This document shows positions 1-64,000 of a stretch of DNA of 64,000 bases, one piece after another. The stretch comes from a virus (Duplodnaviria > Caudoviricetes). Under the pieces are notes generated by a model. It was not told where the DNA came from. It saw only the letters and a list, made by a program, of their open reading frames with translations, and did no database searches. Location of the stretch: IMG/VR virus record IMGVR_UViG_3300047375_000738. One strand, given 5' to 3'. Position numbers and translations under genes: made by a program. Positions within the stretch are counted from its first letter, which is position 1. The number at the start of each line of letters is the position of its first letter.

Positions 1-1
1 G

Positions 2-244
2 GGTCCGCATGAATTACCTATGCATGTTGACAAAGATAGCCCTATAAGATATGTACAAGTTATACATAAAAATAGCAATCACACTGATTGGACTTACAAT
101 GGAAAAGAGTTGCGTTTAAAAGAAGGCGATGCATTTCTTTTTGATCCTAAATTTACCCACAGCATTATTACAAAACGTAGTTGTGAGAGTATATTTTTAA
201 TTGCTGATTGCATAGAAGAAACAATTGACAAATTCAATGTCTAA
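2..244 (+). CDS. Cupin / Fe(II)-2OG oxygenase-like protein, 5'-truncated by window edge
   Basis: Frame open from base 2 (GPHELPMHVDK...); HxD (HVD) and distal His (FTHSI) of a jelly-roll metal site. Confidence 0.6.
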   Translation, partial: GPHELPMHVDKDSPIRYVQVIHKNSNHTDWTYNGKELRLKEGDAFLFDPKFTHSIITKRSCESIFLIADCIEETIDKFNV

Positions 245-1283
245 ACAAATATTTTCTTATTCAAATCATAGTAGATTCACAAATCCAGAAGTTTTTGTTT
301 CTGGAAAAAATGATACTGTAACAAACGCCGACGGTAAGACATATATTGATTGTAACAGTGGATTATGGAATGTAAACTTTGGATACAATAATCCAATGTA
401 TACTCCTACAACTGACTTACATTATTATCCAACACATTTTTGGAGTAGCACCGAATCAACAGAACTTGCTGCTGAACAAATATGTAAATGGTTTGGATAC
501 GATAGAGTATTTTTTGGGCATAGTGGAAGTGATGCTATTGATACTTCTATATACATTGCAAAATATTATACAAGTAAAAAAGACATTTTAGCATACAGTG
601 TAGGCTATCATGGTACAAACACTCAAGCAAGTGTGTATGACAGCTACACGGCGCTGTTAGACGCTGTAAACAGCAACACAGCAGCAGTTATTATAGAGCC
701 TATAATGATTACAAATGGTGTTATAGAGTTTGATAAACAAGTATTGCAACAACTATTTGATTTAAAACAGCAGTATGGGTTTTGTATTATATTTGACGAG
801 ACTGTCACTGCATTAGGACGAGGCGATTATAGTTTTGATTACAGACCAGATATACTTATTGCAAGTAAAGGATTAACCAATGGAGTATTTCCTTTAAGTG
901 CTACAATGGTAAACGCTGATATTGGAAGTTATATTAAAAATACAGATAGAGTATTTTCGCATGGATATACAATGAGTGGCCATCCACAAGGCAGTCATGC
1001 ACTATTAAAAACTATAAAACAAGTTGAAAAAACAAAACATCAATTGGTAGATTTACAAAATAATTTTTGTAAACAATTAAATGAACGTGACTTAGATTAC
1101 ACAAACAAAGGATTGGTGTTTGGTATTCATGTTAACAACGGTATATACATTCGTCGTGAACTTCAGCAACACGGATATCTTATTCGTCAAGCAAATAACA
1201 CATTGTTATTTCTACCTATGTTTATTGCTGATAATAATGATTATACTAGATTTTTTGATCTTGTAGCCACTTTGTCAAAATAG
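225..1283 (+). CDS. Class III PLP-dependent aminotransferase (BioA/ArgD-like)
   Basis: YIDCNSGLWNVNFGY, SGSDA, YHG, IIEPI, FDETVTALGR, PDILIASKGLTNG, HGYTMSGHP motifs. Confidence 0.9.
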   Translation: MTNSMSKQIFSYSNHSRFTNPEVFVSGKNDTVTNADGKTYIDCNSGLWNVNFGYNNPMYTPTTDLHYYPTHFWSSTESTELAAEQICKWFGYDRVFFGHSGSDAIDTSIYIAKYYTSKKDILAYSVGYHGTNTQASVYDSYTALLDAVNSNTAAVIIEPIMITNGVIEFDKQVLQQLFDLKQQYGFCIIFDETVTALGRGDYSFDYRPDILIASKGLTNGVFPLSATMVNADIGSYIKNTDRVFSHGYTMSGHPQGSHALLKTIKQVEKTKHQLVDLQNNFCKQLNERDLDYTNKGLVFGIHVNNGIYIRRELQQHGYLIRQANNTLLFLPMFIADNNDYTRFFDLVATLSK

Positions 1284-1785
1284 TACCACTAACACGATAG
1301 TTGTATAGTTCGGGTAGTTTGTGTATTAACCAATCCTTGCCAGTTATATGCTTTCGACATTGGCTTGCACCACAGCAGCATTTATCAATAATAGTATAAT
1401 CGTGATCAATAAACCCAGCATAATCTACAGTTATTTGTTCGTTTACATTAATGTCACGCAATGCAATGATTAAGTTTTCTTGAACGTATGCTGTAGGGTC
1501 GCAACTATGATTGTGGCAACCATTTAGCCAATATTTCAATCCACCTTGAAAGTGCCATGCACTGTTTACTAAATGAAAATAATCTTGTTTGTATACAGAT
1601 CTTTCTTCTTCGGTTAACCACATACCGCCCACACGATAAATGATATCTCCTTCTTTGATATCTTGAGTAGCAAACTTTCCATAGCCAACTGTATCATTAA
1701 TAAATTGCAACTCACTAGTATTACTACTAAGTCCTAAACTTATTTCGTGTGTATTTAAATATTCAATGAGCTTGTGTTTATTCAT
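1246..1785 (-). CDS. SET-domain methyltransferase-like protein with post-SET Cys motif
   Basis: GYGKFA...I.EGD, NHSCDP, EQITVDY, CCCGASQCR. Confidence 0.85.
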   Translation of the reverse strand: MNKHKLIEYLNTHEISLGLSSNTSELQFINDTVGYGKFATQDIKEGDIIYRVGGMWLTEEERSVYKQDYFHLVNSAWHFQGGLKYWLNGCHNHSCDPTAYVQENLIIALRDINVNEQITVDYAGFIDHDYTIIDKCCCGASQCRKHITGKDWLIHKLPELYNYRVSGTILTKWLQDQKI

Positions 1786-2665
1786 ATTTTATAGGTCTTA
1801 ATAGTTCTACACCAAACATCGGAATATATTCTTCAAACGGTATTAGTTGCTCGCCGTTATCACCTAAGTTTAATGCTAATAGTTTGTCTCTGTATTCTTT
1901 ATCTAAATCCATCATTAGTTCAAAGCCGGTAAGTTTGCCTCTAGGCTCAACATCAAAATCTTCAGCAATAATACTTGGTTTAATCTTTTTACTGTTTATA
2001 TATCTATCTTTGAAAGCTGTTTCTACCCAACGATATACACTTTCTTTTTGTAAGTAACTTATCATAGTTTCTGGTGTATATTGGAAAAAACTAGGAATAC
2101 ATTCTCTCTGTATATCTCGGAAATATGTATATAATGTAGTAACCCTAGCTTCTTCGCAATCATATACAGGCTTTTTTCCTATTTGGCGTATCAAGTAGTT
2201 TTCACCACCACCAAATACAGGTATACCATCCAAACGGTTGGCAAAGTAATAATACAAGTTTAGTTGAGGACTACTACAACGTGTGACTTGTGCAAAATCT
2301 ATTAACTGTGTTTTATAAAAATTTTCCACATTGATATCAATAATATCAGGAGATATACCTCTAGCTGCACATATTCTTAATGCATAGTTTATATCATGTA
2401 AGTTAAGATTTCGCTCATATTTAAATATAGCTACTCTAGGAGTTATGCCACATGCAATAAAACTATGTAACATAACTTCGCTGTCAAGGCCACCGCTTAA
2501 CAATAAAACAAGGTTGTCTCCGTGTAAATCATAAAGTTGCTGCGCTGTAGATTTACATTCATCTCTCCACGAACTATGAGAAGTCACAGTTCCGTGTTTA
2601 AAATAAAAGTCATCGTCACATGTAAATCCAACATTTACATGATTGTTTTTTGTATATTCGAACAT
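1778..2665 (-). CDS. PP-loop (adenine nucleotide alpha-hydrolase) family protein
   Basis: LLLSGGLDSE motif; no QueC C-terminal Zn-binding Cys cluster seen. Confidence 0.65.
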   Translation of the reverse strand: MFEYTKNNHVNVGFTCDDDFYFKHGTVTSHSSWRDECKSTAQQLYDLHGDNLVLLLSGGLDSEVMLHSFIACGITPRVAIFKYERNLNLHDINYALRICAARGISPDIIDINVENFYKTQLIDFAQVTRCSSPQLNLYYYFANRLDGIPVFGGGENYLIRQIGKKPVYDCEEARVTTLYTYFRDIQRECIPSFFQYTPETMISYLQKESVYRWVETAFKDRYINSKKIKPSIIAEDFDVEPRGKLTGFELMMDLDKEYRDKLLALNLGDNGEQLIPFEEYIPMFGVELLRPIKYE

Positions 2666-2671
2666 AATAGT

Positions 2672-2700
2672 ATTATAACAAACTATTGATAGATTGTCAA
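2672..2700 (-). promoter_or_regulatory. sigma70-type promoter TTGACA-N17-TATAAT, leaderless
   Basis: Perfect consensus; ATG (2665) lies 6 nt after the -10 box and has no SD. Confidence 0.9.
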
Positions 2701-5600
2701 GTCCTTGTTAGAGAACCTTTCATGCCCATATTTTCGCTACTTTTCCACAACGGTGAATAAAGTATTCTATTAGGGCTTCTAGTAATACTATCGTCATCGC
2801 CCCAGGCCTGTTTAGGTAATACTGTAATAGTATTGTTCATTCCAGAGTGCGCACTACACTGATAGTAATATACCCCTGGCACTGTAGGGGTCCAACTTAC
2901 ATCTCCAAGAGTTGATCCTTGCCCAGTTGCTGCTGGAGTAGTGACTTGATCTCCTGTTCCTCCACCTTGTGTGTGCTTAATATACAAAGGATGTGAATTT
3001 GTATTATTTGTAAGAGTAATAGTATCACCTTCGTAGATAGTTATAGTTGGGTTATCGCCAACTACATTTCCTCCTGATCTATCTGCAGTACTAGTAAATG
3101 TATAGGCAATTGCTCCATTTGATGTAGGAATAGGAAATGTGAATGACGCAGCAGTGGCTTCAGTTTGTGAATCTACAAATAACTTATCTGTTGTTGCGTT
3201 ATTGTGAATGTACGTTTTCATCTGTGCCGGTGTCATGCCTGGATTAGCCTGAAGCACACTTGCTACCATTCCTGCTACTTGTGGAGATGCCATACTAGTA
3301 CCTGATATTTTCATGTATTCGTCTGTAGCACTCGAACCTGTAATAGGCGATTGTACTGTACTTGCACTTGCTTCAGTGCCATCAGTTAAATCACACGCAC
3401 CTGACTTGTCTGTACTAGCACAACTCATAATACTTGTTCCTGGCGCAAAAATATCAACTCCTGGGCCATGACAACTTGACTCTGCTTTTTGTTCTAACGA
3501 TCCTTGATAACTAGTATCTATATTACCTACCATGAATGCATCGGTGGTATATGGACTGCTACCTCTGTATGGAGTTTCTGCGCCATTGCCCACAGTGATT
3601 GTATCATTCCAGTTGTCGCCTGTAGCGGTATCAATGTACCAATAGCTGTTACCTGCTGCTATACAGAAGTGTATACCTGCTGCTATACATTCTTCAACAT
3701 CAGCATCTACACTTGCTACTCTAACATTAAGTCTTCTAGCTGTACCGCTACTAAAGTACTGCGGAATAATACCAAAATATGTATACCAGTCTGCGTCACT
3801 GTTGGCCACACCATTGGTTCCTGGTGTTAAACTATTACCTCTATAGCTTATAGCAGTAGGGTCAGTACTACGTGTTCCGCTATATCCCCAACTAGCATTG
3901 ACTACTGTAGGGCGCTTAAATCCAGTCTTAGGGTCCACTGGCTTGTTGTTGTGCCAGCCTTTAATAACATCAAAACAATCGCTTACACTAATTCCGCCAC
4001 TATCGCCGGCGCCTTCTAATCCGCCAACTTTTACACTATATATGTCAGCATCTCGTGCCCAGCCTAGTGTGCGCCCTGCTACAGTACCAGCACAATGTGA
4101 TCCGTGTCCATTATAGTCTCTATAATGGTTTGCACTCATTGTACCGCTTACACCACTGTGATCGTACCAATCGATTTCTTTTACTCTACTTAGTGCATCT
4201 GGTGAATATCCTGAGTGTCCTGCATCAAATGGATTGCCTGTGTCCCCGTCACCAAATAAACTCTGTATAGCTCTTTTAGAAACTTTAGCAATACATGGTT
4301 CGATATACTTTTTAAATAACGCATAACCTAACGGAAGTGTTGATTCAATTTGTGCTGGTGTTCTAACATCGTCTGTCCATTCAGGAGCAAGACTACCGCC
4401 ATCCCATAAACTTGAATAATCAAACATACAAAAGTTTAGTAGATACAAGTATTCTTTTGCTGCTACTTCAAATGCGTCTGAGTCAGTTTTCCACGCATTT
4501 GCTGGACTTTGATAACCCGATGGATCCCATTTGCTTGCGTCAAATGCTTCTTCCATTGCTGCGAATAGCTCGCCACTTTGCCAGTCAGCAGCTAAGTAAG
4601 CATACATTTTTAAATCATCTGCTGGCAGTCCGTGCATGTGTATTGTATGAAATATGTGTTCGATAACTTCTTGAGCATCAATATCACCAGTTCCTGGCGT
4701 GCCACTACTGTTTTGATACCATACCATATCGTTCATTTCGTGACTATCTAAAAAGTTAACATAACCAGCATACTGTGCTGCTCCTTCGTCTGTTAACCAA
4801 TTTGGTGTATATGAAGCACCGCCGCCATATCCAACACGTTGCGCTGTTTGTTTTCCTTGGTGCCAGCTAACTTCAGCATCGCCTCTAAGTGTAAGTATTA
4901 ATTTTTCTTGTATTGGAGGTGAAACATTTGCTGCTGTTGGATCAAGGAACCAATTATACATCTGGGCAACTTTATTACCCCATTCATCAGGCACTGTTGT
5001 TGCTCCACCAACTGCTCCAGCTAAAACAATTTTTACACCTTTTACTTGTATAGATCTGTCAAAAACTGCTCCGTTTGTACTATCAGATGTTATTGCACCT
5101 TTGTTGTACATATCGTTTGAATTGTAATTAATTTTTGTAAATTCTATATGATCGGATTGTAATCCCGAATCTTGTATTACAATGTCAACACCTTGCCCTG
5201 TTAGTGTATGCGGAAAGTCTGCTGTGACACTGGTTGTACCACTACCCCATAAGTCTTCTCTAACAACACATCTAGCATTACCCCAATTTAAATCTGCTGC
5301 GGTAATAGCACTGGTTTTTCTAAATGCATCGGTAACAAGTGCGTTATTACCAATTTCAATATCGTCTCTAAGTTCGGGCGGAATTTGTACATCAACTACT
5401 CTAGCATCACTACGTAACGCAACAGCTTCTTCGTCAGTCAAACTGTAATGTGTGTTACGCTGACTCAATGGTCTTGCGTTTGCTACTGCAACTGTGCGAT
5501 TAGGAATATCTCCTGCACCCGTGTTTGCAATCATTTCTGCATTGAATGCATCGTAGTCAACACCTGCTTCTAGTGTGACAATATATTCTTTTTCGCTCAT
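2697..5600 (-). CDS. Subtilisin-like S8 protease, probably virion-associated, with large insertion and C-terminal cupredoxin-like domain
   Basis: Triad motifs IQDSG (D144), HGSHCAGT (H499), GTSMASP (S769); N-terminal propeptide-like region; YYYQCSAHSGM near the C-terminus. Confidence 0.85.
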   Translation of the reverse strand: MSEKEYIVTLEAGVDYDAFNAEMIANTGAGDIPNRTVAVANARPLSQRNTHYSLTDEEAVALRSDARVVDVQIPPELRDDIEIGNNALVTDAFRKTSAITAADLNWGNARCVVREDLWGSGTTSVTADFPHTLTGQGVDIVIQDSGLQSDHIEFTKINYNSNDMYNKGAITSDSTNGAVFDRSIQVKGVKIVLAGAVGGATTVPDEWGNKVAQMYNWFLDPTAANVSPPIQEKLILTLRGDAEVSWHQGKQTAQRVGYGGGASYTPNWLTDEGAAQYAGYVNFLDSHEMNDMVWYQNSSGTPGTGDIDAQEVIEHIFHTIHMHGLPADDLKMYAYLAADWQSGELFAAMEEAFDASKWDPSGYQSPANAWKTDSDAFEVAAKEYLYLLNFCMFDYSSLWDGGSLAPEWTDDVRTPAQIESTLPLGYALFKKYIEPCIAKVSKRAIQSLFGDGDTGNPFDAGHSGYSPDALSRVKEIDWYDHSGVSGTMSANHYRDYNGHGSHCAGTVAGRTLGWARDADIYSVKVGGLEGAGDSGGISVSDCFDVIKGWHNNKPVDPKTGFKRPTVVNASWGYSGTRSTDPTAISYRGNSLTPGTNGVANSDADWYTYFGIIPQYFSSGTARRLNVRVASVDADVEECIAAGIHFCIAAGNSYWYIDTATGDNWNDTITVGNGAETPYRGSSPYTTDAFMVGNIDTSYQGSLEQKAESSCHGPGVDIFAPGTSIMSCASTDKSGACDLTDGTEASASTVQSPITGSSATDEYMKISGTSMASPQVAGMVASVLQANPGMTPAQMKTYIHNNATTDKLFVDSQTEATAASFTFPIPTSNGAIAYTFTSTADRSGGNVVGDNPTITIYEGDTITLTNNTNSHPLYIKHTQGGGTGDQVTTPAATGQGSTLGDVSWTPTVPGVYYYQCSAHSGMNNTITVLPKQAWGDDDSITRSPNRILYSPLWKSSENMGMKGSLTRT

Positions 5601-5610
5601 TTAAGCCCCC

Positions 5611-7389
5611 TTAGATTAAGTTAGCCCATGCACCGTTTTCATAACCTTGGAATTTGTTATCTGTTGTGTTGTATACAATGTCGCCGTTTTGGGCTGCTAA
5701 TGCGTTTCTTTCTGTTGTAGTAAAACTTGCCATACGTAGTGATGAACTTGTTACCACAACAGCATTTCCTGCTGTTAAGTTTAAGTTAGCACTTGCACTA
5801 ATTTCTGGTGTTTCTGTACCTGTTGATATAAATCTATCTGCTGTTACAGTATTAGTTACTACTAGATCATTTTCAACTGTTAAATCACTACTTACAGTTA
5901 CAGCTGGAGTAACTGTAATAGCACTTGAATCGCTTGAGTCTAGTATGCTGTTGGTAAATGTAAAGTTGCCCAGGTTTGCTGGCTGTAGAGCACTTGCCGC
6001 TAGAGCACCTTGAGCACTTGTGGCTGCATCTGTAATTCCGTATCCTGCTAATGTAGTAGGAGTTCCTGTTATACTACCAAAGGCAAAGTCTTGTGCTACA
6101 CCTGTGATAGTGATATTACCTTCTGCATCACTTGCTGTAGTAATAGCAGTTCCACCTAGTATACCAATGCTTTCGCCTTCGTTGATAAGTCTAACAGCAC
6201 TATCATCTGCACTAATACCAATATTAGTAAACGATGATGCGCCACCACCGCCACCGCCACCAGTGCCGTCACGCATAGCAACCCAGGCACCATTTTCGTA
6301 CACTTGGAATACACTGTCAGTAGAGTTATACAATAACATACCGTTTGCTGCTGTAAGCGCATTACGTTCAGTAGTTGTTAATGATCCTGCTTGTATAAAT
6401 CCAGTTGCTTTTACGTTACCTCTTACATCAAGTCTTAAACCTGCTGCTGGAGTATAATCACCAAGTGCCATATTGCCATCAGTTATACCTACATAGTTTG
6501 TTGGTGCATATGTTGCGCCATCGGATGCTGTACCAATATATAATCCAGAATGCCAACCTGCAAACGATACATATGTTTTTGTACCACTGTCGTCAATTTG
6601 ATCCCATGCTAACACTCCAATATTTTGATCAGATGGTGTACCGGAATCTGTTCTTCTAATCTTTAGATATGACGCATTGTCTGTATTAGAAATAAATGTA
6701 TTACTTATTGCACCGGTTGTGCCGTTGGTTATATCTAAGGTATCAGGGTATGTTATACTACTAACATCTTCTAAATTTCCGTGTAATGTATTATCAATAC
6801 CATCAACTATTAGAGTTGAGTCATTTCCAAACACACTACCTGTAACATCACCGTCAAATGTATCGGATGCCGCTGCACCACTATCAACACCTATTACCCA
6901 ATCTGCGCCATCATACTTTAAAACACTATTTGTTGTTACACCTGTTGTGTCTACATTAGCAAGTTGATTAAGTGTAATGCCTGTTAAGTTACTACCATCA
7001 CCGTAATGATCTGCACTTACTCTGCCCAATGCTGCATCAACTAATACTGTAGTGTCATCACCTCTAACATTACCTTGTATATCGATTGCATACTCTTGGC
7101 CTTCTTCAACACCTGCTCCACTAGCAATACCAGTTAACCCGCTGCCGTCACCTACAAAAGCGGTTGCACTAATATTTCCTGTTCCTGAAATATTAAATCC
7201 GTTTAAACTTAAATTTTGAGTTAATGATGCAGGTGAGCTTGCTGCGCTACTTGATACTAGTACTCCGCCTTGTGTTGATCCGTCACCAACATATATCTGT
7301 TTAGTATCAGTTGTGTATATTAGTTCGCCAACAGCAAATGTCTCGGCAGCTCGCTCTGCATTGGTTCCACGTCTTAGCTGTAATGCCAT
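5611..7389 (-). CDS. Virion structural / tail fibre-like protein
   Basis: N-terminal LQLRRGT...GELIYTTDT motif of phage fibre proteins; G/S/T/A-rich; duplicated 34-aa motif. Confidence 0.65.
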   Translation of the reverse strand: MALQLRRGTNAERAAETFAVGELIYTTDTKQIYVGDGSTQGGVLVSSSAASSPASLTQNLSLNGFNISGTGNISATAFVGDGSGLTGIASGAGVEEGQEYAIDIQGNVRGDDTTVLVDAALGRVSADHYGDGSNLTGITLNQLANVDTTGVTTNSVLKYDGADWVIGVDSGAAASDTFDGDVTGSVFGNDSTLIVDGIDNTLHGNLEDVSSITYPDTLDITNGTTGAISNTFISNTDNASYLKIRRTDSGTPSDQNIGVLAWDQIDDSGTKTYVSFAGWHSGLYIGTASDGATYAPTNYVGITDGNMALGDYTPAAGLRLDVRGNVKATGFIQAGSLTTTERNALTAANGMLLYNSTDSVFQVYENGAWVAMRDGTGGGGGGGASSFTNIGISADDSAVRLINEGESIGILGGTAITTASDAEGNITITGVAQDFAFGSITGTPTTLAGYGITDAATSAQGALAASALQPANLGNFTFTNSILDSSDSSAITVTPAVTVSSDLTVENDLVVTNTVTADRFISTGTETPEISASANLNLTAGNAVVVTSSSLRMASFTTTERNALAAQNGDIVYNTTDNKFQGYENGAWANLI

Positions 7390-7398
7390 TTGAAAATT

Positions 7399-7440
7399 CT
7401 CCTAGGTGATATTTTGTTATATGTATTTATCACCTAGGAG
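7399..7440 (-). promoter_or_regulatory. 13-bp inverted repeat enclosing a GATAAATA late-promoter-like motif and occluding the SD of the fibre gene
   Basis: ctcctaggtgata (7399-7411) pairs with tatcacctaggag (7428-7440); minus strand reads ...GATAAATA...AGGAG-N9-ATG. Confidence 0.8.
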
Positions 7441-7446
7441 CAATTA

Positions 7447-7755
7447 TCATTTATTTAATTTGAGAAAACGTTTAACACGTTTAGTCAAGTCTTTTCTAAT
7501 GCGATCCATGTCCATACGGAAGTCTATATTATCAATAGTTGGTTCGTATTCTTGAAACAGTGTTTCTAAACTTTGCTCAATGTCGTCAATTGATTGCTTC
7601 TTACGACTATCTTTGATGTCAACTTCCCATACATTACCGTCTTTAAACTTAATAATGCATTTTTTCATATATTCAATTGGTAATATTTCAATTTCAATAT
7701 CTTGAAATATATCATCCCAATCAGTTTCGTCGGTCTTGTTATTTGGATCTGTCAC
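7447..7755 (-). CDS. Hypothetical acidic protein
   Basis: 102-aa ORF tiling between neighbours. Confidence 0.75.
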   Translation of the reverse strand: MTDPNNKTDETDWDDIFQDIEIEILPIEYMKKCIIKFKDGNVWEVDIKDSRKKQSIDDIEQSLETLFQEYEPTIDNIDFRMDMDRIRKDLTKRVKRFLKLNK

Positions 7756-7758
7756 TCA

Positions 7759-8361
7759 CTAGGCGCTCTCGGTTGCTTTTTTTGTTGCTTTGCGTTTAGT
7801 AGGCGATAGTTCTTCAGCCTGTTCTCTTAGAGCTTTTGCTTCTTTAAACAGTCTGTCAGCATCACTACGCAACTTAGCAGCAATAGCATCATCAGTCAAC
7901 ACTTCACTTTGAGGAGCTTCTAGTGTAGTAGGTGCTGGAGTTTCAACTGATGCAGTTGTTTCCGGCTTTGGGTTTGCTTGGCTTTTAACTGCAAGATCAT
8001 CAATTGCAACACCTTTTTGCTGTGCAATAACTTCGTTCAATTCACTTAGTAGTACTACACTTGATCTGTTAGGAACCATTTCAATCTCGTTTGTTGGAAA
8101 TTTACGCATATGGCCAGTTGTATGTAGTCCAGTTAACATATTTCTACCATCTGAAAGATATGTACGTTGCATTGCTTCGTAAAATTCATCTGCTCTTTGT
8201 CCTGCATCTGATTCGACTAACTTCATTAGATCGTCATGATCTGCTGCTGCTAGAGCATCTGATGTAACAACTAAGCACGAATATGGATCGTTTGGAATCG
8301 TACGATACGCTACAACTACCTTTCGTTGATTGTTTTTAATTCTTCCTACGTGTTTATACAT
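7759..8361 (-). CDS. Hypothetical protein
   Basis: 200-aa ORF in operon-like spacing. Confidence 0.8.
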   Translation of the reverse strand: MYKHVGRIKNNQRKVVVAYRTIPNDPYSCLVVTSDALAAADHDDLMKLVESDAGQRADEFYEAMQRTYLSDGRNMLTGLHTTGHMRKFPTNEIEMVPNRSSVVLLSELNEVIAQQKGVAIDDLAVKSQANPKPETTASVETPAPTTLEAPQSEVLTDDAIAAKLRSDADRLFKEAKALREQAEELSPTKRKATKKATESA

Positions 8362-8364
8362 GTA

Positions 8365-8616
8365 TTACTCGCTTTCTGTAGCCTCTGGTGCTGGCGCCGC
8401 GGCTGCTGCGGCCTCTGCTGCTTCTTTGGCTTGTTTTTGTTGCTCTTCAACATTGTTTAGGAACAACTCTAATTTATTATAGATAATACCTACAGCTGCC
8501 ATTTCTTTTGGTTTAAATGCACTACGTTCACTAGCAACATCAATGATGCCTTTCATAGTAGCTAGATCCTGGATTGTTAGTTCGTTTGGATCTGTTTGTG
8601 TCTGTTCTTCTGCCAT
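8365..8616 (-). CDS. Hypothetical protein
   Basis: 83 aa, AGGAG SD, upstream ATAAGTA motif (8638-8644). Confidence 0.8.
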   Translation of the reverse strand: MAEEQTQTDPNELTIQDLATMKGIIDVASERSAFKPKEMAAVGIIYNKLELFLNNVEEQQKQAKEAAEAAAAAAPAPEATESE

Positions 8617-8654
8617 TTTAATACTCCTATTATAAATTACTTATTTGGCTTTTT

Positions 8655-8930
8655 TTAATTGTACTTCAGATGTGGACAAGCTAATAAGAAATAGCTAAGT
8701 TCTGAAGGTGATTCAAATCCTACTTTCATTGAAGGTGTGATTTGATCGTTTACTAATTGGACCGATCGTCCAATAAAATATCTACCGTTACAGTTTGATG
8801 TAATCCATTCTTCCATTGCACTAGTAATATTATATTTCATTGCAAAGGTCGTTGTTTCAAAGTAAGGAGGACAAAAATCCAACTTACGTATATCTAAAAC
8901 ATTTAAAGGATTAATTTTACCTTTTATCAC
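8655..8930 (-). CDS. Hypothetical protein
   Basis: 91 aa, GTGA overlap with the vWA gene stop. Confidence 0.75.
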   Translation of the reverse strand: MIKGKINPLNVLDIRKLDFCPPYFETTTFAMKYNITSAMEEWITSNCNGRYFIGRSVQLVNDQITPSMKVGFESPSELSYFLLACPHLKYN

Positions 8931-10240
8931 GCAGCCTCCTCGTAGTGCGCTGTCATGCCGAATGGCGCCTCAAGGTTCTTATCGTGGTGTGAATGAATTA
9001 CAAACACTGTTTCACACCAGTCTGGGTCACCCCAACTATCCCATGCGTATCCATCTGTAAACATAATAAAACGCTTGGGTTGAATACCATGCTCTTTCAT
9101 ATAGTTCCAGTTAGCATCAAAGTCAGTACCGCCACCGCCTTTAATTTCGTATTCGGTAATTTCACGTCCATCGTCGCCTGCAAAATCATCTTCGTTGTAT
9201 ACACTTGTATCAAAGCACCAGATCTTAATTTTATAATCTTTAAACTGATCCATGATGCCTTTTACTTCACCTAAAAAGTCTGCGGCTTGTGCATTACCAA
9301 TTGATCCACTCATATCAATTGCAACACAAATATCAATAGTTTCGTCAAAATTCATACCTGGAAGAATAGCACCAGTATGCCAACCTTTGCGTGATGGGCG
9401 ACTAAATGTATAATCGCTTTTAATTGTGCTTTGAATCTGTTGTTGAATAAGTTCACGCCAGTTCATTTTAGGTTCAGTTAGTTCTTTGATCAAACGCTGT
9501 ACACCTACTGGTGTATTTCCAGCACCTGCACTTTGAGATGCTTGAATCATTGCTTCTTTAATTTCATCTTTAATAGCTTCACGTTCGGCTTTGCTATATG
9601 TTGGACGACCTTTGCCTTCTCCTTCGTCGCCGTCGTCACCTTCGCCTTCCCAGTCAATATGTTCGTCTAGCATTTCGCCTAGTTGCTTTAGGTATTCTTC
9701 ACCGTTCTGTTTAGCTTCTTCATACAAGTCGTCGTACACTGCTTCACTAGCCCAACCACGGTATTTAAAGTCTTGAAAGCAATTTACAATACTTGGGATA
9801 GTTCCAATTCGATCATCTACTAACAAGTTATTAACAATATAGTCACATGCAATATTATATAGTCGAGGATCACGATCTTCTCTACGTGTTAAATGATCAA
9901 ATACCATATGTAGAATTTCGTGTGCAAGAACAAACTCAATTTCTTTATTGTTCATTGCATTAAAGAACTGTACATTGTAGAATAAGTTACGACCGTCTAC
10001 AGCGGCAGTAGGAAGCCAATCAGCACGTTGAACTTTCAAACGTGTTGCCATATTACCAAAGAAAGGGTGTCGTAATAGCAGTCCGATACGAGCAGTAATA
10101 ATACGTTCGTATACATCGACATTCATTTCGTCCAACTGTTCATCTGTTAGATCGGGATCAGGTTGCCATGTACGTAATTCAGATGCTGTCTTTTCTGTCG
10201 ACATCTTCATTGCAACATAATGTGGTAAAAAGTCTAACAT
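8927..10240 (-). CDS. HExxH metallopeptidase-like plus vWA domain protein (MoxR partner, DUF2201-like)
   Basis: LAHEILH; MIDAS-like AIDMSGSI, GGGGTDF, MFTDG. Confidence 0.85.
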   Translation of the reverse strand: MLDFLPHYVAMKMSTEKTASELRTWQPDPDLTDEQLDEMNVDVYERIITARIGLLLRHPFFGNMATRLKVQRADWLPTAAVDGRNLFYNVQFFNAMNNKEIEFVLAHEILHMVFDHLTRREDRDPRLYNIACDYIVNNLLVDDRIGTIPSIVNCFQDFKYRGWASEAVYDDLYEEAKQNGEEYLKQLGEMLDEHIDWEGEGDDGDEGEGKGRPTYSKAEREAIKDEIKEAMIQASQSAGAGNTPVGVQRLIKELTEPKMNWRELIQQQIQSTIKSDYTFSRPSRKGWHTGAILPGMNFDETIDICVAIDMSGSIGNAQAADFLGEVKGIMDQFKDYKIKIWCFDTSVYNEDDFAGDDGREITEYEIKGGGGTDFDANWNYMKEHGIQPKRFIMFTDGYAWDSWGDPDWCETVFVIHSHHDKNLEAPFGMTAHYEEAA

Positions 10241-10269
10241 GCGTATTCTCCTTCAGTGCCTATATACTT

Positions 10270-10298
10270 ATAATACACTTCTATTTACGTTTTGTCAA
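10270..10298 (-). promoter_or_regulatory. sigma70-type promoter TTGACA-N17-TATTAT
   Basis: Read directly upstream of the vWA gene; AAGGAG SD follows. Confidence 0.85.
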
Positions 10299-10331
10299 GA
10301 GAAAAGTTGGGCGAGATTGACCCGCCCAACT
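10298..10331 (-). terminator. Intrinsic terminator after the MoxR gene
   Basis: 9-bp stem AGTTGGGCG/CGCCCAACT (10305-10313, 10323-10331) followed on minus by TTTCTCTT. Confidence 0.7.
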
Positions 10332-10341
10332 GTATGGCGTC

Positions 10342-11424
10342 TTATGCACTCTGTGCAGCCTTGATGTATTTGCCATAACGGTCATGAAATTCATCAAAAC
10401 ATGCAATTGCGTCTGGATCAATTGGCAGTGAGTATTGCGTAAGAGCTAATTTGATACCCATAACAACTAATTCAGTTTCAAAGTTATCCATTGCAAAGCG
10501 TAAAAAGTTGTTGACTTTATCATCAAACTTTTTATCATTTTTGTCACATGCTTCTTTAAGCTCATAACAAAGACTTACAGTCAAGGAATACTTGGCACTG
10601 ATTTCTTGTGTCTGTAATTCTTTTACTTTGCCGGATAAAATATCGCTTGGATTAGGCATACTAGATGCAATCTTGCGATGCGCCATAAATTTAATTCCAA
10701 GTCCTTCTCCAACAGAACCAGCAACTAGATCTGTTGTAGTAGACTCATCATCATCGTCTTCAAGTAGTTCTGATACAAATGTCCATGAGCGAGGAGAAGC
10801 AAATGAACGACTAGAACTACGTGGATCAAAATCATACAAATCGCCTTTGGCAAAAGTTAAGTAGCCAACAACGTCTTTGTGGATATTGTTTGCAACTGAC
10901 CATTCAAACCAGTCGTCAAAATTGACAGCTAATTCTAAGTGAACGAATCGGTTAGCAAGTGGAGCAGGCATACGATATGTCACGCCTTTGTCTGCTTCAC
11001 GGTTACCTGCGGCAACAATAACTACATTGTCCGGTAACTTATATTCACCAATACGACGATTAAGTGTCAACTGGTACGCAGCCGCTTGTACTGCTGGTGC
11101 CGCAGAATTCATTTCATCTAAGAACAATGTAATATGATCATACTTAGATGCCATTTCTTCATCTGGCAATTCCATAGGTGGTGCCCACACCATTTTACCT
11201 TGTGTTGAATCAAAGTAAGGAATGCCTTTAATATCTGTTGGTTCCCAAAGAGATAGTCGAATATCAATCAAATGACTGTTAGGAAAGCTATCGTTTACTT
11301 GCCCTACGATATCTGACTTACCAATACCTGGAGGACCCCAAATAAAGATAGGACGTTTTTTGCGCATTGCCCGGCGCAAACTTGCTTTTGCCTTGTTTGG
11401 CGAAACTGTTCTTAAATCTGACAT
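10342..11424 (-). CDS. MoxR-family AAA+ ATPase
   Basis: Walker A GPPGIGKS, Walker B LFLDEMN, AAGNR, PAPLANRF. Confidence 0.9.
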   Translation of the reverse strand: MSDLRTVSPNKAKASLRRAMRKKRPIFIWGPPGIGKSDIVGQVNDSFPNSHLIDIRLSLWEPTDIKGIPYFDSTQGKMVWAPPMELPDEEMASKYDHITLFLDEMNSAAPAVQAAAYQLTLNRRIGEYKLPDNVVIVAAGNREADKGVTYRMPAPLANRFVHLELAVNFDDWFEWSVANNIHKDVVGYLTFAKGDLYDFDPRSSSRSFASPRSWTFVSELLEDDDDESTTTDLVAGSVGEGLGIKFMAHRKIASSMPNPSDILSGKVKELQTQEISAKYSLTVSLCYELKEACDKNDKKFDDKVNNFLRFAMDNFETELVVMGIKLALTQYSLPIDPDAIACFDEFHDRYGKYIKAAQSA

Positions 11425-11461
11425 GCTGTATTCCTCTCATGTTTATCAGTGCCTATAAACT

Positions 11462-11490
11462 AATATAACATTGGAATGGTTGCTTGTCAA
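11462..11490 (-). promoter_or_regulatory. sigma70-type promoter TTGACA-N17-TATATT
   Basis: Upstream of the MoxR gene. Confidence 0.85.
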
Positions 11491-11879
11491 CCTTTACTTG
11501 GTAAGTTTTCTGATCTTTTCATGGCTTTTGTTATACCGTACTTACGAAGATCGCCACTGAACAGTGTAAGTTCAACTGCTTTTTTCTCGTTGGTTACGTG
11601 TATAGCAGTGTTATCAAGGTAATACGGACAGTCAATAAACTGATCTAAAAATATAATTACCTGTGTGGTGATTGGCATATCTGGTGGATACAGTATTCTA
11701 TATGTTGCTAGATCAATTTTAGAAAGCATATCAAACCCTTCTTCGGTTAAACGAAGTCCGCCGACTTCCTTTTCTCTAGTGTTCTTCCACCATGTTGGAA
11801 AGTACTGAGCTATGTTCTCTTTACTAATTGCCAGGTTAAGTTGTTTTAAAAAAAGTTTTGTATATACTGTCTTATTCAT
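11487..11879 (-). CDS. Hypothetical protein
   Basis: 130-aa ORF overlapping the upstream stop. Confidence 0.75.
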   Translation of the reverse strand: MNKTVYTKLFLKQLNLAISKENIAQYFPTWWKNTREKEVGGLRLTEEGFDMLSKIDLATYRILYPPDMPITTQVIIFLDQFIDCPYYLDNTAIHVTNEKKAVELTLFSGDLRKYGITKAMKRSENLPSKG

Positions 11880-12162
11880 CTGTAACTTTTTCGCCTGCTG
11901 TTAATTTAAATACAGCAAAGTCGTTAGTCTTAAACATTATGTTTAGTTTTTTAGAAAGATTAATTGCATGTCCTGGATTTGAAAAACTTGTTTTCTTATA
12001 CTTAGGTCCGGGATAATTTGTTAATTTGTTTTGTGACTTTAAGTTAAATGGTTTGTCTTTATAGAATACCGCCCAGATAGCTTCAGCATCGAGCACTTGC
12101 TCACTCTTGTAAGTTTTACCGTCTACAAATTCCATTAATATATTTGGTGCTGGTCTACTCAT
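11872..12162 (-). CDS. Hypothetical protein
   Basis: 96 aa, upstream GATAAATA motif and hairpin. Confidence 0.8.
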   Translation of the reverse strand: MSRPAPNILMEFVDGKTYKSEQVLDAEAIWAVFYKDKPFNLKSQNKLTNYPGPKYKKTSFSNPGHAINLSKKLNIMFKTNDFAVFKLTAGEKVTDE

Positions 12163-12198
12163 ATGCGTATCCTTTAGTTATATACGCATATATTTATC
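12161..12198 (-). promoter_or_regulatory. GATAAATA motif plus 10-bp inverted repeat covering the start codon
   Basis: atatgcgtat (12161-12170) pairs with atacgcatat (12182-12191); tatttatc at 12191-12198. Confidence 0.7.
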
Positions 12199-12209
12199 AT
12201 TTTAAATGT

Positions 12210-12455
12210 CTATTTCCATTCGCCACCACCGCCTATTTCTACTTTTATGATGTCATCTGACGCCCCACTAGCATTTTCTTTTACAAATTTTTCTAAGTCT
12301 CCGTGTATACGAGACATAACAATACCAAGTGCAAATGCTAGATTTTTTGCTTGTGCAATATCCATACGAACTTCTTTGGCACGACTGTTTTCAGCAGCCT
12401 GAACTTGTTTGATAAACTGTTGTAATGGAGCAGTATTAAGTGGTTCGTTTGACAT
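12210..12455 (-). CDS. Hypothetical protein
   Basis: 81-aa ORF. Confidence 0.75.
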   Translation of the reverse strand: MSNEPLNTAPLQQFIKQVQAAENSRAKEVRMDIAQAKNLAFALGIVMSRIHGDLEKFVKENASGASDDIIKVEIGGGGEWK

Positions 12456-12909
12456 TGCTTAGAGCCAGTTTCATTTCAATTTCAGTCTTATAAGGACCCA
12501 TATATTCATTGCGCTCAACTGTAACTTGCTTTGGACAAAAACTTTTAAGCCAGTTTACGTTAAACTTAATTAGATAATAACCAGCACAATACACACTACG
12601 ACTCTTTTCACTTTTTGTAAACAACGGAAGTTTGTTTTGTATATCAAACATACTGTTGTATGGTGTTGTGCGTGTAGGAAATCCATGCACTGAAAAGTCT
12701 TTTTGCTCTTCAGGTGCAATAACTTTTGCAGTTAAAAAACTAGGCCCAAACTTTTTAGTTAGATCTGATGCATCGGAGTGAAAGGTAATTTTACCTTTGT
12801 TACTAAAAATGAAACCTTCGTCGTTTTTACTAATTGTGCCAACTTTTTCTCCGGCTTCTTCGACAATCCAAAACTTATCCTCTAAGATTGGTTTAGCATT
12901 AATTGTCAT
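12436..12909 (-). CDS. Hypothetical protein
   Basis: 157-aa ORF coupled to the exonuclease gene. Confidence 0.8.
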   Translation of the reverse strand: MTINAKPILEDKFWIVEEAGEKVGTISKNDEGFIFSNKGKITFHSDASDLTKKFGPSFLTAKVIAPEEQKDFSVHGFPTRTTPYNSMFDIQNKLPLFTKSEKSRSVYCAGYYLIKFNVNWLKSFCPKQVTVERNEYMGPYKTEIEMKLALSNVKRTT

Positions 12910-13894
12910 TTATATACCTCGCTTGTAATGGTGTTGCATAAGATGCTGCCTGGTCTGCAATACGTTGCATATCCCACTTAGCACAGAATTTCATAAGACG
13001 CATGCCTACTTGTTGTACTTCTTTAGGCTTTGCATTTTCTTCAATAGTACTATTAATTATCTCTCTAATATCTGCAGGTTGTGCAGTCAAGTCACATAGT
13101 ACAACATTGCGGTTGTAGTCATCTAGTACACGATGTTCTTCGCCATTATGATCAGTCCAGCGTTGCAACATCATATTGTTCCAGTTGTAACCTTTAGTGT
13201 CTTTGTCTGCAAATGCTTCAATAAGACCTACTTTGTTCTTAGTGCCTTTCTTGCGTACACCGGGGTAAGCACTAAACACGTTGTCACTAGTATCGCCACG
13301 CATACACTTTTCAAACAACATAAAGTCGGGCTCGGGTGCAGGCTTAGGCTCTTTAGTCTTCTTGTCAATAACAGGCTCACGCTTCTTATCGTCAAAGTAT
13401 CCTTCGTGTGTAATAATAGTATTGCTAACACCGTTGTACTGTTGTACATTAGGTGCAATAAGTTGTGCAAAGTCGCCGTCAGTACTAATAATAACATGAT
13501 TGTCATTAGGGTGTGCTTGCACCCAACCAGCAATTAAGTCATCTGCTTCTAGTTGCGGATGACGCATTACTGTACAGTTAGTTTTGTCTGTAATAAATGT
13601 TTTAAATTCGTCAAAGCACTCCCAAAAGATTGTATCTTCTTCTTGCTGTGCAGGAGTTAGTGCATCGCGAGCAACTTTTCTGTTGCGCTTGTAAGGCTCA
13701 TAATAGTCCTTGCGCCAGCTACGACCTTCTAAACAAAACACAACATGATCTGCATCAAAGTCTTGCCATGCTTTCTTAACACCTGACAATGTAATATGGA
13801 AGGCCATACCGACCTTAGTGTCAATATCGCCACGTACTACATGCCTTGCACGAAAGAAAGTGTTAGCAGTGTCTACTAGAATATAAGTTGCCAT
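12899..13894 (-). CDS. 5'-3' exonuclease / T4 RNase H-like flap endonuclease
   Basis: ILVDTANTFFR, EADDLI, STDGDFAQL, GDTSDNV motifs. Confidence 0.9.
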   Translation of the reverse strand: MATYILVDTANTFFRARHVVRGDIDTKVGMAFHITLSGVKKAWQDFDADHVVFCLEGRSWRKDYYEPYKRNRKVARDALTPAQQEEDTIFWECFDEFKTFITDKTNCTVMRHPQLEADDLIAGWVQAHPNDNHVIISTDGDFAQLIAPNVQQYNGVSNTIITHEGYFDDKKREPVIDKKTKEPKPAPEPDFMLFEKCMRGDTSDNVFSAYPGVRKKGTKNKVGLIEAFADKDTKGYNWNNMMLQRWTDHNGEEHRVLDDYNRNVVLCDLTAQPADIREIINSTIEENAKPKEVQQVGMRLMKFCAKWDMQRIADQAASYATPLQARYINDN

Positions 13895-13915
13895 TAGTTT
13901 GCCTATTGTTGTTTA

Positions 13916-13945
13916 TATATACGATTATATACGATTATATACGAT
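13916..13945. repeat. Three perfect tandem copies of TATATACGAT
   Basis: 13916-13925, 13926-13935, 13936-13945; a fourth copy at 38741-38750. Confidence 0.95.
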
Positions 13946-13952
13946 TTGTCAA
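13924..13952 (-). promoter_or_regulatory. sigma70-type promoter TTGACA-N17-TATAAT
   Basis: Perfect consensus upstream of the exonuclease gene. Confidence 0.9.
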
Positions 13953-13955
13953 GCA

Positions 13956-14336
13956 TTAACTTACTTCGCTTTTGCCTTTATCAATTGGCACTACATTAAT
14001 GTAACCAGTGTTTACTTTAGAATCAACTGCTTCTTCTTGTAGCATGTTATACACAATGTCACGGAACCATCTATCAACAATTTCTTCTTCGGGATCTGAT
14101 TCTTCTCCGTATCCGTTTTGTATTAGTTCTTGAATAAAGTATTTGTTCCAATCAAGCTCAAAGAACCCATTACGGATATTGTCTCCGTTGACTTGCATAT
14201 CAAGTACATTTACCCAAGGTTCCTTCTTACGTGTTGCATATTCTTTTGGATCACGTACTTTAATAACTTCTAGTTCTTTTTGTTCCTTAGCAGTAACGCC
14301 TGTTAAGTCTCTTACTTTTTTACTCCACCATCCCAT
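13956..14336 (-). CDS. Hypothetical protein
   Basis: 126-aa ORF. Confidence 0.8.
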   Translation of the reverse strand: MGWWSKKVRDLTGVTAKEQKELEVIKVRDPKEYATRKKEPWVNVLDMQVNGDNIRNGFFELDWNKYFIQELIQNGYGEESDPEEEIVDRWFRDIVYNMLQEEAVDSKVNTGYINVVPIDKGKSEVS

Positions 14337-14414
14337 TATAGACCTGCCTTTCTAAGTGCGTCTTGATCGATAGGCGCCTTCATAGCCTTTTCGTGTTGTG
14401 CATTTTTATATTGT

Positions 14415-15308
14415 CTAAGTTCCCCAGGCATTTCCGAATAAGCTGATATGGAGTCTTGGGGTAAATCGCCATCCTTCTGCCATACACGCTTCAGCCACGT
14501 CTTTAACGTTGAGGGTGTATTCTTCACTGCGTCCGCCCATTGGCATAAGATATACCGGACATTCCACCCCGGCACTTCTGTAAGCGTCCACAGCTCTTTT
14601 AACTTCTTCAAAGTCGTCTTCAGTAGCCACAACAAACTTAAGATAAAGTTCGCTATCAGTAACGCACTGATACTCACTAGCAACATCAGGCTTGATAGCA
14701 GTTTCCCAAGGTTCTCCTGAGACACTAAGTTTTGGGGAACAACTCCAAGTGACTGTAAGTCTGTCGCTGTTGTTGAGATAGTTGTAGAGATCGTCGTGTA
14801 AATGTTGTGTAGTGTTTGTTTCAAATGTGATGTTCCTTAAATCCTGCATACGTGGATGTTCAAACAGCTCTACGTAAAGCCGTTGCCACGCTAACAACGG
14901 TTCACCGCCTGTCATGATCAAGTGTACATCTTGACCATTGTCCTGTACCCACTTACCATTAGGAGTAAGTGAAAGTAAATGCTCAACTACTTCGTCCACA
15001 GTTGCTTGTCGATTAAAGTGTTTAAACTCTGGATAGATACTTGCATATGTATCGCAACCTGTGTGTATAATAGGCAAGTCTGTAAATTCTTTAGTTGTTT
15101 CATGTACACCTGCGTCAAGTAATCCTTGTACTTCGGCATTGTGAATAATGCCTGCTTTTTGTTTTACATCACGCATTGGCTCGTTCTTTAAGCCAAAGTT
15201 CATACAACGAAAGTTACAACCGAAGGTGCGTAGGAATACACTGGGTACTCCTACAAACTTGCCTTCGCCTTGTACGCTATAAAAAGCTTCTGAATATCTA
15301 AGTTTCAT
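14415..15308 (-). CDS. queE: 7-carboxy-7-deazaguanine synthase (radical SAM)
   Basis: YSEAFYSVQGEG, FLRTFGCNFRC...GCDT, TGGEPL, FETN, SPKL, YLMP, TPRLH; start set at the TAATG overlap with folE. Confidence 0.9.
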   Translation of the reverse strand: MKLRYSEAFYSVQGEGKFVGVPSVFLRTFGCNFRCMNFGLKNEPMRDVKQKAGIIHNAEVQGLLDAGVHETTKEFTDLPIIHTGCDTYASIYPEFKHFNRQATVDEVVEHLLSLTPNGKWVQDNGQDVHLIMTGGEPLLAWQRLYVELFEHPRMQDLRNITFETNTTQHLHDDLYNYLNNSDRLTVTWSCSPKLSVSGEPWETAIKPDVASEYQCVTDSELYLKFVVATEDDFEEVKRAVDAYRSAGVECPVYLMPMGGRSEEYTLNVKDVAEACMAEGWRFTPRLHISLFGNAWGT

Positions 15309-15991
15309 TAGCAACTAAACTCCTGTTGTAGTTTAATGTTATCAAAGAACTCTTTCTTTGTACCTGCATCATCTTTAAATGCGCCACGTAGTACTGTAGT
15401 TTGTGTTAAACTACTATGTGCCATAATACCGCGATTCTCACAACAACCGTGTGTTGCTTGAATATAAACACCTAAATGTTCTGCACCAGTTGCGGCTTGG
15501 ATCTCACGTGCAATATCATTTGCAAGTTCTTCCTGTAGTGTGCCACGACGTGAACACCATTGTGCAATACGTGTGTACTTGCTTAGACCAATTAACTTAT
15601 CAGCGGCAATAATACCAATGTATGCAATACCTGCTACTGGCTGGTGATGATGCGAACACATACTTTTAAGTTCACTGCGTACTACTAACATACCTTCATA
15701 GCGATCATCGCTATCATTAGGAAATGCTGTTGCACTTGGCGCTGGATCATAACGTCCTGCCATAATTTCATTAAAGTACATTTTAGCAAGACGTCTTGCT
15801 GTGCCTTGTGAGTTAGGATCGTTATGACGATCAATCAATAGTGCATCTAGTACACCTTCAAATGCTGTAGTAGCATTATCAATAAGTTCTTCTTTATCAC
15901 CATTTTGTAATACTTGTGAAATATTGTCGCCTGCCCAGTGACGAATGCCTAGTTCATCTAGGCGGGCTTTTAGTTGTTCTGCTTTGCTCAT
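15308..15991 (-). CDS. folE: GTP cyclohydrolase I
   Basis: TARRLAKMY, SMCSHHHQP, GLSKYTRI, QEEL, HGCCENRG. Confidence 0.95.
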   Translation of the reverse strand: MSKAEQLKARLDELGIRHWAGDNISQVLQNGDKEELIDNATTAFEGVLDALLIDRHNDPNSQGTARRLAKMYFNEIMAGRYDPAPSATAFPNDSDDRYEGMLVVRSELKSMCSHHHQPVAGIAYIGIIAADKLIGLSKYTRIAQWCSRRGTLQEELANDIAREIQAATGAEHLGVYIQATHGCCENRGIMAHSSLTQTTVLRGAFKDDAGTKKEFFDNIKLQQEFSC

Positions 15992-16030
15992 TTTTTCTCC
16001 GAGTTATAGACGTGGATGTCTATATAGTTT

Positions 16031-16059
16031 ATAGTAACATTATTTAGATCTTTTGTCAA
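16031..16059 (-). promoter_or_regulatory. sigma70-type promoter TTGACA-N17-TACTAT
   Basis: Upstream of folE. Confidence 0.85.
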
Positions 16060-16256
16060 CTAAAATGTTCATTTAACATTTCAATACGATCTGTTGCGGC
16101 AGCCATTTTATCAAGTTCTTCTTGAATAGCTTCAACAATATCGCTATGCTCACCGATACCAACACTTTGATGCATATACACCAAGATGTTTGTTTTTGCT
16201 CTTTCGAGCTCTCCTTCGGCATGCATACGAGCTGCCTTTACTAGTTGTTCACGCAT
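16056..16256 (-). CDS. Hypothetical protein
   Basis: 66 aa coupled to the upstream ORF. Confidence 0.75.
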   Translation of the reverse strand: MREQLVKAARMHAEGELERAKTNILVYMHQSVGIGEHSDIVEAIQEELDKMAAATDRIEMLNEHFS

Positions 16257-16491
16257 TGTTTTCTCCTTTTAATGCTTTTATAGTTTGTTGTTTCTCTCTG
16301 TCTCTTACAAAGAGATCTTCACCAGCATACGTACTACATTTATCTAATGCATCTTCGATATGCCATAGTAACTCATACAAGTCTTTTTTACAACCCCAAG
16401 TAACAAATCCGTCCATTCGAGGATCGCTTTCAGCAAAACTAATTTTGTTTACGCCTTGTTTTAGGTCACTTAGACTCCAGTCAACTATCAT
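16249..16491 (-). CDS. Hypothetical protein
   Basis: Start reassigned to the ATGA overlap with the PRTase stop (MIVDWSL...). Confidence 0.7.
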   Translation of the reverse strand: MIVDWSLSDLKQGVNKISFAESDPRMDGFVTWGCKKDLYELLWHIEDALDKCSTYAGEDLFVRDREKQQTIKALKGENNA

Positions 16492-17006
16492 TCGTCGTAT
16501 TCCCAAGGAAACACAATCCAAGTATCTTCTTCGCTAGTGTCAATTTCTTTCCAATAATAATCAACACCGTCAAATTTTGTATGTGTCTTTTCACACATGG
16601 TAGCAAAGCGAACATTGTCATTCCAAACATCATTCCAGCCTTCGCTATTGGGCAAGCAACCGCTTTGCCAATCTTCTCTAATCCATTTGAACGTAGCACC
16701 TGTATCGTTAATGTCATCTACAATTAGTATTTGCTTTCGCATTTTAGGTTTGCATTGTCCATCGTGATATCCAAAAGCATCTTCGGCCATCCAGCAGTTT
16801 GATTCTTGTGTAGCATTGTCACGCAAACGCACATCTAGCGCATAATGATTACAGTTGAGCAGATGACTAAGCATTACACTAATTGGTAATCCACCTCTAT
16901 TCAATCCAACAATATAATCGGGCTTCCAGCCATCTTTATACATTTTTAACGCAATATTAGTTGCAGCCGTATTAACGTCTTGCCAACTATAGTATGTTTT
17001 TACCAT
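16488..17006 (-). CDS. Type I phosphoribosyltransferase, xanthine/guanine PRTase (Gpt)-like
   Basis: IVGLNRGGLP, PRPP-binding ILIVDDINDTGATF, WIVFPWE. Confidence 0.85.
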   Translation of the reverse strand: MVKTYYSWQDVNTAATNIALKMYKDGWKPDYIVGLNRGGLPISVMLSHLLNCNHYALDVRLRDNATQESNCWMAEDAFGYHDGQCKPKMRKQILIVDDINDTGATFKWIREDWQSGCLPNSEGWNDVWNDNVRFATMCEKTHTKFDGVDYYWKEIDTSEEDTWIVFPWEYDE

Positions 17007-17008
17007 TT

Positions 17009-17191
17009 TTAATACTCTACTTTTTGTTGTAAATATTGTATTTCGACGTGTTTTGCATTTATTTCGTCATTAAACCCATCTTCTAATCTATATGACACGC
17101 CTTGTTTATACAATTTAATATTTAATTTATTCATATTGTTTACTAAAGTGTTTAGTTCTTTAACCATTTGTTCTACTTTTGGATCTTTCAT
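17009..17191 (-). CDS. Hypothetical protein
   Basis: Start at the TAATG overlap with the metK stop. Confidence 0.7.
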   Translation of the reverse strand: MKDPKVEQMVKELNTLVNNMNKLNIKLYKQGVSYRLEDGFNDEINAKHVEIQYLQQKVEY

Positions 17192-18282
17192 TACCAACCG
17201 AGCCTTTCCCAAGGAACATCTTTATTACCAAAGTGTCCGTATGTACAGTTCTTACTATAGTTATTATACTTGAATAAATCGAATCTGTCAATGATTCCTT
17301 TTGGAGTCAAGTCAATCTCACGTTCAATAAACTTTGCAATACTAGCATTGTGTCCATTCGAATCAACATAAATGCTTGTAGGTTCTTTAACACCAATAGC
17401 ATAGCTCAACTGGATATTGCACCAGTCTGCCATATTGTCTGCTACTACATTCTTGGCGAGCCATCGTGCCATGTAGGCGGCACTTCTGTCGACTTTTGTT
17501 GGATCTTTGCCACTAAACGCACCGCCACCATGAGGAGCAAAACCCCCATAAGTATCAACAATAATTTTCCGCCCAGTAACACCTGCATCACCGTCAGGAC
17601 CACCAATAACGAAATTTCCAGTAGGGTTAAGATGCCATGTAGTTCTTTCATCAACTAAGTCTCCTAATTCTTCCATTGCGGCAAGTTTACAAAGATGTCT
17701 TGCTTCTTCTACGTTGCCTTCTGTGTGCTGTGTACTTATCACAACTTGATCAATACGTTTGATCACACCGTCACGTCTAGCACCATAGTACTCGACGCTT
17801 ACCTGACTTTTAGCATCTGGTCCTAGTATAGCACCACGTTTGCCTTTTAAGTTCTTTAGTATCTCATGACTGTAATGAATAGGTGCTGGCATCATACTGT
17901 CTGTATGATTACAAGCATAGCCAAACATCAAGCCTTGATCGCCTGCACCAAAGTCGTCTGTACCTAGTGCAATATCACCACTTTGTGAGTGAATCTCATT
18001 ATAGATACGCAAATTATCCCAATGAAACCCTTCTTGTTCATAACCAATCTCTTTAACTTTGTCACGCACGATTTGTTTAACTTTGTCCTTAGTGACATTA
18101 AAGTTTTTTACTTCGCCCGCTAACGTTACATGGTTAGTGGTTACAAGTGTTTCAATGGCAACACGAGAAGTTTCGTCTCCATTAGCAAGCCCGGCATCCA
18201 CTAGTGCATCAGATATTTGATCTGCTACTTTATCGGGGTGTCCGTCACTAACACTTTCGCTTGTAAAGATATAGTTGTTCAT
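17191..18282 (-). CDS. metK: S-adenosylmethionine synthetase
   Basis: FTSESVSDGHPDK, GAGDQG, GGPDGDAGVTGRKIIVDTYGG, GGGAFSGKDPTKVDRS. Confidence 0.97.
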   Translation of the reverse strand: MNNYIFTSESVSDGHPDKVADQISDALVDAGLANGDETSRVAIETLVTTNHVTLAGEVKNFNVTKDKVKQIVRDKVKEIGYEQEGFHWDNLRIYNEIHSQSGDIALGTDDFGAGDQGLMFGYACNHTDSMMPAPIHYSHEILKNLKGKRGAILGPDAKSQVSVEYYGARRDGVIKRIDQVVISTQHTEGNVEEARHLCKLAAMEELGDLVDERTTWHLNPTGNFVIGGPDGDAGVTGRKIIVDTYGGFAPHGGGAFSGKDPTKVDRSAAYMARWLAKNVVADNMADWCNIQLSYAIGVKEPTSIYVDSNGHNASIAKFIEREIDLTPKGIIDRFDLFKYNNYSKNCTYGHFGNKDVPWERLGW

Positions 18283-18503
18283 TTTTTCCATTCATCCATT
18301 TCTGTTTTTATTTCATCGCCTTCGCGATCATTTGCAATTGACATTGCCATACTTTGTATATCGTCAAGTAATGCATTTGCAATCGTCTTGTCGTATGTTT
18401 TACCACTTAGTTCGCTATATTGATTGCGTATACGATGTAGTTCGATAGCCTTATCTTTCATAACTTCGAGTCTTTGTATTAGTTCTTCAATAGTGTGTAG
18501 CAT
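18279..18503 (-). CDS. Hypothetical protein
   Basis: 74 aa, coupled on both sides. Confidence 0.75.
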   Translation of the reverse strand: MLHTIEELIQRLEVMKDKAIELHRIRNQYSELSGKTYDKTIANALLDDIQSMAMSIANDREGDEIKTEMDEWKK

Positions 18504-19555
18504 TAAAAGTAATCCTCCAATGTGCCTTTACGCTTTGTATCTAGTGTAGCACAGTGGAAGCCTCCGCTCATACTACGTGCTTGACGCATAGGTAGTCCAA
18601 TAGTATCAATGCCGTGCTTGCCTAATATACGTCTTAGTGCTTCTTGTTTTTCATCTACAACAACCAGTTCTTCGTTAACACTTAGGAAGTTAAGTCCAAT
18701 GTACGGGCTACACGGAGCAACACCTGTGTTTGCTGGCGGTACGTGTAGGTCTTCTTCGCCTACCCAAATCTTGTCCCAGTCTTTGAAAATAGGTGGGTAC
18801 CAATCTTCACTTAGTCTGCCTGCGTTTAACAGCACCAATCCAGGGCGTAGCGGCAGTACTGTGCTATCAAAGTGTGCAAAGCTATAGTACTTCTCAGCAA
18901 CGTGTAGGCGATAGCCTTTGGGCTCTAAGATAGTCTTAAGCCACTGAAAGCCTAGTTGGTTGCCACTGTTGCTTACTTGGCACAACAAGTCACGTCCCAT
19001 ACGAACAATATTTGGTGCATCAAAAATAATCTCTTTGTTTACTAGTGTAGCATCACGTCTGTCTTCTAGTTGATAGTTGTCATCTGTTAAGATAGGCTTT
19101 GGAGCATTGATCCACTGTGTACCTTCTTGCATCCAGCGATACAAATGTTCGTAGTATGCTCTAGTTTCAAAGTATCTTGCTCGCATAGGGCTTGGACATT
19201 CAATAATCATATTATCCAACGGCAGCAGCAAATCTCTTGGACAGAATGTATACCACCCTGTTGTTTCCCACTCTGGAGTGCTAAACTTTTTGTTGTGATC
19301 TACAGGCTCTGGACGCATTGTTTTTACACCTAGTCCTTGTAGACATTTTTCTAGCCCGTCAAGGTCTTCGTTTGCTTCGTCTACAATCCATTGTGCAATA
19401 GGTTGTCCATCAAACTGTTTGATGTCTTCTGCTTCTTCACCACCGTAGATAAAGCTGTGTGTACTCTTATTCATAGTAGGATGTACACAATTATCAGCAG
19501 TGCCGATGATAATTTCTTGCAATGGATCCCAATCGTTGTTACTCTGTACTGGCAA
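18503..19555 (-). CDS. Amidinotransferase (pentein fold; Arg:glycine / inosamine-phosphate amidinotransferase family)
   Basis: NDWDPLQEIIIG, CPRDLL, DAPN, SNSGNQLG, HFDST, C-terminal GGFHCATLD carrying the catalytic Cys. Confidence 0.9.
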   Translation of the reverse strand: MPVQSNNDWDPLQEIIIGTADNCVHPTMNKSTHSFIYGGEEAEDIKQFDGQPIAQWIVDEANEDLDGLEKCLQGLGVKTMRPEPVDHNKKFSTPEWETTGWYTFCPRDLLLPLDNMIIECPSPMRARYFETRAYYEHLYRWMQEGTQWINAPKPILTDDNYQLEDRRDATLVNKEIIFDAPNIVRMGRDLLCQVSNSGNQLGFQWLKTILEPKGYRLHVAEKYYSFAHFDSTVLPLRPGLVLLNAGRLSEDWYPPIFKDWDKIWVGEEDLHVPPANTGVAPCSPYIGLNFLSVNEELVVVDEKQEALRRILGKHGIDTIGLPMRQARSMSGGFHCATLDTKRKGTLEDYF

Positions 19556-20441
19556 AATTTAATCCTTTTATATACTGTTTATGGAAACTTAATCTATTTG
19601 TATTTCCGCCGCGATTATATTGGTTATATATATTTTTATCATCTATACCAAAAATTACTGTCGCACTTGGATTTATTCCTAGCTCATTACAAAATTCTTT
19701 TTGTTTTTGTATATATTTTTGTGGTATGTAGTCGGGTGTAAAGTTTTCAAGATACTTTATGCCTAATGCTGCACCTAGTTTGTTGTTATATGAAATTTTA
19801 TGGTATACAAACATAGTATCGTCGTCATCGACTTTAGTATATCTTATACCAATACGTGCATATGCTACTGGAAAACTTTTACTAAGGCTAAAAGTTACAT
19901 CAGTTATACAATTATATGCAATATCAATTGATACGCCGTAACAAGCACCAAAATATGCACAATCTACCAGTACTGGTATTCCAAGCTCACAGCACTCACG
20001 CATAAGTTCATGATACTTAGAGTGCTTGTCGCCTGTATCTGCAAATGGTAGACTAATTACTACTGCATCTGCTTTGTGCAACGGTTCATCTTCTAAATAT
20101 GCCCAAACATATTTGTCTCTCCAAGCAAGTTTATGATACATATACTCGCCTTTAAAACAGCGGAAGCGTCTTTTAGAATTTTTCATATAAAATTTATCAA
20201 ATGATTCGGTTGTTCCGTTGCTATAGCATTTGTATTTAAAATCTTCTAACCCTGTAATACTATTAACTGTTGATTTTTTAATCCATTTGTCGTAGTCATA
20301 CAAAAATTCGTCAATAATGTTGTCATTATTGAGACATTGTAGATCTAATGTATTACGTAAAAGTTTTGTAGTTTCTGGATCGCTTATTGCAAAAGCACTT
20401 CCAAAATCCATATGTCTTTTATCATTGGGTATATTTGTCAT
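19539..20441 (-). CDS. Fold-type I PLP-dependent enzyme (class I/II aminotransferase- or decarboxylase-like)
   Basis: NGTTESF, GEY, VLVDCAY, FSLSKSF (PLP Lys), ARIG. Confidence 0.75.
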   Translation of the reverse strand: MTNIPNDKRHMDFGSAFAISDPETTKLLRNTLDLQCLNNDNIIDEFLYDYDKWIKKSTVNSITGLEDFKYKCYSNGTTESFDKFYMKNSKRRFRCFKGEYMYHKLAWRDKYVWAYLEDEPLHKADAVVISLPFADTGDKHSKYHELMRECCELGIPVLVDCAYFGACYGVSIDIAYNCITDVTFSLSKSFPVAYARIGIRYTKVDDDDTMFVYHKISYNNKLGAALGIKYLENFTPDYIPQKYIQKQKEFCNELGINPSATVIFGIDDKNIYNQYNRGGNTNRLSFHKQYIKGLNFASTE

Positions 20442-21036
20442 CTTCGTCCAAAAATGTTATTTGCGAAACAATACATTCACTTGGACCAAAGTTTGACATT
20501 CCGTGCCATGTATCGCCTTTCCACGTATATGTATCACCTGCTTGCCAGTGTGTATATACTTCGTCGCCAACTTGTAACACTTGTCCTCTATCCCAATCCG
20601 ACATCATAGTAACAGTGCGACATATATCGTCTGCTTGATCCTCTGTGATATTATTAAATTTTACAAATGTAGCATATGTGTCAAAGTGCCACATTAAACT
20701 GCATCCGGGTGTTAGTTTTAAAAAGTTATAGTTAAATTTCATATGTGCATAAGGTACAATAACACTAGTTAAACCTTTTGTAAGCTCAGGTCTAATACAC
20801 ATATAATGTAAACTACCTTCTTTTGGTACTTTCCATTGTTTGTACATTGCTTCTAATGCTTTTTTATTTTTTGTAGCAAATGTATCCCAACTACTATCTT
20901 CTGGGATTTCATCTGTCATATGTGTAGCTTCCCAATCCAGTGTTAGTAGATCGTTTTTGCTCCATGTAACTTCGTCTACTGAACTTTCTTCAGCACCGTG
21001 TTGTTTCCATTCTTCGTAACTGCGCATGTCCATCAT
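20422..21036 (-). CDS. Cupin / Fe(II)-2OG oxygenase-like protein
   Basis: MWHFDTY (HxD) ... TWHGMSN. Confidence 0.65.
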   Translation of the reverse strand: MMDMRSYEEWKQHGAEESSVDEVTWSKNDLLTLDWEATHMTDEIPEDSSWDTFATKNKKALEAMYKQWKVPKEGSLHYMCIRPELTKGLTSVIVPYAHMKFNYNFLKLTPGCSLMWHFDTYATFVKFNNITEDQADDICRTVTMMSDWDRGQVLQVGDEVYTHWQAGDTYTWKGDTWHGMSNFGPSECIVSQITFLDEDDKYTQ

Positions 21037-21968
21037 GCTTCTCCTTTCAAGTGCGCCTCTATATATTGCCTATTTGGTATTTTATTTGTTTTTAGTATTT
21101 TTATAAGTTGATTTTTATCAGACTGCTCTAAGTTTATTATATTAAGTTTCTTTGGATATGTCAAGACATTTGTTGTCCATTTTTTATAATTATTAGCAAA
21201 TTCACACATATCAGGTAATCCTTGCCAGTTATTTTTATGTAGCGTTGTATGAATAGTATAATCAAATGTATCAGCAATTTCGTCTAATGTTTTGACTACT
21301 CTACTCCAAACACTACCGCCACGTACTTGTTCGTTTAATGCGCCTACTCCGTCAATACTAACTGTAAAATGTACATGTTTGCATTGACTAAGTAGTCTAT
21401 AATCATCTTCAACAAGTTTGTGCATACCATTAGTAAAGTACTCAACTTCTAAATGTTCTAAGGTGTCAAATGACTCTAGGAAGCGCCTATGTCTATTAGT
21501 CATTAATGGTTCGCCACCTAAGAAAACAACCTTACTAATGCTTTCTGGTATATTTCTAAATTCTGTAGTACTGGTAATTCCTTTTTTAGGAGGCAAGTCT
21601 GGGTTTTTCTTTACCCACCAACTGCTACTCCACTCTTCCCAACAGCCATCGCATGTAAGATCGCATATGTTATCAAATCCTACTTCAAGATATCTAAGTT
21701 TGATATCCATTGGGTATGTTTTATTAAACCATTCTCGTAAACTTTCCTTGCCGAGACTTTCTTCATGCTTGCACTTTGCACAATTTGGATCATCGATAGT
21801 AAAGTTCTCACGTAGTGCTTTATATTCGTCACTGTATAGTATACTGCCTACATCACCGTCAAATGTTTGTATAGGTGTTTTATAACGGCAGCAAGGGTAG
21901 ACACGATTGCCTCCCCTAATGTTTGTATGACTATATAATGCTGAACAACTAGAATGGAGTTTCATCAT
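21033..21968 (-). CDS. Radical SAM protein with N-terminal SPASM/twitch-like Cys cluster
   Basis: CDLTCDGC, FLGGEPL, YFTNG, VSIDG; PCC...CAKC. Confidence 0.9.
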   Translation of the reverse strand: MMKLHSSCSALYSHTNIRGGNRVYPCCRYKTPIQTFDGDVGSILYSDEYKALRENFTIDDPNCAKCKHEESLGKESLREWFNKTYPMDIKLRYLEVGFDNICDLTCDGCWEEWSSSWWVKKNPDLPPKKGITSTTEFRNIPESISKVVFLGGEPLMTNRHRRFLESFDTLEHLEVEYFTNGMHKLVEDDYRLLSQCKHVHFTVSIDGVGALNEQVRGGSVWSRVVKTLDEIADTFDYTIHTTLHKNNWQGLPDMCEFANNYKKWTTNVLTYPKKLNIINLEQSDKNQLIKILKTNKIPNRQYIEAHLKGEA

Positions 21969-22305
21969 TTTCTTGGTGATTTCCTTTATAGTCTTGCTCT
22001 ACCATTTTGTAAATTGTTTTAAAATTTTCGTATGCTTTTTCTAAAGCTGGGTAATATCCAACCATGTTATGTATTTTATCAATGCTAGGCATTGTATCTA
22101 CAAACTCAGTTTGTTCCCAGGTAATATTGTCAGCCCAATGTGTATCTTCGAGTGTGATAGTACTTGTTGTATCGATTGTAATAGTATCAATGCTGCTAGT
22201 ATCGATACTACTTATAGTAATGTCTGACACATCAAATGTTAAATCCTCGTCAATACTAGTATCAATTGTGATTGTGTCTTCTAAGTTCCAGTTCGTACTG
22301 GTCAT
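21949..22305 (-). CDS. Hypothetical protein with D/T/I-rich low-complexity N-terminus
   Basis: Repeated TITIDTS-like units. Confidence 0.7.
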   Translation of the reverse strand: MTSTNWNLEDTITIDTSIDEDLTFDVSDITISSIDTSSIDTITIDTTSTITLEDTHWADNITWEQTEFVDTMPSIDKIHNMVGYYPALEKAYENFKTIYKMVEQDYKGNHQENDETPF

Positions 22306-23137
22306 TGCACATTTCCTCTATTGTTTTTGTAAGTGTAACATGCTCGCTAAGAGTATCTACAACACTGCTCACAGCATCTCCTTCTCTACGAGGTGCTTCT
22401 ATAATATTTAATTGTTTACCAGTTACTTTTTGCATAGTGTCAATAACTTCTCTAACACTATATCCTACATTACTGCCTAAACATTCATATGGCGTATTTG
22501 CGGGGCCTCGTTCCACGGCTGTGACAATGGCGCCAGCCAAATCAACAACGTGAATATAATCACGAATGCAAGTGCCATCCCTAGTATCATAGTCCGTACC
22601 AAAGATCTTAAGGTCTGGTATCTTTTCACTAGCCACCATAGCAGCGACACGAATAAGATGGGTAGGAGCACCCAATTGACGATGAACACCGTCAGTACCA
22701 GATACGTTAAAAAATCTAAAGATGGTGTATCCATCTGCTTTCTCCTTAATTACATCTTCTGCTGCCACTTTACTGCGAGCATAAGGTGATGCCATTTCCC
22801 ACGCACTACTTGTACTAGCAAAAATTACATGTGGTGTTGTTGTCATTGATAGTAAGTTTGCTGTACCGCCTACATTTACTCTATAATACTCTGCTGGTTC
22901 TTTTAAACTATCAGGCACTACACTGCGTCCTGCAAGGTGTACAATAGCATCGTAGACGCCACCGGCATATTGACCAGTAACGTCTACGTTATAATACTCG
23001 TCACAGAATTCCTTAACATCATTAGTTTCGCCGTGGATTTCTGTATCCCAACCTATAACTTTATGACCTTTTTCTTTAAGTAATTTGCATACATGGCTAC
23101 CAATGTAACCGCTTGCACCTGTAACTAATACTTTCAT
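22262..23137 (-). CDS. galE: UDP-glucose 4-epimerase-like extended SDR
   Basis: VTGASGYIGS, HLAG, YARSK, RFFNVSG, GTCIRDYIHVVDLA. Confidence 0.85.
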   Translation of the reverse strand: MKVLVTGASGYIGSHVCKLLKEKGHKVIGWDTEIHGETNDVKEFCDEYYNVDVTGQYAGGVYDAIVHLAGRSVVPDSLKEPAEYYRVNVGGTANLLSMTTTPHVIFASTSSAWEMASPYARSKVAAEDVIKEKADGYTIFRFFNVSGTDGVHRQLGAPTHLIRVAAMVASEKIPDLKIFGTDYDTRDGTCIRDYIHVVDLAGAIVTAVERGPANTPYECLGSNVGYSVREVIDTMQKVTGKQLNIIEAPRREGDAVSSVVDTLSEHVTLTKTIEEMCNDQYELELRRHNHN

Positions 23138-23737
23138 TTATTGCTCTCGCAACTTTCCGGATAATGCTTTTAATAGCAATCCATATGCTGGTAAGAAGAT
23201 AATCAAACCTACTGCAATCTTTAGTACAGTTTGTGATCCTGCAATCTCCATCCAGTTTGCTGCCATATACTCGTCTGCTGAGTTGTTAAACGCAACAAAG
23301 AAGAATGTGTAACTATCAATTACGTTTGCAACTACAGTTGACAACGCTGGTGCTAACCACCATGCACGATACTTTTCACGCAAGTATTGGAATACATATA
23401 CGTCTAGCATTGTACCAACTGCATATGCTGTAGCACTTGCAAAGCCAATACGTAGTGCAACACTCTGCGGTGCACCTTCTAGCAATACTACTGCAATACT
23501 ACCAATGATAGCAAGCGGATAGGCTGCTGCGATAGTTGCTCGTGCAATATTCTTACCTAGCATACGCACAGTAAGATCGGTTGCAAGAACAACAATCGGG
23601 AATGTAAATGCAGCCCAGGTTAGTTTTACTCCAAAAAATTCAACTGGAATACTAACTAAAGCATTACTTACTACAACGACGATAACATGCAACAGCGCAA
23701 GTTTAATCATCATACTTTTATCAATATCTTTAAACAA
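23138..23737 (-). CDS. yhhQ: preQ0/preQ1 (queuosine precursor) transporter, VUT/YhhQ family
   Basis: Multi-TM; SNALV, TWAAFTFP, ATDLTVR, LDVYVF, WWLAPALST, WMEIA, FLPAYG match YhhQ as recalled. Confidence 0.9.
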   Translation of the reverse strand: MFKDIDKSMMIKLALLHVIVVVVSNALVSIPVEFFGVKLTWAAFTFPIVVLATDLTVRMLGKNIARATIAAAYPLAIIGSIAVVLLEGAPQSVALRIGFASATAYAVGTMLDVYVFQYLREKYRAWWLAPALSTVVANVIDSYTFFFVAFNNSADEYMAANWMEIAGSQTVLKIAVGLIIFLPAYGLLLKALSGKLREQ

Positions 23738-23754
23738 TTATTTCTCCTTCTTGT

Positions 23755-24921
23755 CTAATACTTGTTAACCGCTACATGATCTCTATAACGATTATCATCT
23801 CGCTTCCATTGTTCTCCGTTACCTTGCATAATATCAATGTAACGATCAATAGTAGCACTTGTCCAGTCACTAATTTTTCCCATATCTTTGTGTGGGCCTT
23901 CTAGTAACTTGTCAAGTTTGTTTCCTGCATCTTCAACACTCCAAGGTATATACATACGCTCATGACAGTTGGAAAAGATTTCAGGGAAACTTCTATAAGC
24001 AGGAAATAATACATTACAACCTAATGCATCAGCTTCGCTTACAGTATTACTTGTCCAGTCTTGTAAAGCACAGTTAAACAATACTTTACTATCGTTGACA
24101 ATATGGTAATATTCTTCTTTTTTAAGATTTTCATAAATCCTTAGTACACCTTTGCTTACTAAGTCGTTTGCACGTTCAATATACTTAGGATTATTACTAC
24201 GTAAAGGACCGCCTTGTAGTACAGCAAACTCAACATTTGTGTCTGCATACTTCTCAGCAAGATCCATATAAAAATCAGGTTGTTTTTCTTGATCCCAACG
24301 TGCTGCAAACACAACACGGTTGCTACGTGACTCCCAAAACGTTGGTGCTTCGCCGGATCGTTGTACAACTTCTCTTTTGTCAAAGGCTAATCCACTAATA
24401 TTGTAGAGCGGCGCCTTCCAATTAGCTACTTTCATATTAGCAATCATTTCTTCATTACTTGCTAATACTCCTGTAACAAATTCGTTGCACATTTCTTCGT
24501 ACAAACTCATCCATTTACCCATACCCCATACATGAACAAAGTCATCTGGGTCTACAGCTTGTGCAAGGCATCTAATAAACACCTTTGGCTGTTGGGTTGC
24601 TGGAATTTGATCCATAATGTACGGCAATGACTCCATACCAGGCTGAAACATATCTTCAAAGAAAATAACGTCTTCAGCTGTTACTTCGCCGTTGCGCATC
24701 ATTTGCACCAAGTTCATCATCTGCGACATAGCAAAGTAACTACGTCCGTGTGCATCAAGAACTTGTCCAACACTAATAGATTTAGTGTCATCAATTGTTG
24801 TACCAGGTACAACTACATAGTCAATACCACGTCTTTTGAAAGCACGTTCACTCCAGTCTTGCAACTGGAGTGTATAACGTCCTTCATATGGCTCTAAGCC
24901 CATATAAAATAGTTTACGCAT
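23755..24921 (-). CDS. GT-B fold glycosyltransferase (family 1/4-like)
   Basis: FAARWDQEKQPDF, ALQDWTSNTVSEA, LFPAYRSFPE donor-binding region. Confidence 0.8.
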   Translation of the reverse strand: MRKLFYMGLEPYEGRYTLQLQDWSERAFKRRGIDYVVVPGTTIDDTKSISVGQVLDAHGRSYFAMSQMMNLVQMMRNGEVTAEDVIFFEDMFQPGMESLPYIMDQIPATQQPKVFIRCLAQAVDPDDFVHVWGMGKWMSLYEEMCNEFVTGVLASNEEMIANMKVANWKAPLYNISGLAFDKREVVQRSGEAPTFWESRSNRVVFAARWDQEKQPDFYMDLAEKYADTNVEFAVLQGGPLRSNNPKYIERANDLVSKGVLRIYENLKKEEYYHIVNDSKVLFNCALQDWTSNTVSEADALGCNVLFPAYRSFPEIFSNCHERMYIPWSVEDAGNKLDKLLEGPHKDMGKISDWTSATIDRYIDIMQGNGEQWKRDDNRYRDHVAVNKY

Positions 24922-25121
24922 TAGCGTCTCCGAGGTTTACCACCACGTGCTTTTGCACGTAAGTAATTTTGATACTTCTGATACGCCTGCCATACAGGGT
25001 CAGATTTTTTATAAAGTGACTTTTCATCATACACTTTACCTTCAAAGCGACAGTAGTCGCGGAATTCGTCCAGATCGTTGAATACTTTCTGATACGCATC
25101 ACGATTAAATGTGATATTCAT
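24921..25121 (-). CDS. Hypothetical protein
   Basis: 66 aa, TAATG coupling to the GT. Confidence 0.75.
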   Translation of the reverse strand: MNITFNRDAYQKVFNDLDEFRDYCRFEGKVYDEKSLYKKSDPVWQAYQKYQNYLRAKARGGKPRRR

Positions 25122-25134
25122 TTACCTTATTCCT

Positions 25135-25560
25135 TTATGCTGGGTAAACAATTTGACAGCCGTTTTCGCCATCTTCGGCAACATCAATAACAACAAACCG
25201 GCTGGGGTATTTGTTGTTGATGTGTAGATACAAATCATCCGCAATCATTTCGCATGACTTGTAATCTAGTTCGAGAATATCTTCTTTATAAAGATTCTCT
25301 AACCAACGTTTGAATTGAATAAATTCAATGTCTCTATCGTTGTGTGTTACTTGAATTTGTACTTTAAAGTGAAACGTATGTCGATGTGGGTATCCTAAGA
25401 AACTTACATCGTATTCGTCACCTGTTGCCAGCGCAGGATCGTCGAGTGCTGCTGGATATTTGTGAATACCTTCTTTAGTAAAGGTTACCCAAATACTACG
25501 TTTTGCGTTTTCTAGTGCGTTTGCCATTTTAGCGTCCTCTTCTCTCATGCGCCGTTGCAT
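25135..25560 (-). CDS. queD: QueD-like 6-carboxytetrahydropterin synthase (T-fold)
   Basis: HRHTFHF Zn ligands, IEF, SCEMIA, V.V.EDGENG; start set at the leaderless ATG 25560. Confidence 0.75.
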   Translation of the reverse strand: MQRRMREEDAKMANALENAKRSIWVTFTKEGIHKYPAALDDPALATGDEYDVSFLGYPHRHTFHFKVQIQVTHNDRDIEFIQFKRWLENLYKEDILELDYKSCEMIADDLYLHINNKYPSRFVVIDVAEDGENGCQIVYPA

Positions 25561-25566
25561 ATATGT

Positions 25567-25595
25567 ATAATAACGTTCTTGTTGCATATTGTCAA
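25567..25595 (-). promoter_or_regulatory. sigma70-type promoter TTGACA-N17-TATTAT, leaderless
   Basis: In-frame ATG at 25560 lies 6 nt after the -10 box. Confidence 0.8.
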
Positions 25596-26119
25596 GTGAT
25601 AATTGTGTCTGTAGTGTATTTAGACCAGTCTGTAAAAACAGCCTTCTCTTTTAAATCATGTAGTCTATGAACCCATACACCAGGGTTACTTGCATCAAAG
25701 TCTTTATCGTCAATTTTTAAACAAGCATTATATCCAAGTTGATCGATATACGGAAGTTTTACGCTAATCATTGGAATAAAGCGGTTGTGTTCTGTGAATC
25801 CACTTTCTAGCAACCCTTCAATTTGGCTTGCATCAGCATCTAGTGTGACCCAATAGCCTTCTTTCAATAATGGAAATATCATAGCTTCCCAAGGTTTCCA
25901 TTCGCTTTCTGTATTGCTAGTGACATTGAAACTCATATTAGCACCACAGTAGATATGTTTACATCCTTGCATTTCAGCCATGGCTATTACTTCGTCTGGA
26001 TCCATGGCACCTACAACGAATAGTGTTTTCTTTCCAAACTGTGGTGTATGTTCAACTTCTGTTCCAACAAAATATTGAACACTTTCGATATCGGTTCCTT
26101 GATCGTAAACTCTTTTCAT
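25592..26119 (-). CDS. Hypothetical protein inside the deazaguanine cluster
   Basis: 175 aa; EVEHTP, HIYCGAN, WVH motifs. Confidence 0.85.
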   Translation of the reverse strand: MKRVYDQGTDIESVQYFVGTEVEHTPQFGKKTLFVVGAMDPDEVIAMAEMQGCKHIYCGANMSFNVTSNTESEWKPWEAMIFPLLKEGYWVTLDADASQIEGLLESGFTEHNRFIPMISVKLPYIDQLGYNACLKIDDKDFDASNPGVWVHRLHDLKEKAVFTDWSKYTTDTIIT

Positions 26120-26289
26120 GATTTCCTCGTTTTATATTGTTCTTGCCAAAGATCCCAACGTTTTTTATAGTATTCGTTGATTTCTTTTTTAGGGTAGTTT
26201 TTTTCTTCCATGTTAGCAATGATAGTTTCGATATCTTCTAGTGCCATTTCAATTGTTTCTAAACGAACTTTTTTCTCATTTGGATCCAT
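26116..26289 (-). CDS. Small hypothetical protein (57 aa, not in ORF track)
   Basis: MDPNEKKVRL...KTRKS; ATGA overlap with the next gene; fills the gap. Confidence 0.7.
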   Translation of the reverse strand: MDPNEKKVRLETIEMALEDIETIIANMEEKNYPKKEINEYYKKRWDLWQEQYKTRKS

Positions 26290-26488
26290 TTACTCCATTC
26301 TCCATTGCATTTATTTTATTCTGTATTCGATATAGTTCGTCCTTGTAGAACAACTTTTGTGTTTTTAAAGTTCTTACTTCTTGATCTACATAAAGTCTTT
26401 TTTCTAGTTCTATAATTTTTTCGTCTAATGCTCTATGTTTTTTTGTAAGCTCTGCTAGATATGCAGTTAATCCTTCGAGACTTGTCAT
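26276..26488 (-). CDS. YdcH/DUF465-like coiled-coil protein
   Basis: L..KHRALDEKI...LKTQKLFYKDEL pattern. Confidence 0.6.
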   Translation of the reverse strand: MTSLEGLTAYLAELTKKHRALDEKIIELEKRLYVDQEVRTLKTQKLFYKDELYRIQNKINAMENGVNGSK

Positions 26489-28038
26489 TTATACTCCCAT
26501 AATTCGTTAAATTTAGTTTGTGCATTAACAGCCTTCTTGCCAATATTTAGACGTGTTCCGATTACGTGCATCCAATAGCGATCAAAGTCTTCAATAAGTT
26601 TTAAACTTTTTTCTCGATCTTTTAAGCTAAAGATTTCGTCTACTATTTCTTTAAACTTAACTACACCATACTTTTGGAAGTCAGTATCGTTAATTAGCAT
26701 GTACGGAAACTTGCCATTGTCGTATTCTCTGTTTGCACGTTGTGTACTTTCGATGTGCATCCAGACATTATGGCCCATTTGTAGTGCATAGCTAAAGCTA
26801 TCCCAACTGGTGCTATCTTTTTTACGCACAGTAGTATTACCATCAGCATCTAGTAGAGGATTGCCTTCTTTATCTAAGTCAACATCACCTGCTTTTACTT
26901 TTATAGTACCGACTTTGTTTTTATCACCTTCTGCATAGATACAGATATCATTCATCTTGCAATGTTTGCTAATAGGAGAGTCTTCAAATGCATCTAGTAT
27001 GTTGTCAGTTATAACTGCATCACTAAACTTGCGTTTATCTGTAGCATACTTCAATGAATCGGCACCCGGAGCCATCATGTAACTCCATTTGCCACGATCT
27101 TCGATGCGGATACTGTGATAAATCTGTCCGTTTGCTGTAGCAAGAAACGGAGATGCACAGTCGTATGTAATCATAAAGTTTTTGTTATGATATTTACGTA
27201 CTGCACGTTGAATGTCTGTAAGTAATACAGCCCATTCTAACTTACTAGTACCCAGGAAGTGCATTACATCATGCAATCCTTCTTCTAGCAAGCCATCGTG
27301 TATCATATGCACAAGGCGCCTTAAGATAAGATGCACATCACACATGTTTTGTCCGCCCATTGCCCACCCGTTAAAGTGTGTGTCTGGGTATTTTGCTGGA
27401 TCACAATAGTCCTTAAACTCTTCGTACCAACTATCAGCATCAGTATGAGTACTGCCTTGTAATACGTTGAGTACTTTAAAGTTACCACGTCTATTATCCA
27501 TGTAATAACGTGCATTAATATGTGTTGCATCAACAGCATCTTGATAGCTATGAATATTTGCTGCATCTGCTGCTTTTTTGTCTTGGAATGTCCATGTTGG
27601 AATATCGAGCATCATGCCGTAATCCATATATTCTTCCATCCAGTTTACAACTAGCTCACGTTTCTTTGCAGCCAGTGGACAATCTGGATTAGTCCAATCA
27701 CCTGGCCATAAGCCTTTAGCAATCTGGAAGCCTCCGGAGTCTCCAAGTAACCATGAATTCTCTCTATCACGCTTACGTAGCATATCTTCTTTTTCACTGA
27801 ACTTATTAGTGTCAAGCTCGGCATGTCCTGCAGAATAGAGCGCCCATTTGTAGTGGAACGCTCCTTCTTTTGAATTCAAAAAGTTCATACTTTCCATTTT
27901 GTCGATACCAACTGGAATTCTAGCTGGCTCGACATACTCTTGGAAACGTTGTTTGCCTATAAAAGTAGCATAGAAGCCACTAATGCTAGGCAAAAATACT
28001 GCATAGTCCTTCTGTGCTTCTGTGAGATCTGTATTCAT
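26485..28038 (-). CDS. TGT/DpdA-like 7-deazaguanine transglycosylase
   Basis: LGDSGGFQ, MMLDIP, VLQG, GWAMGG, HFLG, YDCASP, HNV appear in the order of TGT catalytic motifs. Confidence 0.8.
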   Translation of the reverse strand: MNTDLTEAQKDYAVFLPSISGFYATFIGKQRFQEYVEPARIPVGIDKMESMNFLNSKEGAFHYKWALYSAGHAELDTNKFSEKEDMLRKRDRENSWLLGDSGGFQIAKGLWPGDWTNPDCPLAAKKRELVVNWMEEYMDYGMMLDIPTWTFQDKKAADAANIHSYQDAVDATHINARYYMDNRRGNFKVLNVLQGSTHTDADSWYEEFKDYCDPAKYPDTHFNGWAMGGQNMCDVHLILRRLVHMIHDGLLEEGLHDVMHFLGTSKLEWAVLLTDIQRAVRKYHNKNFMITYDCASPFLATANGQIYHSIRIEDRGKWSYMMAPGADSLKYATDKRKFSDAVITDNILDAFEDSPISKHCKMNDICIYAEGDKNKVGTIKVKAGDVDLDKEGNPLLDADGNTTVRKKDSTSWDSFSYALQMGHNVWMHIESTQRANREYDNGKFPYMLINDTDFQKYGVVKFKEIVDEIFSLKDREKSLKLIEDFDRYWMHVIGTRLNIGKKAVNAQTKFNELWEYK

Positions 28039-28041
28039 GTA

Positions 28042-28770
28042 TTACTTCTGTTGTGCTGGGAGGATATAATCGTATGTTGCCATGCCACTGTCTACGCTAA
28101 TTTTCATTGCGCCTTGATCTGTGATACTAAGAGTTTTATCACCATCTAAGTTTAAAATAGCAATAGTTTGTGCAACTGGCCACGCCCAAGTATGCGTTAA
28201 TGAACCGCTGATTCCGTGTTCAAATGTAAACGAACCTGCGTGTGTAGCTTCGTCTCCAAAGTAAAAGTTTAGATTGCCATCTTCTGTTTTAACTTGGAAT
28301 ACATTTTCTTCACTATGAGCACCAGACATAAGTTTCATACGTGCAATTGATGCCATTGTAGGTTGGATTTCGACATCCCAGCTATTACCTTTGAACTTAA
28401 CACTTTTTAGTTTTTCTTCAATAATTGCTTTGTTCATAAAGCGATAATCATTCTTAAAATCACCAGTTGTGTTTTCAAAGTGAATGTGTGTTGGGATAGT
28501 TTCGCCGTTGCGATCATCTTCAACAACCGCAATGTTAGCATTTTCTTTGTACTCTGGATTGTTCAAGTGATAAGCAAGTTTGCCTAAGTCTGGCATACCA
28601 AATGTACCAGCAAATTCGCTTACTGGATTGTGCGTTTCCGCTGTCATGATAACACTACGATCGTCTGCCATTGTTTCGATCTGTGTATCTTTTTCAGCTG
28701 TAACTTTTAGTGTTGTGATAAAGCCTAATTTGTGTGTATGGCTTACGATATCTTGTAAAATGTCGTGCAT
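28042..28770 (-). CDS. Probable sliding clamp (gp45/PCNA-like)
   Basis: 242 aa, alternating beta/alpha pattern, own early promoter, C-terminal TYDYILP; family not verified. Confidence 0.55.
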   Translation of the reverse strand: MHDILQDIVSHTHKLGFITTLKVTAEKDTQIETMADDRSVIMTAETHNPVSEFAGTFGMPDLGKLAYHLNNPEYKENANIAVVEDDRNGETIPTHIHFENTTGDFKNDYRFMNKAIIEEKLKSVKFKGNSWDVEIQPTMASIARMKLMSGAHSEENVFQVKTEDGNLNFYFGDEATHAGSFTFEHGISGSLTHTWAWPVAQTIAILNLDGDKTLSITDQGAMKISVDSGMATYDYILPAQQK

Positions 28771-28790
28771 GTGATTCTCCTATATGTATT

Positions 28791-28819
28791 ATTGTACTGC
28801 ATATTTGGTATAAAGTCAA
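28791..28819 (-). promoter_or_regulatory. sigma70-type promoter TTGACT-N17-TACAAT
   Basis: Upstream of the clamp-like gene, followed by AGGAG. Confidence 0.8.
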
Positions 28820-29748
28820 CCAAATAAACTACTAACTGATTCTTCGTTTGTGACACGTCTAATAGCTTCGCCAAATAGTTGACTTACACTTACGTATCGG
28901 GTCTTTTTGCAATTCTTTGGACAGCGATTGTTAATACTGTCTGTTACTACTAGTTCTTCTAGTACACTCTTCTCAACTTTTTGACATGCTTCTCCGCTTA
29001 GTACTCCGTGTGTGATATATGCTCTAACACTTAGAGCACCGGCATCCATAATTGCTTTGGCTGCATTGCACAATGTACCACCTGAGTCGATAATGTCATC
29101 AACCAGAATGGCGTGTTTACCAGTAACATCGCCGATCAAGTTCATGACTTCGCTCTTACCCGCTTCAGGACGCATCTTATCTACAATAGCAATGTCTGCG
29201 TGGAACATATCAGCAAACTTTCTAGCACGAACAACTCCGCCTGCATCCGGCGATACAAATACTGTACCTTGTTCTGTTCCTACATTGCGTTTAATATCTT
29301 TGGCAAACACCAATCGGCTTGTTAAATCGTCTACTGGAATATCAAAGAAGCCCTGTATCTGTCCTGCGTGTAAATCCATTGTAAGTATTCTATCTGCACC
29401 TGCTGTTGCTAGTAGGTTAGCAACTAGTTTTGCTGTAATAGGTGTACGTGAAGCACTCTTACGGTCTTGTCTTGCATAACCAAAGTAAGGAATAACTGCT
29501 GTGATCCGTCTAGCACTTGATCTCTGTGCAGCATCGATCATAATCAATAGTTCCATTAGGCTATCATTTACAGGAGTACATGTACTTTGTACTATAAAAA
29601 CATCTTCGCCACGTATGTTATCATGAAACTCTACAGTTGTTTCGCCATCGGCAAATGTATCAATTTTAGATGGAACTAACGCTGCAAAACAATGCTCTGC
29701 AATTTCTTCTGCTAGAGCCATATTAGCGTTTCCGGCAATTATTTTCAC
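28816..29748 (-). CDS. prs: Ribose-phosphate pyrophosphokinase
   Basis: [52 protein letters not shown]. Confidence 0.97.
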
Positions 29749-30485
29749 TTTCGTATCCTTTTGTTATAGTTGTTAGCAGCTTCAAGTATATTTAGATTAT
29801 TTTTAAAACTTTCTGCCATTTTTAATAATGCACTTACATCCTTAGGGAAGCAGTGTCCTCCAAATCCTCGGTCTTCAGTAACTTGTGTATGGCTACTTCC
29901 AATCCGTGAATCCAACGCAATAAGCCTTGATACATTTTCATAGTCTGTATCAGTTGCTTTGCATAAATCGTATATTTCATTAAAGAACGCAACCTTAGTT
30001 GCTAGAAAACTATTTCTAAAATACTTTGTAAGTATAAGTTCTTCGGGTGTAGCAACATCTATGTTGACATTACCCATTGCATTTAAAAATATTTCCTGCC
30101 AAAAATGTACACTATCACCGCCAATGAGTATTGTATTGTTTTCACGGAAGTCTTCTAGTGCTGATTCTGCTCTTAAGAACTCTGGTGAAAAACTAACCTT
30201 AAGAAATGTGCGTTGAATGTACTGCCAGCCTATAAGGCTTATAGTGCTTTTAATCAGCACTGGCACATTTTTAAGATCGTTGAGTACATCATATACATTC
30301 TGCATATAACAAGTACCGTCTTCTGCTTGCGGTGTTGCAACACAAACAATTACACAGTCGCAATGCCGTAAGTCGTCGTAGTATCCTTTTGTCGGATCAC
30401 TAATTAGTACTTCGTAATAGTCTTTTAATGCTTCGTGATGCGCTTGGCCTACGAAACCGTAGCCAGCAATTCCTATTTTAGTCAT
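29745..30485 (-). CDS. UDP-glucose/GDP-mannose dehydrogenase family, short form lacking the C-terminal domain
   Basis: [41 protein letters not shown]. Confidence 0.85.
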
Positions 30486-31173
30486 ATTCTTTAAGTAACT
30501 TCCATGTATGTTGCCAATTATCTACTTGAATAGCTTTACTAGGATGTTTTAGTAATTTGGCTAGTGGATAGTCATTGCCACCTGGTTCCATTTTGTCACC
30601 AAAAAAGTGTATTGTAGCGCCTTTACTAAATTCGTAGTATACCTGTCCTTTATCACATCCAGTAGGATAGATGTCGATGCCTGTCTCTCCGCCAACTGTA
30701 GCAGTTATTTCTTTGAAAGAATGATTAATTTGAAATGCAATACTTTCACGTTCACGCATCAGTTTGTCGTATTTGATATATTCTTTACGTTCGTCTAGTG
30801 TGCAGTTACGTCCAATAATACTAAAGTTTACAGTACCTGGACGTTCTTCAATATGATTTCCAGTACGATATTTAAAGTTACTGCCTTGTAGCCACCCTTC
30901 AAGCATTTTTCTTAATTGGTCTGGCAATGTCCATTCGCTTTTTCGTACATTAACACCAGTAGTATAGATATCATTCCCCGAACAGTTAAACACTACTTTA
31001 GCCAGTGCATAAGTATCTTCGCCAAGTTGTTCAACAGTCTTATCTTTGTCACTTCCTGTAACAAAATATACATTATTCTTTACACAAAACTCATCAAAAA
31101 ACTGTTTAAATTCAGGATCAATTTTGCCACGGCTTGGTGTTAGTGTACCGTCAACATCAAAAACAAATTCCAT
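30478..31173 (-). CDS. HAD-IIB phosphomannomutase (eukaryotic PMM-type)
   Basis: FDVDGTLT, VTGSD, IEERPGTVNFS.IGR, GG..GIDIYP, FFGDK...GGNDY; start at the TAATG overlap. Confidence 0.85.
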   Translation of the reverse strand: MEFVFDVDGTLTPSRGKIDPEFKQFFDEFCVKNNVYFVTGSDKDKTVEQLGEDTYALAKVVFNCSGNDIYTTGVNVRKSEWTLPDQLRKMLEGWLQGSNFKYRTGNHIEERPGTVNFSIIGRNCTLDERKEYIKYDKLMRERESIAFQINHSFKEITATVGGETGIDIYPTGCDKGQVYYEFSKGATIHFFGDKMEPGGNDYPLAKLLKHPSKAIQVDNWQHTWKLLKEYD

Positions 31174-31337
31174 TAGTTCTCCATTGCACAAATAGCAGAT
31201 TCACCTTCAGTAAAACTTGCTTCTAATACTGCTTTATTGGTATGACAATTAATTTCGCTATTGTAACTGTTGTAGTATGTAACTTTATATTCATCGAACA
31301 CTGTAACATACGAAACTACTAATAATACCCAAGTCAT
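31173..31337 (-). CDS. Small hypothetical protein (54 aa, not in ORF track)
   Basis: MTWVLLVVSY...AICAMEN; ATGA and TAATG overlaps on both sides. Confidence 0.7.
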   Translation of the reverse strand: MTWVLLVVSYVTVFDEYKVTYYNSYNSEINCHTNKAVLEASFTEGESAICAMEN

Positions 31338-31741
31338 ACTTCACATACCCTTTTTCTAAGATCACTTGTACTAAATCTGTGATCACGTTTATTAAAATAA
31401 AAATCTACGCCACGTTGTAAGCATATTTCTTTACCAGTAAAGTCTTTGTCCTTATACTCTACACCTAATACTCTAACATGAATATTATACATTGTCAAGA
31501 TATCTTTTAGGTCTTGTTCGGTGCCATATGGAATAATTTCATCCACATATTTCACTGCTTTAAGTTGTGTATATCTTTCTACAATATTTTGTACAGGTGC
31601 ATTTTTTTCTTCTCTATCTACACTTGGATCCATTTGTAGTCCAACTAGTAAATAATCACATTGTTCTTTTGCTTCACGCAACATTTGTACGTGTCCTGCG
31701 TGTAGTAAATCAAATGTACTACATGTAAATCCTACTTTCAA
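31334..31741 (-). CDS. Glycerol-3-phosphate cytidylyltransferase (TagD)-like nucleotidyltransferase
   Basis: FDLLHAGH, VKYVDEII, RDHRFSTSDLR. Confidence 0.88.
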   Translation of the reverse strand: MKVGFTCSTFDLLHAGHVQMLREAKEQCDYLLVGLQMDPSVDREEKNAPVQNIVERYTQLKAVKYVDEIIPYGTEQDLKDILTMYNIHVRVLGVEYKDKDFTGKEICLQRGVDFYFNKRDHRFSTSDLRKRVCEV

Positions 31742-32301
31742 TGTAAATGCTCCTTTATTAATTTGTAATCTTTTGCGTAATATTCCTTAATATCATTAAC
31801 AAGACTTTCATCCATTGCTTCTATTATTCTATTTTGAATTTCTCTCTTCTTGGTTTCTTTAGTAGAATTAATTTTAGGCAATGGTCGTATTTGTGGAAAT
31901 AGCTTAAATTTATGTTTTAATAATATATCTAAACCTCCATCATCCATATTATAAAAGTATAATTTTCCATAAGCTGGTAAAAATTTGTATTGCGGAACTG
32001 TGTGTTCGTCAAACTCAATTTTTTTTAAAATTTCTAAAAATTTTATTACAGGATATTTTTTTCTTTGTTGAAATTCAAGAACTCCGCTAATCCAACGCTC
32101 GACTGGGTCTCTTAACACAACATGAAAAAATTTTGGTTTTACAAGATGTAATTCATTTCCAACATAAAACCAATTTCGTTCTAGGCCATAGTTAGCTACC
32201 AAGCTCGAAGCATTTTTTGGTATGCGTACAATAACATTATCTTTGTCAACTGACACACAAAGACCATAAGGATGTTTATATAAATCCAATCTTAATCCCA
32301 T
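31738..32301 (-). CDS. Sulfotransferase family protein
   Basis: IPKNASS (5'-PSB loop), LRDPVERWIS (3'-PB), H..PQ, Y.KDY. Confidence 0.75.
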   Translation of the reverse strand: MGLRLDLYKHPYGLCVSVDKDNVIVRIPKNASSLVANYGLERNWFYVGNELHLVKPKFFHVVLRDPVERWISGVLEFQQRKKYPVIKFLEILKKIEFDEHTVPQYKFLPAYGKLYFYNMDDGGLDILLKHKFKLFPQIRPLPKINSTKETKKREIQNRIIEAMDESLVNDIKEYYAKDYKLIKEHLH

Positions 32302-34973
32302 TCAAATAAAGTGTTAAATGTTGTTTTTTGTTTTGTGCTTTCTAAGTCATAGTTAAGCACACCAATAAGGTTGCCTAGTTTATTATCAATAATAACCTCT
32401 TCCATTGCATCTCCATCAAACGGCAGTTCCTTGAACCATTCTGGAATACGCAATTCATCTGTAGGATATGCAACACTTGTATAACCTAGTGGATTTTGCT
32501 TTAGTTTGCAAACAATAACTTTCATACCATCTACAATCTCTTGCGAATACTTGTCTCCATTCATACGCTTCAATGTATTCCAGTTAAGACTTGCTCTTAC
32601 ATGCCCTGGCATGTTTGCTTTGCCTTGCTTTTCTTCTAAGCGTCTGTAGTGTCCAATCTTGTTTGCACGTTTTGGTGCGCCTTTTTCCCACCCGGGCATT
32701 TCTTTAAACTCTTTACGGAATTCACTAATAGCATCAAGTAGTTCTTTTTCAGGCTTTTTATCTAGTACCATATCGAGCAAATCTTTTAAGAAGTCCTGCA
32801 TGAAAACTGGAGTATCACTGCGCTTCAAGTCCAAGCCCATTGCTTTTACTTTGCCTCTTTTGCCGTCGCTGTCACTTCTAAAGCCTTCGATGTCATACAC
32901 TAGTGCTGCATAACGTTTCTTAGTAATAAACAATCCTGTTTCTGCAACAATCTCTCTTGCTGCTGCAATAACATCGCTACGTGATCTTGGACAGTGAAAT
33001 GCATCTAACATAAACTGCGGAAATGTAGTGTTTGCCTGTTCGCATACTTGATCATACAGTGTAATTACATTGTCTTTATCCCAAGGAATGTTGCCTTTGT
33101 CAATATCATCTTTTAGTACAGGATATGCACTAAAATAACAAGAGTCAGTATCGCCATATATCATTGCTTTACCAACATGGTCATATTCGCCTGTAATAAC
33201 TTTGTTTACTTCGGCACTCATATGCTTAACAATAGTTCTGCCGCTTAGTGTAGTTGATTGTCCAATACGTTTATCAAAGAATCTACAGCCTGGATTAAGA
33301 ATAGCACCATACAAACTGTTCAAGTTAATCTTCTTAACCAACTGTCGCTTGTCCCAGTATTCGATCTCTGCATCATTTTTTGCATCTTTGGCTTTTTTAA
33401 GCATTGCTTGCAGTTCTTTACGTTCGCTATACCAACGTTTTAGCAATCCGGGAATAACACCTTCAATTTCTGTTGTAAAAACAGTACCATTTGAACTAAG
33501 CATCCAAGGTTGATTGCTATCAAAAATAAGTTTCCATATTTCGGCACCACTTAATACATGCTCTGTTCCGTCTTCTAGTTCAAGTGTAAGAGGCACATCT
33601 TTACGCTGTTCCATTACAGCATCATATTCTAATGTAGCAAACTTGCCTTCCCAAGCACCTGCAAAACTTTTCTTTTCAAGTGTAGTTGCGTTGTGCAAAA
33701 ACTCTTCTGTAAGATCTAAACGTATCTGTCCTATAATAGTTTCTGGTGCCATATTCATTGCACGAATAATACTTGGATACAGACTGTTCAAATCCATCGA
33801 ACCGATCCACTCGTGTACGCCTTTTTTTGGAAACGCAACGTATGCACCTGCTGCCGCTGTATTGCCTTCGTGGTTCTTTCTGTTTGGTACTTGTAGCCCA
33901 CGTCTGTGTGCTTCGTTAACAATTGCTTGCTCTGTAACTGCAACTGCTCCTGCTGTTGTTTGTAGTAGCACAGTGTTATCATGCGCAATTTCATTAGCAA
34001 GATCAATAAAACGTAGTTTCTTGTCTAGTTTGTCTAGTAGTGCAACGTCCTGTCTGTTGTATTCAATAAAACGTTCGAAGTCGTTGTTGTATAACTGATC
34101 AAGTGTGCCTTCATATACAGTCTTGTTCTCGCCTACTTCCATTTCACCAATAGCATCTAGTCTATATGTGTGACGTTCTTCATATGTGTACTTGCGATAC
34201 AAGTTAAGATAGTCCATATGTACTCTTCCAATAGTATCATACGTTTCGCTTGTCTTACCAAACTTTTCATATTCTCTACGCTTGGGCTTTTGTCCCCACA
34301 GACAGAATCGACGTGTGTCATCACTGCTTAAAATACGTTTAATTCTATTTACAGTATAAGGAACATCATATCCTTCACTGTTCCATCCACTGTGAATATC
34401 TGCGTCTTCGATAAGATCTAAGAACGTTGATAACATCTGTTGCTCGCCTGCTTCGCTGTTTGGAAATAGTAAGCAACTTTCACCCCAACGTTGTTTACAC
34501 ATTGCTTCTGCTTCTTCCATCGGCAAGCCTTTGGGCGGCATAGCAACTGTTACTAGCATATCTAGCCATTGTAGGTGTACAGTAATAGCAGTAATAGGCA
34601 TAAACGGATCTTCAACTGGAGCAAAGCCACGCTCTGGATCAAAGTCTGTCTCAATATCCCAAAACACTACGTTTAGTTTAGGCGCATCTTGATTAAGATA
34701 GTTTTCACTTAAACACTGGAAGATTGGATTCACATCACTTTCAAACATTGTCTTGCCTTTGTTAATAGCAAGTTCTTTTCGAAAGTCTTTTGTACTCTTG
34801 CACACAACTCTAGTTAGTGGATCGCCATAAATGCTTTTGTATTTGCCTCGCGGGTCTTCGTAATACCAAGTATACTTTGACTGATATTCATGGAAATGTC
34901 TCTTTCCATCTTTGCGCTCAACGACACGAATAATATCACTATCTCTATCAAAAAATGCATCTACGTATGCCAT
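32292..34973 (-). CDS. Family B DNA polymerase (T4 gp43-like)
   Basis: Exo WDIETD, NSEGYD, YNRQD; Pol DLNSLYPS, KINLNSLYG, YGDTDS, KKRY. Confidence 0.97.
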   Translation of the reverse strand: MAYVDAFFDRDSDIIRVVERKDGKRHFHEYQSKYTWYYEDPRGKYKSIYGDPLTRVVCKSTKDFRKELAINKGKTMFESDVNPIFQCLSENYLNQDAPKLNVVFWDIETDFDPERGFAPVEDPFMPITAITVHLQWLDMLVTVAMPPKGLPMEEAEAMCKQRWGESCLLFPNSEAGEQQMLSTFLDLIEDADIHSGWNSEGYDVPYTVNRIKRILSSDDTRRFCLWGQKPKRREYEKFGKTSETYDTIGRVHMDYLNLYRKYTYEERHTYRLDAIGEMEVGENKTVYEGTLDQLYNNDFERFIEYNRQDVALLDKLDKKLRFIDLANEIAHDNTVLLQTTAGAVAVTEQAIVNEAHRRGLQVPNRKNHEGNTAAAGAYVAFPKKGVHEWIGSMDLNSLYPSIIRAMNMAPETIIGQIRLDLTEEFLHNATTLEKKSFAGAWEGKFATLEYDAVMEQRKDVPLTLELEDGTEHVLSGAEIWKLIFDSNQPWMLSSNGTVFTTEIEGVIPGLLKRWYSERKELQAMLKKAKDAKNDAEIEYWDKRQLVKKINLNSLYGAILNPGCRFFDKRIGQSTTLSGRTIVKHMSAEVNKVITGEYDHVGKAMIYGDTDSCYFSAYPVLKDDIDKGNIPWDKDNVITLYDQVCEQANTTFPQFMLDAFHCPRSRSDVIAAAREIVAETGLFITKKRYAALVYDIEGFRSDSDGKRGKVKAMGLDLKRSDTPVFMQDFLKDLLDMVLDKKPEKELLDAISEFRKEFKEMPGWEKGAPKRANKIGHYRRLEEKQGKANMPGHVRASLNWNTLKRMNGDKYSQEIVDGMKVIVCKLKQNPLGYTSVAYPTDELRIPEWFKELPFDGDAMEEVIIDNKLGNLIGVLNYDLESTKQKTTFNTLFEWD

Positions 34974-34994
34974 ACGATCTCCTTATTATTCTTT

Positions 34995-35023
34995 ATAGTA
35001 ACATATTTAGGCAATGTTGTCAA
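34995..35023 (-). promoter_or_regulatory. sigma70-type promoter TTGACA-N17-TACTAT
   Basis: Upstream of the polymerase gene. Confidence 0.85.
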
Positions 35024-36035
35024 CAAACGATTTAGCATAAAGTATGTCATGTCTAAGTTTTTTTGCTCTAGTTAAAAATTGGTAACTTTCGTTATATAAT
35101 ATACTAGGTAATTCCATATTTTTCATTTTCTTTATATGCACCTTTTGATTATGTTTTGCTGTTTTTTCTAATGTATTGTGTAATGCTGTACTGTTATTTA
35201 GATCTTTTACTTGATTTACAATTGAATCTATACGTTGCTCGATAGTATTGTGTGCGTCAAAACTATAATCAAATACATCATGGTGTAATTTATAGCCTTC
35301 ATCTTCTAAGTGTTTGTGCATGTTTTTACATGTTACAAGTAAAAAAGGCTGTGCTTGAAACAAACAACTGTAAGTTTTTTCACTTAACAATGTAGTATCT
35401 ACAACAGGTATATCGTAGTAACTTTCAGTAACTAAATTAAAAGCACTTTTGTTCCATACATCAAGCGGTGGTGGCGGGTTATCAAAATAGTCGTAAACTA
35501 ATACTGGGTCGTGTTTAGCATAATCAAACCATTTTACAATTTTTCCTTCCCAGTTTCTATGCAGCGGCTTATTTTTTACGCTTTCTAAGTATCTTTTATG
35601 TAAGCTATCGTCATCGTCACCTACTGCTATTTGACTGTAACTTACGTAGCCAGTTTCTAGTAGTTGGTTGTCGTATAATTTATCCAGTAAATAGTCTCGA
35701 TGATATCCAAGCGATTGTTGTTGACAACAAAATAGTCTATCAATACTTTTATTATAGTTTGTAGGCTGTATACCAGTAAGTCGCATGTATCCCGGGAACT
35801 CGTAGTGCATTGGTTCTTTAGTAGTGTACGGATCCATATGAGTACAGTGCCACTTTAGTTTTCCTTGCTTAACAAAACGTGTAAATCTCTTGTCTCGAAC
35901 GTAGTCAATTATCCAGTTTGAGTCGTAACCTTCTTCCATATAGTAAAACAAATGTAGTTCGTCAACTATATCGCATATTTCCGCCAAGTTTGCTTCGGGC
36001 TGTTGATCGTTAGTAAATCCTACAACAACTGCCAT
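35007..36035 (-). CDS. Putative glycosyltransferase-like protein (paralog family A)
   Basis: FNLVTESYY...LLSEKTY...QPF...FDYSFD; function unverified. Confidence 0.55.
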   Translation of the reverse strand: MAVVVGFTNDQQPEANLAEICDIVDELHLFYYMEEGYDSNWIIDYVRDKRFTRFVKQGKLKWHCTHMDPYTTKEPMHYEFPGYMRLTGIQPTNYNKSIDRLFCCQQQSLGYHRDYLLDKLYDNQLLETGYVSYSQIAVGDDDDSLHKRYLESVKNKPLHRNWEGKIVKWFDYAKHDPVLVYDYFDNPPPPLDVWNKSAFNLVTESYYDIPVVDTTLLSEKTYSCLFQAQPFLLVTCKNMHKHLEDEGYKLHHDVFDYSFDAHNTIEQRIDSIVNQVKDLNNSTALHNTLEKTAKHNQKVHIKKMKNMELPSILYNESYQFLTRAKKLRHDILYAKSFVDNIA

Positions 36036-37030
36036 TACATATTGTCCGCATATTTTTTTATTTTTAATATTTTTTCTTTATGTCGTTGTGCTTCTGGGCA
36101 GAACACGTAATCTTCACTAGTTAAAATACTAGGTAATTGTAATCTTTTTACCTTGTCTAAGAATATAGTTTGATTATACTTAGCAGTTTCTATAGTTGAT
36201 TTAAACATGTTTATTTTCAGGTTTTTTATTTGTTTTACTATTGCTTCAGTTCGTGCTTCTATAGTTGGTAATTTATCAAAAGAATAATCAAATACATCTG
36301 TATATAATTTATATCCTTCGTCTTCTATTTTTTTATGTATGTTTTGGCATCCTACAATAATAAAAGGTTGGGCATGTAGTAAACAACTGTATGTTTTTTC
36401 TGTAAGTAAACTAGTATCTTTTGCCTCAATATCATAATAACTTTCTGTAATAATATTAAAACAAGACTTGTACCATGTGCTAATAGGCGGCGGTGGGTTA
36501 TCTTCTATATTCCATATTAAACTGTCATCATGACTATCACTAGGAAACCATTTGTGAATGTTATTGTGCCAGGATTTATTAAATTTAAATTTTTGTGAAT
36601 CTTTTATGTATTTAATTGTTAAATGGTCTTCATTAGGTCCTGAGTCTTCTGCATAACTTACAAGACCTTTTGATAATAGTCTTTGTCTATACAAAAGATT
36701 CATTAACAAATCTCGATGATAACCTAATGACTTTTGTTGACTAAAATACAAGTGTGTAGGTGATTGTCTTTGTTGTACTAATGGTTGGATACTAAGTAGC
36801 ATATCAAATTCAGGCCAAGTTATGTGATAATCCTTTGTGCCGACATATGGATCTGAATGATTGCAATGCCAAAAATATTTACAATTATTATCTGTTATTG
36901 CACCCTGTAAATCTTTAATATTACGACCTTCTTCTGAATAGTATAAAAAGTGCTGTTCTGTAGGAGCATAGATCTGTTTTAAGTCAGACTCAATGACTCC
37001 ATCTTTGTCAGCACCATATACTACTTTCAT
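36035..37030 (-). CDS. Putative glycosyltransferase-like protein (paralog family A)
   Basis: FNIITESYY...LLTEKTY...QPF...FDYSFD; tandem paralog of the previous gene. Confidence 0.55.
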   Translation of the reverse strand: MKVVYGADKDGVIESDLKQIYAPTEQHFLYYSEEGRNIKDLQGAITDNNCKYFWHCNHSDPYVGTKDYHITWPEFDMLLSIQPLVQQRQSPTHLYFSQQKSLGYHRDLLMNLLYRQRLLSKGLVSYAEDSGPNEDHLTIKYIKDSQKFKFNKSWHNNIHKWFPSDSHDDSLIWNIEDNPPPPISTWYKSCFNIITESYYDIEAKDTSLLTEKTYSCLLHAQPFIIVGCQNIHKKIEDEGYKLYTDVFDYSFDKLPTIEARTEAIVKQIKNLKINMFKSTIETAKYNQTIFLDKVKRLQLPSILTSEDYVFCPEAQRHKEKILKIKKYADNM

Positions 37031-37530
37031 CTATCAAAAGCAGTAACTTGCATTGTAAAACGATGTTCAATTCCCATATTGTATGCAGCATGTGGCGCAC
37101 TACCTGTCCAGCTAATCCAGTCGCCATTTTTCCAATCACACAAGCATGTATCTTCTACGTGGAAATAATGACCTAGTTTGCAATCTTCTAAAAATACAAT
37201 ATAACGTGTAATAGTGTTTACATCTGTAATATTATGCATCTTCATAAAGTTTGCATACATATCTTTGTGTAAAGGAAGAATGTTAGCAGGCGGCGTTCTG
37301 TAAATTGCAACCTCAAAGTGATCGTGGTCTGGTAGCTGCTCAACTACACCTTTCCAAAATTCAGGCATAATGTCTTTAGGACCTACATATACATCATTAT
37401 TGATAATAACTTTATAAGGATCGTGTCCATATTTGATATATTCATCGCCTCCATAGCCTCCTGCACTTTCGTATGGTAAACTATAAAATTGTTGTCCTTG
37501 CCAACATGGTTCAATATGTCCTTGTTTCAT
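37027..37530 (-). CDS. Cupin / Fe(II)-2OG oxygenase-like protein
   Basis: LPLHKDMY (HxD) ... APHAAYN; resembles 20422-21036. Confidence 0.65.
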   Translation of the reverse strand: MKQGHIEPCWQGQQFYSLPYESAGGYGGDEYIKYGHDPYKVIINNDVYVGPKDIMPEFWKGVVEQLPDHDHFEVAIYRTPPANILPLHKDMYANFMKMHNITDVNTITRYIVFLEDCKLGHYFHVEDTCLCDWKNGDWISWTGSAPHAAYNMGIEHRFTMQVTAFDR

Positions 37531-37544
37531 GTATTTTTCCTTTA

Positions 37545-38444
37545 TTAGCTATCAGAGTATTTAGTTGGGGCTCTGACCTTCTTAACATCATTATTGGTTA
37601 TTGTAGTATACTTAGGCTCTATAGGACACAACGAGCATTGTTTGATTGCATCTGATGTTAGCCTTGATACTTTGTGTGATATATTTTTATCGCTATGCTC
37701 TAATGGTTTGTATTTTTTTATTAGTTTTTCAGCACTAGGTTCTATTGCATATTTTTTAACAAGTGCCTGTGCTCCAACTAATGTTCCGCATTTGTAAAGT
37801 TTGCCTTTGTAAATATAATGACAATCGTTAATGTCGCAAGCATTGTGTGCATCTTCATAATTGTTTTTATAAAAATTAATTTGATTGTTGTTATGATCTT
37901 TTGATCCCCATTGATAAAAATCAAACTCTTCAGCTATCATAGCAACTACACGACCGTCTTGTACATAAAATACAGTGTAATCAGTTTTATAATATTTTGG
38001 AACATTTGTTAATTCTGCACTAGTAACTTTTGTTATATTTTTGTTACCAATAACTGATTCAATGTCTCGTTCAGCTTTTGCAAAATGTTCTGGTGTATGT
38101 GCATTTACTTCGACAACAATACCTGCGTTCCACCATTCAACGAGATTATGTTTCCACTTATCTATAAGAAGTCCGTTTGTACATATTTTAAAATCTTTGC
38201 AATACGGAAATATTGAACGTAATCCTATAGCCCAATTGTGTAAATCTGGATTGCTCATAGGCTCGCCGCCGATGATGCTCATATCAATTGGATCTAATAT
38301 TTTACTCCATGCTATAGAATCGTTTTTGTAGTCTTCAAAAAGATCGTGTCCAGAAATGTTATAGTTATTAAAACTCAAACACCCTGGACACGCTAGATTA
38401 CAAGTATGACTAATATAAAATTGTACTACACCCAGTGAAAACAT
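37545..38444 (-). CDS. Radical SAM protein with C-terminal Cys cluster
   Basis: CNLACPGC, IIGGEP, TNG; C...CHY...KC...CSLC. Confidence 0.88.
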   Translation of the reverse strand: MFSLGVVQFYISHTCNLACPGCLSFNNYNISGHDLFEDYKNDSIAWSKILDPIDMSIIGGEPMSNPDLHNWAIGLRSIFPYCKDFKICTNGLLIDKWKHNLVEWWNAGIVVEVNAHTPEHFAKAERDIESVIGNKNITKVTSAELTNVPKYYKTDYTVFYVQDGRVVAMIAEEFDFYQWGSKDHNNNQINFYKNNYEDAHNACDINDCHYIYKGKLYKCGTLVGAQALVKKYAIEPSAEKLIKKYKPLEHSDKNISHKVSRLTSDAIKQCSLCPIEPKYTTITNNDVKKVRAPTKYSDS

Positions 38445-38447
38445 TTA

Positions 38448-38714
38448 TTATGCGTCACTGTCATACCCAGTTGTTGCAACAATAGTTTCGAGGTCTTCAA
38501 ACTCGTCTTGTACACGACTCCAGTCACGTTTTTGTGCTACTTTGATTGCTTTATTAATAAGAGAAGGTTTTACATTTAGTTCTTCTGCTACTGCTTTTAC
38601 GGTTTCTTTTAGTCCACCTTGTAGATCTTCAATTTCTTGTAGAACAGTTACACCTTCTTTAACTAGACGTTCTAGTTTGGCTTTTTCTTCTTGACCGTAT
38701 ACTCTGTCGCTCAT
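38448..38714 (-). CDS. Small DNA-binding protein, T4 DsbA/GapR-like
   Basis: 88 aa helical; L.E....I.DL...LKE...EELNVKP.LINKAI pattern. Confidence 0.5.
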   Translation of the reverse strand: MSDRVYGQEEKAKLERLVKEGVTVLQEIEDLQGGLKETVKAVAEELNVKPSLINKAIKVAQKRDWSRVQDEFEDLETIVATTGYDSDA

Positions 38715-38738
38715 ATATTTCTCCTATGTGTTTCTTAT

Positions 38739-38767
38739 ACTATATACGATTAGTTGCAGTTTGTCAA
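38739..38767 (-). promoter_or_regulatory. sigma70-type promoter TTGACA-N17-TATAGT
   Basis: Contains TATATACGAT in the same register as the 13.9 kb promoter. Confidence 0.8.
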
Positions 38768-39363
38768 CGAATAAATGCACCTATACGTCCGTGTACATCA
38801 GGATAATCTTTATATGAATATCCAGTTGGAGGAGTTATATCTTCGCCTTCCCAGACTGGAATAAAATGATTAATATTGCCGTCAAAGTCCTCGTTGCGTC
38901 TCAAGTGTACTTCGATTAGTTTGCCACCTATAAATTCACAGTTCATCCATGGATGCTGTTTGACTAATTCGTTTAGCAATGTAGGAAACGTAAATTTCTT
39001 ATCATCTCGTTTCCAATCAGTCCATTTGGTAAATGTATCTTCGGGCTTGTGTCCTTGTACACATAGCATTTGATTACCTTCAAAATAATCTACACTATAA
39101 TGATTGCCTTCAAAGAATTCACACCAAAAATGTCCTACTGGAAGATGCATTGTTTCTTTCTCAATCCATACTTTTTGTGCGCCCAGCCCTAAGCCTAGCA
39201 TATTAACACAAGGACGTACAATATAAAAGCCCGGATGCGGAACATCGAGTCCGACCGGGCCACTATTATATTTTAATTTACGAGCAAGTATAAGTTTGTC
39301 CATTACCCAAATGTTATCTGGGTTGATACTAAGCCAAACAAAGTCCTCGGCACTGTCTTCCAT
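38764..39363 (-). CDS. Minimal ATP-grasp-like protein
   Basis: YIVRP...GLGLGA, EFFEGNHYSVD, NCEFIGGKLIEVHLR. Confidence 0.55.
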   Translation of the reverse strand: MEDSAEDFVWLSINPDNIWVMDKLILARKLKYNSGPVGLDVPHPGFYIVRPCVNMLGLGLGAQKVWIEKETMHLPVGHFWCEFFEGNHYSVDYFEGNQMLCVQGHKPEDTFTKWTDWKRDDKKFTFPTLLNELVKQHPWMNCEFIGGKLIEVHLRRNEDFDGNINHFIPVWEGEDITPPTGYSYKDYPDVHGRIGAFIR

Positions 39364-39364
39364 A

Positions 39365-40243
39365 CTACATTTTAACGCAGTTGTCTACAGTTTTGCCGCC
39401 TTTTTTCTTAGTACCCATACGCTTGTAGCCTTTCCAACATACCTTGCCGTCAACGCCTTTTTGCTTTTCTTCGGGTAGTGTAGTATAGCTTGGCTTGCCG
39501 CATTCGTTGCATGTACCTTTGGCTTCTGAAAGTTTTGAACCTAAGTTGTTTTTGTATTTTACAACATCTTTTTCATCCATTGTAAACTTGTGACTTTCGG
39601 TTGCTGCAATTGGTGATTTATCATAGTCTAGTGTGTGATACACACTGCCGATATAGTCTGCTGCTTTGGTAATTTTTGATTGCATCCAACCTTCGATGCC
39701 TTCGGCTTCACTTACACCTTTTAGAATTTCGTGTAGTTTGATTGAATACTTTGCAATTTTGTATAATTCGGCACGTGCCATTTGTACTTCGTGATCACGT
39801 TCTGCCATGTCTGCCATATCGGCAAGACCTTCTTTTACTTTATGCTTTTTGCCATCTACTTCAAATTCGTCCTTGCCTGAGTCTTTGGCTTTTTTAAGTT
39901 CTCCGGAAAACTTGTTGCCTTCTGCTGGTTCAGCTGCACGATTAGTTGAAGCATCTTTGTCTGCTTTTGCTTTACCAATTAACATTTGAATAACGTCTTG
40001 GCTCATACCTGTCATTTTAACAACATCAGACATACTCTTTGGACCAAAACTTGCTCCAAAGGATTCAAGTGATTCGCCTAGTCTTGATAATGCATTTGCC
40101 ATCATCAGTGTGTTGTCATCAGTTCCTGTCATTCTTGAACTCATGTCAATCATTTTTCTGCCTAGTGCGGCAATAGCTTTGTGCTTTGGATTGATGTTGA
40201 AGTTATCGTCTACATCACGTTCTGCAAGTTTTTTATCTGTCAT
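39365..40243 (-). CDS. Putative head-internal protein
   Basis: Late-like promoter at 40263-40270; N-terminal LAE site; C-terminal CWKGY...NC motif. Confidence 0.65.
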   Translation of the reverse strand: MTDKKLAERDVDDNFNINPKHKAIAALGRKMIDMSSRMTGTDDNTLMMANALSRLGESLESFGASFGPKSMSDVVKMTGMSQDVIQMLIGKAKADKDASTNRAAEPAEGNKFSGELKKAKDSGKDEFEVDGKKHKVKEGLADMADMAERDHEVQMARAELYKIAKYSIKLHEILKGVSEAEGIEGWMQSKITKAADYIGSVYHTLDYDKSPIAATESHKFTMDEKDVVKYKNNLGSKLSEAKGTCNECGKPSYTTLPEEKQKGVDGKVCWKGYKRMGTKKKGGKTVDNCVKM

Positions 40244-40265
40244 AGTATTCTCCGGTTACTACTAT

Positions 40266-40838
40266 TTATCTGTTTTTCTTTTTTGTTCTACGTTTTGGTG
40301 CTGCACCTCTACGTAGCATATTTCCTGGGCCGCCACCTGCAAACCCGTTTCCGGTTGCAGCAATTGCACCAGCACTTGTTGTTTCGTACATTGATTCTTC
40401 TTGATATTTGGCTACTAATGCTTCGCCTTTTCTCTCAACAAACTTTTTAAGAGCAACTGCACCTAGTATAAGTGCTACTGCCATTCCAATTTCAAATTTG
40501 TTATCAATAAGCATCTGTGCATATTCTTCACCAATTTGAGATATTACCCAATCCCAGCCTTGGTCGATATAATATGCTGCGGCTGCTCCTGCGCCAATTT
40601 TGCCACCGTGTCTTTTTAGCAGCCATTTAATAATAGGCCATGCTCCTCGTGCCGCTGCAAACTTGATTAGCCATATTGCTGCTGCAATAATTGGTGCTGC
40701 TTCGTCTAGTTGTGCTTCGCCTACTAGTTTACCTTTTAAAGGATGTTTGGTACGACCAGGCTTTGCTTTTGGCATTGGATCTTTGCCTTTGGCTTGATGC
40801 CCAGCTTTACCGCCACCTGTAATTTCGCTTATAATCAT
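40266..40838 (-). CDS. Putative head-internal protein with hydrophobic segments
   Basis: Starts MIISE; internal LDE; basic C-terminus. Confidence 0.65.
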   Translation of the reverse strand: MIISEITGGGKAGHQAKGKDPMPKAKPGRTKHPLKGKLVGEAQLDEAAPIIAAAIWLIKFAAARGAWPIIKWLLKRHGGKIGAGAAAAYYIDQGWDWVISQIGEEYAQMLIDNKFEIGMAVALILGAVALKKFVERKGEALVAKYQEESMYETTSAGAIAATGNGFAGGGPGNMLRRGAAPKRRTKKKNR

Positions 40839-41026
40839 TTGCTTCGCCTAATTGAAATAATTTTAGTCTCAGGACCATATTGTGCCATTAGTTGCTTTTT
40901 AGCTTCAATAGCATTACGTGCTTGTGCTTGCACTTTGATAGCTTGCGAGTAATACTTTTGTCTAATACGTAAATCAGCAATAAACAAATGAAATGCAGGC
41001 GCTTTAAAGGTCTCTCTTAGTCTCAT
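40835..41026 (-). CDS. Small putative head-internal protein
   Basis: Starts MRLRE; CTAAATA 5 nt upstream. Confidence 0.65.
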   Translation of the reverse strand: MRLRETFKAPAFHLFIADLRIRQKYYSQAIKVQAQARNAIEAKKQLMAQYGPETKIISIRRSK

Positions 41027-41027
41027 G

Positions 41028-41333
41028 TTAGTATTTAGTCCAATCAAATAACTTTACTTTTTCTTCAGGTTCCTCAAGCGTGTGTCCGCCTTCAATAATA
41101 GCCCATTCAGCCGCAGTATATCGCGGAGTAGTATCTTCGGTCATTCCTAAGTTAAAAAGCACATTAGTTGACTTGCCTTTTACCTTACTACTTAATGTAG
41201 GCGGCTTACCATCTTTGTCTACTTTAAAGCCTAATTTTGCTGCTTCAATACTAGTTTGATTAACACCAACATCAGGAGTAGTGTTAACACCTTTTACAAT
41301 ACGTCCATCTTCAAATAAATCGTCTATTTTCAT
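41028..41333 (-). CDS. Small putative head-internal protein
   Basis: Starts MKIDDLFE. Confidence 0.65.
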   Translation of the reverse strand: MKIDDLFEDGRIVKGVNTTPDVGVNQTSIEAAKLGFKVDKDGKPPTLSSKVKGKSTNVLFNLGMTEDTTPRYTAAEWAIIEGGHTLEEPEEKVKLFDWTKY

Positions 41334-41536
41334 TTGCGGCCTCTAAATCCTTTGCCTTGCATCTTAGGCTGACTAAACCATAGTTTAAACCATTCGTCGG
41401 TGCCTGGTTTGATATTTTGCTCACGTTCTTTCTTACGATTAGCATTTGCAGCATCGCTAAAATCTTCTAGAGTGTATTCAGTGTATCCTTTAAATTCACT
41501 GATCCCTGCTAGTTTCTTTAGATCTTCTATATTCAT
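41330..41536 (-). CDS. Small putative head-internal protein
   Basis: Starts MNIEDLKKLAGISE. Confidence 0.6.
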   Translation of the reverse strand: MNIEDLKKLAGISEFKGYTEYTLEDFSDAANANRKKEREQNIKPGTDEWFKLWFSQPKMQGKGFRGRK

Positions 41537-41627
41537 TCCAGTATGCATTTCTTTCGTTGGTACTAGCTCTACGTGCTTCGTGTTCTTTATACTTAGCTAT
41601 ATAGTGTTCTAGTTCTTCTTGGGTCAT
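41496..41627 (-). CDS. Possible 43-aa protein (not in ORF track)
   Basis: MTQEELEHYIAK...; ATGA overlap with the upstream stop. Confidence 0.45.
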   Translation of the reverse strand: MTQEELEHYIAKYKEHEARRASTNERNAYWNEYRRSKETSRDQ

Positions 41628-42910
41628 TTCTTTTTCTTACCGCTTTTCATATTAGCACACCAGTGATACATTTTAGCCTTCTCACCACTTGCGTTCTTAG
41701 CACGTTTGCGTAGTGCTGTTACACTACCATTACAACTTGCACCTGAACGTTTTACACGCCCTGGTCTGCTTTTGCCTTTTTTCTTACCGTCAGCAAAGTT
41801 TTCGCTATATGCTTTATCAGTAGCAGCCTTAGCACTAGCACCTTGTGGGTGTTTTGGATTAATACCTACAGGCTCGCCATTCATTAGTTGTGAAATATCA
41901 GCAGCTTTACCAATTTTATCTAATAGCATGTGTAACTTGTCATTAGGATCATAGTTGCCTGTTTCGTAACCTGGCTTACCACGCACTTCTGTACGTCTGC
42001 CTGTAGCAGTGTCAACAATGTTTAATACCATCATATCGGTGTCACGCTCTAACTGTAGCTTGTAACCTTCGTTAGTTTTCTTTTTAGGCTTTCCATGTTT
42101 GTTATGCTGTGCCCAAGCAATAGCATAAGGTGCACCAGGATCGTCAAACTTGCCTTTTAGTTTTTTAACTTGTTTTTCTCTGCCCGGAGGAGCTTTTTCT
42201 AATGCTTTCTTACTTTTCCAAGCATCTTTGTCACCCTTTGCTGCTGCTTTTCTTCTTGCAGCAATTTTATCTGCAACAGTTGGTTCGTCAAACTTTTCAG
42301 GCTTCTTCTTTATACTTGTACGTTTAGGGGTCTTAGTAGCAAAACCAAACACCTCAGTTACCCCCATACCTTTACGTACTGCGTCATACATTTGTTGGGC
42401 AATCTTTGGATTAGCAACACCTTGTTTAAAACTATCAAAGTCATCTGTAGCTGCTGCTGCTCTCATCTTACTTGCGCTCATACCTTCGGCGCCTTCTGCA
42501 TCTGGATCACGCTCTCCTGCACTTACAACTTGAATATCTTTAAAGTTATACTCTTTGCCATTGTACTTGTTAATAAGTGTAGTAAAATCTTGTATTCTAT
42601 CACTGCCTGCAACATATACAATACTATCATATCCCATAGCTTCAATTTTTTGTAGTGCTTGTATAATCGTTTTTACATCGCTACTGCCTACTTTAACATT
42701 TGGAAAACTTGCTTGTGCAAATTTTAATTTATCTGCAAATGCTAATGGATCTGTTTTTGGTTTTTGACTTTGTGTTACAAAAATATAAGGATCACCAGGA
42801 ATACTTGCTACTTTATCGGCTAATTTTTTATGCCCAATTGTAGGAGGGTTCATTCTTCCAAACGCAAGAACTGCTGTCTTTGATGCTTCAAATAAACTTC
42901 TTATCTTCAT
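41624..42910 (-). CDS. HIGH-class nucleotidyltransferase (cytidylyltransferase-like) with basic C-terminal extensions
   Basis: AFGRMNPPTIGH, VAGSDR, SAGERD, MSASKMR; starts MKIRSLFE. Confidence 0.8.
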   Translation of the reverse strand: MKIRSLFEASKTAVLAFGRMNPPTIGHKKLADKVASIPGDPYIFVTQSQKPKTDPLAFADKLKFAQASFPNVKVGSSDVKTIIQALQKIEAMGYDSIVYVAGSDRIQDFTTLINKYNGKEYNFKDIQVVSAGERDPDAEGAEGMSASKMRAAAATDDFDSFKQGVANPKIAQQMYDAVRKGMGVTEVFGFATKTPKRTSIKKKPEKFDEPTVADKIAARRKAAAKGDKDAWKSKKALEKAPPGREKQVKKLKGKFDDPGAPYAIAWAQHNKHGKPKKKTNEGYKLQLERDTDMMVLNIVDTATGRRTEVRGKPGYETGNYDPNDKLHMLLDKIGKAADISQLMNGEPVGINPKHPQGASAKAATDKAYSENFADGKKKGKSRPGRVKRSGASCNGSVTALRKRAKNASGEKAKMYHWCANMKSGKKKK

Positions 42911-43992
42911 GACGGTTGCCACCTTTGTCTTGGTACTAGTTTAGTTTTACTGCCTAGTGCTACATAGCCCTCACCGCCTTTTTCGCCTTTGGTGCTTTGT
43001 TTTACATCTGCAGGAGCATCATCAAGCTGTTGTATAATGTGATCCTTTGCTGTCATTATTTGTTTTACAAGACTAAAAATTGCAGGCAATGCTTTAGGAT
43101 TTTCATCACTCATTGCTTTAATTTTTGCTTGTTTGTTAGCACTTACTTTGCTACCTTGCAACCAACTAAAAAAGTTTTTGTCAAGTTGTTGTAATTGCTG
43201 TGCTCTACTGCTTTGGTTTACATATGTATAGATGATATTTTTCATATCACTTAAACCTTGTACAGGAGCAAGGAAGCTATCAATTGCACTTGCATATTTC
43301 TTTGCAAATATTCTAATAGCATCTACTTCTTTTGTATCTATTTGCGGCTGGTGTGTAACATAAGTTTGTCCTAATACAACTGCATCGCCACTGTTTAGTT
43401 CTTTTACATCGCTAAGAGGTGTACCAGTACTGTCTCCAAAGTTTTCGTAGCGTGTGTGTACTGTTACACCCACTGTACTGTTTGCTACACGCTTGCCTAG
43501 TTCGCTGTTAGGGTCAACAGTATATGTTACTAAGTTTGGTGTAAACTGTAAGCCTTCGTCAGTTTTTGTAACTGGCTTACCTGGATGATAAAGTATATCG
43601 CCGTAGATATAGCCTCTAAAGTTAGGAGGAGTTGCTGCTTCCATGACTTTAAAAATACCAGCCATTTCACTAGCAAAACGCTCACGCCACTCTTCGCCTT
43701 TACCTGTATTGGTAATAAACTTATATAAGTCTTCTGAAGAGTAGCTTTTATTTCGTCCCCAGCCGTTTTTGCCTACTAGTACAAATTTACCACTTGGCTC
43801 TCTGCCGTAATACATTGTAGGATATCCATCCCACTTGATAGCAATGTCACTACTGTCGCTGCCCATTTTACTAAGTATGTCTGTTGCTTTTTGCGCACCA
43901 GCACTGCCGTCGACAAATACTAAGTCTTCTAAGTGTTGGTACTCTCGGCCTACTTTAGCTTCAGTGAGTATTTTAAATTCACGGTAACGCAT
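42907..43992 (-). CDS. Phage protein with KWDG ligase-like motif
   Basis: QHLEDL, IKWDGYP, YGDILY, GEGYV, KLVPR; starts MRYREFKILTE. Confidence 0.6.
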   Translation of the reverse strand: MRYREFKILTEAKVGREYQHLEDLVFVDGSAGAQKATDILSKMGSDSSDIAIKWDGYPTMYYGREPSGKFVLVGKNGWGRNKSYSSEDLYKFITNTGKGEEWRERFASEMAGIFKVMEAATPPNFRGYIYGDILYHPGKPVTKTDEGLQFTPNLVTYTVDPNSELGKRVANSTVGVTVHTRYENFGDSTGTPLSDVKELNSGDAVVLGQTYVTHQPQIDTKEVDAIRIFAKKYASAIDSFLAPVQGLSDMKNIIYTYVNQSSRAQQLQQLDKNFFSWLQGSKVSANKQAKIKAMSDENPKALPAIFSLVKQIMTAKDHIIQQLDDAPADVKQSTKGEKGGEGYVALGSKTKLVPRQRWQPS

Positions 43993-44357
43993 TAGTATTC
44001 CTTGTTGCGAAAGTTTTCCTTCTCGGCATTTAAAAGCCTAGTAGCACATTCTATCTTCTCAGCATCAGTACCAATTACACGATCGTTACGTTTTGGAATC
44101 TTAAACTTGTTAACATACGATTCAACAGCCTTGTCAATCATTGGAAACATTTGTTTCTTATTAAACTTGCCGCCGTTGTTTATTGCTTTTTGTACATTAA
44201 CTAATGTTGGATACGTTTCGGTTCTATAAAAGTCTGGATCATTCTGCATGAACACAACAACATCGTCAAGTACATCAAATGGTAGCTCACCACCAACTTT
44301 GTTTTCAGGACTGTTGTCCATCATATCGTTTTCTAAGATTTCGTTGCGTTTTACCAT
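43992..44357 (-). CDS. Putative head-internal protein
   Basis: Starts MVKRNEILE. Confidence 0.65.
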   Translation of the reverse strand: MVKRNEILENDMMDNSPENKVGGELPFDVLDDVVVFMQNDPDFYRTETYPTLVNVQKAINNGGKFNKKQMFPMIDKAVESYVNKFKIPKRNDRVIGTDAEKIECATRLLNAEKENFRNKEY

Positions 44358-44360
44358 TGT

Positions 44361-44579
44361 TTAGTCCTCAAAATTCGCACGTTGTAAAAAACTTTGAATT
44401 GCATCACCATCTAAAGATGTTAGTAGCTCATGCATTACTTTTTCAATACCGTGTTTTTTAATTAGGTCGTATACCGGTTGTGTATAATACCCGCCCGCTT
44501 CGTCAACTGCTCGTTGATCTAATAGTGCTGTTAGGCGATCGCCCATTTCTCTAATTTCATCTGCGACTGTTTTTACCAT
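44361..44579 (-). CDS. Small putative head-internal protein
   Basis: Starts MVKTVADEIRE; overlaps the upstream stop. Confidence 0.6.
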   Translation of the reverse strand: MVKTVADEIREMGDRLTALLDQRAVDEAGGYYTQPVYDLIKKHGIEKVMHELLTSLDGDAIQSFLQRANFED

Positions 44580-45124
44580 TTTCTGCAACTCCAATATCTT
44601 GCTTTATGTCTTGGTCCAGGATTATCGCAGTTGTGTCTTGCTCTAAACGAACGTCTACGTGCTGGATTGCCTTTTTTAATTTTTACACCTTTTTGTCCAA
44701 AGTTAACTTTAACTACATTGCCTTTTGGATTCTTAACGTATACTTTAAACTTTTTAGTGTCACCTGCCATTGGCTTACCAAGTGCTACTTTGCGTCCTTG
44801 ATATTCGGCTTCATCAAGATAATCTGTGTTAAACCACATGTCGCCGTAGTCTTCATAAAAGTCGTCGTCATCGTCGTATGTAACTTCGTCGATTGCATCT
44901 TCATTCGACATAATTTCAATGTCAAAATCTTTGTGACCATTTTCAAACATAAGATCGGCTAAACGCTGTGCGTATTCGTCTGCTTCTGACTCACTAAGCT
45001 CACGTGGCAGAGGCAATTCAACATAAGTGTTTTCTACTGCTTCATAAATGTTTTGTTCTGTAAAAATACTTTCGTCTAATTTGACTTGAGTCTTTTCCAT
45101 TACTAATCTTACAAAATGTTCCAT
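44573..45124 (-). CDS. Putative head-internal protein: acidic N-terminus, basic C-terminal domain
   Basis: Several LDE/IYE/IDE sites; YLDE|AEYQGRKV...RARHNCD...YWSC; GATAAATA at 45152-45159. Confidence 0.7.
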   Translation of the reverse strand: MEHFVRLVMEKTQVKLDESIFTEQNIYEAVENTYVELPLPRELSESEADEYAQRLADLMFENGHKDFDIEIMSNEDAIDEVTYDDDDDFYEDYGDMWFNTDYLDEAEYQGRKVALGKPMAGDTKKFKVYVKNPKGNVVKVNFGQKGVKIKKGNPARRRSFRARHNCDNPGPRHKARYWSCRKW

Positions 45125-45150
45125 GATGTATCCTTATAGGTTTATTAATA

Positions 45151-45849
45151 CTATTTATCAATATCTTCCTTGTACACAATTTTATCGATACGAGTAATAT
45201 TGTCACCGCAAATCAGTTGTACCATGAATAAAACTTTTTCGTCACGTACAAAAATATATTGTCCTTTGATCCAACGCTCTCTATTAAGAAAGTTTTTCAT
45301 TAGTACAGGCCCACAACGTGCTTTGTCAGTGTTGTTTTGTAGCCATGTGCCCATTGAACGCTTTGCTGTTTTCTGTCCAAACGTTAATTTAATTGGAAAG
45401 TTTGTTTTTTTGTCACTAAGTATAATGTTTGCATTAGATTGTAAGTATTTAATACTTGCTGTATCAGGTTCCCAAAATTCTTCAGCAATTTCAAACTTTG
45501 AAATTGTAGTTAGAAGTTTTTTATCATTACTATAGATTATTAGTGTATTATATTCACAACGTACTAAATATTCTTTACTATGTAATAACAATCTGCAAAT
45601 TTTATCAGCATCTGTTATGTCATTAGAATCAAGATGTAACTCACTACGCCACGTAGTCTTCTTTAACGGTAGTCCTAATTTTGCTGAAAGTTTGTAACTA
45701 TCAATTTGGCTACGTGCATAACTTAGTTTGCCGTTGCGTTGCATTTCAGTTCTAAACACACTTGCTAATGGACTACGGACGACTACTTTATATAGAAATC
45801 GTCCGTAGTGTAGTTTTTTGGTTTCAAACTTCTTCAACAACTTGTTCAA
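45151..45849 (-). CDS. Hypothetical basic protein
   Basis: 232-aa ORF downstream of clpA. Confidence 0.75.
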   Translation of the reverse strand: MNKLLKKFETKKLHYGRFLYKVVVRSPLASVFRTEMQRNGKLSYARSQIDSYKLSAKLGLPLKKTTWRSELHLDSNDITDADKICRLLLHSKEYLVRCEYNTLIIYSNDKKLLTTISKFEIAEEFWEPDTASIKYLQSNANIILSDKKTNFPIKLTFGQKTAKRSMGTWLQNNTDKARCGPVLMKNFLNRERWIKGQYIFVRDEKVLFMVQLICGDNITRIDKIVYKEDIDK

Positions 45850-48073
45850 CTTCTAGTTCAATTTTGTCATCAACAAGTTTAATAACAATGTCGCCGCCGT
45901 TTTTCAAGTCACCAAATAGTAGTGCTCTTGACAACGGACGTTTGATATCTTTATCAATTACACGCTGCAAAGGCCTTGCACCCATTTTAGGATCAAATCC
46001 TTTGTCAACTAAGTAGTCCAACGCTTCGTCTGTAATAGTAAACTTAACATCTTTTTGTTTGACCATGTCTTTGAGTTCTTTCATAAACTTCCCGACAATT
46101 TTCATCATTACAGGCTTGCCTAGTTTAGCAAATGTAATTGTAGCATCAAGTCTATTTCTAAACTCTGGCTTAAAGTAATTTTTTATACTAGTATCTTCGT
46201 ACTCAGTTTCCTCTGAGCCAAACCCGATAGCATTTTTCTCAGCTTCTGCTGCACCCAAGTTAGTTGTAAGAATTAATACAACATTACGTGCATCTGCTTC
46301 TTTGCCATTTGATCCTGTAACTTTGCCATTATCCATTAGCTGCAATAGTACGCTACTAACATCTGGGTGTGCTTTTTCAATTTCGTCTAGTAGCAATACA
46401 CAGTTAGGATTTTCTTGTAGTTTTACAATTAACTGTCCAGCATCGTCATCAAACCCAACATAGCCTGGAGGAGCACCAATAAGTTTAGCAACACTGTGCT
46501 TCTCTTGATACTCACTCATATCAAAACGTACTAGCGGAATGCCCATGTTTGTTGAAAGAGCTTTTGCAGTTTCTGTTTTACCTGTGCCAGTTGGGCCCAT
46601 AAACACAAAAGATCCAATTGGTTTATCATCAGGCTTTAGTCCTGCTTGCGCTACAAGAATCTTATCTACAATACCTTCAATAGCATCGTCTTGTCCAAAC
46701 ACACTACCTTTCATATTCTTTTCAAGATCTTTTAGATTCTCAGCTTCACGTTCTGCTACTTGCTCTTCGGGTAGTTTTACCATTTTAGCAAGTTCAAACT
46801 GAATTTCTTCTTCGGTAACAACCAAGTCTTCTGTTTGATCGTTTACTTTAAAGCGTGAACATGCTACGTCCAGCAAGTCGATTGCTTTATCTGGTAGCTT
46901 CTTATCAGGTTGATATTTTACACTAAGTTTTACTGCTGAAGCCATTGCATCGTCTGTAATCTTTACACCATGGAAGTCTTCGTAATATCCTACAATGCCT
47001 TTTAGAATTTCGAGTGTAGTTTCTTCGCTCGGTTCGTCAATACTTACACGTTGGAATCGACGCATTAATGCTCGATCCTTTTCAAAGAACTTGCGATACT
47101 CTTCCCATGTAGTTGACGCAACAACTTTTAAGTTACCCTTGCCTAATGCAGGTTTTAGTAAGTTAGCTAAATCGTTACTACTATTCTGTCCGCCTGCACC
47201 TGCTCCACTGATCATATGTGCTTCGTCAATAAACATAATAGTCTTGCCTTTCTTTTGTAGTCCGGCTAGTACTAGTTTAAAACGTTCCTCAAAGTCACCA
47301 CGATATTTACTACCAGCAAGCATAGCACCAATATCTAGTGCATATACATTATATTCTTTTAAAAACTCTGGTGTTTCGCCATTAACAATTTTCCAAGCAA
47401 GCCCTTCTGCAATAGCAGTTTTACCAACGCCTGGATCGCCTACCATTAGTACGTTGCTTTTACTACGACGACCTAGTGCTAGTGCAACACTACTTAGTTC
47501 GTCGTGGCGTCCAATTACAGGATCAATTTTGCCTGACTTTACTTGTGCATTTAAATCGTCTGTAAACTGTCGGATAGCTTGGTTAGCAGCACCAGCGTTC
47601 TCTTGTAGCTCTTGTTCTTCTTCTTGTTCGCCTATTGCAATATTAACAAATGCTTGCCACTCGGCTTTTGTAATTTTGGCCTTGTGTGTTGCAAAATACG
47701 CAAAGCTACGTTTTTCGCCTAGTATACTTGTAAATACATCAGAAATTTCAATTTTACTTCTGCCTTGAAATAACACTTGTGCAAATGCTCTATTCAATAC
47801 ACGCTCGACAGTTTGTGTTTTTTTAGGCTTCCATTTTTTACTAACAGTATCAGTATCAATTTTAATTTGTTCAAGAGACTTAATATAATTTTCAAGTTCA
47901 CTTTTGAGTAAGTCAACGTCGGCACCATACTCTTCAAGTGATTCTTGAAAGTTTTCTTCGCATAGCATAGCAAAAGTTAAATGCTCAAGTGTAACATATT
48001 CATGCTTTAACTTTTTTGCATCGCCGACTGCTTTATCAAATACTGCTTGTAATTCTGTACTCGGTTCAACCAT
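45824..48073 (-). CDS. clpA: ClpA-type Hsp100 AAA+ unfoldase
   Basis: N-domain (HEYVTLEHL), GDPGVGKT, FIDEAH, GPTGTGKT, LLDEIEKAH, IGF ClpP-docking loop; no ClpB middle domain. Confidence 0.9.
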   Translation of the reverse strand: MVEPSTELQAVFDKAVGDAKKLKHEYVTLEHLTFAMLCEENFQESLEEYGADVDLLKSELENYIKSLEQIKIDTDTVSKKWKPKKTQTVERVLNRAFAQVLFQGRSKIEISDVFTSILGEKRSFAYFATHKAKITKAEWQAFVNIAIGEQEEEQELQENAGAANQAIRQFTDDLNAQVKSGKIDPVIGRHDELSSVALALGRRSKSNVLMVGDPGVGKTAIAEGLAWKIVNGETPEFLKEYNVYALDIGAMLAGSKYRGDFEERFKLVLAGLQKKGKTIMFIDEAHMISGAGAGGQNSSNDLANLLKPALGKGNLKVVASTTWEEYRKFFEKDRALMRRFQRVSIDEPSEETTLEILKGIVGYYEDFHGVKITDDAMASAVKLSVKYQPDKKLPDKAIDLLDVACSRFKVNDQTEDLVVTEEEIQFELAKMVKLPEEQVAEREAENLKDLEKNMKGSVFGQDDAIEGIVDKILVAQAGLKPDDKPIGSFVFMGPTGTGKTETAKALSTNMGIPLVRFDMSEYQEKHSVAKLIGAPPGYVGFDDDAGQLIVKLQENPNCVLLLDEIEKAHPDVSSVLLQLMDNGKVTGSNGKEADARNVVLILTTNLGAAEAEKNAIGFGSEETEYEDTSIKNYFKPEFRNRLDATITFAKLGKPVMMKIVGKFMKELKDMVKQKDVKFTITDEALDYLVDKGFDPKMGARPLQRVIDKDIKRPLSRALLFGDLKNGGDIVIKLVDDKIELEVEQVVEEV

Positions 48074-48599
48074 TTCTTATTGCCTTTTTAATATCTTTAA
48101 TACGTTTTGTTTCTGCACGTTTTAGTTTGAATTTACTTACTCGATCAATGTATTGTATACCGTGCAAATGATCATACTCGTGTAAGAAAATTCTAGCATC
48201 GATGTCGTCCAGTTTCATCTCTACATGTATAACATTTTTATAGTCATTTGTCAAGGTATCAAATCCAACAATACAACTAATTGGACGTTTTACTTTTAGT
48301 ATTAGTCCAGGATGACTAAGACACCCTTCGGGTCCTAGTTCAATTTCTTTACTAAGTCCTTTAATTTCAGGATTGATAACTGTAACAATATCTCCGTGCT
48401 GTTTATTTAAAAATGCTTTCATTACAAAAATTTGTCCAGAGAACCCTACTTGGTTTGCACTAAGTCCAACACCGCCATGTTTATTCATAACGTCAATCAT
48501 GTCTAGTGCCTTTGGAGCAGGGTGTCCAAAGTATTCTTGGTCGTAAACATCCACTGCTGTTTCAAGCTGTGGATCAGGTGCGATTACTAAGTTCATCAT
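48066..48599 (-). CDS. def: Peptide deformylase
   Basis: GVGLSANQVG, EGCLS, HEYDH. Confidence 0.95.
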   Translation of the reverse strand: MMNLVIAPDPQLETAVDVYDQEYFGHPAPKALDMIDVMNKHGGVGLSANQVGFSGQIFVMKAFLNKQHGDIVTVINPEIKGLSKEIELGPEGCLSHPGLILKVKRPISCIVGFDTLTNDYKNVIHVEMKLDDIDARIFLHEYDHLHGIQYIDRVSKFKLKRAETKRIKDIKKAIRNG

Positions 48600-49398
48600 A
48601 TAACTTTTTTACCTTTTCTTCATCTTCTATAGTATTTAATTTAGGAAGGGTTCCCTTAATATGCAAATACAAATGTCCAGTACGTCCTTGTCTTGGATCT
48701 GGGATACCTTGCCCGCCTACACTTAATGTTGTACTAGGCGCAGTACTCTTAGGTATTGTAACACGTAAAGGACCGCCTGTCAACTTATCAATTATTATTA
48801 CAGTACCTAACATTAGATCAAATACACTTACGTCTATATTAGAATGTAAGTTTATGCCATCACGATCGTATCTTGGATGTGCTTGAACTCGGACTTGTAC
48901 TAATAAATCGCCTCTTGGCAAACGTGGATTAGAGTTATCACCTAAGCCTTGATATCTAATTACTTGTCCGTTTTGGACACCTTGTTGTATCTTTATACTA
49001 GCACTACTTTCTAAACCATTTGGCAGTTTGTATGTGGCTAAAATATCTCTGCCTTCCATAACATCACGTAGTGTAATATTTACTGCAATTTTAACATCGC
49101 TATTTTTTTGTGGGCGTTGCTGTTGTGCAAATCCTCTGCCAAACATTGCTTCAAATATATCATTCACACTTCCAGCGCCAGCATTCATCGACTGTGTATT
49201 CATTCTAACTTGGGGGCTGTCGTATGCCTGCCTCTTAGCAGGATCCTTTAAGGTTTCGTATGCTTCATTTATTTGTGAAAATTTAGCACCGTCGCCACCG
49301 TGGTCAGGATGATGTTTCATAGCCGACTTGCGGTATGCTTTTTTTATTTCATCCTGACTAGCTTGTTTGTTAATACCTAATATACTGTAATAGTCCAT
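48574..49398 (-). CDS. Class II J-domain co-chaperone (DnaJ/CbpA-like, no Zn finger)
   Basis: DYYSILG, HHPD, INEAYETL, GDLLV. Confidence 0.9.
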   Translation of the reverse strand: MDYYSILGINKQASQDEIKKAYRKSAMKHHPDHGGDGAKFSQINEAYETLKDPAKRQAYDSPQVRMNTQSMNAGAGSVNDIFEAMFGRGFAQQQRPQKNSDVKIAVNITLRDVMEGRDILATYKLPNGLESSASIKIQQGVQNGQVIRYQGLGDNSNPRLPRGDLLVQVRVQAHPRYDRDGINLHSNIDVSVFDLMLGTVIIIDKLTGGPLRVTIPKSTAPSTTLSVGGQGIPDPRQGRTGHLYLHIKGTLPKLNTIEDEEKVKKLYDELSNRT

Positions 49399-49418
49399 AC
49401 TATTACTTACTATCTGTA

Positions 49419-49802
49419 TTATTTAGATTTGTCAGTTCCGGTATACAGTCCAAACCATGCTGCTCCAGCACCAACTACGATACTGATTAGTCCACTTTGT
49501 TCCATACTTGGATCTGGCAAATTCATATACCAAATAACACATTTGTATAATAGTATAATGTATACAGTTAAGAACAAGCGTGGAAAGATTCTCCAACTAT
49601 CGATTGCTCTTGCTAAGTGTATCAATCTTGCATATGGATTTGGACCCATATCTTTTACACTTGTGTCTACTTCTAAATCTAGTTTAACTTTTCGTGTAGT
49701 ACTATCTTGCGTACTTACTACTACAGCGTCTGGTTTTGCTTCTGGTTCCGGCGCAGGTTGTGCTGCTGGTTTGTCTAAGTCTTCAAGTTTTTTTCTTGGC
49801 AT
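49419..49802 (-). CDS. Two-TM membrane protein (holin/antiholin candidate)
   Basis: Two hydrophobic helices; end of the lysis cassette. Confidence 0.55.
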   Translation of the reverse strand: MPRKKLEDLDKPAAQPAPEPEAKPDAVVVSTQDSTTRKVKLDLEVDTSVKDMGPNPYARLIHLARAIDSWRIFPRLFLTVYIILLYKCVIWYMNLPDPSMEQSGLISIVVGAGAAWFGLYTGTDKSK

Positions 49803-50079
49803 TTTTACCCTCCAATTTTTGTAATCTGCCCTCTAGGTCGTCTATCTTTGCTGTAATTTTTGGATACTTTTTACGCCAGGCATCTTCAGGTTGTTCTAAC
49901 CAAGTCCACCCCCAACGTGCTACTAGGAAGTCGATTGCATTATCGACTTTTGCATAGCCCCAAAGTCCAATTCGTGTTGTACTCATGTATGCTACAAATA
50001 TAGCACCTAGTATACTACCGCCGATTGCTGTGTAAATCCACAGCCTATCAGTGGCCATTCTTTCAATCATTTCCCACAT
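49783..50079 (-). CDS. Single-TM membrane protein (holin candidate)
   Basis: N-terminal TM, charged C-terminus. Confidence 0.55.
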   Translation of the reverse strand: MWEMIERMATDRLWIYTAIGGSILGAIFVAYMSTTRIGLWGYAKVDNAIDFLVARWGWTWLEQPEDAWRKKYPKITAKIDDLEGRLQKLEGKNAKKKT

Positions 50080-50100
50080 AGTAATCCCTCAATTATTATG

Positions 50101-50634
50101 TTAGTATTTATCCATCATCCACTTTGGCAAACTTCCTGTTGCTTCCTCTTGTGTTGGATATCTTCGTACACCTAATGCTCGTTGAGGATTGTATAAATCG
50201 TATCGAACTTCATTAGATTGATTGCCTCCAAGTATTACCCATTTGCCGTTTTGTTCTTCAACAAAAAATCCTACATGCCCTTTCCATCCGCTATTTCCTC
50301 TTGGAAATATTACAACATCTCCACGTTGTATAAACTCAGGGTCTACCTTTTCGCCCCAATATAGAAAACTACGTGCCATTAGTGGAGGGTATTTGGTTTG
50401 ATTGTTTAAGTTAGGTATATTGTCTAATTCTAGCACAGCATTAACAAACGCCGCACACCATTCTGTACGTACAGGATCAACACCAGTTAACTGATGCAAC
50501 TCTCTCCTGTTTGCACGTTCTCCTAATCCAATATATTCTTGAGCTAAGTCCACACTAGTAATATTCTCACTAGCAAAGGGCGCACATGCTGTAATTAACA
50601 TAATGCTAGATACTCTAATAATGTGTTTGATCAA
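50101..50634 (-). CDS. NlpC/P60-CHAP-like (TIGR02594-type) peptidoglycan hydrolase, possible lipoprotein
   Basis: EWCAAFVN (Cys), GHVGFF (His), LGGNQSN; signal ending ITAC. Confidence 0.8.
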   Translation of the reverse strand: MIKHIIRVSSIMLITACAPFASENITSVDLAQEYIGLGERANRRELHQLTGVDPVRTEWCAAFVNAVLELDNIPNLNNQTKYPPLMARSFLYWGEKVDPEFIQRGDVVIFPRGNSGWKGHVGFFVEEQNGKWVILGGNQSNEVRYDLYNPQRALGVRRYPTQEEATGSLPKWMMDKY

Positions 50635-51030
50635 TTAGTCGATTACCTCAACTATTGCATTATCCATTGCTTCTTCTGCTTGTGCATAATAACCTTCATA
50701 GGCTGCAATGATAGCTTGTTGTTGTTGCACTAATGCACGTATGTCACTAAAGTTTAATCCTAAATTGCCATACCCGTCACCTGTTAATCCATATATAGCA
50801 AACGGTTTTCCACTTGCTGCAAGCCTTGCTATTACAGCATCAACATTATCTTCGTTGATAACAATCCATTCTAACTTGCGCATGTTGAGTTCGTCAACAG
50901 GAGGCAGAGTCAGTGTAGGTTTTTCAACCGGTGCTGTACTTATATCAATTACTTGTGGTTTCGTTGAGCAAGCCGCGAGACTTATAAGTATCGTAAAACC
51001 AAGGACACTCTTTGTTAAAAGCGATGCCAT
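50635..51030 (-). CDS. o-spanin (Rz1-like lipoprotein)
   Basis: Lipobox LAAC, Pro-rich segment, overlaps the i-spanin 3' end. Confidence 0.75.
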   Translation of the reverse strand: MASLLTKSVLGFTILISLAACSTKPQVIDISTAPVEKPTLTLPPVDELNMRKLEWIVINEDNVDAVIARLAASGKPFAIYGLTGDGYGNLGLNFSDIRALVQQQQAIIAAYEGYYAQAEEAMDNAIVEVID

Positions 51031-51433
51031 TTGCTGCGTTCCTTTCTTTGTCTGTTAGATCTGCCCCCGATAGCAGTTCAAAACATCTACCTGCATTTTC
51101 GGTGCCTCTATTTACTGCACGTTCAATACCTTCGGCATTTGCTATTGCTGCTGCTGTTAAATCAATTTGTTGTAGTTTATCTGCAAGTTGCTGATTTTGC
51201 CTACGTATGCTTATGTACTGTTCGTTTAGTGTAGCAAGTTCGCTAGATGCTTTTGCATAGTCTTGCTCTAGCGAACTTATTGTTTGTTCGTTCAGTTCTA
51301 CTGCGGTGTTAAGTTTAGCATTGTTTGATGTAAGGATAGCCAAGCGTTCTTGGGTGTCATTGTAGTACCAATAACCGATACCTCCTGCACCCAACAACAA
51401 CATAAACATTACTATTGCTAACTTAGCACCCAT
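50945..51433 (-). CDS. i-spanin (Rz-like)
   Basis: N-terminal TM, long coiled coil, two C-terminal Cys; follows the endolysin. Confidence 0.75.
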   Translation of the reverse strand: MGAKLAIVMFMLLLGAGGIGYWYYNDTQERLAILTSNNAKLNTAVELNEQTISSLEQDYAKASSELATLNEQYISIRRQNQQLADKLQQIDLTAAAIANAEGIERAVNRGTENAGRCFELLSGADLTDKERNAANGIAFNKECPWFYDTYKSRGLLNETTSN

Positions 51434-51438
51434 CTTAC

Positions 51439-52296
51439 CTATCCTAGTAACTTTCCCAGCGTCTTAGGACCTACAATTCCGTCTGCTGTTAAACCGTTTT
51501 TTGTTTGCCACTTTTTAACGCTACGTGCAGTACCTGGTCCAAAGATGCCATCAGCAGGAGCAATGCCAAGTTTGTCCTGTACTTCTGCTACTAATGGACC
51601 ACGTGATCCTTGTCTAATTGTTTGATTAAGATTTAGATCGTCCTTTTTAGGTTCAACAAAATCACCACCAAGCACATCTAATGCGTGTATGTAATGTTTC
51701 TTACGATCTTCTAATCCAATAGTGCCGCCATTAATACGTTTTGTAGCACCAACAATATCCATGTTATCACAATACTTGTTTAAGCCGTTTGTATCCCAGA
51801 ACCAACATGCACTATCTAATGCACCTTCTTTGGTACGTACATAGTCTACTGCTTCTTCTGGTGACATTTCTACTGCTTCTGCGAATTCAGTATAATTATA
51901 TCTGCCGGTAAGCTGTAGAATACCACCGCCCCGGAATCTCCAACCATCTCCGGAACTACTATCGCCGTTGTCCATTCTGTTTGCGTAAATAACGTTTGCA
52001 ATTTTTTCAGGCTGTCTATGATAATCATTTGCATTCCTTCCTGCACGTTTGAAATACTTAGGAAAAATTGAATCCAGTGCTTTGGCGCTATAGTTTAAGT
52101 TTTCACTTAGTACTCTAAAGCCGCCACTTTCGTGTCCACACTGTGCTAAAAACATAGCAACACGTTCAGGTGTATCAACTTCCCATAACGGAAGAATATC
52201 AAGCATTGCTTCATACCAATCATAATGATCAGGTCTGTGTACTAATTCTTCTGCCATCCACGGCTCGAATTCAAATTTAAAATGTTGTTTACCCAT
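51439..52296 (-). CDS. GH19 endolysin with C-terminal peptidoglycan-binding domain
   Basis: FLAQCGHESGGF, ENLNYS, GRG-like GGGILQLTGRYNY, INGGTIG; DGIFGPGT/ADGIVGPKT. Confidence 0.92.
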   Translation of the reverse strand: MGKQHFKFEFEPWMAEELVHRPDHYDWYEAMLDILPLWEVDTPERVAMFLAQCGHESGGFRVLSENLNYSAKALDSIFPKYFKRAGRNANDYHRQPEKIANVIYANRMDNGDSSSGDGWRFRGGGILQLTGRYNYTEFAEAVEMSPEEAVDYVRTKEGALDSACWFWDTNGLNKYCDNMDIVGATKRINGGTIGLEDRKKHYIHALDVLGGDFVEPKKDDLNLNQTIRQGSRGPLVAEVQDKLGIAPADGIFGPGTARSVKKWQTKNGLTADGIVGPKTLGKLLG

Positions 52297-52370
52297 TAGG
52301 TATTATCCTTTTTGCTGTTGTGATTCCCCGGACACAAATTCAATTTTATTATTATTGCTTTTGGGAGAGC

Positions 52371-53087
52371 TTATAGTCTTTCTACAACTAGCATTTTATC
52401 TGCTTGTTCTAACGTAATAGTTTTATCACCAAATTTAGATATATTATAATCGCCTAAGTATTTTGTTAGAAATAGTATTTCTGCGTAGTCGTTCATATTT
52501 ATTTTTTCTTCGATACTTTCGAGAATTTCAGTAGTGCTTCCAAAATCTTTTACTTTAAAGCCCAATGGATCAGCATACATTTTTTTAACAATTAAATCAT
52601 TTTCATCTTCCATAAAGATGTCATCAACATAGCTATTGCTAAAGAAGTTTTTAAAGTTGTTTAAGTTTGATTCGTTTACTAGTTCGTCGTAGCTTTCTGC
52701 ATCAGTTGGTACTGTATCCTGCAACGATTCAATTGTAAGTTCGTGCGGTTTAAATCCTTTGTAGTAACGATATTTAAATTCGCCACCAGTTAATCGACTT
52801 ACTCCATCAGCAAGTTCCATAATTTGTTTTGCAATTCCCTCTTCACGTTCCATTTCAACAAACACTCTGTAGTATCCATCGGCTTGTTCGCCTGAAGTAG
52901 CATCGGCATCTAGTACAAAGTTATATCCACTTTCAATAAATTGTACTAGATCATCAGCTGCTGCCTTTTCTAGTACATTAAAGCTCATTACACAGATATC
53001 TTTATCACTGCCCATTTTGCTTTTATAACTATCAATTTCAAACATAGGAACTATAAGATCCTGTAAATCATTTTCTCTTAAACCCAT
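52371..53087 (-). CDS. Hypothetical protein
   Basis: 238 aa; starts MGLRE. Confidence 0.8.
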   Translation of the reverse strand: MGLRENDLQDLIVPMFEIDSYKSKMGSDKDICVMSFNVLEKAAADDLVQFIESGYNFVLDADATSGEQADGYYRVFVEMEREEGIAKQIMELADGVSRLTGGEFKYRYYKGFKPHELTIESLQDTVPTDAESYDELVNESNLNNFKNFFSNSYVDDIFMEDENDLIVKKMYADPLGFKVKDFGSTTEILESIEEKINMNDYAEILFLTKYLGDYNISKFGDKTITLEQADKMLVVERL

Positions 53088-53617
53088 TATACTTCGTCCT
53101 CTGCACCTACTTCAGGTGCTGCTTGATCTTCTAGTTCTGCTGATGATGCGCCTGCGTCAGGAGCGTCTTGTGGTTTGTCTTGTATGATATCATCAAACTC
53201 TGCACCATACATATCAGCTAATAATTTCTTTGGCATTTTAACTTCAACAATCCAAATTGGATGTCTGTCAAGTTTACCAAAACGTGTACCTTGACGCACA
53301 TCTTCTGGCTCTAGAATTTTTCTTGGCTTTAATAAACTAGACCTTTGATAACCAATCTTACAGTCGTAATCTAATAAACGTTTACCGCCTTCTGGATCAG
53401 GCATCTTATCTTGTGGCCACATAAACTTTGCAGTTACCCAATGACGATCAATAGCAGGACCTTCGGCTAGTTCACCATCTTCCCAGTTTTTATATACGTA
53501 AATATCTAACTCGTCAAGAACTCTTTCAAGATCTTTTAGTACGTTAAATGCACTGTTGCTTTCGTAGATACTTTCAATATTTTTAATTACATCAAGTTCG
53601 TCTAATATATTGGTCAT
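53087..53617 (-). CDS. Hypothetical acidic protein
   Basis: 176 aa; GATAAATA at 53643-53650; starts MTNILDE. Confidence 0.8.
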   Translation of the reverse strand: MTNILDELDVIKNIESIYESNSAFNVLKDLERVLDELDIYVYKNWEDGELAEGPAIDRHWVTAKFMWPQDKMPDPEGGKRLLDYDCKIGYQRSSLLKPRKILEPEDVRQGTRFGKLDRHPIWIVEVKMPKKLLADMYGAEFDDIIQDKPQDAPDAGASSAELEDQAAPEVGAEDEV

Positions 53618-53746
53618 TGTGTCACCTTGTCTTTATTATAGTTATTTATCGCTTGAAGCTTCACAAGTGTGCTAAGAAAGGTAAATACCAGTGCAGGGGG
53701 ATCCTGCAAAGGAAACCCATGCTTTTTCTTAATATAGGAGGCCTTA

Positions 53747-54469
53747 ATGGGAAAAGCGAAAGCAAAACGCCAAGCGCATATATCGACTAACAACGTAGTA
53801 AAACTAAACAACTTCCAACCTCAAAAATCACGACAAGTGAAAATACTCCCTAGAAATAAAAGCCAAGAAACATACATCCTTGAATTACTGGACCGAGAAA
53901 GAGACATAGTCTTCGGAATAGGACCAGCAGGCACAGGTAAAACCCTGTTAGCATGTCAAGCAGGTGTAAAGGCATTTCTAGACGGTAGTGTTGAACGCAT
54001 TATTGTTACTCGTCCTGCTGTAAGTGCAGACGAAGATTTAGGGTTCTTACCCGGAACACTAGAGGAAAAGATGGCTCCATGGACAAGACCAATCTTTGAT
54101 GTGTTTAGAGAATATTTCTACGCTAATGAAATTGAGGGTATGATTAAAGAAGGCGTTATTGAAATATCACCACTAGCATATATGCGTGGTAGAACTTTTA
54201 AAAATAGTTTTATCATTGCAGATGAAATGCAAAATGCAACACAGAATCAAATGAAAATGCTACTAACACGCATTGGTAATGAGAGTCAAATGGTTGTAAC
54301 AGGTGATCTAAACCAAGCAGATAGACTAAAAGACAATGGATTAATTGATTTTATCAATCATCTAGAGTCACGTGAGAGCAAACATATTTCTGCTGTATTT
54401 TTCAAACAAGGAGACATTGAAAGGCATGATGCGGTAAAAGAAGTGCTAGAGATTTACGGCGACGACTGA
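53747..54469 (+). CDS. phoH: PhoH-family ATPase
   Basis: GPAGTGKT, TRPAV, LGFLPG, AYMRGRTF, DEMQN, GDLNQAD. Confidence 0.95.
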   Translation: MGKAKAKRQAHISTNNVVKLNNFQPQKSRQVKILPRNKSQETYILELLDRERDIVFGIGPAGTGKTLLACQAGVKAFLDGSVERIIVTRPAVSADEDLGFLPGTLEEKMAPWTRPIFDVFREYFYANEIEGMIKEGVIEISPLAYMRGRTFKNSFIIADEMQNATQNQMKMLLTRIGNESQMVVTGDLNQADRLKDNGLIDFINHLESRESKHISAVFFKQGDIERHDAVKEVLEIYGDD

Positions 54470-54723
54470 GCTCTAATACTTTTAAAAGCGAGAGGGTGTT
54501 GATTCTTAGCATCCTCTCTTAACAACATCAACAAGTACTCATTTTCAGTATAGGTGAGTTTCCAACTACTTTGTTTAATAGGCGGACGACCCATAGCGTC
54601 ATAGAATATTTCGCCTTGCCAGTATGTCTTTAACCAAATACGCTTTTTACTCCAACTACTGCGTATTGGCCACCATGCGTAATGTTGATTCCATTCAATG
54701 TCTATTTCAACTGTTGGCGGCAT
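54454..54723 (-). CDS. Trp-rich hypothetical protein
   Basis: ORF converging on phoH; start uncertain. Confidence 0.55.
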   Translation of the reverse strand: MPPTVEIDIEWNQHYAWWPIRSSWSKKRIWLKTYWQGEIFYDAMGRPPIKQSSWKLTYTENEYLLMLLREDAKNQHPLAFKSIRAQSSP

Positions 54724-54923
54724 ACGTCCTCCCACCATCGAATAGTCCATACCATTGCTTCTTTTTCACAAGTAAAACTAAAGTATCCTTTGCCATCTTC
54801 GTGTCCCCAAGCCCACGGATGCTTACAATGTAATTCTGTCCATTTAAGAACATATTCCATAATAGCATCACGTGGAAGAACAACATCGTGTTCAAAGTGC
54901 TTATTATAATTCGGATAAGCCAT
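54702..54923 (-). CDS. Hypothetical protein
   Basis: Start reassigned to MAYPNYNKH to avoid a long thyX overlap. Confidence 0.55.
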   Translation of the reverse strand: MAYPNYNKHFEHDVVLPRDAIMEYVLKWTELHCKHPWAWGHEDGKGYFSFTCEKEAMVWTIRWWEDVCRQQLK

Positions 54924-55575
54924 TTGCCATTGGAAAAATTTCTGCGATGACTTTAGCACACTGGACAGCGATTTCCATGTGTTCTTTTTGTGTTCCATTA
55001 GCACTCCGTAAATCGATGTAATGAATCCAACTACGAATAGTTCCGTTCATATACAGTCGTGTTTTTGTTAAGCCTTCAGGTAATACTTTACGTGCTTGTT
55101 CTTTAGCAATGCCTTTTTCAATAGCATTTTCATAAATTGTTTTTGCAACTTCTGCAACATGCTTTTGTTGCATGTCCCACCAAAGCTGTAAATCTCTATC
55201 GTCGGTTGAAATACTGTTTTGTCTATTTTTAGTATCTTGCAAACGTGCTTCTGAGTATTCAAAGATATCACCTTGCTCTGCAGGATCTGCATAACGCTGT
55301 GAAAACTCTTGGAATGCAAAACTACGATGACGTACAATTTGATGTGCGATGTCTCTTGTAGTTTCAATTTCTAATGTAGCATTAACCATTTCAAGTGGTG
55401 ACCAGTGTGCATGTTTAATCAAATACTTAATCAAGCGTTCACTTGTTTCTGTATTAATCTGTGCGGCAGGGTTTGATACCTTTGCACAAAATGCAATTAG
55501 TTCTTGTAGATCTGTTAGACCCTCTGCTGCAAACTCATCTGTTGCTTTACTATAACTTACTAATCGAACGGCCAT
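54904..55575 (-). CDS. thyX: FAD-dependent thymidylate synthase
   Basis: HWSPLE, RHRSFAFQEFSQRY, KEQARKVLP, HYIDLRS. Confidence 0.95.
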   Translation of the reverse strand: MAVRLVSYSKATDEFAAEGLTDLQELIAFCAKVSNPAAQINTETSERLIKYLIKHAHWSPLEMVNATLEIETTRDIAHQIVRHRSFAFQEFSQRYADPAEQGDIFEYSEARLQDTKNRQNSISTDDRDLQLWWDMQQKHVAEVAKTIYENAIEKGIAKEQARKVLPEGLTKTRLYMNGTIRSWIHYIDLRSANGTQKEHMEIAVQCAKVIAEIFPMANGLSEL

Positions 55576-55739
55576 TCAGCTAATTCTCCTTTTAAATTCG
55601 ATAATCTTTGGCTTAAAAAATTTATTGTAGTGTGTATATGACCAGTGTCATGTGGCTGCAATAAAGTTTTGTAATACTGTATTTCTTCTTCTAGTACATT
55701 TACACGCACTAGATCATTTACTAATGTTTGTTTGCTCAT
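55560..55739 (-). CDS. Small hypothetical protein (59 aa, not in ORF track)
   Basis: MSKQTLVNDL...PHDTGHIHTTI...EWPFD; fills the gap before thyX. Confidence 0.7.
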   Translation of the reverse strand: MSKQTLVNDLVRVNVLEEEIQYYKTLLQPHDTGHIHTTINFLSQRLSNLKGELAEWPFD

Positions 55740-55920
55740 CTAAAATCCTGCGCATTGTGTCACTTGCATACGTTTTAAAAAAACGTGGTCCGATACTGTG
55801 TACTATAACAGCTAGTACAACAACTTGTAATCTAAAAGCAATACCGAGAGCATGACGCATATGTTGCCAGCCTGTCATGTTTACTGACTTTAAATGTAAT
55901 TTACATTGTTTGCTTAACAT
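55714..55920 (-). CDS. Small hypothetical protein (DUF6356-like)
   Basis: HL..V.MT..QH...AL...H...P..F...AS pattern. Confidence 0.55.
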   Translation of the reverse strand: MLSKQCKLHLKSVNMTGWQHMRHALGIAFRLQVVVLAVIVHSIGPRFFKTYASDTMRRILDEQTNISK

Positions 55921-56261
55921 TAATCTCCCTTTCCTGGTGCTTCACTAAAGTGTTCTATTTTACCTTCAACGCCTTGCCATTCTTCAGCATCAGGAGGAAC
56001 ATCTTCAGGACGCATTTGTGTAATATTAGGCCAAATACTAGCATACTTATCGTTAAACTCTACCCACGATTCCATGCCCGGATCTGTATCTGCTCTGATA
56101 GCATCTGCTGGACATTCAGGTTCGCATACACCGCAATCGATACATTCATCTGGTTTAATAACTAACATGTTCTCACCTTCGTAAAAACAATCTACTGGAC
56201 AAACCTCTACACAGTCCATGTGTTTGCATTTAATACATGCATCATTTACAATATATGTCAT
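55920..56261 (-). CDS. fdxA: 7Fe ferredoxin (FdxA-type)
   Basis: [30 protein letters not shown]. Confidence 0.92.
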
Positions 56262-57231
56262 AGAATACCTTTTCTAAGTTTTTAATATGCAGCCTGTTGT
56301 GTTGTAACACTTCTTCCATTTCAACAAGTACTAGTTGTTTATCATTATACGACATACTTGCTATAAAGTCTAGAGTATTTTTTAATTTTCTTATGCGTTT
56401 TTTATCGTCTGGTTCTTGATCATAACTTTCGTCCCACCAAGCATCAAAAGTTTTAAAACCAAGTTGTTTCATTAGACGCAGTGTAAACGGAGGAGCTGCT
56501 AGAACAAAAGGTCTGTAGTTTGCCATTGAATCTAATGTTTTTTCACTAAAGTTAGCATATTGTTTATTATATAAAGTTTCTGTTACTACTGTACAAAAAC
56601 TATTTTTATATGCTGCTTCTAATAATTCTTGGTCAATCATAGGGTACTCTTGCCAAGCACCATATGTAACTAAACTTTCATCTTTATGATAACGTATTAG
56701 ATGTTTTGCAAGTAACCGTCGATGTATCTTATCAGCGTTGTTTGGGCAAAAGAAAGTTTTCCAAAAATTTCTATCAATATCTGGTAAAACTATCTGCGTA
56801 GATTCGTGCCAAAGATACGTGTCAATGTAGCTCATATAATCAAAGTATTTTTCAAGTCCTTTATTAGGAACAAAGAATTCAAAATCAATACCTAAACTGT
56901 GAGCAAATTCATATTCACTACAATAGTAATTATCAAGTCTACCCAAGTACTTTCGCATAAAGTCGATTTCATCCTTTGGCAAAACATGCACAGGTTCAAA
57001 ACTAAACCAGCTTACCTTGTCTGTACCTAGATGATCTAGTATATGTTTTACATCATGTTCTTCGTCGTCTGGCGGATCATTTATGTTATCAAACTGTACA
57101 ACCAAAGGCATAGTAACTATATCTCTAAGATACATTACAGCATCATGCCTATAGTCGTCAAAAGGTTTCATAGATTGTAGATTTTGATCAAGTACTAAGC
57201 ATTTTTTATTTTGATCAATTAAGTATATCAA
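56242..57231 (-). CDS. Putative glycosyltransferase-like protein (paralog family A)
   Basis: VVTETLY...FSEKT...RPF...WWDESYD. Confidence 0.55.
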
Positions 57232-58142
57232 AGTTGCCCAAGCCTGATAAGCGTTGCTGCTAGGTTAATTTCAGGGTCTACAACTAGTGTGTGATCTACT
57301 AAGCCTTGTTTGATAATAAGCACAGCTTTGTCCTGCTGATCTTCACTGCCAAACAATTCAATGTTGTCATATAGCCACCGATAGATCTCTTCCATTTCTT
57401 CAGCACGTACTGTACCGCATAATAGTTTACGTGCATCTGAAATCTTGCCTGCTTTAAACAGTTCTACCATTTCTAGTTTCCAATCAGCCGCACCACTATC
57501 GCCTTCATTGGGCTTTACTAGCACACCGTCTGTTGAATTCATTTGTACTGTGTTGATACACTTACGCAAGTCTGGATATGTGCCTTTAACATATGTGTCA
57601 AGTGTATCCAAGTCTGGAGTTACACCTTCTGTAATAAGAATCTCTGCAACTCTTGCTGTAAACTCTGTTTGGTCAATCTTAGCAATATGGAAGCCTTGGC
57701 ATCTGCTGTGAATAGCAGGAATAATTCTGTTAGGATAGTTACAAGTTAAAATAAATCTTGCTGTTGTATGATACTCCTCCATCACACCACGCAGTGCCGC
57801 TTGGGCGTTTGGGCTCAAATAATCAGCCTCATCAAGTAGCACAACCTTAAAGTCACCAAAAGGAATCATTTGTACAAACGCAACAATTTTGTCACGTACA
57901 TCATCTACGCTGTTTGTACGACTTGCATTAATTTCAAGAATGTCTAGTGGATTAGTATCAAGCTCATTAAAAAGCAACTTAGCAAGAGTAGTTTTGCCAA
58001 TTCCAGCATTGCCACTGAAGAGCAAATGAGGAATAGTTTTATCTTTAATCCATGTATTAACTTGATTACGTTGTGCTTCATCTCTAAATACATATCCTTC
58101 AACTGTTTTAGGCCGATACTTCTCTACCCATAAGTCTTTCAT
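57228..58142 (-). CDS. Clamp loader ATPase subunit (gp44/RFC-small-like)
   Basis: LWVEKYRP, GNAGIGKT, EINAS, LLDEAD, SRC. Confidence 0.92.
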   Translation of the reverse strand: MKDLWVEKYRPKTVEGYVFRDEAQRNQVNTWIKDKTIPHLLFSGNAGIGKTTLAKLLFNELDTNPLDILEINASRTNSVDDVRDKIVAFVQMIPFGDFKVVLLDEADYLSPNAQAALRGVMEEYHTTARFILTCNYPNRIIPAIHSRCQGFHIAKIDQTEFTARVAEILITEGVTPDLDTLDTYVKGTYPDLRKCINTVQMNSTDGVLVKPNEGDSGAADWKLEMVELFKAGKISDARKLLCGTVRAEEMEEIYRWLYDNIELFGSEDQQDKAVLIIKQGLVDHTLVVDPEINLAATLIRLGQL

Positions 58143-58345
58143 TTACTATCCTCTATAATTTGTTCTAGTCTTGCTAACCAAGTAGGCGAAATTTGTAATT
58201 GATCTAGTACTTCATCTAACTCAGCTAAACTATGCTTATTAAATTCAACACTATCTTCTGTAGCAGGAGCCCATGTTGCTTCAACCATGACATGATCTTC
58301 TGGTAATTGTTCTACTATATTAATAGCTTTTTCAAACTTTGTCAA
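58139..58345 (-). CDS. Small hypothetical protein; start uncertain
   Basis: The TTG start coincides with a -35 box. Confidence 0.5.
   Translation of the reverse strand: MTKFEKAINIVEQLPEDHVMVEATWAPATEDSVEFNKHSLAELDEVLDQLQISPTWLARLEQIIEDSK
58317..58345 (-). promoter_or_regulatory. Possible sigma70-type promoter TTGACA-N17-TAATAT
   Basis: About 170 nt upstream of the clamp loader gene. Confidence 0.6.
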
Positions 58346-58524
58346 CTATTTTTTCCTTCCTTTTCTTCTTTGGCTTTCTTGCGTCTTGTATAAAATCCGC
58401 CTTTGAATTCAATCTCTTCTGTTCTTGCGCCACTTTCCAAATACGTAACTTCGCCTCCGTTATCTAAATATTCTTGTATTAATTTTTTATCTTCGTCGGA
58501 TGTGTTACGTGATACCGGATTCAT
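58342..58524 (-). CDS. Small hypothetical protein
   Basis: 60 aa, ATGA coupling. Confidence 0.7.
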   Translation of the reverse strand: MNPVSRNTSDEDKKLIQEYLDNGGEVTYLESGARTEEIEFKGGFYTRRKKAKEEKEGKNS

Positions 58525-58664
58525 TTATTTACTTCCATTCCTTTGCGAGCAAATTCTTTTGCTCTTTTGTTAATTTCTCTTTCAGTGAGTTTGCCTTGTG
58601 CGTACAGTTTTAGCTTCCAATCTCGGACTAGCTTCTTACTGTCAGACTTTATCTTCTTCATCAT
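58521..58664 (-). CDS. Small basic hypothetical protein
   Basis: Start reassigned to MMKKIK. Confidence 0.55.
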   Translation of the reverse strand: MMKKIKSDSKKLVRDWKLKLYAQGKLTEREINKRAKEFARKGMEVNK

Positions 58665-58833
58665 TCCACTTAATTTTTTCAATAGTATATTGGTCAGCTC
58701 CCCAAAGGGCAGGTGATCCAAATTTTCTCATTGTTTTTTCAATAACAACTGTTTCGTCGGCAGCATACTCGTATCCTAAAAATATTTCATTTACAAAAAC
58801 TTGCCATGTACGTTCTCCTGCAAAATTATTCAA
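58642..58833 (-). CDS. Small hypothetical protein
   Basis: 63 aa, overlaps the upstream stop. Confidence 0.6.
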   Translation of the reverse strand: MNNFAGERTWQVFVNEIFLGYEYAADETVVIEKTMRKFGSPALWGADQYTIEKIKWNDEEDKV

Positions 58834-59104
58834 TTAGTGTACTCCATTTCTTTAGTTTATCTCGTTTATAATTACTACGAGTAGCCACATCGTGATGTGA
58901 TACAATTCCGTGATCAATCATAAGTTCAATCATGCATTGTACATCGCCAATTTCTTCAAGTAATTTTTCACGCTGCTCATCTGTAATTTCTTCTTTGTAC
59001 TTAAATTTGCGTACAATCTTTGAACAGCGTTGTGTAAGCTCTCCGCATTCTTCAGCAGTGATAATCATTAGTTGTTGAAGTGTGTTAATTGGACTATTTT
59101 GCAA
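58826..59104 (-). CDS. MazG-like all-alpha NTP pyrophosphohydrolase
   Basis: AEECGEL...EEIGDV. Confidence 0.8.
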   Translation of the reverse strand: MQNSPINTLQQLMIITAEECGELTQRCSKIVRKFKYKEEITDEQREKLLEEIGDVQCMIELMIDHGIVSHHDVATRSNYKRDKLKKWSTLIE

Positions 59105-59621
59105 TGCCTAATTCCTTGTATACCATTTGTACACCTTTGGCTTGGAAGTAAGAATCTGCTAGTGCGTTGTGCAAATCACTTTGCATTGCTTTACGTGGAT
59201 CTACTTTTGCTAATGCAAATAATGTACGTGAGTCACGTACTTGCCAAAATTGCCATGGAATATTTTTGTTACGTTGACGTAGCATATCTTCGAGTATTGT
59301 TATATCAAATCCATAGCCGTGGCCCCATAGCACATCAACATCGCTGATCCACTTAGGAAGACTATCTAAAAATATATCTGTATGAGTACGCCCTTCTGTG
59401 CCAAATGCTTCTTCTTGAACTTTTGCATCTTGTCTGCTCCACCAAGCAATAGTGTCATCATTTACACTACGATCTTGTGTATCTAAGTCTAATTTATAAT
59501 AAAACTCACTATGAGGCTCAGCTTCACTAAATGGATCAAACTTTACACCTCCTACTGTAAGCACAGTTGCCTGTGGTGTTACGTCTAATGTTTCTAAGTC
59601 GATCATTGCATGGATTGGCAT
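59094..59621 (-). CDS. DEDDh 3'-5' exonuclease (DexA/Rv2179c-like)
   Basis: MIDLET, GFDITIL, HNALADS. Confidence 0.85.
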   Translation of the reverse strand: MPIHAMIDLETLDVTPQATVLTVGGVKFDPFSEAEPHSEFYYKLDLDTQDRSVNDDTIAWWSRQDAKVQEEAFGTEGRTHTDIFLDSLPKWISDVDVLWGHGYGFDITILEDMLRQRNKNIPWQFWQVRDSRTLFALAKVDPRKAMQSDLHNALADSYFQAKGVQMVYKELGIAK

Positions 59622-59815
59622 TCAAACTTTTCCTCTACTGCTTTTATGTGTTTGCACTTCTTAAATGCTGGACAATCGCAACTAAAGCCGTTGTCTAACA
59701 TTTCTATATTATATACACCCTTGCTACCTTCAGCATTCCAAACTGTGCCTACTGCCCAGTGTTTCTTGGTATCAATTATATCACTTGGATAAATTCTAGG
59801 ACCATACTTGGACAT
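59603..59815 (-). CDS. SWIM Zn-finger protein
   Basis: CDCPAFKKCKH; own sigma70 promoter. Confidence 0.75.
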   Translation of the reverse strand: MSKYGPRIYPSDIIDTKKHWAVGTVWNAEGSKGVYNIEMLDNGFSCDCPAFKKCKHIKAVEEKFECQSMQ

Positions 59816-59838
59816 TGAGCACCTCTTTGTTACAGTTT

Positions 59839-59867
59839 AATATAACACAAAGAGTACTAGTTGTCAA
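59839..59867 (-). promoter_or_regulatory. sigma70-type promoter TTGACA-N17-TATATT
   Basis: Upstream of the SWIM gene. Confidence 0.85.
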
Positions 59868-60042
59868 CCATTTTTGCACGGAATCTTTCGTAAGCCCGCC
59901 AACCTTCCCAGGCAAACGCTAACATGATTCCTGTTGTAATACCGCCACCCATTAGGGTGACGATAATTAATACTTGAAATACTTTGGCAAATACAGCTAC
60001 AGCTAAAAAGTCATACCATTCAAAGTTTTCAAATATCTCCAT
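59857..60042 (-). CDS. Small membrane protein
   Basis: Start reassigned to MEIFENF; two hydrophobic segments. Confidence 0.6.
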   Translation of the reverse strand: MEIFENFEWYDFLAVAVFAKVFQVLIIVTLMGGGITTGIMLAFAWEGWRAYERFRAKMVDN

Positions 60043-60448
60043 CTTTTCGATTCTCTGAGTAATACGGGTCAAACGATCCACCGGGATAACGTTTTTCCAG
60101 TTTTTTAACATTCTCTGCAATAACATCATTAGGATCAATACCCAATGCACTGCAACTGTTCATCCAATACCACATAATGTCACCTAGCTCACGCATAGCA
60201 TGGTACTGTGTATCTTCGTCCATCGGTTTGCCTTGGAATACACACTTCTTAATGATTTCCATAAACTCGCCACCTTCTGCACAAATGCCAACAGCACCTG
60301 TCATAAGTTGCGCCATGTTCACTTTCATTTTGCTTTCAGTTGTTTCAATTTCAACTATGCGATTGTACATTTGCATACTTGATAGTGATTCGTCACTTGT
60401 CACTTCACGGACAAAATCTTTGTAACGGTTTAAGTCAACTTGGCTCAT
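60029..60448 (-). CDS. mazG: MazG-family pyrophosphatase (T4-like marine phage type)
   Basis: EGGEFMEIIKK, ELGDIMWY, NVKKLEKRYP. Confidence 0.88.
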   Translation of the reverse strand: MSQVDLNRYKDFVREVTSDESLSSMQMYNRIVEIETTESKMKVNMAQLMTGAVGICAEGGEFMEIIKKCVFQGKPMDEDTQYHAMRELGDIMWYWMNSCSALGIDPNDVIAENVKKLEKRYPGGSFDPYYSENRKDGDI

Positions 60449-60829
60449 TTATACTTCCTCTGCCATTTGTACGCCTTCGGGCTTTTCATTACTGTAAGCA
60501 AGAATACTTTCTGCTTCTACCATACGCAGAGTTTTTTCTCCAGCGCCTTCATCAATATCAATGCCACGAGTCCAGCGTCCGTGTTCTACTAACACCCAGT
60601 CACCGATCTCATAACTATCATCATTTTCTGGTCCTTTTGCATGAACCTGGCCCCAACGTGGATAGATACCACGTGAATCGCCATCATCACTAGTAAGAAT
60701 AAGTCCTGAAGCTGTCTTTTGTTCTCCAAAATGCATATTGCTTACAATAACTCGATTGCTAATAGGCCTTAGTGTGCCTTTAACTTTTGGCGTGACTTTA
60801 AAGCCACCACCCATTCCTTCTGTGCTCAT
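60449..60829 (-). CDS. groES: GroES-like co-chaperonin
   Basis: LRPISNRVIV, TASGLIL mobile loop, V.AKGP, IGDWVL. Confidence 0.8.
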   Translation of the reverse strand: MSTEGMGGGFKVTPKVKGTLRPISNRVIVSNMHFGEQKTASGLILTSDDGDSRGIYPRWGQVHAKGPENDDSYEIGDWVLVEHGRWTRGIDIDEGAGEKTLRMVEAESILAYSNEKPEGVQMAEEV

Positions 60830-61218
60830 TATTCACCTTTTCTAATAAAATTGCCGTCTTCGTCTTCGATCCAGTCGTCAAGTGGATCTGCTTTAGATTT
60901 AGCCTTGGGTTTTTCTACAGGCTTCTCTATAATTGGTTCTTCATCAAATGCTTCAAATTCTTCTTGTTCAGCTTGCGTCATTTTTGTATCTGAACTTAGA
61001 ACAGTTTCGTCACGCATACCGGGTTGTGCTTGATAGTAGTCCTTTAGCACATCTTCTCTTTTTCTAACAATTTTGCCACCTTTTCCTAGTTCGTCACCAC
61101 GGGCATTTACTTTATGGTTTCCAACTGCTGGTGTTAATTCGTTTCGACTAATCAACAGATCAAGATCAACTTGTTTGCCTCTTGCTGTTCTGTATACTTT
61201 ACGACCTTGATTTGCCAT
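60829..61218 (-). CDS. Hypothetical protein
   Basis: 129 aa, AGGAG SD, GATAAGTA at 61237-61244. Confidence 0.8.
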   Translation of the reverse strand: MANQGRKVYRTARGKQVDLDLLISRNELTPAVGNHKVNARGDELGKGGKIVRKREDVLKDYYQAQPGMRDETVLSSDTKMTQAEQEEFEAFDEEPIIEKPVEKPKAKSKADPLDDWIEDEDGNFIRKGE

Positions 61219-61235
61219 TGTGTCTCCTTATAAAA

Positions 61236-63125
61236 TTACTTATCATTTGCTTGAGCAGTACACCGCCAGTATCGGCTTTTCCTATCCCAATGATAAGCCT
61301 TTTGATACCACACTTGTGGATCAATATATTCTTTGTCGTAGTGATCAATTAAAAGTGTATCACTATTTATACCCAGCATATCATTTGCAACTTCTTTATT
61401 AGTTGTTTTTACATAAGGATATTGCTGTGTTTTGTCTCGTGTCATTGCAAGATTTAAACTTACTACTTCCTCGGCATGTTCGATATTATAATATTCTTTT
61501 AAAAACATTACCAGTTCTTTGCCATATTGTTCTTTGTTATCATGTAGTACACAAGCACTTGCGCCTTTGTATTCCCAATAGATATCGTCTTCTCCGTGTA
61601 CCTTACGGCCCCATAACTTTTGATTATAATATGTATCAATATGATGCTGTTCAGTAGCGTTGTATTCACTATACAACAAAGTATCAGGATTGTCAACTAT
61701 CCATTTGCGTAAATCTTCAAAAAAGTCTACTTCACGTATACCTTGTTTGCTTAGATACTTTGCTAGATAATGTCCAAAACCGTAATAATACATTAAGATG
61801 CTTACCCAGCTAAACATAAAGCCTTGTAATACTGTATTCCAATCTGCTGTGCGTGTACTAACTACTGCGCCAGTGTATTCAAAAATATACTTTTCCATAT
61901 CAGTATCACGTAGATAAAATGTGTCTAGAGGTATTTCCTTAACACCCATTCCATATGTATCTTGGTATTTGCTGTCGCCCATTGTAGCGTTATATGTTAT
62001 AACCAAAGGATGTATCATTAGATAACTATCTTGTCCTAAGTCAATAAGTTTTTGCACATTATTTTTTAGACTATCGTATGTTTCTTCTGGCATAGGCCAA
62101 ATAAGTTCACTGTAAGTAGGAATATCTTCTTCCCTATACTTTTCTAAATATTCCGCAACTTGTTCTTCGTTGATATTAAAGCGTTCGCTTGCAACTAGTG
62201 TTGTATCATTAAAACTTTGCATAGCAAACGTAACACCTTTAAAAATATTTACAGGTGCTTTTTTATTCATTAATGCAATATCAAAATTTCTATCTACATT
62301 GTTCTTTGCCCATGTAGCATCAAACCACATAGGATAGCCATACTTTTCTTTTGCGTCTAAGACAAGTTGTGTAAGTTCTACATCACGTTTTAGCAATCCC
62401 CAATTACTATCACAAACACTTACATACTCAATTTTGTTTTTGCCCATCCATTCAATTTCTTGTTTACAACGTTCCATATCAAACAATGTAAGTTTGTTCC
62501 AATAACTATCACCAATGTCGCAAAATGCACAGTGATAAGGGCATCCACGCAAACTTTCCCAAGTAACTTGCCACATAGTGTCTTTAGGATACTTTGCCAT
62601 AATTGGCTCATAGAATCCTTCTAGTATTGGACTTGGAATATCTGCTATGCTTTTTCTACGCATTGCCATCTTAGGCATGTGTGTACGTGTTTGTGTGTGT
62701 ACAATGTCGTCATACTCACCAATTGGTCTAGCAAGTATCTCTTTCATAGCATTTTCGCCTTCGCCGTGTACTGCTACATCAAAGTATGGATATTTGTCAA
62801 AAAACTCTTTGTCACGCTTGTCAATTTGCGGACCACCTGTTACAATTACACAATTAGGGTACACACGTTTTACTTCAGTTGCTAGTTGTTTATTGTATTC
62901 CCAGTTCCAAATATAGCTGCTCATTACAACCATTTTTGGTTCTACCATTTCTGCAACATATTCACTTGGCACTGGCTTTTCAATTAATGTGTCTACTAGA
63001 TTCCAATTGTCGTTTTTTCCATAGCACCACTGGTATGCTATCGCCAAAGGCAAAAATTTATTAGGCCCGTATGCATCACTTGCTTGTATTAGGTATATAT
63101 TATTCAACGTAAAAATTCTCGCCAA
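61236..63125 (-). CDS. Cobalamin-binding radical SAM enzyme (class B-like)
   Basis: B12 domain (P.AIAY, SSYIWN, VTGGPQ, VHGEGE); RGCPYHCAFC; ELIWPMP.ET. Confidence 0.88.
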   Translation of the reverse strand: MARIFTLNNIYLIQASDAYGPNKFLPLAIAYQWCYGKNDNWNLVDTLIEKPVPSEYVAEMVEPKMVVMSSYIWNWEYNKQLATEVKRVYPNCVIVTGGPQIDKRDKEFFDKYPYFDVAVHGEGENAMKEILARPIGEYDDIVHTQTRTHMPKMAMRRKSIADIPSPILEGFYEPIMAKYPKDTMWQVTWESLRGCPYHCAFCDIGDSYWNKLTLFDMERCKQEIEWMGKNKIEYVSVCDSNWGLLKRDVELTQLVLDAKEKYGYPMWFDATWAKNNVDRNFDIALMNKKAPVNIFKGVTFAMQSFNDTTLVASERFNINEEQVAEYLEKYREEDIPTYSELIWPMPEETYDSLKNNVQKLIDLGQDSYLMIHPLVITYNATMGDSKYQDTYGMGVKEIPLDTFYLRDTDMEKYIFEYTGAVVSTRTADWNTVLQGFMFSWVSILMYYYGFGHYLAKYLSKQGIREVDFFEDLRKWIVDNPDTLLYSEYNATEQHHIDTYYNQKLWGRKVHGEDDIYWEYKGASACVLHDNKEQYGKELVMFLKEYYNIEHAEEVVSLNLAMTRDKTQQYPYVKTTNKEVANDMLGINSDTLLIDHYDKEYIDPQVWYQKAYHWDRKSRYWRCTAQANDK

Positions 63126-63625
63126 TCTAATTCATATTTAATACTATTAATTTTATGTACGCCTATTAGGTATAGCACATAACTTGCTACACTCGATCCT
63201 CTACCTACACCCCATACAATGTCGTTCTCACGCATAAAGTCTACAAGATAGACCATATAGCGTAATAATGGTAACATACCTCTTTTGTTAAACTCTGCAT
63301 ATTCTTCAAAATAACGTGTAAGTTCTTCTTGTGTTGTGCATTTATTTTGCAAGTATGCTGCAATGTCCATGTTCTTGTATTGCTCAGGCATAAACCATTC
63401 ACTTTGACATACACCGTCAAAAGTCTTTTCGTCTACATCTAATGGAATATACTTTTGTAGTTTGTCTAGACCTTGTTCTTCCATTGCAGCATTAAATTTA
63501 TCAACATCATCATTAGAGTCACACAGAACTACGTGGCACTTGTCTACATTGCCACTGTAAATCATATCTACTAAGTCTTTATTAGAGAATCGTGGGATAC
63601 CGAGTTCGTCTGTTTTCATAAGCAT
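63104..63625 (-). CDS. Stand-alone fragment of DNA polymerase III alpha (DnaE)
   Basis: W.MP..Y, R..EE, Y.VD..R...IVWGVGRGSSVASYVLYLIGVH.I..IKY.L.W.EF. Confidence 0.75.
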   Translation of the reverse strand: MLMKTDELGIPRFSNKDLVDMIYSGNVDKCHVVLCDSNDDVDKFNAAMEEQGLDKLQKYIPLDVDEKTFDGVCQSEWFMPEQYKNMDIAAYLQNKCTTQEELTRYFEEYAEFNKRGMLPLLRYMVYLVDFMRENDIVWGVGRGSSVASYVLYLIGVHKINSIKYELDWREFLR

Positions 63626-63631
63626 ACATGT

Positions 63632-63660
63632 ATTTTAACTTACATTTATTAATTTGTCAA
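63632..63660 (-). promoter_or_regulatory. sigma70-type promoter TTGACA-N17-TAAAAT, leaderless
   Basis: ATG 63625 lies 6 nt after the -10 box. Confidence 0.8.
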
Positions 63661-63859
63661 GATCTGTTTTAGGTTCTTCTGCACTTTTTTGCTGACCTAA
63701 TCTTCTTTCTTCAAGCTCGAGCTTGTACGTATCCATTAATAAAATCATTTGCTGACGAACGTCTTCGTTGTCGGTCATAAAATACATTCCGTTAAGTTTG
63801 TATAGTTTCTTTTCAAGTTCTTGTACAGATAAAGTTTTAACTTCGGCTTGCGGATGCAT
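63635..63859 (-). CDS. Hypothetical protein
   Basis: TGATG overlap with the upstream gene. Confidence 0.7.
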   Translation of the reverse strand: MHPQAEVKTLSVQELEKKLYKLNGMYFMTDNEDVRQQMILLMDTYKLELEERRLGQQKSAEEPKTDLDKLINVS

Positions 63860-64000
63860 CAATCAAACGATCCTATGTAATTAAAGAACAAGTTATTTCC
63901 TGTATCGTATGTAAACACATCAACAATAATTTTTTGTCCGATTGAACCAGTATGTGTTAGGATATTGTTTCCGCCAACCCATGCAGCATTATTGTCATTT
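63859..64000 (-). CDS. C-terminal end of a gene truncated by the window edge (possibly structural)
   Basis: Open frame ...AAWVGGNNILTHTG...IVDVFTYDTGNNLFFNYIGSFD*. Confidence 0.6.
   Translation of the reverse strand, partial: NDNNAAWVGGNNILTHTGSIGQKIIVDVFTYDTGNNLFFNYIGSFD

Follow-up and report, generated by a model that had tools for sequence, protein, structure and literature searches.

The window, a 64,000-nucleotide stretch of DNA from an uncultured large Caudoviricetes phage (IMGVR_UViG_3300047375_000738), carries a glycosyltransferase (GT) gene among genes for 7-deazaguanine metabolism. This raises the question of whether the encoded enzyme places a sugar on a modified guanine, and in which molecule. 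The initial annotation had suggested that a UDP-Gal-derived sugar is added to a deazaguanine side chain in DNA or tRNA.

Organization of the gene block

The order and coordinates of the genes were confirmed as first annotated, and all genes of the block (galE-like, yhhQ, GT, a 66-aa open reading frame (ORF), and dpdL) lie on the minus strand (Table 1). The galE-like gene follows yhhQ without a gap, as had been described, with the yhhQ stop codon TAA (23140-23138) abutting the galE ATG (23137). The stop codon of the 66-aa ORF shares letters with the GT start (TAATG), and homologs of this ORF are found in the same position in 32 of 82 loci. The GT gene is indeed wedged between a T-fold gene and the transporter gene, although the T-fold gene is not the queD it was taken for (see below). 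A promoter had been placed upstream of this gene as well. The candidate matches the consensus at 11 of 12 positions, is the best site within 21500-28900, and lies just upstream of the probable dpdL start (M21). Promoter-like sites in the region as a whole show no excess over shuffled sequence.

Table 1 Features of the deazaguanine gene block and its surroundings in the window
Feature	Position	Strand	Basis or remark
QueE-like radical SAM (7-carboxy-7-deazaguanine synthase), ~90-aa insertion	14415..15314	-	five NCBIfam QueE models
FolE (GTP cyclohydrolase I; first step to deazaguanine core)	15308..15991	-	PF01227 E 6e-38
Purine-type phosphoribosyltransferase (PRTase), XPRT-like	16488..17006	-	PF00156 E 6e-12; NF006613 E 1.5e-10
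Clade-specific tailoring cassette, between galE and PRTase	18503..21968	-
GalE-like UDP-hexose 4-epimerase, 291 aa	22262..23137	-	Pfam Epimerase, TIGR01179, N-terminal GASGYIG
YhhQ/COG1738 queuosine-precursor (preQ0/preQ1) transporter	23138..23737	-	Vut_1, TIGR00697, NF008406
GT-B glycosyltransferase (GT4-like), 388 aa, P0002	23755..24921	-	AF2 model, fold search, motifs
66-aa ORF, C-terminus basic	24921..25121	-	stop overlaps GT start
DpdL (QueD-like T-fold)	25135..25587	-	LxxxHRHxF motif, phiST gp040 homology
Sigma-70-like promoter candidate, before DpdL-GT-yhhQ-galE	25567..25595	-	TTGACA-17-TATTAT, consensus match only
Conserved 175-aa protein (P0003), between DpdA and DpdL	25592..26119	-
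Long DpdA/TGT-superfamily transglycosylase, 517 aa	26485..28038	-	DSGGFQ motif, TGT profile similarity
PRPP synthetase	28816-29748

The module is located next to genes for DNA polymerase, a sliding clamp, and RNase H. A conserved 242-aa neighbor was considered as a pathway member and rejected, as it is the sliding clamp. Upstream sugar-nucleotide genes include an NDP-sugar dehydrogenase fragment, an HAD/PMM-like gene, and an RfaE-II-like nucleotidyltransferase. Neither a canonical QueD nor a QueC is encoded within the 64-kb window, and a search of the window for dCMP/dUMP hydroxymethylases yielded ThyX as the sole find. A megablast search with 20 kb of the window returned no isolated-phage match.

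The GalE-like protein matches Pfam Epimerase (E 1.9e-35), and among 25 SDR models TIGR01179 (galE) scores highest, at 208.9 bits, under the equivalog cut-off of 262.3; the protein also falls about 40 aa short of the usual GalE length. By sequence it looks like an enzyme of the nucleotide-sugar epimerase or dehydratase type, and it probably supplies the sugar donor of the GT. YhhQ is well supported by Vut_1 (87.8 bits vs a cut-off of 27.2, E 1.2e-24), TIGR00697 (112 bits, above the cut-off of 51), and NF008406 (E 1.8e-56). Its gene is scarce at GT loci: 4 of 80 close loci have it, at two differing positions, and 0 of 85 distant ones do, which suggests that it is a recruited extra and that its association with the GT, on which the original proposal drew, is incidental. 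The tailoring cassette consists of a twitch radical SAM protein (N_Twi_rSAM, 170.1 bits), a 204-aa ORF, a 300-aa aminotransferase-like ORF (an assignment that is a lead from Atlas), and a StrB1-like amidinotransferase (E 2.4e-85 to 1bwd). This order is repeated in six of the closest loci.

Identity of the deazaguanine enzymes and the glycosyltransferase

The label queD for the T-fold gene was rejected, since the protein lacks the catalytic cysteine of the CxxxHGH motif, has no match to PF01242 in a Pfam scan at E 0.01, and instead reads LGYPHRHTF (L64...H68-R69-H70). The latter conforms to LxxxHRHxF, the motif by which DpdL is recognized; in Cellulophaga phage phiST, this enzyme is predicted to decarboxylate 7-carboxy-7-deazaguanine (PMC10516641). 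Judged by these sequence features, the gene is DpdL, with the same predicted activity, and not QueD. Homologs detected by tblastn include phiST gp040 (CGPG_00067; E 5e-9) and proteins of ACP17 (E 1e-34) and PA5oct, and the residues H42, H68, R69, H70, F72, E88, and E113 are invariant in the family alignment. Searches of the PDB with the single sequence or a profile returned nothing. Translation probably begins at M21 (25527), which has a GAGG Shine-Dalgarno sequence. With DpdL in the pathway, the expected base is 7-deazaguanine, which has no C7 side chain to which the sugar could be attached as first proposed.

The 517-aa DpdA has a DSGGFQ motif and BLASTP similarity to ACP17 ASD50403 (E 1e-4), and its homolog in BUDD carries the annotation queuine tRNA-ribosyltransferase. 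Within the long-DpdA family, D100, S101, G103, D145, G195, and D293 are invariant, as is, or nearly so, the stretch D100-S101-G102-G103. A family profile retrieved TGT/QTRT1 chains exclusively from the PDB down to E of about 1.4 (best E 2.3e-5). The protein itself has no Pfam match, and PF01702 also found nothing over 16 related records, because this clade is too distant from the Pfam model; distant DpdA subfamilies are known to require profile-profile methods (PMC10516641). The QueE-like protein matches five NCBIfam QueE models (E 6e-12 to 9e-8; residues 4-38 and 131-265), each under its cut-off, and has homologs annotated as QueE in BUCT-ZZ01, ACP17, and phiST. Of 80 close loci, 70 encode the conserved 175-aa protein, and ACP17 has it too. 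The model of this protein (pLDDT 88) has no convincing relatives by Foldseek (E >= 0.03), VIA (best Z 6.5), Atlas features, or a PDB profile.

The AF2 model of the GT (pLDDT 95.1, pTM 0.92) has two Rossmann-like domains in a GT-B arrangement, and with this confidently predicted fold the protein can be classed as GT4-like. Its fold matches are SPS, BshA, MshA, SenB, and BGluT (Z 24-27 over 300-340 aligned residues, 8-13% identity). An alignment of 72 sequences (about 30-57% identity) has R208, E212, and K213 invariant and a D288-x7-E296 motif of the E-x7-E type that is invariant or nearly so, and the enzyme probably uses a retaining mechanism. Sequence similarity to known families is low. At E 0.01 a Pfam scan of the GT gave just two weak GT4-type matches, including Glycos_transf_1 at 18.1 bits (cut-off 26.4); relatives in the same family do pass Pfam (P0043, 27.7 bits; P0056, 34.8 bits to Glyco_trans_1_4). 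A single-sequence search of the PDB found nothing below E 0.7, and the family profile found weak GT4 matches only, with WlaC at E 3e-4. The family comprises 884 clusters at 50% identity and is restricted to viruses, save for one MAG among 185,579 cellular genomes. Unusually long members were considered as fusions and rejected, the extra part of P0043 being a disordered tail. Weak matches (E 1e-4) in PhiXhv-12-type phages were likewise set aside as a separate BshA-like GT4 group.

A structural comparison with T4 AGT and BGT had been recommended. The closest folds are GT4 enzymes, and AGT and BGT are absent from the 50 best matches obtained with Foldseek and VIA. Because GT-B folds are all related to one another, this absence is compatible with a DNA acceptor. 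The family is acidic (median pI 5.4), which is not what would be expected of a DNA-binding protein.

Linkage of the glycosyltransferase family to deazaguanine genes

To describe the genomic context, GT loci were gathered by GT similarity with flanks of up to 10 kb, and counts were made on the 113 related loci in which each flank measured at least 2.5 kb. Every one of them (113/113) contains a deazaguanine gene; GT homologs occurring independently of que/dpdA genes, which the initial annotation had named as a refutation of its proposal, were not found in these counts. In 108 loci, the gene immediately upstream of the GT, on the same strand, is DpdL, and long DpdA and FolE are present in 101 and 100, respectively. 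In 93 of the 113, a GalE-like (SDR) gene comes after the GT, which fits a UDP-hexose donor and supports the initial proposal in this respect. DpdL also occurs without the GT, whereas none of the 113 GT loci lacks a deazaguanine gene and all but 5 of them show DpdL, a pattern consistent with the GT acting after DpdL.

The ACP17 cluster QueD-FolE-...-QueE includes the GT, located between DpdA and DpdL, and the DpdA-GT-DpdL trio is also present in PA5oct, BUDD, BCSR5, and BUCT-ZZ01. Heterologous tests of DpdL have been unsuccessful (PMC10516641); the failure of ACP17 dpdA plus dpdL to yield a product in Escherichia coli may be due to omission of the intervening GT gene. Of 12 cultured phages with DpdL, six encode both the GT and long DpdA and the other six encode neither (Fisher's exact two-sided p = 2/924, about 0.002, with phylogeny ignored); Phosso encodes both even though they are 170 kb apart. 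Such perfect co-occurrence could also mean that the GT has no catalytic role and assists long DpdA as an accessory subunit, for instance by handling DNA or the base. This is highly improbable, given the conservation of R208, E212, K213, and D288-x7-E296 across the 72 sequences and the conserved GalE neighbor, which implies a sugar donor.

T-even phages glucosylate hmC using GT-B enzymes, and the GT could by analogy act on an unrelated target (hmC/hmU, a protein, or a host surface glycan), with its adjacency to DpdL reflecting inherited synteny; the additional sugar-nucleotide genes upstream would suit this explanation. We regard it as unlikely, because the linkage to deazaguanine genes persists to about 30% GT identity, across differing gene orders, and in six cultured lineages that infect very different hosts. 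In addition, no dCMP/dUMP hydroxymethylase turned up in the window, and contexts that lack DpdL also lack the GT family, the PhiXhv-12 matches belonging to the separate group described above.

The hosts of phages with the GT-DpdL module include Pseudomonas, Acidovorax, Xanthomonas, Burkholderia, and Sinorhizobium, as well as Synechococcus PCC 7942, the host of BUCT-ZZ01, which is the closest cultured relative. This cyanobacterium is the source of the pterin glucosyltransferase BGluT (5zes, 9v0l), which is level with the top fold matches of the GT (Z 24-25), and all four enzyme classes of a pterin-glycoside pathway (FolE, T-fold, SDR, and GT) are present in the window. A pathway of this kind, resembling the one for biopterin glucoside in cyanobacteria and unconnected with DNA, is nevertheless very unlikely. 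The T-fold protein lacks the PTPS/QueD catalytic cysteine, the SDR is of the nucleotide-sugar epimerase rather than the sepiapterin-reductase type, QueE and DpdA accompany the GT, and the module is also found in phages of the noncyanobacterial hosts listed above. Further, the DNA of PA5oct contains modified G and withstands restriction enzymes with G-containing sites (PMC12191111).

A soluble product also has a precedent, since the GT4-type enzyme HuiG glycosylates a free 7-deazapurine base (bioRxiv 10.64898/2026.04.15.718813). The GT might similarly make a soluble 7-deazapurine glycoside or nucleoside-like metabolite (compare huimycin and tubercidin), with the PRTase and PRPP synthetase feeding a nucleotide-level branch. 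Tubercidin is made from 7-carboxy-7-deazaguanine and PRPP via a PF00156 enzyme, a PRTase is present in 68 of the 113 loci, PRPP synthetase is encoded in the window, and the best fold neighbors include small-acceptor GT4 enzymes. Even so, we consider this explanation improbable: the GT is strictly accompanied by a DpdA-type DNA transglycosylase, also where their genes are unlinked, the module is surrounded by genes for DNA polymerase, the clamp, and RNase H, and the PRTase could simply salvage guanine freed by base exchange.

Taken with the structural model, the restriction resistance of PA5oct DNA, and the HuiG precedent, these gene associations moderately favor the GT being a dedicated component of a pathway that replaces guanine in phage DNA. 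tRNA, the other target first put forward, is an unlikely one because the partner of the GT is a DNA-type DpdA within a replication module.

Proposed pathway and comparison with known systems

In the proposed pathway, FolE, QueD, and QueE would make 7-carboxy-7-deazaguanine, by steps that are established for these enzyme families, with QueD supplied by the host or from elsewhere in the phage genome. Based on the literature, DpdL would decarboxylate this compound to 7-deazaguanine and the long DpdA/TGT-type transglycosylase would exchange guanine in DNA for the deazapurine. The best reading of the sequence and model data is that the GT4-like enzyme would transfer a hexose from a UDP-hexose, supplied by the GalE-like protein, to the DpdL product, either as the free base before insertion by the co-evolved DpdA or once the base is in DNA. 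Virion DNA would then carry a sugar-bearing 7-deazaguanine that guards against restriction. YhhQ, an occasional add-on, may import deazapurine precursors, and the aminotransferase and amidinotransferase of the cassette may further tailor the sugar or base in the clade of the window.

7-Deazaguanine offers no obvious hydroxyl acceptor, which is a point against action of the GT on the DpdL product. A more specific scheme, which we consider a long shot, is that the nucleophilic C7 freed by DpdL (or another position on the free base) receives the sugar, DpdA inserts the product, and the clade-specific cassette generates a positively charged guanidino sugar.

To our knowledge, all eight known 7-deazaguanine bases of DNA are small C7 variants, and we know of no sugar-carrying purine in DNA. 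In agreement with the initial annotation, we found no paper in the searchable literature describing glycosylated deazaguanine in phage DNA. The ties of the GT to DpdL and to one DpdA clade predict such a sugar-bearing purine; under the more specific scheme above, no DNA would have been known before to contain a purine analogue with a sugar. The pairing of the GT with deazaguanine genes extends over hundreds of phage contigs, and the module spans abundant uncultured aquatic jumbo phages as well as cultured ones, among them the Pseudomonas jumbo phage PA5oct, which is relevant to therapy. If a sugar-bearing base is found, it would bring a new enzyme activity and substrates with which to study restriction, CRISPR, and modification-sensing defenses.

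Among phage enzymes, T4 AGT and BGT resemble the proposed GT in being GT-B proteins that use a UDP-hexose, in being encoded among replication genes, and in their presumed role in DNA protection. Their acceptor is a hydroxymethyl pyrimidine, whereas that of the GT would be a purine analogue. BshA, MshA, SPS, SenB, and BGluT share its two-domain fold and E/D-x7-E motif, but are separated from it by low identity (8-13%), the virus-only distribution of its family, and genomic context. HuiG, by description, is also GT4-class, is encoded near FolE/QueD/QueE genes, and transfers a UDP-sugar to a 7-deazaguanine-type heterocycle, adding GlcNAc in the huimycin pathway. It differs in belonging to actinobacterial secondary metabolism, in acting on a preQ0-derived O-methylated base, and in having no transglycosylase partner. 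The dDG system of phiST, like the window, combines FolE, QueE, an LxxxHRHxF DpdL, and a TGT-superfamily transglycosylase beside replication genes (PMC10516641), and both lack QueC, so that the pathway ends at 7-carboxy-7-deazaguanine and its decarboxylated product. phiST has neither a GT nor GalE, and its short DpdA3 (259 aa) could not be connected to the 517-aa DpdA by the long-DpdA profile or phmmer. Compared with phiST, the window thus has a GT4-like enzyme and a long DpdA in addition, and these two are inherited together.

Gene content and layout of the glycosyltransferase block

Every gene in the region of the block lies on the minus strand (see table). The genes and their order, as noted in the initial annotation, are real, but the gene labelled queD is a predicted 7-carboxy-7-deazaguanine decarboxylase gene, dpdL. 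A Pfam scan found no match to PF01242 in this protein, which has LGYPHRHTF at the position of the QueD CxxxHGH motif; LxxxHRHxF in place of the QueD motif is the DpdL signature according to Cui, Hutinet et al. (PMC10516641). In a tblastn search, it matched gp040 of Cellulophaga phage phiST (E 5e-9) as well as phages ACP17 and PA5oct. The phiST DpdL is itself a predicted 7-carboxy-7-deazaguanine decarboxylase, and phiST DNA contains 2'-deoxy-7-deazaguanosine (dDG) (PMC10516641).

Homolog alignments start near Met21, so the true DpdL protein is probably ~130 aa. A promoter had been proposed ahead of this gene, and a site with 11 of 12 consensus positions is present there; however, promoter-like sites across the whole region are as numerous as in shuffled sequence, and the site is thus a candidate only. 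Transcription from it would begin near 25560, before the Shine-Dalgarno sequence and Met21 at 25527. The absence of a gap between yhhQ and galE is confirmed by direct reading of the sequence: yhhQ ends in TAA (23140-23138), immediately followed by the epimerase ATG at 23137, and the epimerase N terminus starts with MKVLVTGASGYIG. The start of the glycosyltransferase (GT) gene overlaps the stop of the preceding 66-aa ORF in TAATG. YhhQ is firmly identified (Vut_1, 87.8 bits; TIGR00697, 112 bits versus a cut-off of 51). The epimerase (Pfam Epimerase, E 2e-35) is GalE-like; of 25 SDR models, TIGR01179 scores highest (208.9 bits), below its equivalog cut-off of 262.3.

The 517-aa ORF has no Pfam match. 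It contains DSGGFQ and is alignable with ACP17 ASD50403, its BUDD homolog carries the annotation queuine tRNA-ribosyltransferase, and a 31-sequence profile searched against the PDB matched solely tRNA-guanine transglycosylases to E ~1.4 (best E 2.3e-5). On these grounds, we read it as a long DpdA, a family that comprises at least 7,800 clusters at 90% identity. Neither a canonical QueD nor a clear QueC was found within the 64-kb window. The 295-aa ORF has a marginal QueC/PP-loop match (22.6 bits versus a cut-off of 22) confined to the N-terminal 70 residues; its product could be either the missing enzyme for an amidotransferase-type step or a PP-loop ATPase with no link to the pathway. QueE models cover only residues 4-38 and 131-265 of the QueE-like protein, indicating a ~90-aa insertion after the radical SAM cluster motif. 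The 175-aa protein is kept in 70 of 80 close loci (defined below), and its confident model (pLDDT 88) has no convincing known fold (best Z 6.5). A conserved 242-aa neighbour was rejected as a pathway member because it is a sliding clamp.

Features of the window, with positions and strand
Feature	Position	Strand	Remark
295-aa ORF	1778-2665	-	
QueE-like radical SAM enzyme	14415-15314	-	further downstream of block
FolE	15308-15991	-	further downstream of block
Purine-type phosphoribosyltransferase	16488-17006	-	further downstream of block
MetK	17191-18291		
StrB1-like amidinotransferase	18503-19555	-	E 2.4e-85 to 1bwd (inosamine-phosphate amidinotransferase)
GT	23755-24921	-	388 aa
DpdL	25135-25587	-	labelled queD in the initial annotation
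Promoter-like site TTGACA-17-TATTAT	25595-25567	-	11/12 positions; just ahead of DpdL gene
175-aa protein	25592-26119	-	between DpdA and DpdL; also in ACP17
Long DpdA (517-aa ORF)	26485-28038	-	
PRPP synthetase	28816-29748		
NDP-sugar dehydrogenase homolog	29745-30485	-	246 aa
Chaperone/maturation set	45824-49398	-	ClpB-like AAA+ protein (749 aa), peptide deformylase, DnaJ
PhoH	53747-54469	+	
ThyX	54904-55575		
B12-binding radical SAM enzyme	61236-63125		

Linkage of the glycosyltransferase to deazaguanine genes

Two IMG/VR scans yielded 160 GT loci, 80 of them close (67-90% identity to the window GT) and 80 distant (26-35% identity to the distant family member that served as query); three distant representatives were added individually, and two loci came from a scan of cellular genomes. 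Every ORF was scored with purpose-built family HMMs, and counts cover the loci flanked by 2.5 kb or more on each side of GT.

Genes found at well-flanked GT loci
Gene	Close (n=67)	Distant (n=46)	All (n=113)
At least one deazaguanine gene	67/67	46/46	113/113
DpdL	66/67	42/46	108/113
Long DpdA	67/67	34/46	101/113
FolE	59/67	41/46	100/113
GalE-like SDR	66/67	27/46	93/113

No well-flanked locus lacks a deazaguanine gene; DpdL went undetected in 5 of the 113. DpdL lies upstream of GT on the same strand (median ~0.8-1.1 kb) and the SDR downstream (median ~1.1 kb). YhhQ is a repeatedly recruited extra outside the module core: four of the 80 close loci have it, directly after GT in L004 and L006, as in the window, and at another position in L076 and L081, and the distant loci all lack it.

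Cultured phages show the same association. ACP17 has a row of QueD, FolE, a homolog of the 175-aa protein (ASD50402), DpdA (424 aa), GT (342 aa, ASD50404), DpdL, and QueE; in PA5oct, a DpdA-like gene, GT, and DpdL are grouped with QueE close by; BUDD has GT, a 'queuine tRNA-ribosyltransferase', DpdL, and QueE; and GT is also present in BCSR5, BUCT-ZZ01, and Phosso. When the whole records of 12 cultured phages were searched with GT and long-DpdA profiles, both were present in these six phages and both absent from phiST, RHph_I1_18, Ahp1, Bakedbeans, D479, and MA9V-3 (Fisher's exact two-sided p = 2/924, ~0.002, a guide only as kinship is ignored). The two genes are ~170 kb apart in Phosso, and the association is therefore independent of adjacency. 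DpdL also occurs in cultured phages without GT, and this pattern, with well-flanked GT always accompanied by a deazaguanine gene, is expected if GT acts on the DpdL product.

In Vibrio phage Bakedbeans, the C-terminal third of a 383-393-aa protein (gp176, L173:7191-8372) is DpdL, and its N-terminal 260 aa have no detectable relation to phiST DpdA3. BUCT-ZZ01, alone among the cultured phages in having a close GT homolog, is a 156-kb member of the Kyanoviridae, and CheckV completeness implies ~350-kb genomes for the IMG/VR relatives of the window (L003-L082; for example, 343,632 bp at 99%), so the module is common to very different genome sizes.

Family and fold of the glycosyltransferase

The window GT scores just 18.1 bits on Glycos_transf_1. 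Among 1.84 billion representative proteins searched, 884 clusters are related to it, and for 544 of these E is 1e-10 or lower. Among 185,579 bacterial and archaeal species, with one representative genome each, homologs were limited to two short contigs of one MAG, indicating that the family is viral. PhiXhv-12-type phage matches (E 1e-4), with GlmS and a BshB-like deacetylase as neighbours, were rejected as a different GT4 group.

An AlphaFold model built from a 72-sequence alignment (pLDDT 95.1) falls among GT4 enzymes in Foldseek and VIA-align comparisons (Z 24-27 across 300-340 residues), with tied matches including sucrose-phosphate synthase, BshA, MshA, SenB, PglA, glycogen synthase, and the pterin glucosyltransferase BGluT. 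R208, E212, and K213 are invariant in the alignment, and D288-x7-E296 occupies the place of the GT4 E-x7-E motif. Neither of the T4 glucosyltransferases, AGT and BGT, is among the best 50 fold matches.

Proposed pathway and comparison with known systems

FolE, QueD, and QueE make 7-carboxy-7-deazaguanine. Based on the literature, DpdL would decarboxylate this base and DpdA would exchange guanine in DNA for the product; from our analysis, GT may attach a hexose from a UDP-hexose supplied by the GalE-like enzyme. The initial proposal that GT may glycosylate a deazaguanine is partly supported. A real weakness is that 7-deazaguanine has no hydroxyl group to receive the hexose. A role for the freed C7 is suggested by the dependence of GT on DpdL.

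The acceptor may be the free base or the base already in DNA. To our knowledge, phage DNA glycosylation takes place on DNA in every known case, which favours the latter. The tight coupling of GT with DpdL, its inheritance together with one special DpdA clade, and the acidity of the family (median pI 5.4) instead point to the free base, for which there is precedent in huimycin biosynthesis, where the GT4-type HuiG adds a sugar to a free 7-deazapurine base (bioRxiv 10.64898/2026.04.15.718813). In tubercidin biosynthesis, a PF00156 enzyme couples 7-carboxy-7-deazaguanine with PRPP.

The window shares with six of its closest relatives a cassette that lies between galE and the phosphoribosyltransferase gene and comprises a twitch radical SAM enzyme, a 204-aa ORF, an ORF whose aminotransferase likeness is a lead only, and the StrB1-like amidinotransferase. 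The latter, detected by neither Pfam nor NCBIfam, also matches HsvA, SxtG, and AGAT; more distant amidinotransferase-like genes adjoin FolE in L041, L042, L061, and L062. An aminotransferase and amidinotransferase pair makes the guanidino cyclitol of streptomycin, and by this precedent it is conceivable that the cassette tailors the sugar, or an aminomethyl base imported by YhhQ. The NDP-sugar dehydrogenase homolog aligns to positions 70-296 of a model with 413 positions and thus lacks the N-terminal Rossmann start and C-terminal domain; even so, 42 of the 80 close loci keep it, next to an HAD/PMM-like gene and an RfaE-domain-II-like nucleotidyltransferase.

PA5oct DNA is resistant to several restriction enzymes with G in their site, which the authors of an END-nuclease preprint attribute to a chemically uncharacterized modification of G (PMC12191111). 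Expression of ACP17 dpdA and dpdL in E. coli gave no dDG, and Cui et al. suggest that further enzymes may be required (PMC10516641); the ACP17 GT gene lies between these two genes. Full-text literature searches found no description of glycosylated deazaguanine in phage DNA. The GT-bearing module is a new form among the known 7-deazaguanine DNA modification systems.

What the first reader, a model, noticed from the sequence alone, without database searches (positions are those of the whole stretch)
26485..28038. Oversized TGT/DpdA-like enzyme lacking the classical Zn site
Seen: 517 aa with TGT motifs in order, no CxCxxC Zn motif, and a charged insert (GDKNKVGTIKVKAG...RKKD) before the HNV helix. 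It lies directly downstream of the clamp-like gene. Inference: a divergent DNA-acting subfamily, possibly tied to the replisome. A tRNA target cannot be excluded.
Basis: partly seen in the sequence, partly recalled or inferred. Interest (0 to 1): 0.6.

Follow-up and report, generated by a model that had tools for sequence, protein, structure and literature searches.

The report
Clamp-docking phage DNA deazaguanine transglycosylase
A marine jumbo phage encodes an enzyme of the kind that swaps guanine in DNA for a protective 7-deazaguanine base, and its tail ends in the same short peptide as the phage DNA polymerase and is predicted to dock on the sliding clamp, so the modification is probably done right behind the replication fork.

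Summary
The ORF is real: minus strand, 517 aa, TGT fold, three invariant catalytic aspartates, no CxCxxC. It is the orthologue of an untested Pseudomonas phage PA5oct protein that Cui et al. 2023 tabulate as DpdA3. It sits in a FolE/QueE/DpdL cluster of a marine jumbo phage, so DNA is the likely target, not tRNA. The replisome link holds up. The upstream gene has a sliding-clamp fold, and the enzyme ends in the same F-x-x-L-[FW] peptide as the polymerase (37/58 and 58/61 proteins; background 0/857). That peptide docks in the clamp's peptide pocket in a model (score 0.74, best control 0.00). The protein belongs to a long clade distinct from the short DpdA3s that were chemically tested, so full guanine replacement cannot be assumed. 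A glycosyltransferase accompanies DpdL in nearly all relatives, hinting at an undescribed base. I found no paper on the clamp link, but this scan noted both the tail and the glycosyltransferase earlier on other genomes. No activity is shown.

The parts
26485..28038 (-). TGT-fold 7-deazaguanine transglycosylase, long (PA5oct-type) clade, 517 aa; D100 acid/base, D145 base recognition, D293 nucleophile by analogy with DpdA/TGT
   Evidence: catalytic roles from PMC10164549, inferred for this protein
26497..26523 (-). C-terminal clamp-docking peptide, residues 506-514 (F510, L513, W514), at the end of a low-confidence linker (496-506)
26812..26928 (-). Optional surface insert, residues 371-409; net charge 0; mostly absent in 29/51 close homologues
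28042..28770 (-). Sliding clamp (PCNA/gp45 fold), 242 aa, stop 3 nt before the transglycosylase start
   Evidence: upstream in 79/79 close loci
32292..34973 (-). Family B DNA polymerase, 893 aa, ending in the same F-N-x-L-F peptide
26276..26488 (-). DUF465 small coiled-coil protein overlapping the transglycosylase stop codon; role unknown, not universal
25592..26119 (-). Conserved 175-aa protein of no known family; constant neighbour, also next to DpdA2 in phage ACP17
25135..25587 (-). DpdL (QueD paralogue, predicted CDG decarboxylase); carries the LxxxHRHxF signature
   Evidence: 55% to PA5oct DpdL, 32% to phiST DpdL
23755..24921 (-). GT-B glycosyltransferase (weak PF00534), constant partner of DpdL in this clade and in DpdA2+DpdL phages
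23138..23737 (-). YhhQ-family queuosine-precursor transporter; sporadic (2/79 close loci)
22262..23137 (-). GalE-like NDP-sugar epimerase, candidate sugar-donor supply
16488..17006 (-). Gpt-like purine phosphoribosyltransferase, usually close to folE
15308..15991 (-). FolE GTP cyclohydrolase I
14415..15314 (-). QueE CDG synthase (radical SAM)
   Evidence: (E 1e-41 to Ahp1 QueE, 4e-29 to PA5oct QueE)
28816..29748 (-). PRPP synthetase; sporadic insertion upstream of the clamp (5/79 loci)

Best explanation
It is the phage's DNA 7-deazaguanine transglycosylase, and it rides the phage sliding clamp. FolE, a QueD (encoded elsewhere or by the host) and QueE make the base CDG; DpdL is predicted to decarboxylate it to 7-deazaguanine. 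The enzyme hooks onto the clamp with its C-terminal F-x-x-L-W peptide on a flexible linker, flips out guanines in newly made DNA, forms a covalent intermediate through D293 with D100 as acid/base, and inserts the deaza base. The neighbouring PRTase probably salvages the released guanine to GMP, which limits back-exchange and feeds FolE. The glycosyltransferase may decorate the inserted base. The purpose is protection from restriction. SHOWN here: fold, invariant aspartates, gene context, shared peptide, clamp fold. MODELLED: peptide-clamp docking. INFERRED: DNA as substrate, chemistry, identity of the base, extent of replacement (probably partial), roles of PRTase and glycosyltransferase. Odds by step: inserts a deazaguanine into phage DNA about 0.85; binds the clamp about 0.75.
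For: Orthologue QCG76197.1 of PA5oct (35% identity, E 4e-68) is listed as a DpdA with DpdL, FolE, QueD, QueE (Cui 2023 Data S1). PA5oct DNA resists five restriction enzymes in a way read as modified G (PMC12191111). By profile the clade matches DpdA2, which includes the validated DNA enzyme of phage nt-1 (probability 97.5, E 7e-12), better than a single E. coli TGT sequence (74); Foldseek on viral models ranks nt-1 DpdA2 at 2e-9. DpdL, glycosyltransferase and the 175-aa gene follow it in 51/51 close loci and 46-47/47 more distant ones, with no QueC. Strict tail motif in the last 12 residues: transglycosylase 37/58, polymerase 58/61, other ORFs 0/857. With a looser pattern 48/58 have it; the other 10 have a decayed copy and a new terminal L-W or F-W peptide. 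Best tail match to the own polymerase motif averages 17.5 against 9.8 for shuffled tails. Complex model: ipSAE 0.74, best of 3 controls 0.00; that mark was reached by 58 of 80 solved complexes and 2 of 110 mismatched pairs; runs agree in at least 75% of contacts; partner pLDDT at least 54. Contacts are clamp residues 37-41, 122-128, 219-221, 237-242 with tail residues 502-517, the region where PCNA-type clamps bind peptides (own knowledge).
Against: No member of the long clade has been assayed; Cui et al. could not reconstitute DpdA3 or DpdL in E. coli. The complex pass may come from likeness to solved clamp-peptide structures such as 6drt, and the job was unlike the calibration. In many relatives the motif is about 30 residues from the end or degenerate (30/63 strict), and distant members often lack it. 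In phage Phosso the gene lies about 175 kb from the clamp gene. Tail co-variation with the polymerase (0/500 permutations) is confounded by shared ancestry. QueD was found in only 1 of 5 related contigs searched.
Confidence: 0.66

Rival explanations
1. A free, clamp-independent DNA transglycosylase. Adjacency to the clamp gene reflects shared timing of expression in a replication module, and the tail is a non-essential or vestigial peptide.
For: Several DpdAs work in E. coli without any phage clamp (VH7D and nt-1 DpdA2). The whole gene order from polymerase to QueE is conserved, so adjacency alone says little. The motif is degenerate in about half of the more distant relatives.
Against: A peptide found on only two of 83 minus-strand ORFs of the window in strict form, kept or re-created at the terminus in relatives, and mirrored pair by pair in Vibrio phage 2.275.O, is hard to explain without selection. 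The model places it in the peptide pocket.
Confidence: 0.15
2. Pre-replicative route: the PRTase joins the deaza base to PRPP, host or phage kinases and reductase make the triphosphate, and the polymerase builds it in. The TGT-fold protein then acts on nucleotides or only cleans up residual guanines at the fork.
For: A PRTase lies in or near the cluster here (22/29 close loci with enough sequence), in PA5oct, in immuto 2-6A and in BUCT-ZZ01, and elsewhere in the phiST genome. A PRPP synthetase is adjacent in this window. A modified-dGTP route was proposed for Campylobacter phages.
Against: PA5oct DNA is reported as blocked for five of ten enzymes although all ten listed sites contain G, which points to partial substitution (inferred from the text, gel not seen). 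No nucleotide kinase lies near the gene, unlike the short DpdA3s. A PRTase was not detected in Phosso, 2.275.O, CP220 or ACP17. A nucleotide enzyme has no need for a clamp peptide.
Confidence: 0.1
3. A tRNA-guanine transglycosylase that remodels host or phage tRNA.
For: The best solved-structure matches are tRNA enzymes (Z 18.5 and 17.1 against 15.8 for DpdA). The tree cannot reject a sister position to E. coli TGT (AU p 0.48). A YhhQ transporter is present.
Against: Identity to those structures is 10-15%; no bacterial or archaeal TGT model of NCBIfam or Pfam hits; no PUA domain; no QueC/QueF to make preQ0 or preQ1; no tRNA gene in the window; found only in phage-type contigs; tail shared with the DNA polymerase.
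Confidence: 0.04
4. A reader or glycosylase of TGT fold, like CBASS Cap10, that recognises deazaguanine or removes guanine from foreign DNA and does not insert a base.
For: Cap10 (9ntn) is among the structural matches, Z 14.1, so the fold has been reused before.
Against: All three catalytic aspartates are invariant in 122/122, and the gene travels with a base-synthesis pathway that has no other insertion enzyme in view.
Confidence: 0.04

Closest known systems
PA5oct QCG76197.1, tabulated as DpdA3 in Cui et al. 2023 (PMC10516641, Data S1)
   Same: Orthologue (35% over 85% of the length); same order polymerase, clamp, enzyme, with glycosyltransferase, DpdL, PRTase and QueE close by; no CxCxxC; F-N-S-L-F peptide near the end
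   Different: Never assayed; its motif is internal, followed by an acidic tail; the paper does not mention clamp, kinase or glycosyltransferase
Short DpdA3 of Cellulophaga phage phiST, Campylobacter phage CP220, Flavobacterium phage immuto 2-6A (complete G replacement)
   Same: TGT barrel without Zn site; DpdL and PRTase in phiST
   Different: 258-264 aa, no HN helix, no clamp-type tail, next to nucleotide kinases; only weak similarity (profile probability 39); separate branch in trees
DpdA2 of Vibrio phages nt-1 and VH7D, and of ACP17, BUDD, BUCT-ZZ01
   Same: Closest experimentally validated DNA enzymes by profile and fold; no CxCxxC; ACP17, BUDD and ZZ01 also have DpdL, a glycosyltransferase and an L-x-x-[LF]-F-type terminus
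   Different: Separate clade; no HN motif; 416-464 aa; nt-1 and VH7D insert preQ0 or preQ1 at low levels
Bacterial DpdA (Salmonella Montevideo, PDB 7ui4) and phage 9g DpdA1
   Same: Same fold and catalytic aspartates; 9g dpdA also abuts its clamp gene and ends in a Q-D-L-F peptide
   Different: Bacterial DpdA has the CxCxxC-H Zn site and needs the ATPase DpdB; no detectable sequence similarity to 9g DpdA1
T4/RB69 and PCNA clamp clients (polymerase, ligase) with short hydrophobic clamp peptides
   Same: Short hydrophobic peptide on a flexible tail, shared with the polymerase; clamp matches gp45-ligase peptide complex 6drt at Z 16.9
   Different: The client is a base-exchange enzyme; my searches found no paper reporting that for any DpdA

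Membership tests
TGT/DpdA superfamily | (beta/alpha)8 barrel of TGT type | tested here: met
   VIA Z 18.5 (rmsd 4.8, 296 aligned) to 1iq8; 15.8 (4.3, 299) to 7ui4; unrelated barrels at most 11.7
TGT/DpdA superfamily | Three catalytic aspartates in order | tested here: met
   D100, D145, D293 invariant in 122/122; D145 and D293 align with the E. coli TGT aspartates
TGT/DpdA superfamily | Base-exchange activity | not testable with these tools
   needs an assay
Bacterial TGT (tRNA position 34) | CxCxxC...H zinc site | tested here: not met
   0/122 have it; only H423 and a lone C366 (72/122) remain
Bacterial TGT (tRNA position 34) | Hit to curated TGT models; groups with bacterial TGT | tested here: not met
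   no Pfam or NCBIfam hit at E 0.1; own clade in trees, though the sister group is unresolved
Archaeal TGT (tRNA position 15) | C-terminal tRNA-binding domains including PUA | tested here: not met
   alignment to 1iq8 ends at residue 355 of 577; no PUA hit
Bacterial DpdA | Zinc site | tested here: not met
   conserved in DpdA per PMC10164549; absent here
Bacterial DpdA | dpdB/dpdC partner genes | not tested
   no dedicated search; none apparent among the neighbours scanned
DpdA3 as tabulated by Cui et al. 2023 | Orthologue of a listed member, with DpdL, FolE, QueE | tested here: met
DpdA3 as tabulated by Cui et al. 2023 | One clade with the founding short members (phiST, CP220, immuto) | tested here: inconclusive
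   profile probability 39 against 97.5 for DpdA2; separate branches, but AU p 0.54 does not reject a sister position
DpdA3 as tabulated by Cui et al. 2023 | Complete replacement of genomic G | not testable with these tools
   PA5oct restriction pattern suggests partial substitution
DpdA2 | Falls inside the DpdA2 clade | tested here: not met
   DpdA2 is a closed clade, SH-aLRT 100
Sliding-clamp client | Clamp peptide shared with the cognate polymerase | tested here: met
Sliding-clamp client | Physical binding to the clamp | tested here: inconclusive
   model supports it (0.74 against control 0.00) but may pass by likeness to solved complexes; no measurement
DpdL (25135-25587) | QueD paralogue with LxxxHRHxF | tested here: met
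   motif present, signature, 55% to PA5oct DpdL

The most novel reading that the evidence does not exclude
A distinct, abundant subfamily of Zn-free DNA transglycosylases rides the phage sliding clamp and inserts a CDG-derived base behind the fork, which the partner GT-B enzyme then glycosylates: an undescribed sugar-bearing 7-deazaguanine in DNA, detectable now in cultured phages (PA5oct, Paride, ACP17). It would also split 'DpdA3' into clamp-riding DNA enzymes and short kinase-linked enzymes that may act on nucleotides.
Probability: 0.3. Interest if true: 0.8.

Novelty: new variant of a known kind. Interest (0 to 1): 0.55.

Why it matters
How phage DpdAs find newly made DNA, and why some reach 100% guanine replacement while others stay far lower, is open; DpdA3 failed in E. 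coli reconstitution. A clamp requirement could explain such failures for this clade and gives a direct fix: co-express the phage clamp and loader. The family is very large in aquatic viromes (at least 7,804 clusters at 90% identity) and includes therapeutic Pseudomonas jumbo phages whose modified base is unidentified and is targeted by END nucleases. The data also suggest that the published DpdA3 label joins two different kinds of enzyme.

Tried and rejected
Pfam, NCBIfam, PHROGs and PDB sequence/profile searches gave nothing for the enzyme; whole-alignment family scans were over the size limit and not repeated. No whole genome is held, so QueD, QueC and kinases could not be sought in this phage beyond the window. 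QueC-family hits in related contigs were partial matches in ORFs that do not look like QueC. QueD was found in one related contig and not in a 93% complete one; it also shows up in a few loci. The idea that the insert is a DNA-binding or clamp-binding module was rejected (optional, net-neutral). Zn-site loss as a novelty was rejected (shared with the DpdA1, DpdA2 and DpdA3 sequences examined). A second, dedicated clamp paralogue beside the Phosso gene was rejected (no similarity). A universal PRTase route was rejected (not detected in 7 of 10 genomes by a loose search). Trees do not resolve relations between subfamilies; the careful search did not finish. The promoter scan was at chance level (14 against 13.5). 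The 175-aa neighbour stayed unassigned and was not folded. Scans with two distant homologues found no viral contigs, and their own contigs were short. RNA-library contigs cover the gene and bridge the clamp junction but cannot show a single transcript. No paper joining DpdA with a clamp, or deazaguanine with a glycosyltransferase, turned up; subscription journals are not covered.

Full report
Observation. The finding is a 517-aa ORF on the minus strand at 26485-28038. It has no hit in Pfam, NCBIfam, PHROGs or PDB sequences, but an alignment of 122 homologues gives a confident model (pLDDT 94.6) whose best matches are all TGT-family proteins: archaeal TGT Z 18.5, QTRT2 17.9, bacterial TGT 17.1, DpdA 15.8, Cap10 14.1, then unrelated barrels at 11.7 or less (Foldseek agrees). 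D100, D145, H260 and D293 are invariant, H423 is kept in 106/122, and no homologue has CxCxxC.

What the stressed features are worth. Loss of the Zn motif is not special. The phage DpdA1 (9g), DpdA2 (nt-1, ACP17 and others) and short DpdA3 sequences I examined all lack it; bacterial DpdA and E. coli TGT keep it. The insert at 371-409 has eight basic and eight acidic residues, and 29 of 51 close homologues lack most of it. Neither feature defines function.

Context. The window is from a large tailed phage related to PA5oct. It has a family B polymerase, no tRNA gene, and its DNA occurs in seawater metagenomes and in six RNA libraries. In GTDB genomes the family appears only on eight contigs of metagenome-assembled genomes, and those with enough flanking sequence show the same phage gene order. 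Downstream lie DUF465, an unknown 175-aa gene, DpdL, a GT-B glycosyltransferase, YhhQ, GalE and, further on, a purine PRTase, FolE and QueE. DpdL, the glycosyltransferase and the 175-aa gene follow the enzyme in 51/51 close loci and 46-47/47 more distant loci; QueC was seen in none. QueD is not in the window but occurs in some relatives.

Relation to known families. The best named match is PA5oct QCG76197.1 (35%, E 4e-68), which Cui et al. 2023 list as DpdA3, with QCG76199.1 as DpdL. So the family is on record, untested. The label hides a split. The three phages in which full guanine replacement was measured (phiST, CP220, immuto 2-6A) encode 258-264-aa proteins that resemble each other but barely this one. 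By profile the long clade is closest to the GR11A-type phage proteins (probability 98.7) and DpdA2 (97.5), then a single E. coli TGT sequence (74), short DpdA3 (39) and 9g DpdA1 (under 1). Trees give the long clade SH-aLRT 97-99 but cannot name its sister; AU tests reject neither short DpdA3 (p 0.54) nor bacterial TGT (p 0.48). Full replacement therefore cannot be carried over. PA5oct DNA resists five of ten enzymes listed, read by the authors as a modified G in GA or GG context (PMC12191111), which fits partial, post-replicative exchange.

The clamp link. The upstream gene is a sliding clamp: Z 17.9 to PCNA, 16.9 to T4 gp45. It is upstream in 79/79 close loci, and the prototype 9g dpdA also abuts its clamp gene. 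Adjacency alone is weak, since the whole block is conserved and Phosso separates the two genes. The enzyme ends TKFNELWEYK and the polymerase TTFNTLFEWD. A strict motif in the last 12 residues occurs in 37/58 enzymes, 58/61 polymerases and 0/857 other ORFs. Ten relatives whose motif decayed have a new terminal L-W or F-W peptide after an acidic linker. Vibrio phage 2.275.O has matching variant endings on both proteins, and one lineage changed F to V/I in both; these may be single events, so co-evolution is not shown. A model of the clamp trimer with residues 482-517 scored 0.74 against a best control of 0.00 (mark reached by 58/80 solved and 2/110 mismatched pairs; contacts agree at least 75%; partner pLDDT at least 54), with F510, L513 and W514 against the interdomain loop and C-terminus of one subunit. 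It may pass by likeness to solved clamp-peptide complexes, so it supports binding without showing it. In more distant relatives the motif is often about 30 residues from the end or degenerate (30/63 strict against 6/649 background).

Mechanism. Most likely FolE, QueD and QueE make CDG and DpdL converts it to 7-deazaguanine (predicted by Cui et al., not demonstrated). The enzyme, held on the clamp, exchanges guanines in new DNA by the double displacement described for DpdA. The PRTase most simply salvages the ejected guanine (inference). The glycosyltransferase is beside DpdL in PA5oct, Phosso, ACP17, BUDD and BUCT-ZZ01, and was not detected beside the gene in DpdL-less 2.275.O or in the fetched regions of short-DpdA3 phages. 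That suggests a sugar-bearing base, but 7-deazaguanine offers no obvious acceptor, so DpdL may make something else or the transferase may act on another target. A tRNA substrate is unlikely: no curated TGT hit, no PUA domain, no preQ0/preQ1 pathway, and a tail shared with the DNA polymerase.

Verdict. A real, correctly described gene of a known kind of system, already tabulated through its PA5oct orthologue. What is new relative to the papers I could search is the clamp-docking tail, the separation from short DpdA3, and the fixed glycosyltransferase partner. Earlier notes of this scan report the tail and the glycosyltransferase on other genomes; they are not independent evidence. All of it is testable in cultured phages. 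New variant of a known kind; interest 0.55.

Noticed in passing
L087:20601-21861, L088:29676-31036, L089:10582-12586, L091:8804-10254, L200:3839-5187, L201:3528-4795: Short DpdA3 genes (phiST, CP220, immuto 2-6A, Ahp1, BSP7, MA9V-3) sit next to, or two genes from, a P-loop nucleotide kinase and lack a clamp-type tail (the BSP7 hit is weak; RHph_I1_18 has a dUTPase there instead). This suggests base exchange on dGMP before replication, which would explain 100% replacement and runs against the published all-post-replicative proposal.
   Followed up: partly
L101:2006-3960, L092:2698-3972, L099:3968-5281, L100:4001-5251: 9g DpdA1 and the DpdA2 of ACP17, BUDD and BUCT-ZZ01 end in L-x-x-[LF]-F or Q-D-L-F peptides; 9g dpdA abuts its clamp gene. 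Clamp tethering may be widespread among partial-replacement phage DpdAs. nt-1 DpdA2 has no such ending.
   Followed up: partly
window:25592-26119: 175-aa protein with many invariant residues and no family match, present in every locus with enough sequence and beside DpdA2 in ACP17; a candidate missing enzyme of the pathway.
   Followed up: partly
L004:7737-9326, L005:7578-9284: GR11A and PhiXhv-12 encode 529-568-aa relatives that keep CxCxxC and the HN helix, have a lysine-rich tail and lie beside a sigma factor gene; a further unnamed TGT-fold phage group.
   Followed up: partly
window:17191-21968: Between GalE and the PRTase lies an optional block: SAM synthetase, a radical SAM protein, and three ORFs without Pfam hits that look by eye like an amidinotransferase, a PLP enzyme and a cupin. 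Many relatives lack it, so it is not core to the deazaguanine system.
   Followed up: partly
window:29745-31741 and 35007-39363: UDP-glucose dehydrogenase-like, HAD-like and cytidylyltransferase-like genes lie between polymerase and clamp; two similar ~335-aa ORFs and further radical SAM/cupin-like ORFs lie upstream of the polymerase. A nucleotide-sugar toolkit that could serve virion or DNA glycosylation.
   Followed up: no
window:58826-59104 and 60029-60448: Two small ORFs that look by eye like MazG-type nucleotide pyrophosphatases; phiST has a MazG gene beside dpdL. Not scanned.
   Followed up: no
L112-L119: Phage contigs of this family are binned into eight metagenome-assembled GTDB genomes of archaea and bacteria; probably binning contamination, so no host can be read from them.
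   Followed up: partly
L003:7908-13986: Vibrio phage 2.275.O has a long-clade enzyme with QueF, YhhQ and a QueC-like gene but no DpdL or matching glycosyltransferase in the fetched region, so the clade has probably switched base substrate at least once (preQ1 predicted).
   Followed up: partly

Follow-up and report, generated by a model that had tools for sequence, protein, structure and literature searches.

What is the function of a short piece of a bacterial replicase in a phage that has a replicative polymerase of its own? The DNA analysed here (64,000 nucleotides, hereafter the window) belongs to an uncultured marine jumbo phage of the myovirus type, as judged by its family B polymerase, the size of its relatives (~350 kb, as estimated from completeness figures) and its synteny with PA5oct and Atu_ph07. 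The polymerase (PolB) includes an exonuclease domain and is encoded between positions 32292 and 34973 of the minus strand. On the same strand, a 173-aa ORF (P0001; 63104 to 63625, ATG start, TGA stop at 63104-63106) had been picked out in the original prediction as a fragment of DnaE, the α subunit of DNA polymerase III, residing in a phage that already has PolB and preceded by its own promoter; the presence of PolB was verified, and the interval then assigned to the fragment, 63104 to 63660, coincides exactly with the ORF together with its promoter motif. Two functions were considered for the product, which was not taken for a dead remnant: one of the halves of a Pol III α that is split by nature, or an inactive protein acting on the host replisome as a decoy or an inhibitor.

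The ORF, hereafter the N-half, ends in ELDWREFLR and carries GVGRGS at residues 139-144 (63194 to 63211, minus strand), the 'GS' motif of the Pol-β-like nucleotidyltransferase fold. PF07733 (DNA_pol3_alpha) is its sole Pfam match above cut-off (E = 1.2e-9, above the curated cut-off), with residues 94-172 covering no more than positions 17-94 of the 260-position profile. The phmmer alignment pairs residues 110-172 with residues 330-392 of E. coli Pol III α and sets LDWREFL opposite LLFERFL, in agreement with the predicted DnaE fragment that spans GxGRGS, terminates at WREFLR and corresponds to the FERFLN segment ahead of the catalytic aspartates (the alignments end at α residue 392/393). The N-half matches PHROG 11127 (171 positions) over its full length (positions 11-171, E = 8e-44) and also matches positions 387-429 of PHROG 405, a family of full-length phage DnaE. 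In DnaE proper, the catalytic Asp triad is in the same chain, along with the PHP, finger, clamp-binding and OB domains; the N-half stops ahead of the DxD, lacks the triad and, according to Pfam, has none of these domains. The counterpart of E. coli R390 in the N-half family is a conserved Glu instead of Arg.

AlphaFold2 gave a confident model of the N-half alone (mean pLDDT 94.5, pTM 0.76). By structural superposition, residues 74-173 (63107 to 63406, minus strand) correspond to the palm segment that precedes the catalytic aspartates in the C-family polymerases (Z 10-12.5, rmsd 1.9-2.5 Å over 92-97 residues), namely to residues 277-393 of E. coli Pol III α (Z 10-11.6, rmsd 2.3-2.5 Å over 93-96 residues), 303-413 of M. 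tuberculosis DnaE1 (Z 12.5, rmsd 1.9 Å over 97 residues) and 823-965 of PolC (Z 8-12). The structural alignment to E. coli α stops at residue 393. When the model was compared, all against all, with 48,161 representative chains, seven matches exceeded Z 5, all of them C-family polymerases, and the best chain from outside the family scored Z 3.3. Residues 1-73 (63407 to 63625, minus strand) form a small, confidently predicted α/β N-terminal module without an equivalent in the portion of DnaE that was aligned; no structural match was found for it in comparisons whose rows barely covered residues 1-70.

An ORF of this kind resembles a truncated DnaE, and its 172-aa homologue was noted earlier as 'truncated' in the CBB genome paper, both of which would fit a full-length dnaE that is decaying, has suffered a frameshift or was misassembled. 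The conservation of the N-half contradicts such an origin. A word-indexed search of 5.8 billion proteins retrieved at least 8,000 candidate relatives, the best 120 of which are 171-174 aa long, share 76-90% identity with the N-half and come mostly from marine metagenomes. HMMER, run exhaustively against 1.84 billion representatives, returned 1,062 clusters (50% identity) at E ≤ 0.001; the end point is conserved among the best 150 of these, in which the full-length hits measure ~150-220 aa and each match extends to the C-terminus of its own protein. The closest match in a cultured phage is from PA5oct (50% identity), and a megablast search of the N-half region against cultured phages gave zero matches. 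All 66 aligned diverse homologues terminate 0-6 residues beyond EFLR, with E108, G139, G141-R-G-S144, S148, L151 and F171 being invariant. The N-half is under purifying selection: the median dN/dS is 0.13 (maximum 0.33; Nei-Gojobori method on 39 distinct gene sequences of IMG/VR relatives), and both parts of the protein are constrained, the N-terminal 93 codons (dN/dS 0.11), which contain the N-terminal module, and the DnaE-like part (0.16). DnaE-like sequence was not found downstream of the N-half in any frame. The conserved end point, the dN/dS value, the confident fold and the empty downstream frames refute a remnant, a frameshift or an artefact, to which we assign practically no probability. 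The rejection of a dead remnant in the original prediction was thus justified, and the two checks proposed along with it, for neutral evolution and for an adjacent remainder separated by a frameshift or an assembly break, both turned out in its favour.

The catalytic aspartates missing from the N-half are found in a second phage protein family. A weak, sub-threshold match to PF17657 (finger domain) in Atu_ph07 pointed to a 191-aa ORF that starts with MKNIPDIDIDF. It belongs to a family of ~190-aa proteins (hereafter the C-half) that possess all three catalytic Asp residues as well as the finger motifs, and MPDIDIDF is the exact start of most of the 116 distinct C-half ORFs on IMG/VR contigs. 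The residues invariant in 54 C-half sequences (D3, D5, D7, K63, D65, R132-P133, K135, K163, H165 and Y169) match, in the same order, MPDIDIDF (412-), ALYRPGP (~660) and FNKSHA..Y (~780) of M. tuberculosis DnaE1. A Pfam search did not detect the C-half above threshold; it matches PHROG 11778 over its full length and positions 577-678 of PHROG 405, and its profile retrieves true full-length DnaE from the 5.8-billion-sequence database at E ~1e-5. The model of the C-half (pLDDT 86) superposes with Z 9.2 on residues 401-780 of E. coli α and 420-807 of DnaE1, and the top 14 rows of the structural search are all C-family polymerases, followed by a match of Z 3.8. The rmsd of ~6 Å is due to the presence of two subdomains and to large deletions; the finger region is condensed to about half its usual length. 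In the superposed models the C-half is the exact complement of the N-half, since the two cover residues 277-393 and 401-780 of α with no overlap, and the junction (393/401) falls in the loop ahead of the catalytic aspartates.

C-half relatives are present in 96 cultured-phage records. Among cultured jumbo phages of the RaK2/PA5oct/Atu_ph07 type, the halves co-occur genus by genus, with N-half/C-half counts of 34/34 in phages of Escherichia, 11/11 of Pseudomonas, 8/8 of Salmonella, 8/8 of Erwinia, 4/4 of Xanthomonas and 4/4 of Yersinia. A complete 372-kb IMG/VR genome also contains both. When the whole records of PA5oct and Atu_ph07 were searched with PF07733, the N-half was the sole match. The two genes are not neighbours: adjacency was observed in none of 160 C-half loci and in none of 80 N-half loci, and the C-half gene of cultured relatives adjoins primase and helicase genes. 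Searches for 'longer' proteins yielded no natural fusion, a ~369-aa fusion being of a size that would fall between the length ranges searched. Three longer proteins, P0123 (the N-half joined to an RNR barrel), P0126 (merged with the upstream gene) and P0127, were set aside as chimeric-looking.

Is the C-half also encoded by the phage from which the window derives? The tBLASTn search for a gene starting near PDIDxD, suggested in the original prediction, found none within the 64 kb of the window (tblastn with the C-half of Atu_ph07), and neither did a DxDxD regular expression or hmmsearch --max with two profiles; the gene was found in relatives. Five long relatives (94-180 kb) yielded no C-half in protein and profile searches either, a silence that is uninformative because they also lack the primase module found next to the C-half in other genomes. 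Two IMG/VR contigs (165 and 180 kb, rated only 47-50% complete) align collinearly to the window at ~70-80% nucleotide identity; they contain neither a C-half nor the primase/helicase neighbourhood. Two further contigs, G011 and G012, settle the point that close relatives in the same clade encode the C-half. In G011 (236,366 bp), an N-half 76% identical to that of the window lies at 5.9 kb and a C-half at ~232.6 kb, 226 kb apart; in G012 (236,751 bp), an N-half of 73% identity lies at 183.1 kb and a C-half at ~61.2 kb, 122 kb apart. Given a genome of ~350 kb, both spacings equal ~122-125 kb. The partner of this N-half is thus seen only in the relatives of the phage and not in the 64-kb window. 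An indirect link had come from contig G6, which has a C-half and overlaps the far end of contig G1 collinearly; it is superseded by G011 and G012.

The product of the ORF is, in our view, likely to be the N-terminal subunit of a minimal family-C (Pol III α-like) nucleotidyltransferase that has no intein, consists of two docking chains and plays an accessory role. From the N-half would come the helical region of the palm together with the GS motif; by analogy with DnaE and Pol β, these may hold the triphosphate of the incoming nucleotide. The C-half, starting right at the catalytic strand (M-P-D-I-D-I-D-F), would give the three metal-binding aspartates and the condensed finger domain. Non-covalent docking of the two would rebuild a single active site, and the assembled mini-enzyme would be devoid of the PHP, thumb, clamp-binding and OB domains. 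Its role would probably be DNA synthesis accessory to the T4-type family B replicase, such as repair, gap filling or the synthesis of one strand. Beside the homology to DnaE, the complementary halves with their catalytic residues kept, the co-occurrence and the purifying selection, all of which are observed, it is the association of the chains, their catalytic activity, their substrate and the biological role of the pair that we infer.

Polymerase activity of the pair is not assured, since there is no thumb, no evident DNA- or clamp-binding module and no clamp-type tail; the C-terminal tail Q..F..L[FW]E, common to PolB and a DpdA-like protein of the phage, is absent from both the N-half and the C-half. 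The missing domains, the missing tail and the replacement of R390 by Glu make another nucleotidyl-transfer activity possible. The chains might assemble into a Pol-β-fold nucleotidyltransferase that works without a template, in tailing, in the production of a nucleotide signal or in connection with DNA modification, which would agree with the loss of the PHP and OB domains in addition to the thumb and the clamp-binding parts, with the complete PolB replicase at the disposal of the phage and with its many genes for DNA and nucleotide modification. We regard this as unlikely, because the C-half retains the finger motifs IRPxK and KxHAxAY and adjoins primase and helicase genes in cultured relatives. 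In DnaE, these finger motifs contact the template and the incoming dNTP.

The second option of the original prediction, a 173-aa protein that resembles part of host Pol III α and functions by itself, without catalysis, as a decoy, an inhibitor or an adaptor, has in its favour the lack of catalytic aspartates, the additional conserved module of ~70 aa at the N-terminus and a conserved promoter of early type, which is missing before the C-half gene. It is improbable, more so than a non-templated enzyme would be, for three reasons: (i) the co-occurring complementary half keeps every catalytic residue in phages of hosts as diverse as Escherichia, Pseudomonas, Agrobacterium, Xanthomonas and Vibrio; (ii) a mimic of the Pol III of one host is not expected to be this conserved over such hosts; and (iii) the invariant residues of the N-half are those of the active-site GS motif and do not form a surface patch. 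Of the two possibilities originally offered, the split half has therefore gained a complementary MPDIDIDF family on the same contigs as relatives of the N-half, and the decoy has lost ground to a partner that carries the catalytic residues.

The promoter that precedes the N-half is a sigma70-like motif, TTGACA-N17-TAAAAT (63660 to 63632, minus strand), which agrees with the consensus at 11 of 12 positions. The end of the -10 hexamer is 6 nt from the ATG of the N-half, a leaderless geometry, and a Shine-Dalgarno sequence is not present before this ATG. The motif falls within the 3'-terminal part of the gene upstream, which encodes 75 aa (ending in DLDKLINVS) and whose TAA stop is included in the -10 hexamer. 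Each of the 53 distinct sequences from the upstream region of relatives contains CTTGAC, synonymous sites included (these sequences are related to each other and the counts are not independent); in this phage CTT accounts for 21% of the Leu codons and GAC for 36% of the Asp codons. The -10 hexamer varies among TAAAAT, TAAACT and TAATAT and keeps a constant position, 17 nt past the -35 hexamer and 6 nt before a conserved ATG-CTT-ATG. On this good comparative evidence we propose the motif as a candidate functional promoter from which a leaderless, or nearly leaderless, transcript would start; alternatively, translation of the N-half might re-initiate once the upstream gene has ended at its stop codon, 9 nt away. 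The leaderless promoter claimed in the original prediction stands as a conserved sequence feature, and as a transcription start it is a predicted one.

The C-half gene has such a promoter in 3 of 77 cases and is usually coupled by stop and start codons (TAATG) to the gene preceding it. This difference in regulatory context between the two genes, only the N-half being preceded by a conserved promoter, counts against a single enzyme made of both chains, as does the lack of natural fusions and of adjacent genes among the loci inspected. A separate schedule or a regulatory role of the N-half is conceivable because it has its own promoter of host type and a conserved ~70-aa module without a DnaE counterpart. 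It could be a regulatory or targeting subunit that gates assembly of the active site, docks the mini-enzyme to another replisome component or disturbs such a component by itself, or else the enzyme could be one that is not templated; we hold this set of alternatives to be rather unlikely in comparison with the accessory two-chain enzyme described above.

In 2021, Iyer, Anantharaman, Krishnan, Burroughs and Aravind (Viruses 13:63, PMC7824862) reported, on the basis of sequence, a split minimal DNA polymerase III α in group 2.2 jumbo phages and proposed the split enzyme as a model of an ancestral Pol III core. The N-half is a further member of this kind. Both systems consist of a stand-alone, ~170-aa NTP-binding unit (PHROG 11127) and a Mg/template-binding unit (PHROG 11778) that is encoded far away, as in the relatives of this phage, and both lack the other Pol III domains and exist alongside a T4-type family B polymerase. 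There is no difference in kind, the present copy being distinguished by its uncultured marine clade and by the insertion of a B12/radical-SAM gene. By its sequence, then, the assignment of the ORF as the putative N-terminal, NTP-binding unit of a split minimal Pol III α is supported. A literature search did not find an experimental follow-up on the activity of the split enzyme. No new principle emerges from the window; what it adds is a marine example, structural evidence that the halves meet at residues 393/401 of E. coli α, measures of selection and a conserved promoter of leaderless type, which, as far as can be told, is apparently new to description.

It is unusual for a polymerase active site to be built from two separate small proteins, here with a cut that parts the nucleotide-binding motif from the catalytic aspartates. 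The palm segment and the GS motif are shared with DnaE (E. coli 2HNH, M. tuberculosis 5LEW, T. aquaticus 2HPI) and PolC (3F2B), and so are the catalytic triad and the finger motifs once the partner is included. In contrast to the single chain of 900-1,200 aa in DnaE and PolC, the phage version comprises two chains of ~173 and ~190 aa and is without the PHP, thumb, clamp-binding (HhH) and OB domains. In cyanobacteria, too, Pol III α originates from two distant genes (DnaE-N and DnaE-C), the products of which bear the pieces of a split intein and are spliced into one chain. The phage halves differ in that they are without intein pieces and that the cut crosses the active site; an intein could not be accommodated between an N-half that extends only 0-6 residues past EFLR and a C-half whose first residues are MPDIDIDF. 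In larger DnaE forms that some phages encode by two or three genes (PHROGs 7513 and 13169; ~460 aa, PHP plus pre-catalytic palm), the cut is at or near the same loop, the match of the N-half to PHROG 7513 stopping ~19 positions short of the end of the profile. These larger forms retain PHP and act as the main replicase of the phage, whereas the N-half is minimal and exists beside PolB.

The split-enzyme family is very abundant in the jumbo phages of the ocean, and PF07733 is the one marker present in over half of the marine jumbo-phage group PGC_A of Weinheimer and Aylward (PMC9123017). PA5oct, Atu_ph07 and the present locus have a gene order in common, in which the N-half is accompanied by a small conserved gene, a GroES-like gene and MazG. 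In most relatives the gene after the N-half is a conserved one of 127-129 aa; here, that place is taken by the B12/radical-SAM gene, and the same insertion occurs in only 9 of 80 relatives.

The N-half, the 173-aa pre-catalytic part of the split minimal Pol III alpha, begins with an alpha/beta module (residues 1-73; window positions 63407..63625, minus strand) that has a confident predicted fold and is under strong constraint. Residues 1-73 showed no DnaE counterpart and no structural match when compared within the whole 173-aa model. In cultured RaK2-like phages, which are jumbo phages, the alignment of the homologues to the N-half begins only at about residue 77.

The gene block 3' of the N-half (60029..61218, minus strand) is syntenic with the cultured jumbo phages PA5oct and Atu_ph07, both of which resemble the marine phage in the conserved order N-half, small conserved gene (PHROG 14844), GroES-like co-chaperonin and MazG. 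Directly 3' of the N-half lies a B12-binding radical-SAM gene (629 aa; 61236..63125, minus strand; PF02310 and PF04055), whose TTG start overlaps the last codons or the stop of the N-half (TTGA). This gene is present in only 9 of the 80 relatives, at the same site every time and with 59-98% identity, while in the relatives that lack it a conserved gene of 127-129 aa begins 30-80 nt past the N-half stop. The radical-SAM gene looks like a sporadic accessory insertion.

The C-half, the separate partner that carries the catalytic aspartates, has conserved neighbours of its own. At locus L230 these are a protein of ~240 aa that is encoded upstream and has a zinc finger of C2H2-like type (PHROG 11058; 1047-1793, plus strand), and an oppositely oriented gene of 120 aa (PHROG 11637; 2555-2923, minus strand), both with counterparts in loci L087-L090. 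In cultured phages, primase and DnaB-type helicase genes come next. The neighbours of the C-half are candidate accessory factors.

PolB (32292..34973, minus strand) and a 517-aa protein (26485..28038, minus strand) have similar C-terminal tails, ...QKTTFNTLFEWD and ...QTKFNELWEYK, respectively, a likeness consistent with a common clamp-docking peptide. The PolB-type tail was found on neither the N-half nor the C-half.

TTGACA-N17-TATAAT (2700..2672, minus strand) is a second promoter with consensus sequence, and it ends exactly 6 nt before the ATG of a 295-aa ORF (1778..2665, minus strand). Since its leaderless geometry is the same as that of the promoter preceding the N-half, the sequence suggests that the phage relies on leaderless early mRNAs in more than one place.

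In P0123 (666 aa), from one 5.6-kb ENA contig, the reading frame of an N-half (42% identical) continues into a ribonucleotide-reductase barrel (profile positions 88-523). P0127 (531 aa), from one 2.8-kb contig, resembles DnaE in a single piece but lacks the PHP domain, and its final ~36 residues are identical to the C-half of contig G006. Both may be either chimeric assemblies or real recombinants.
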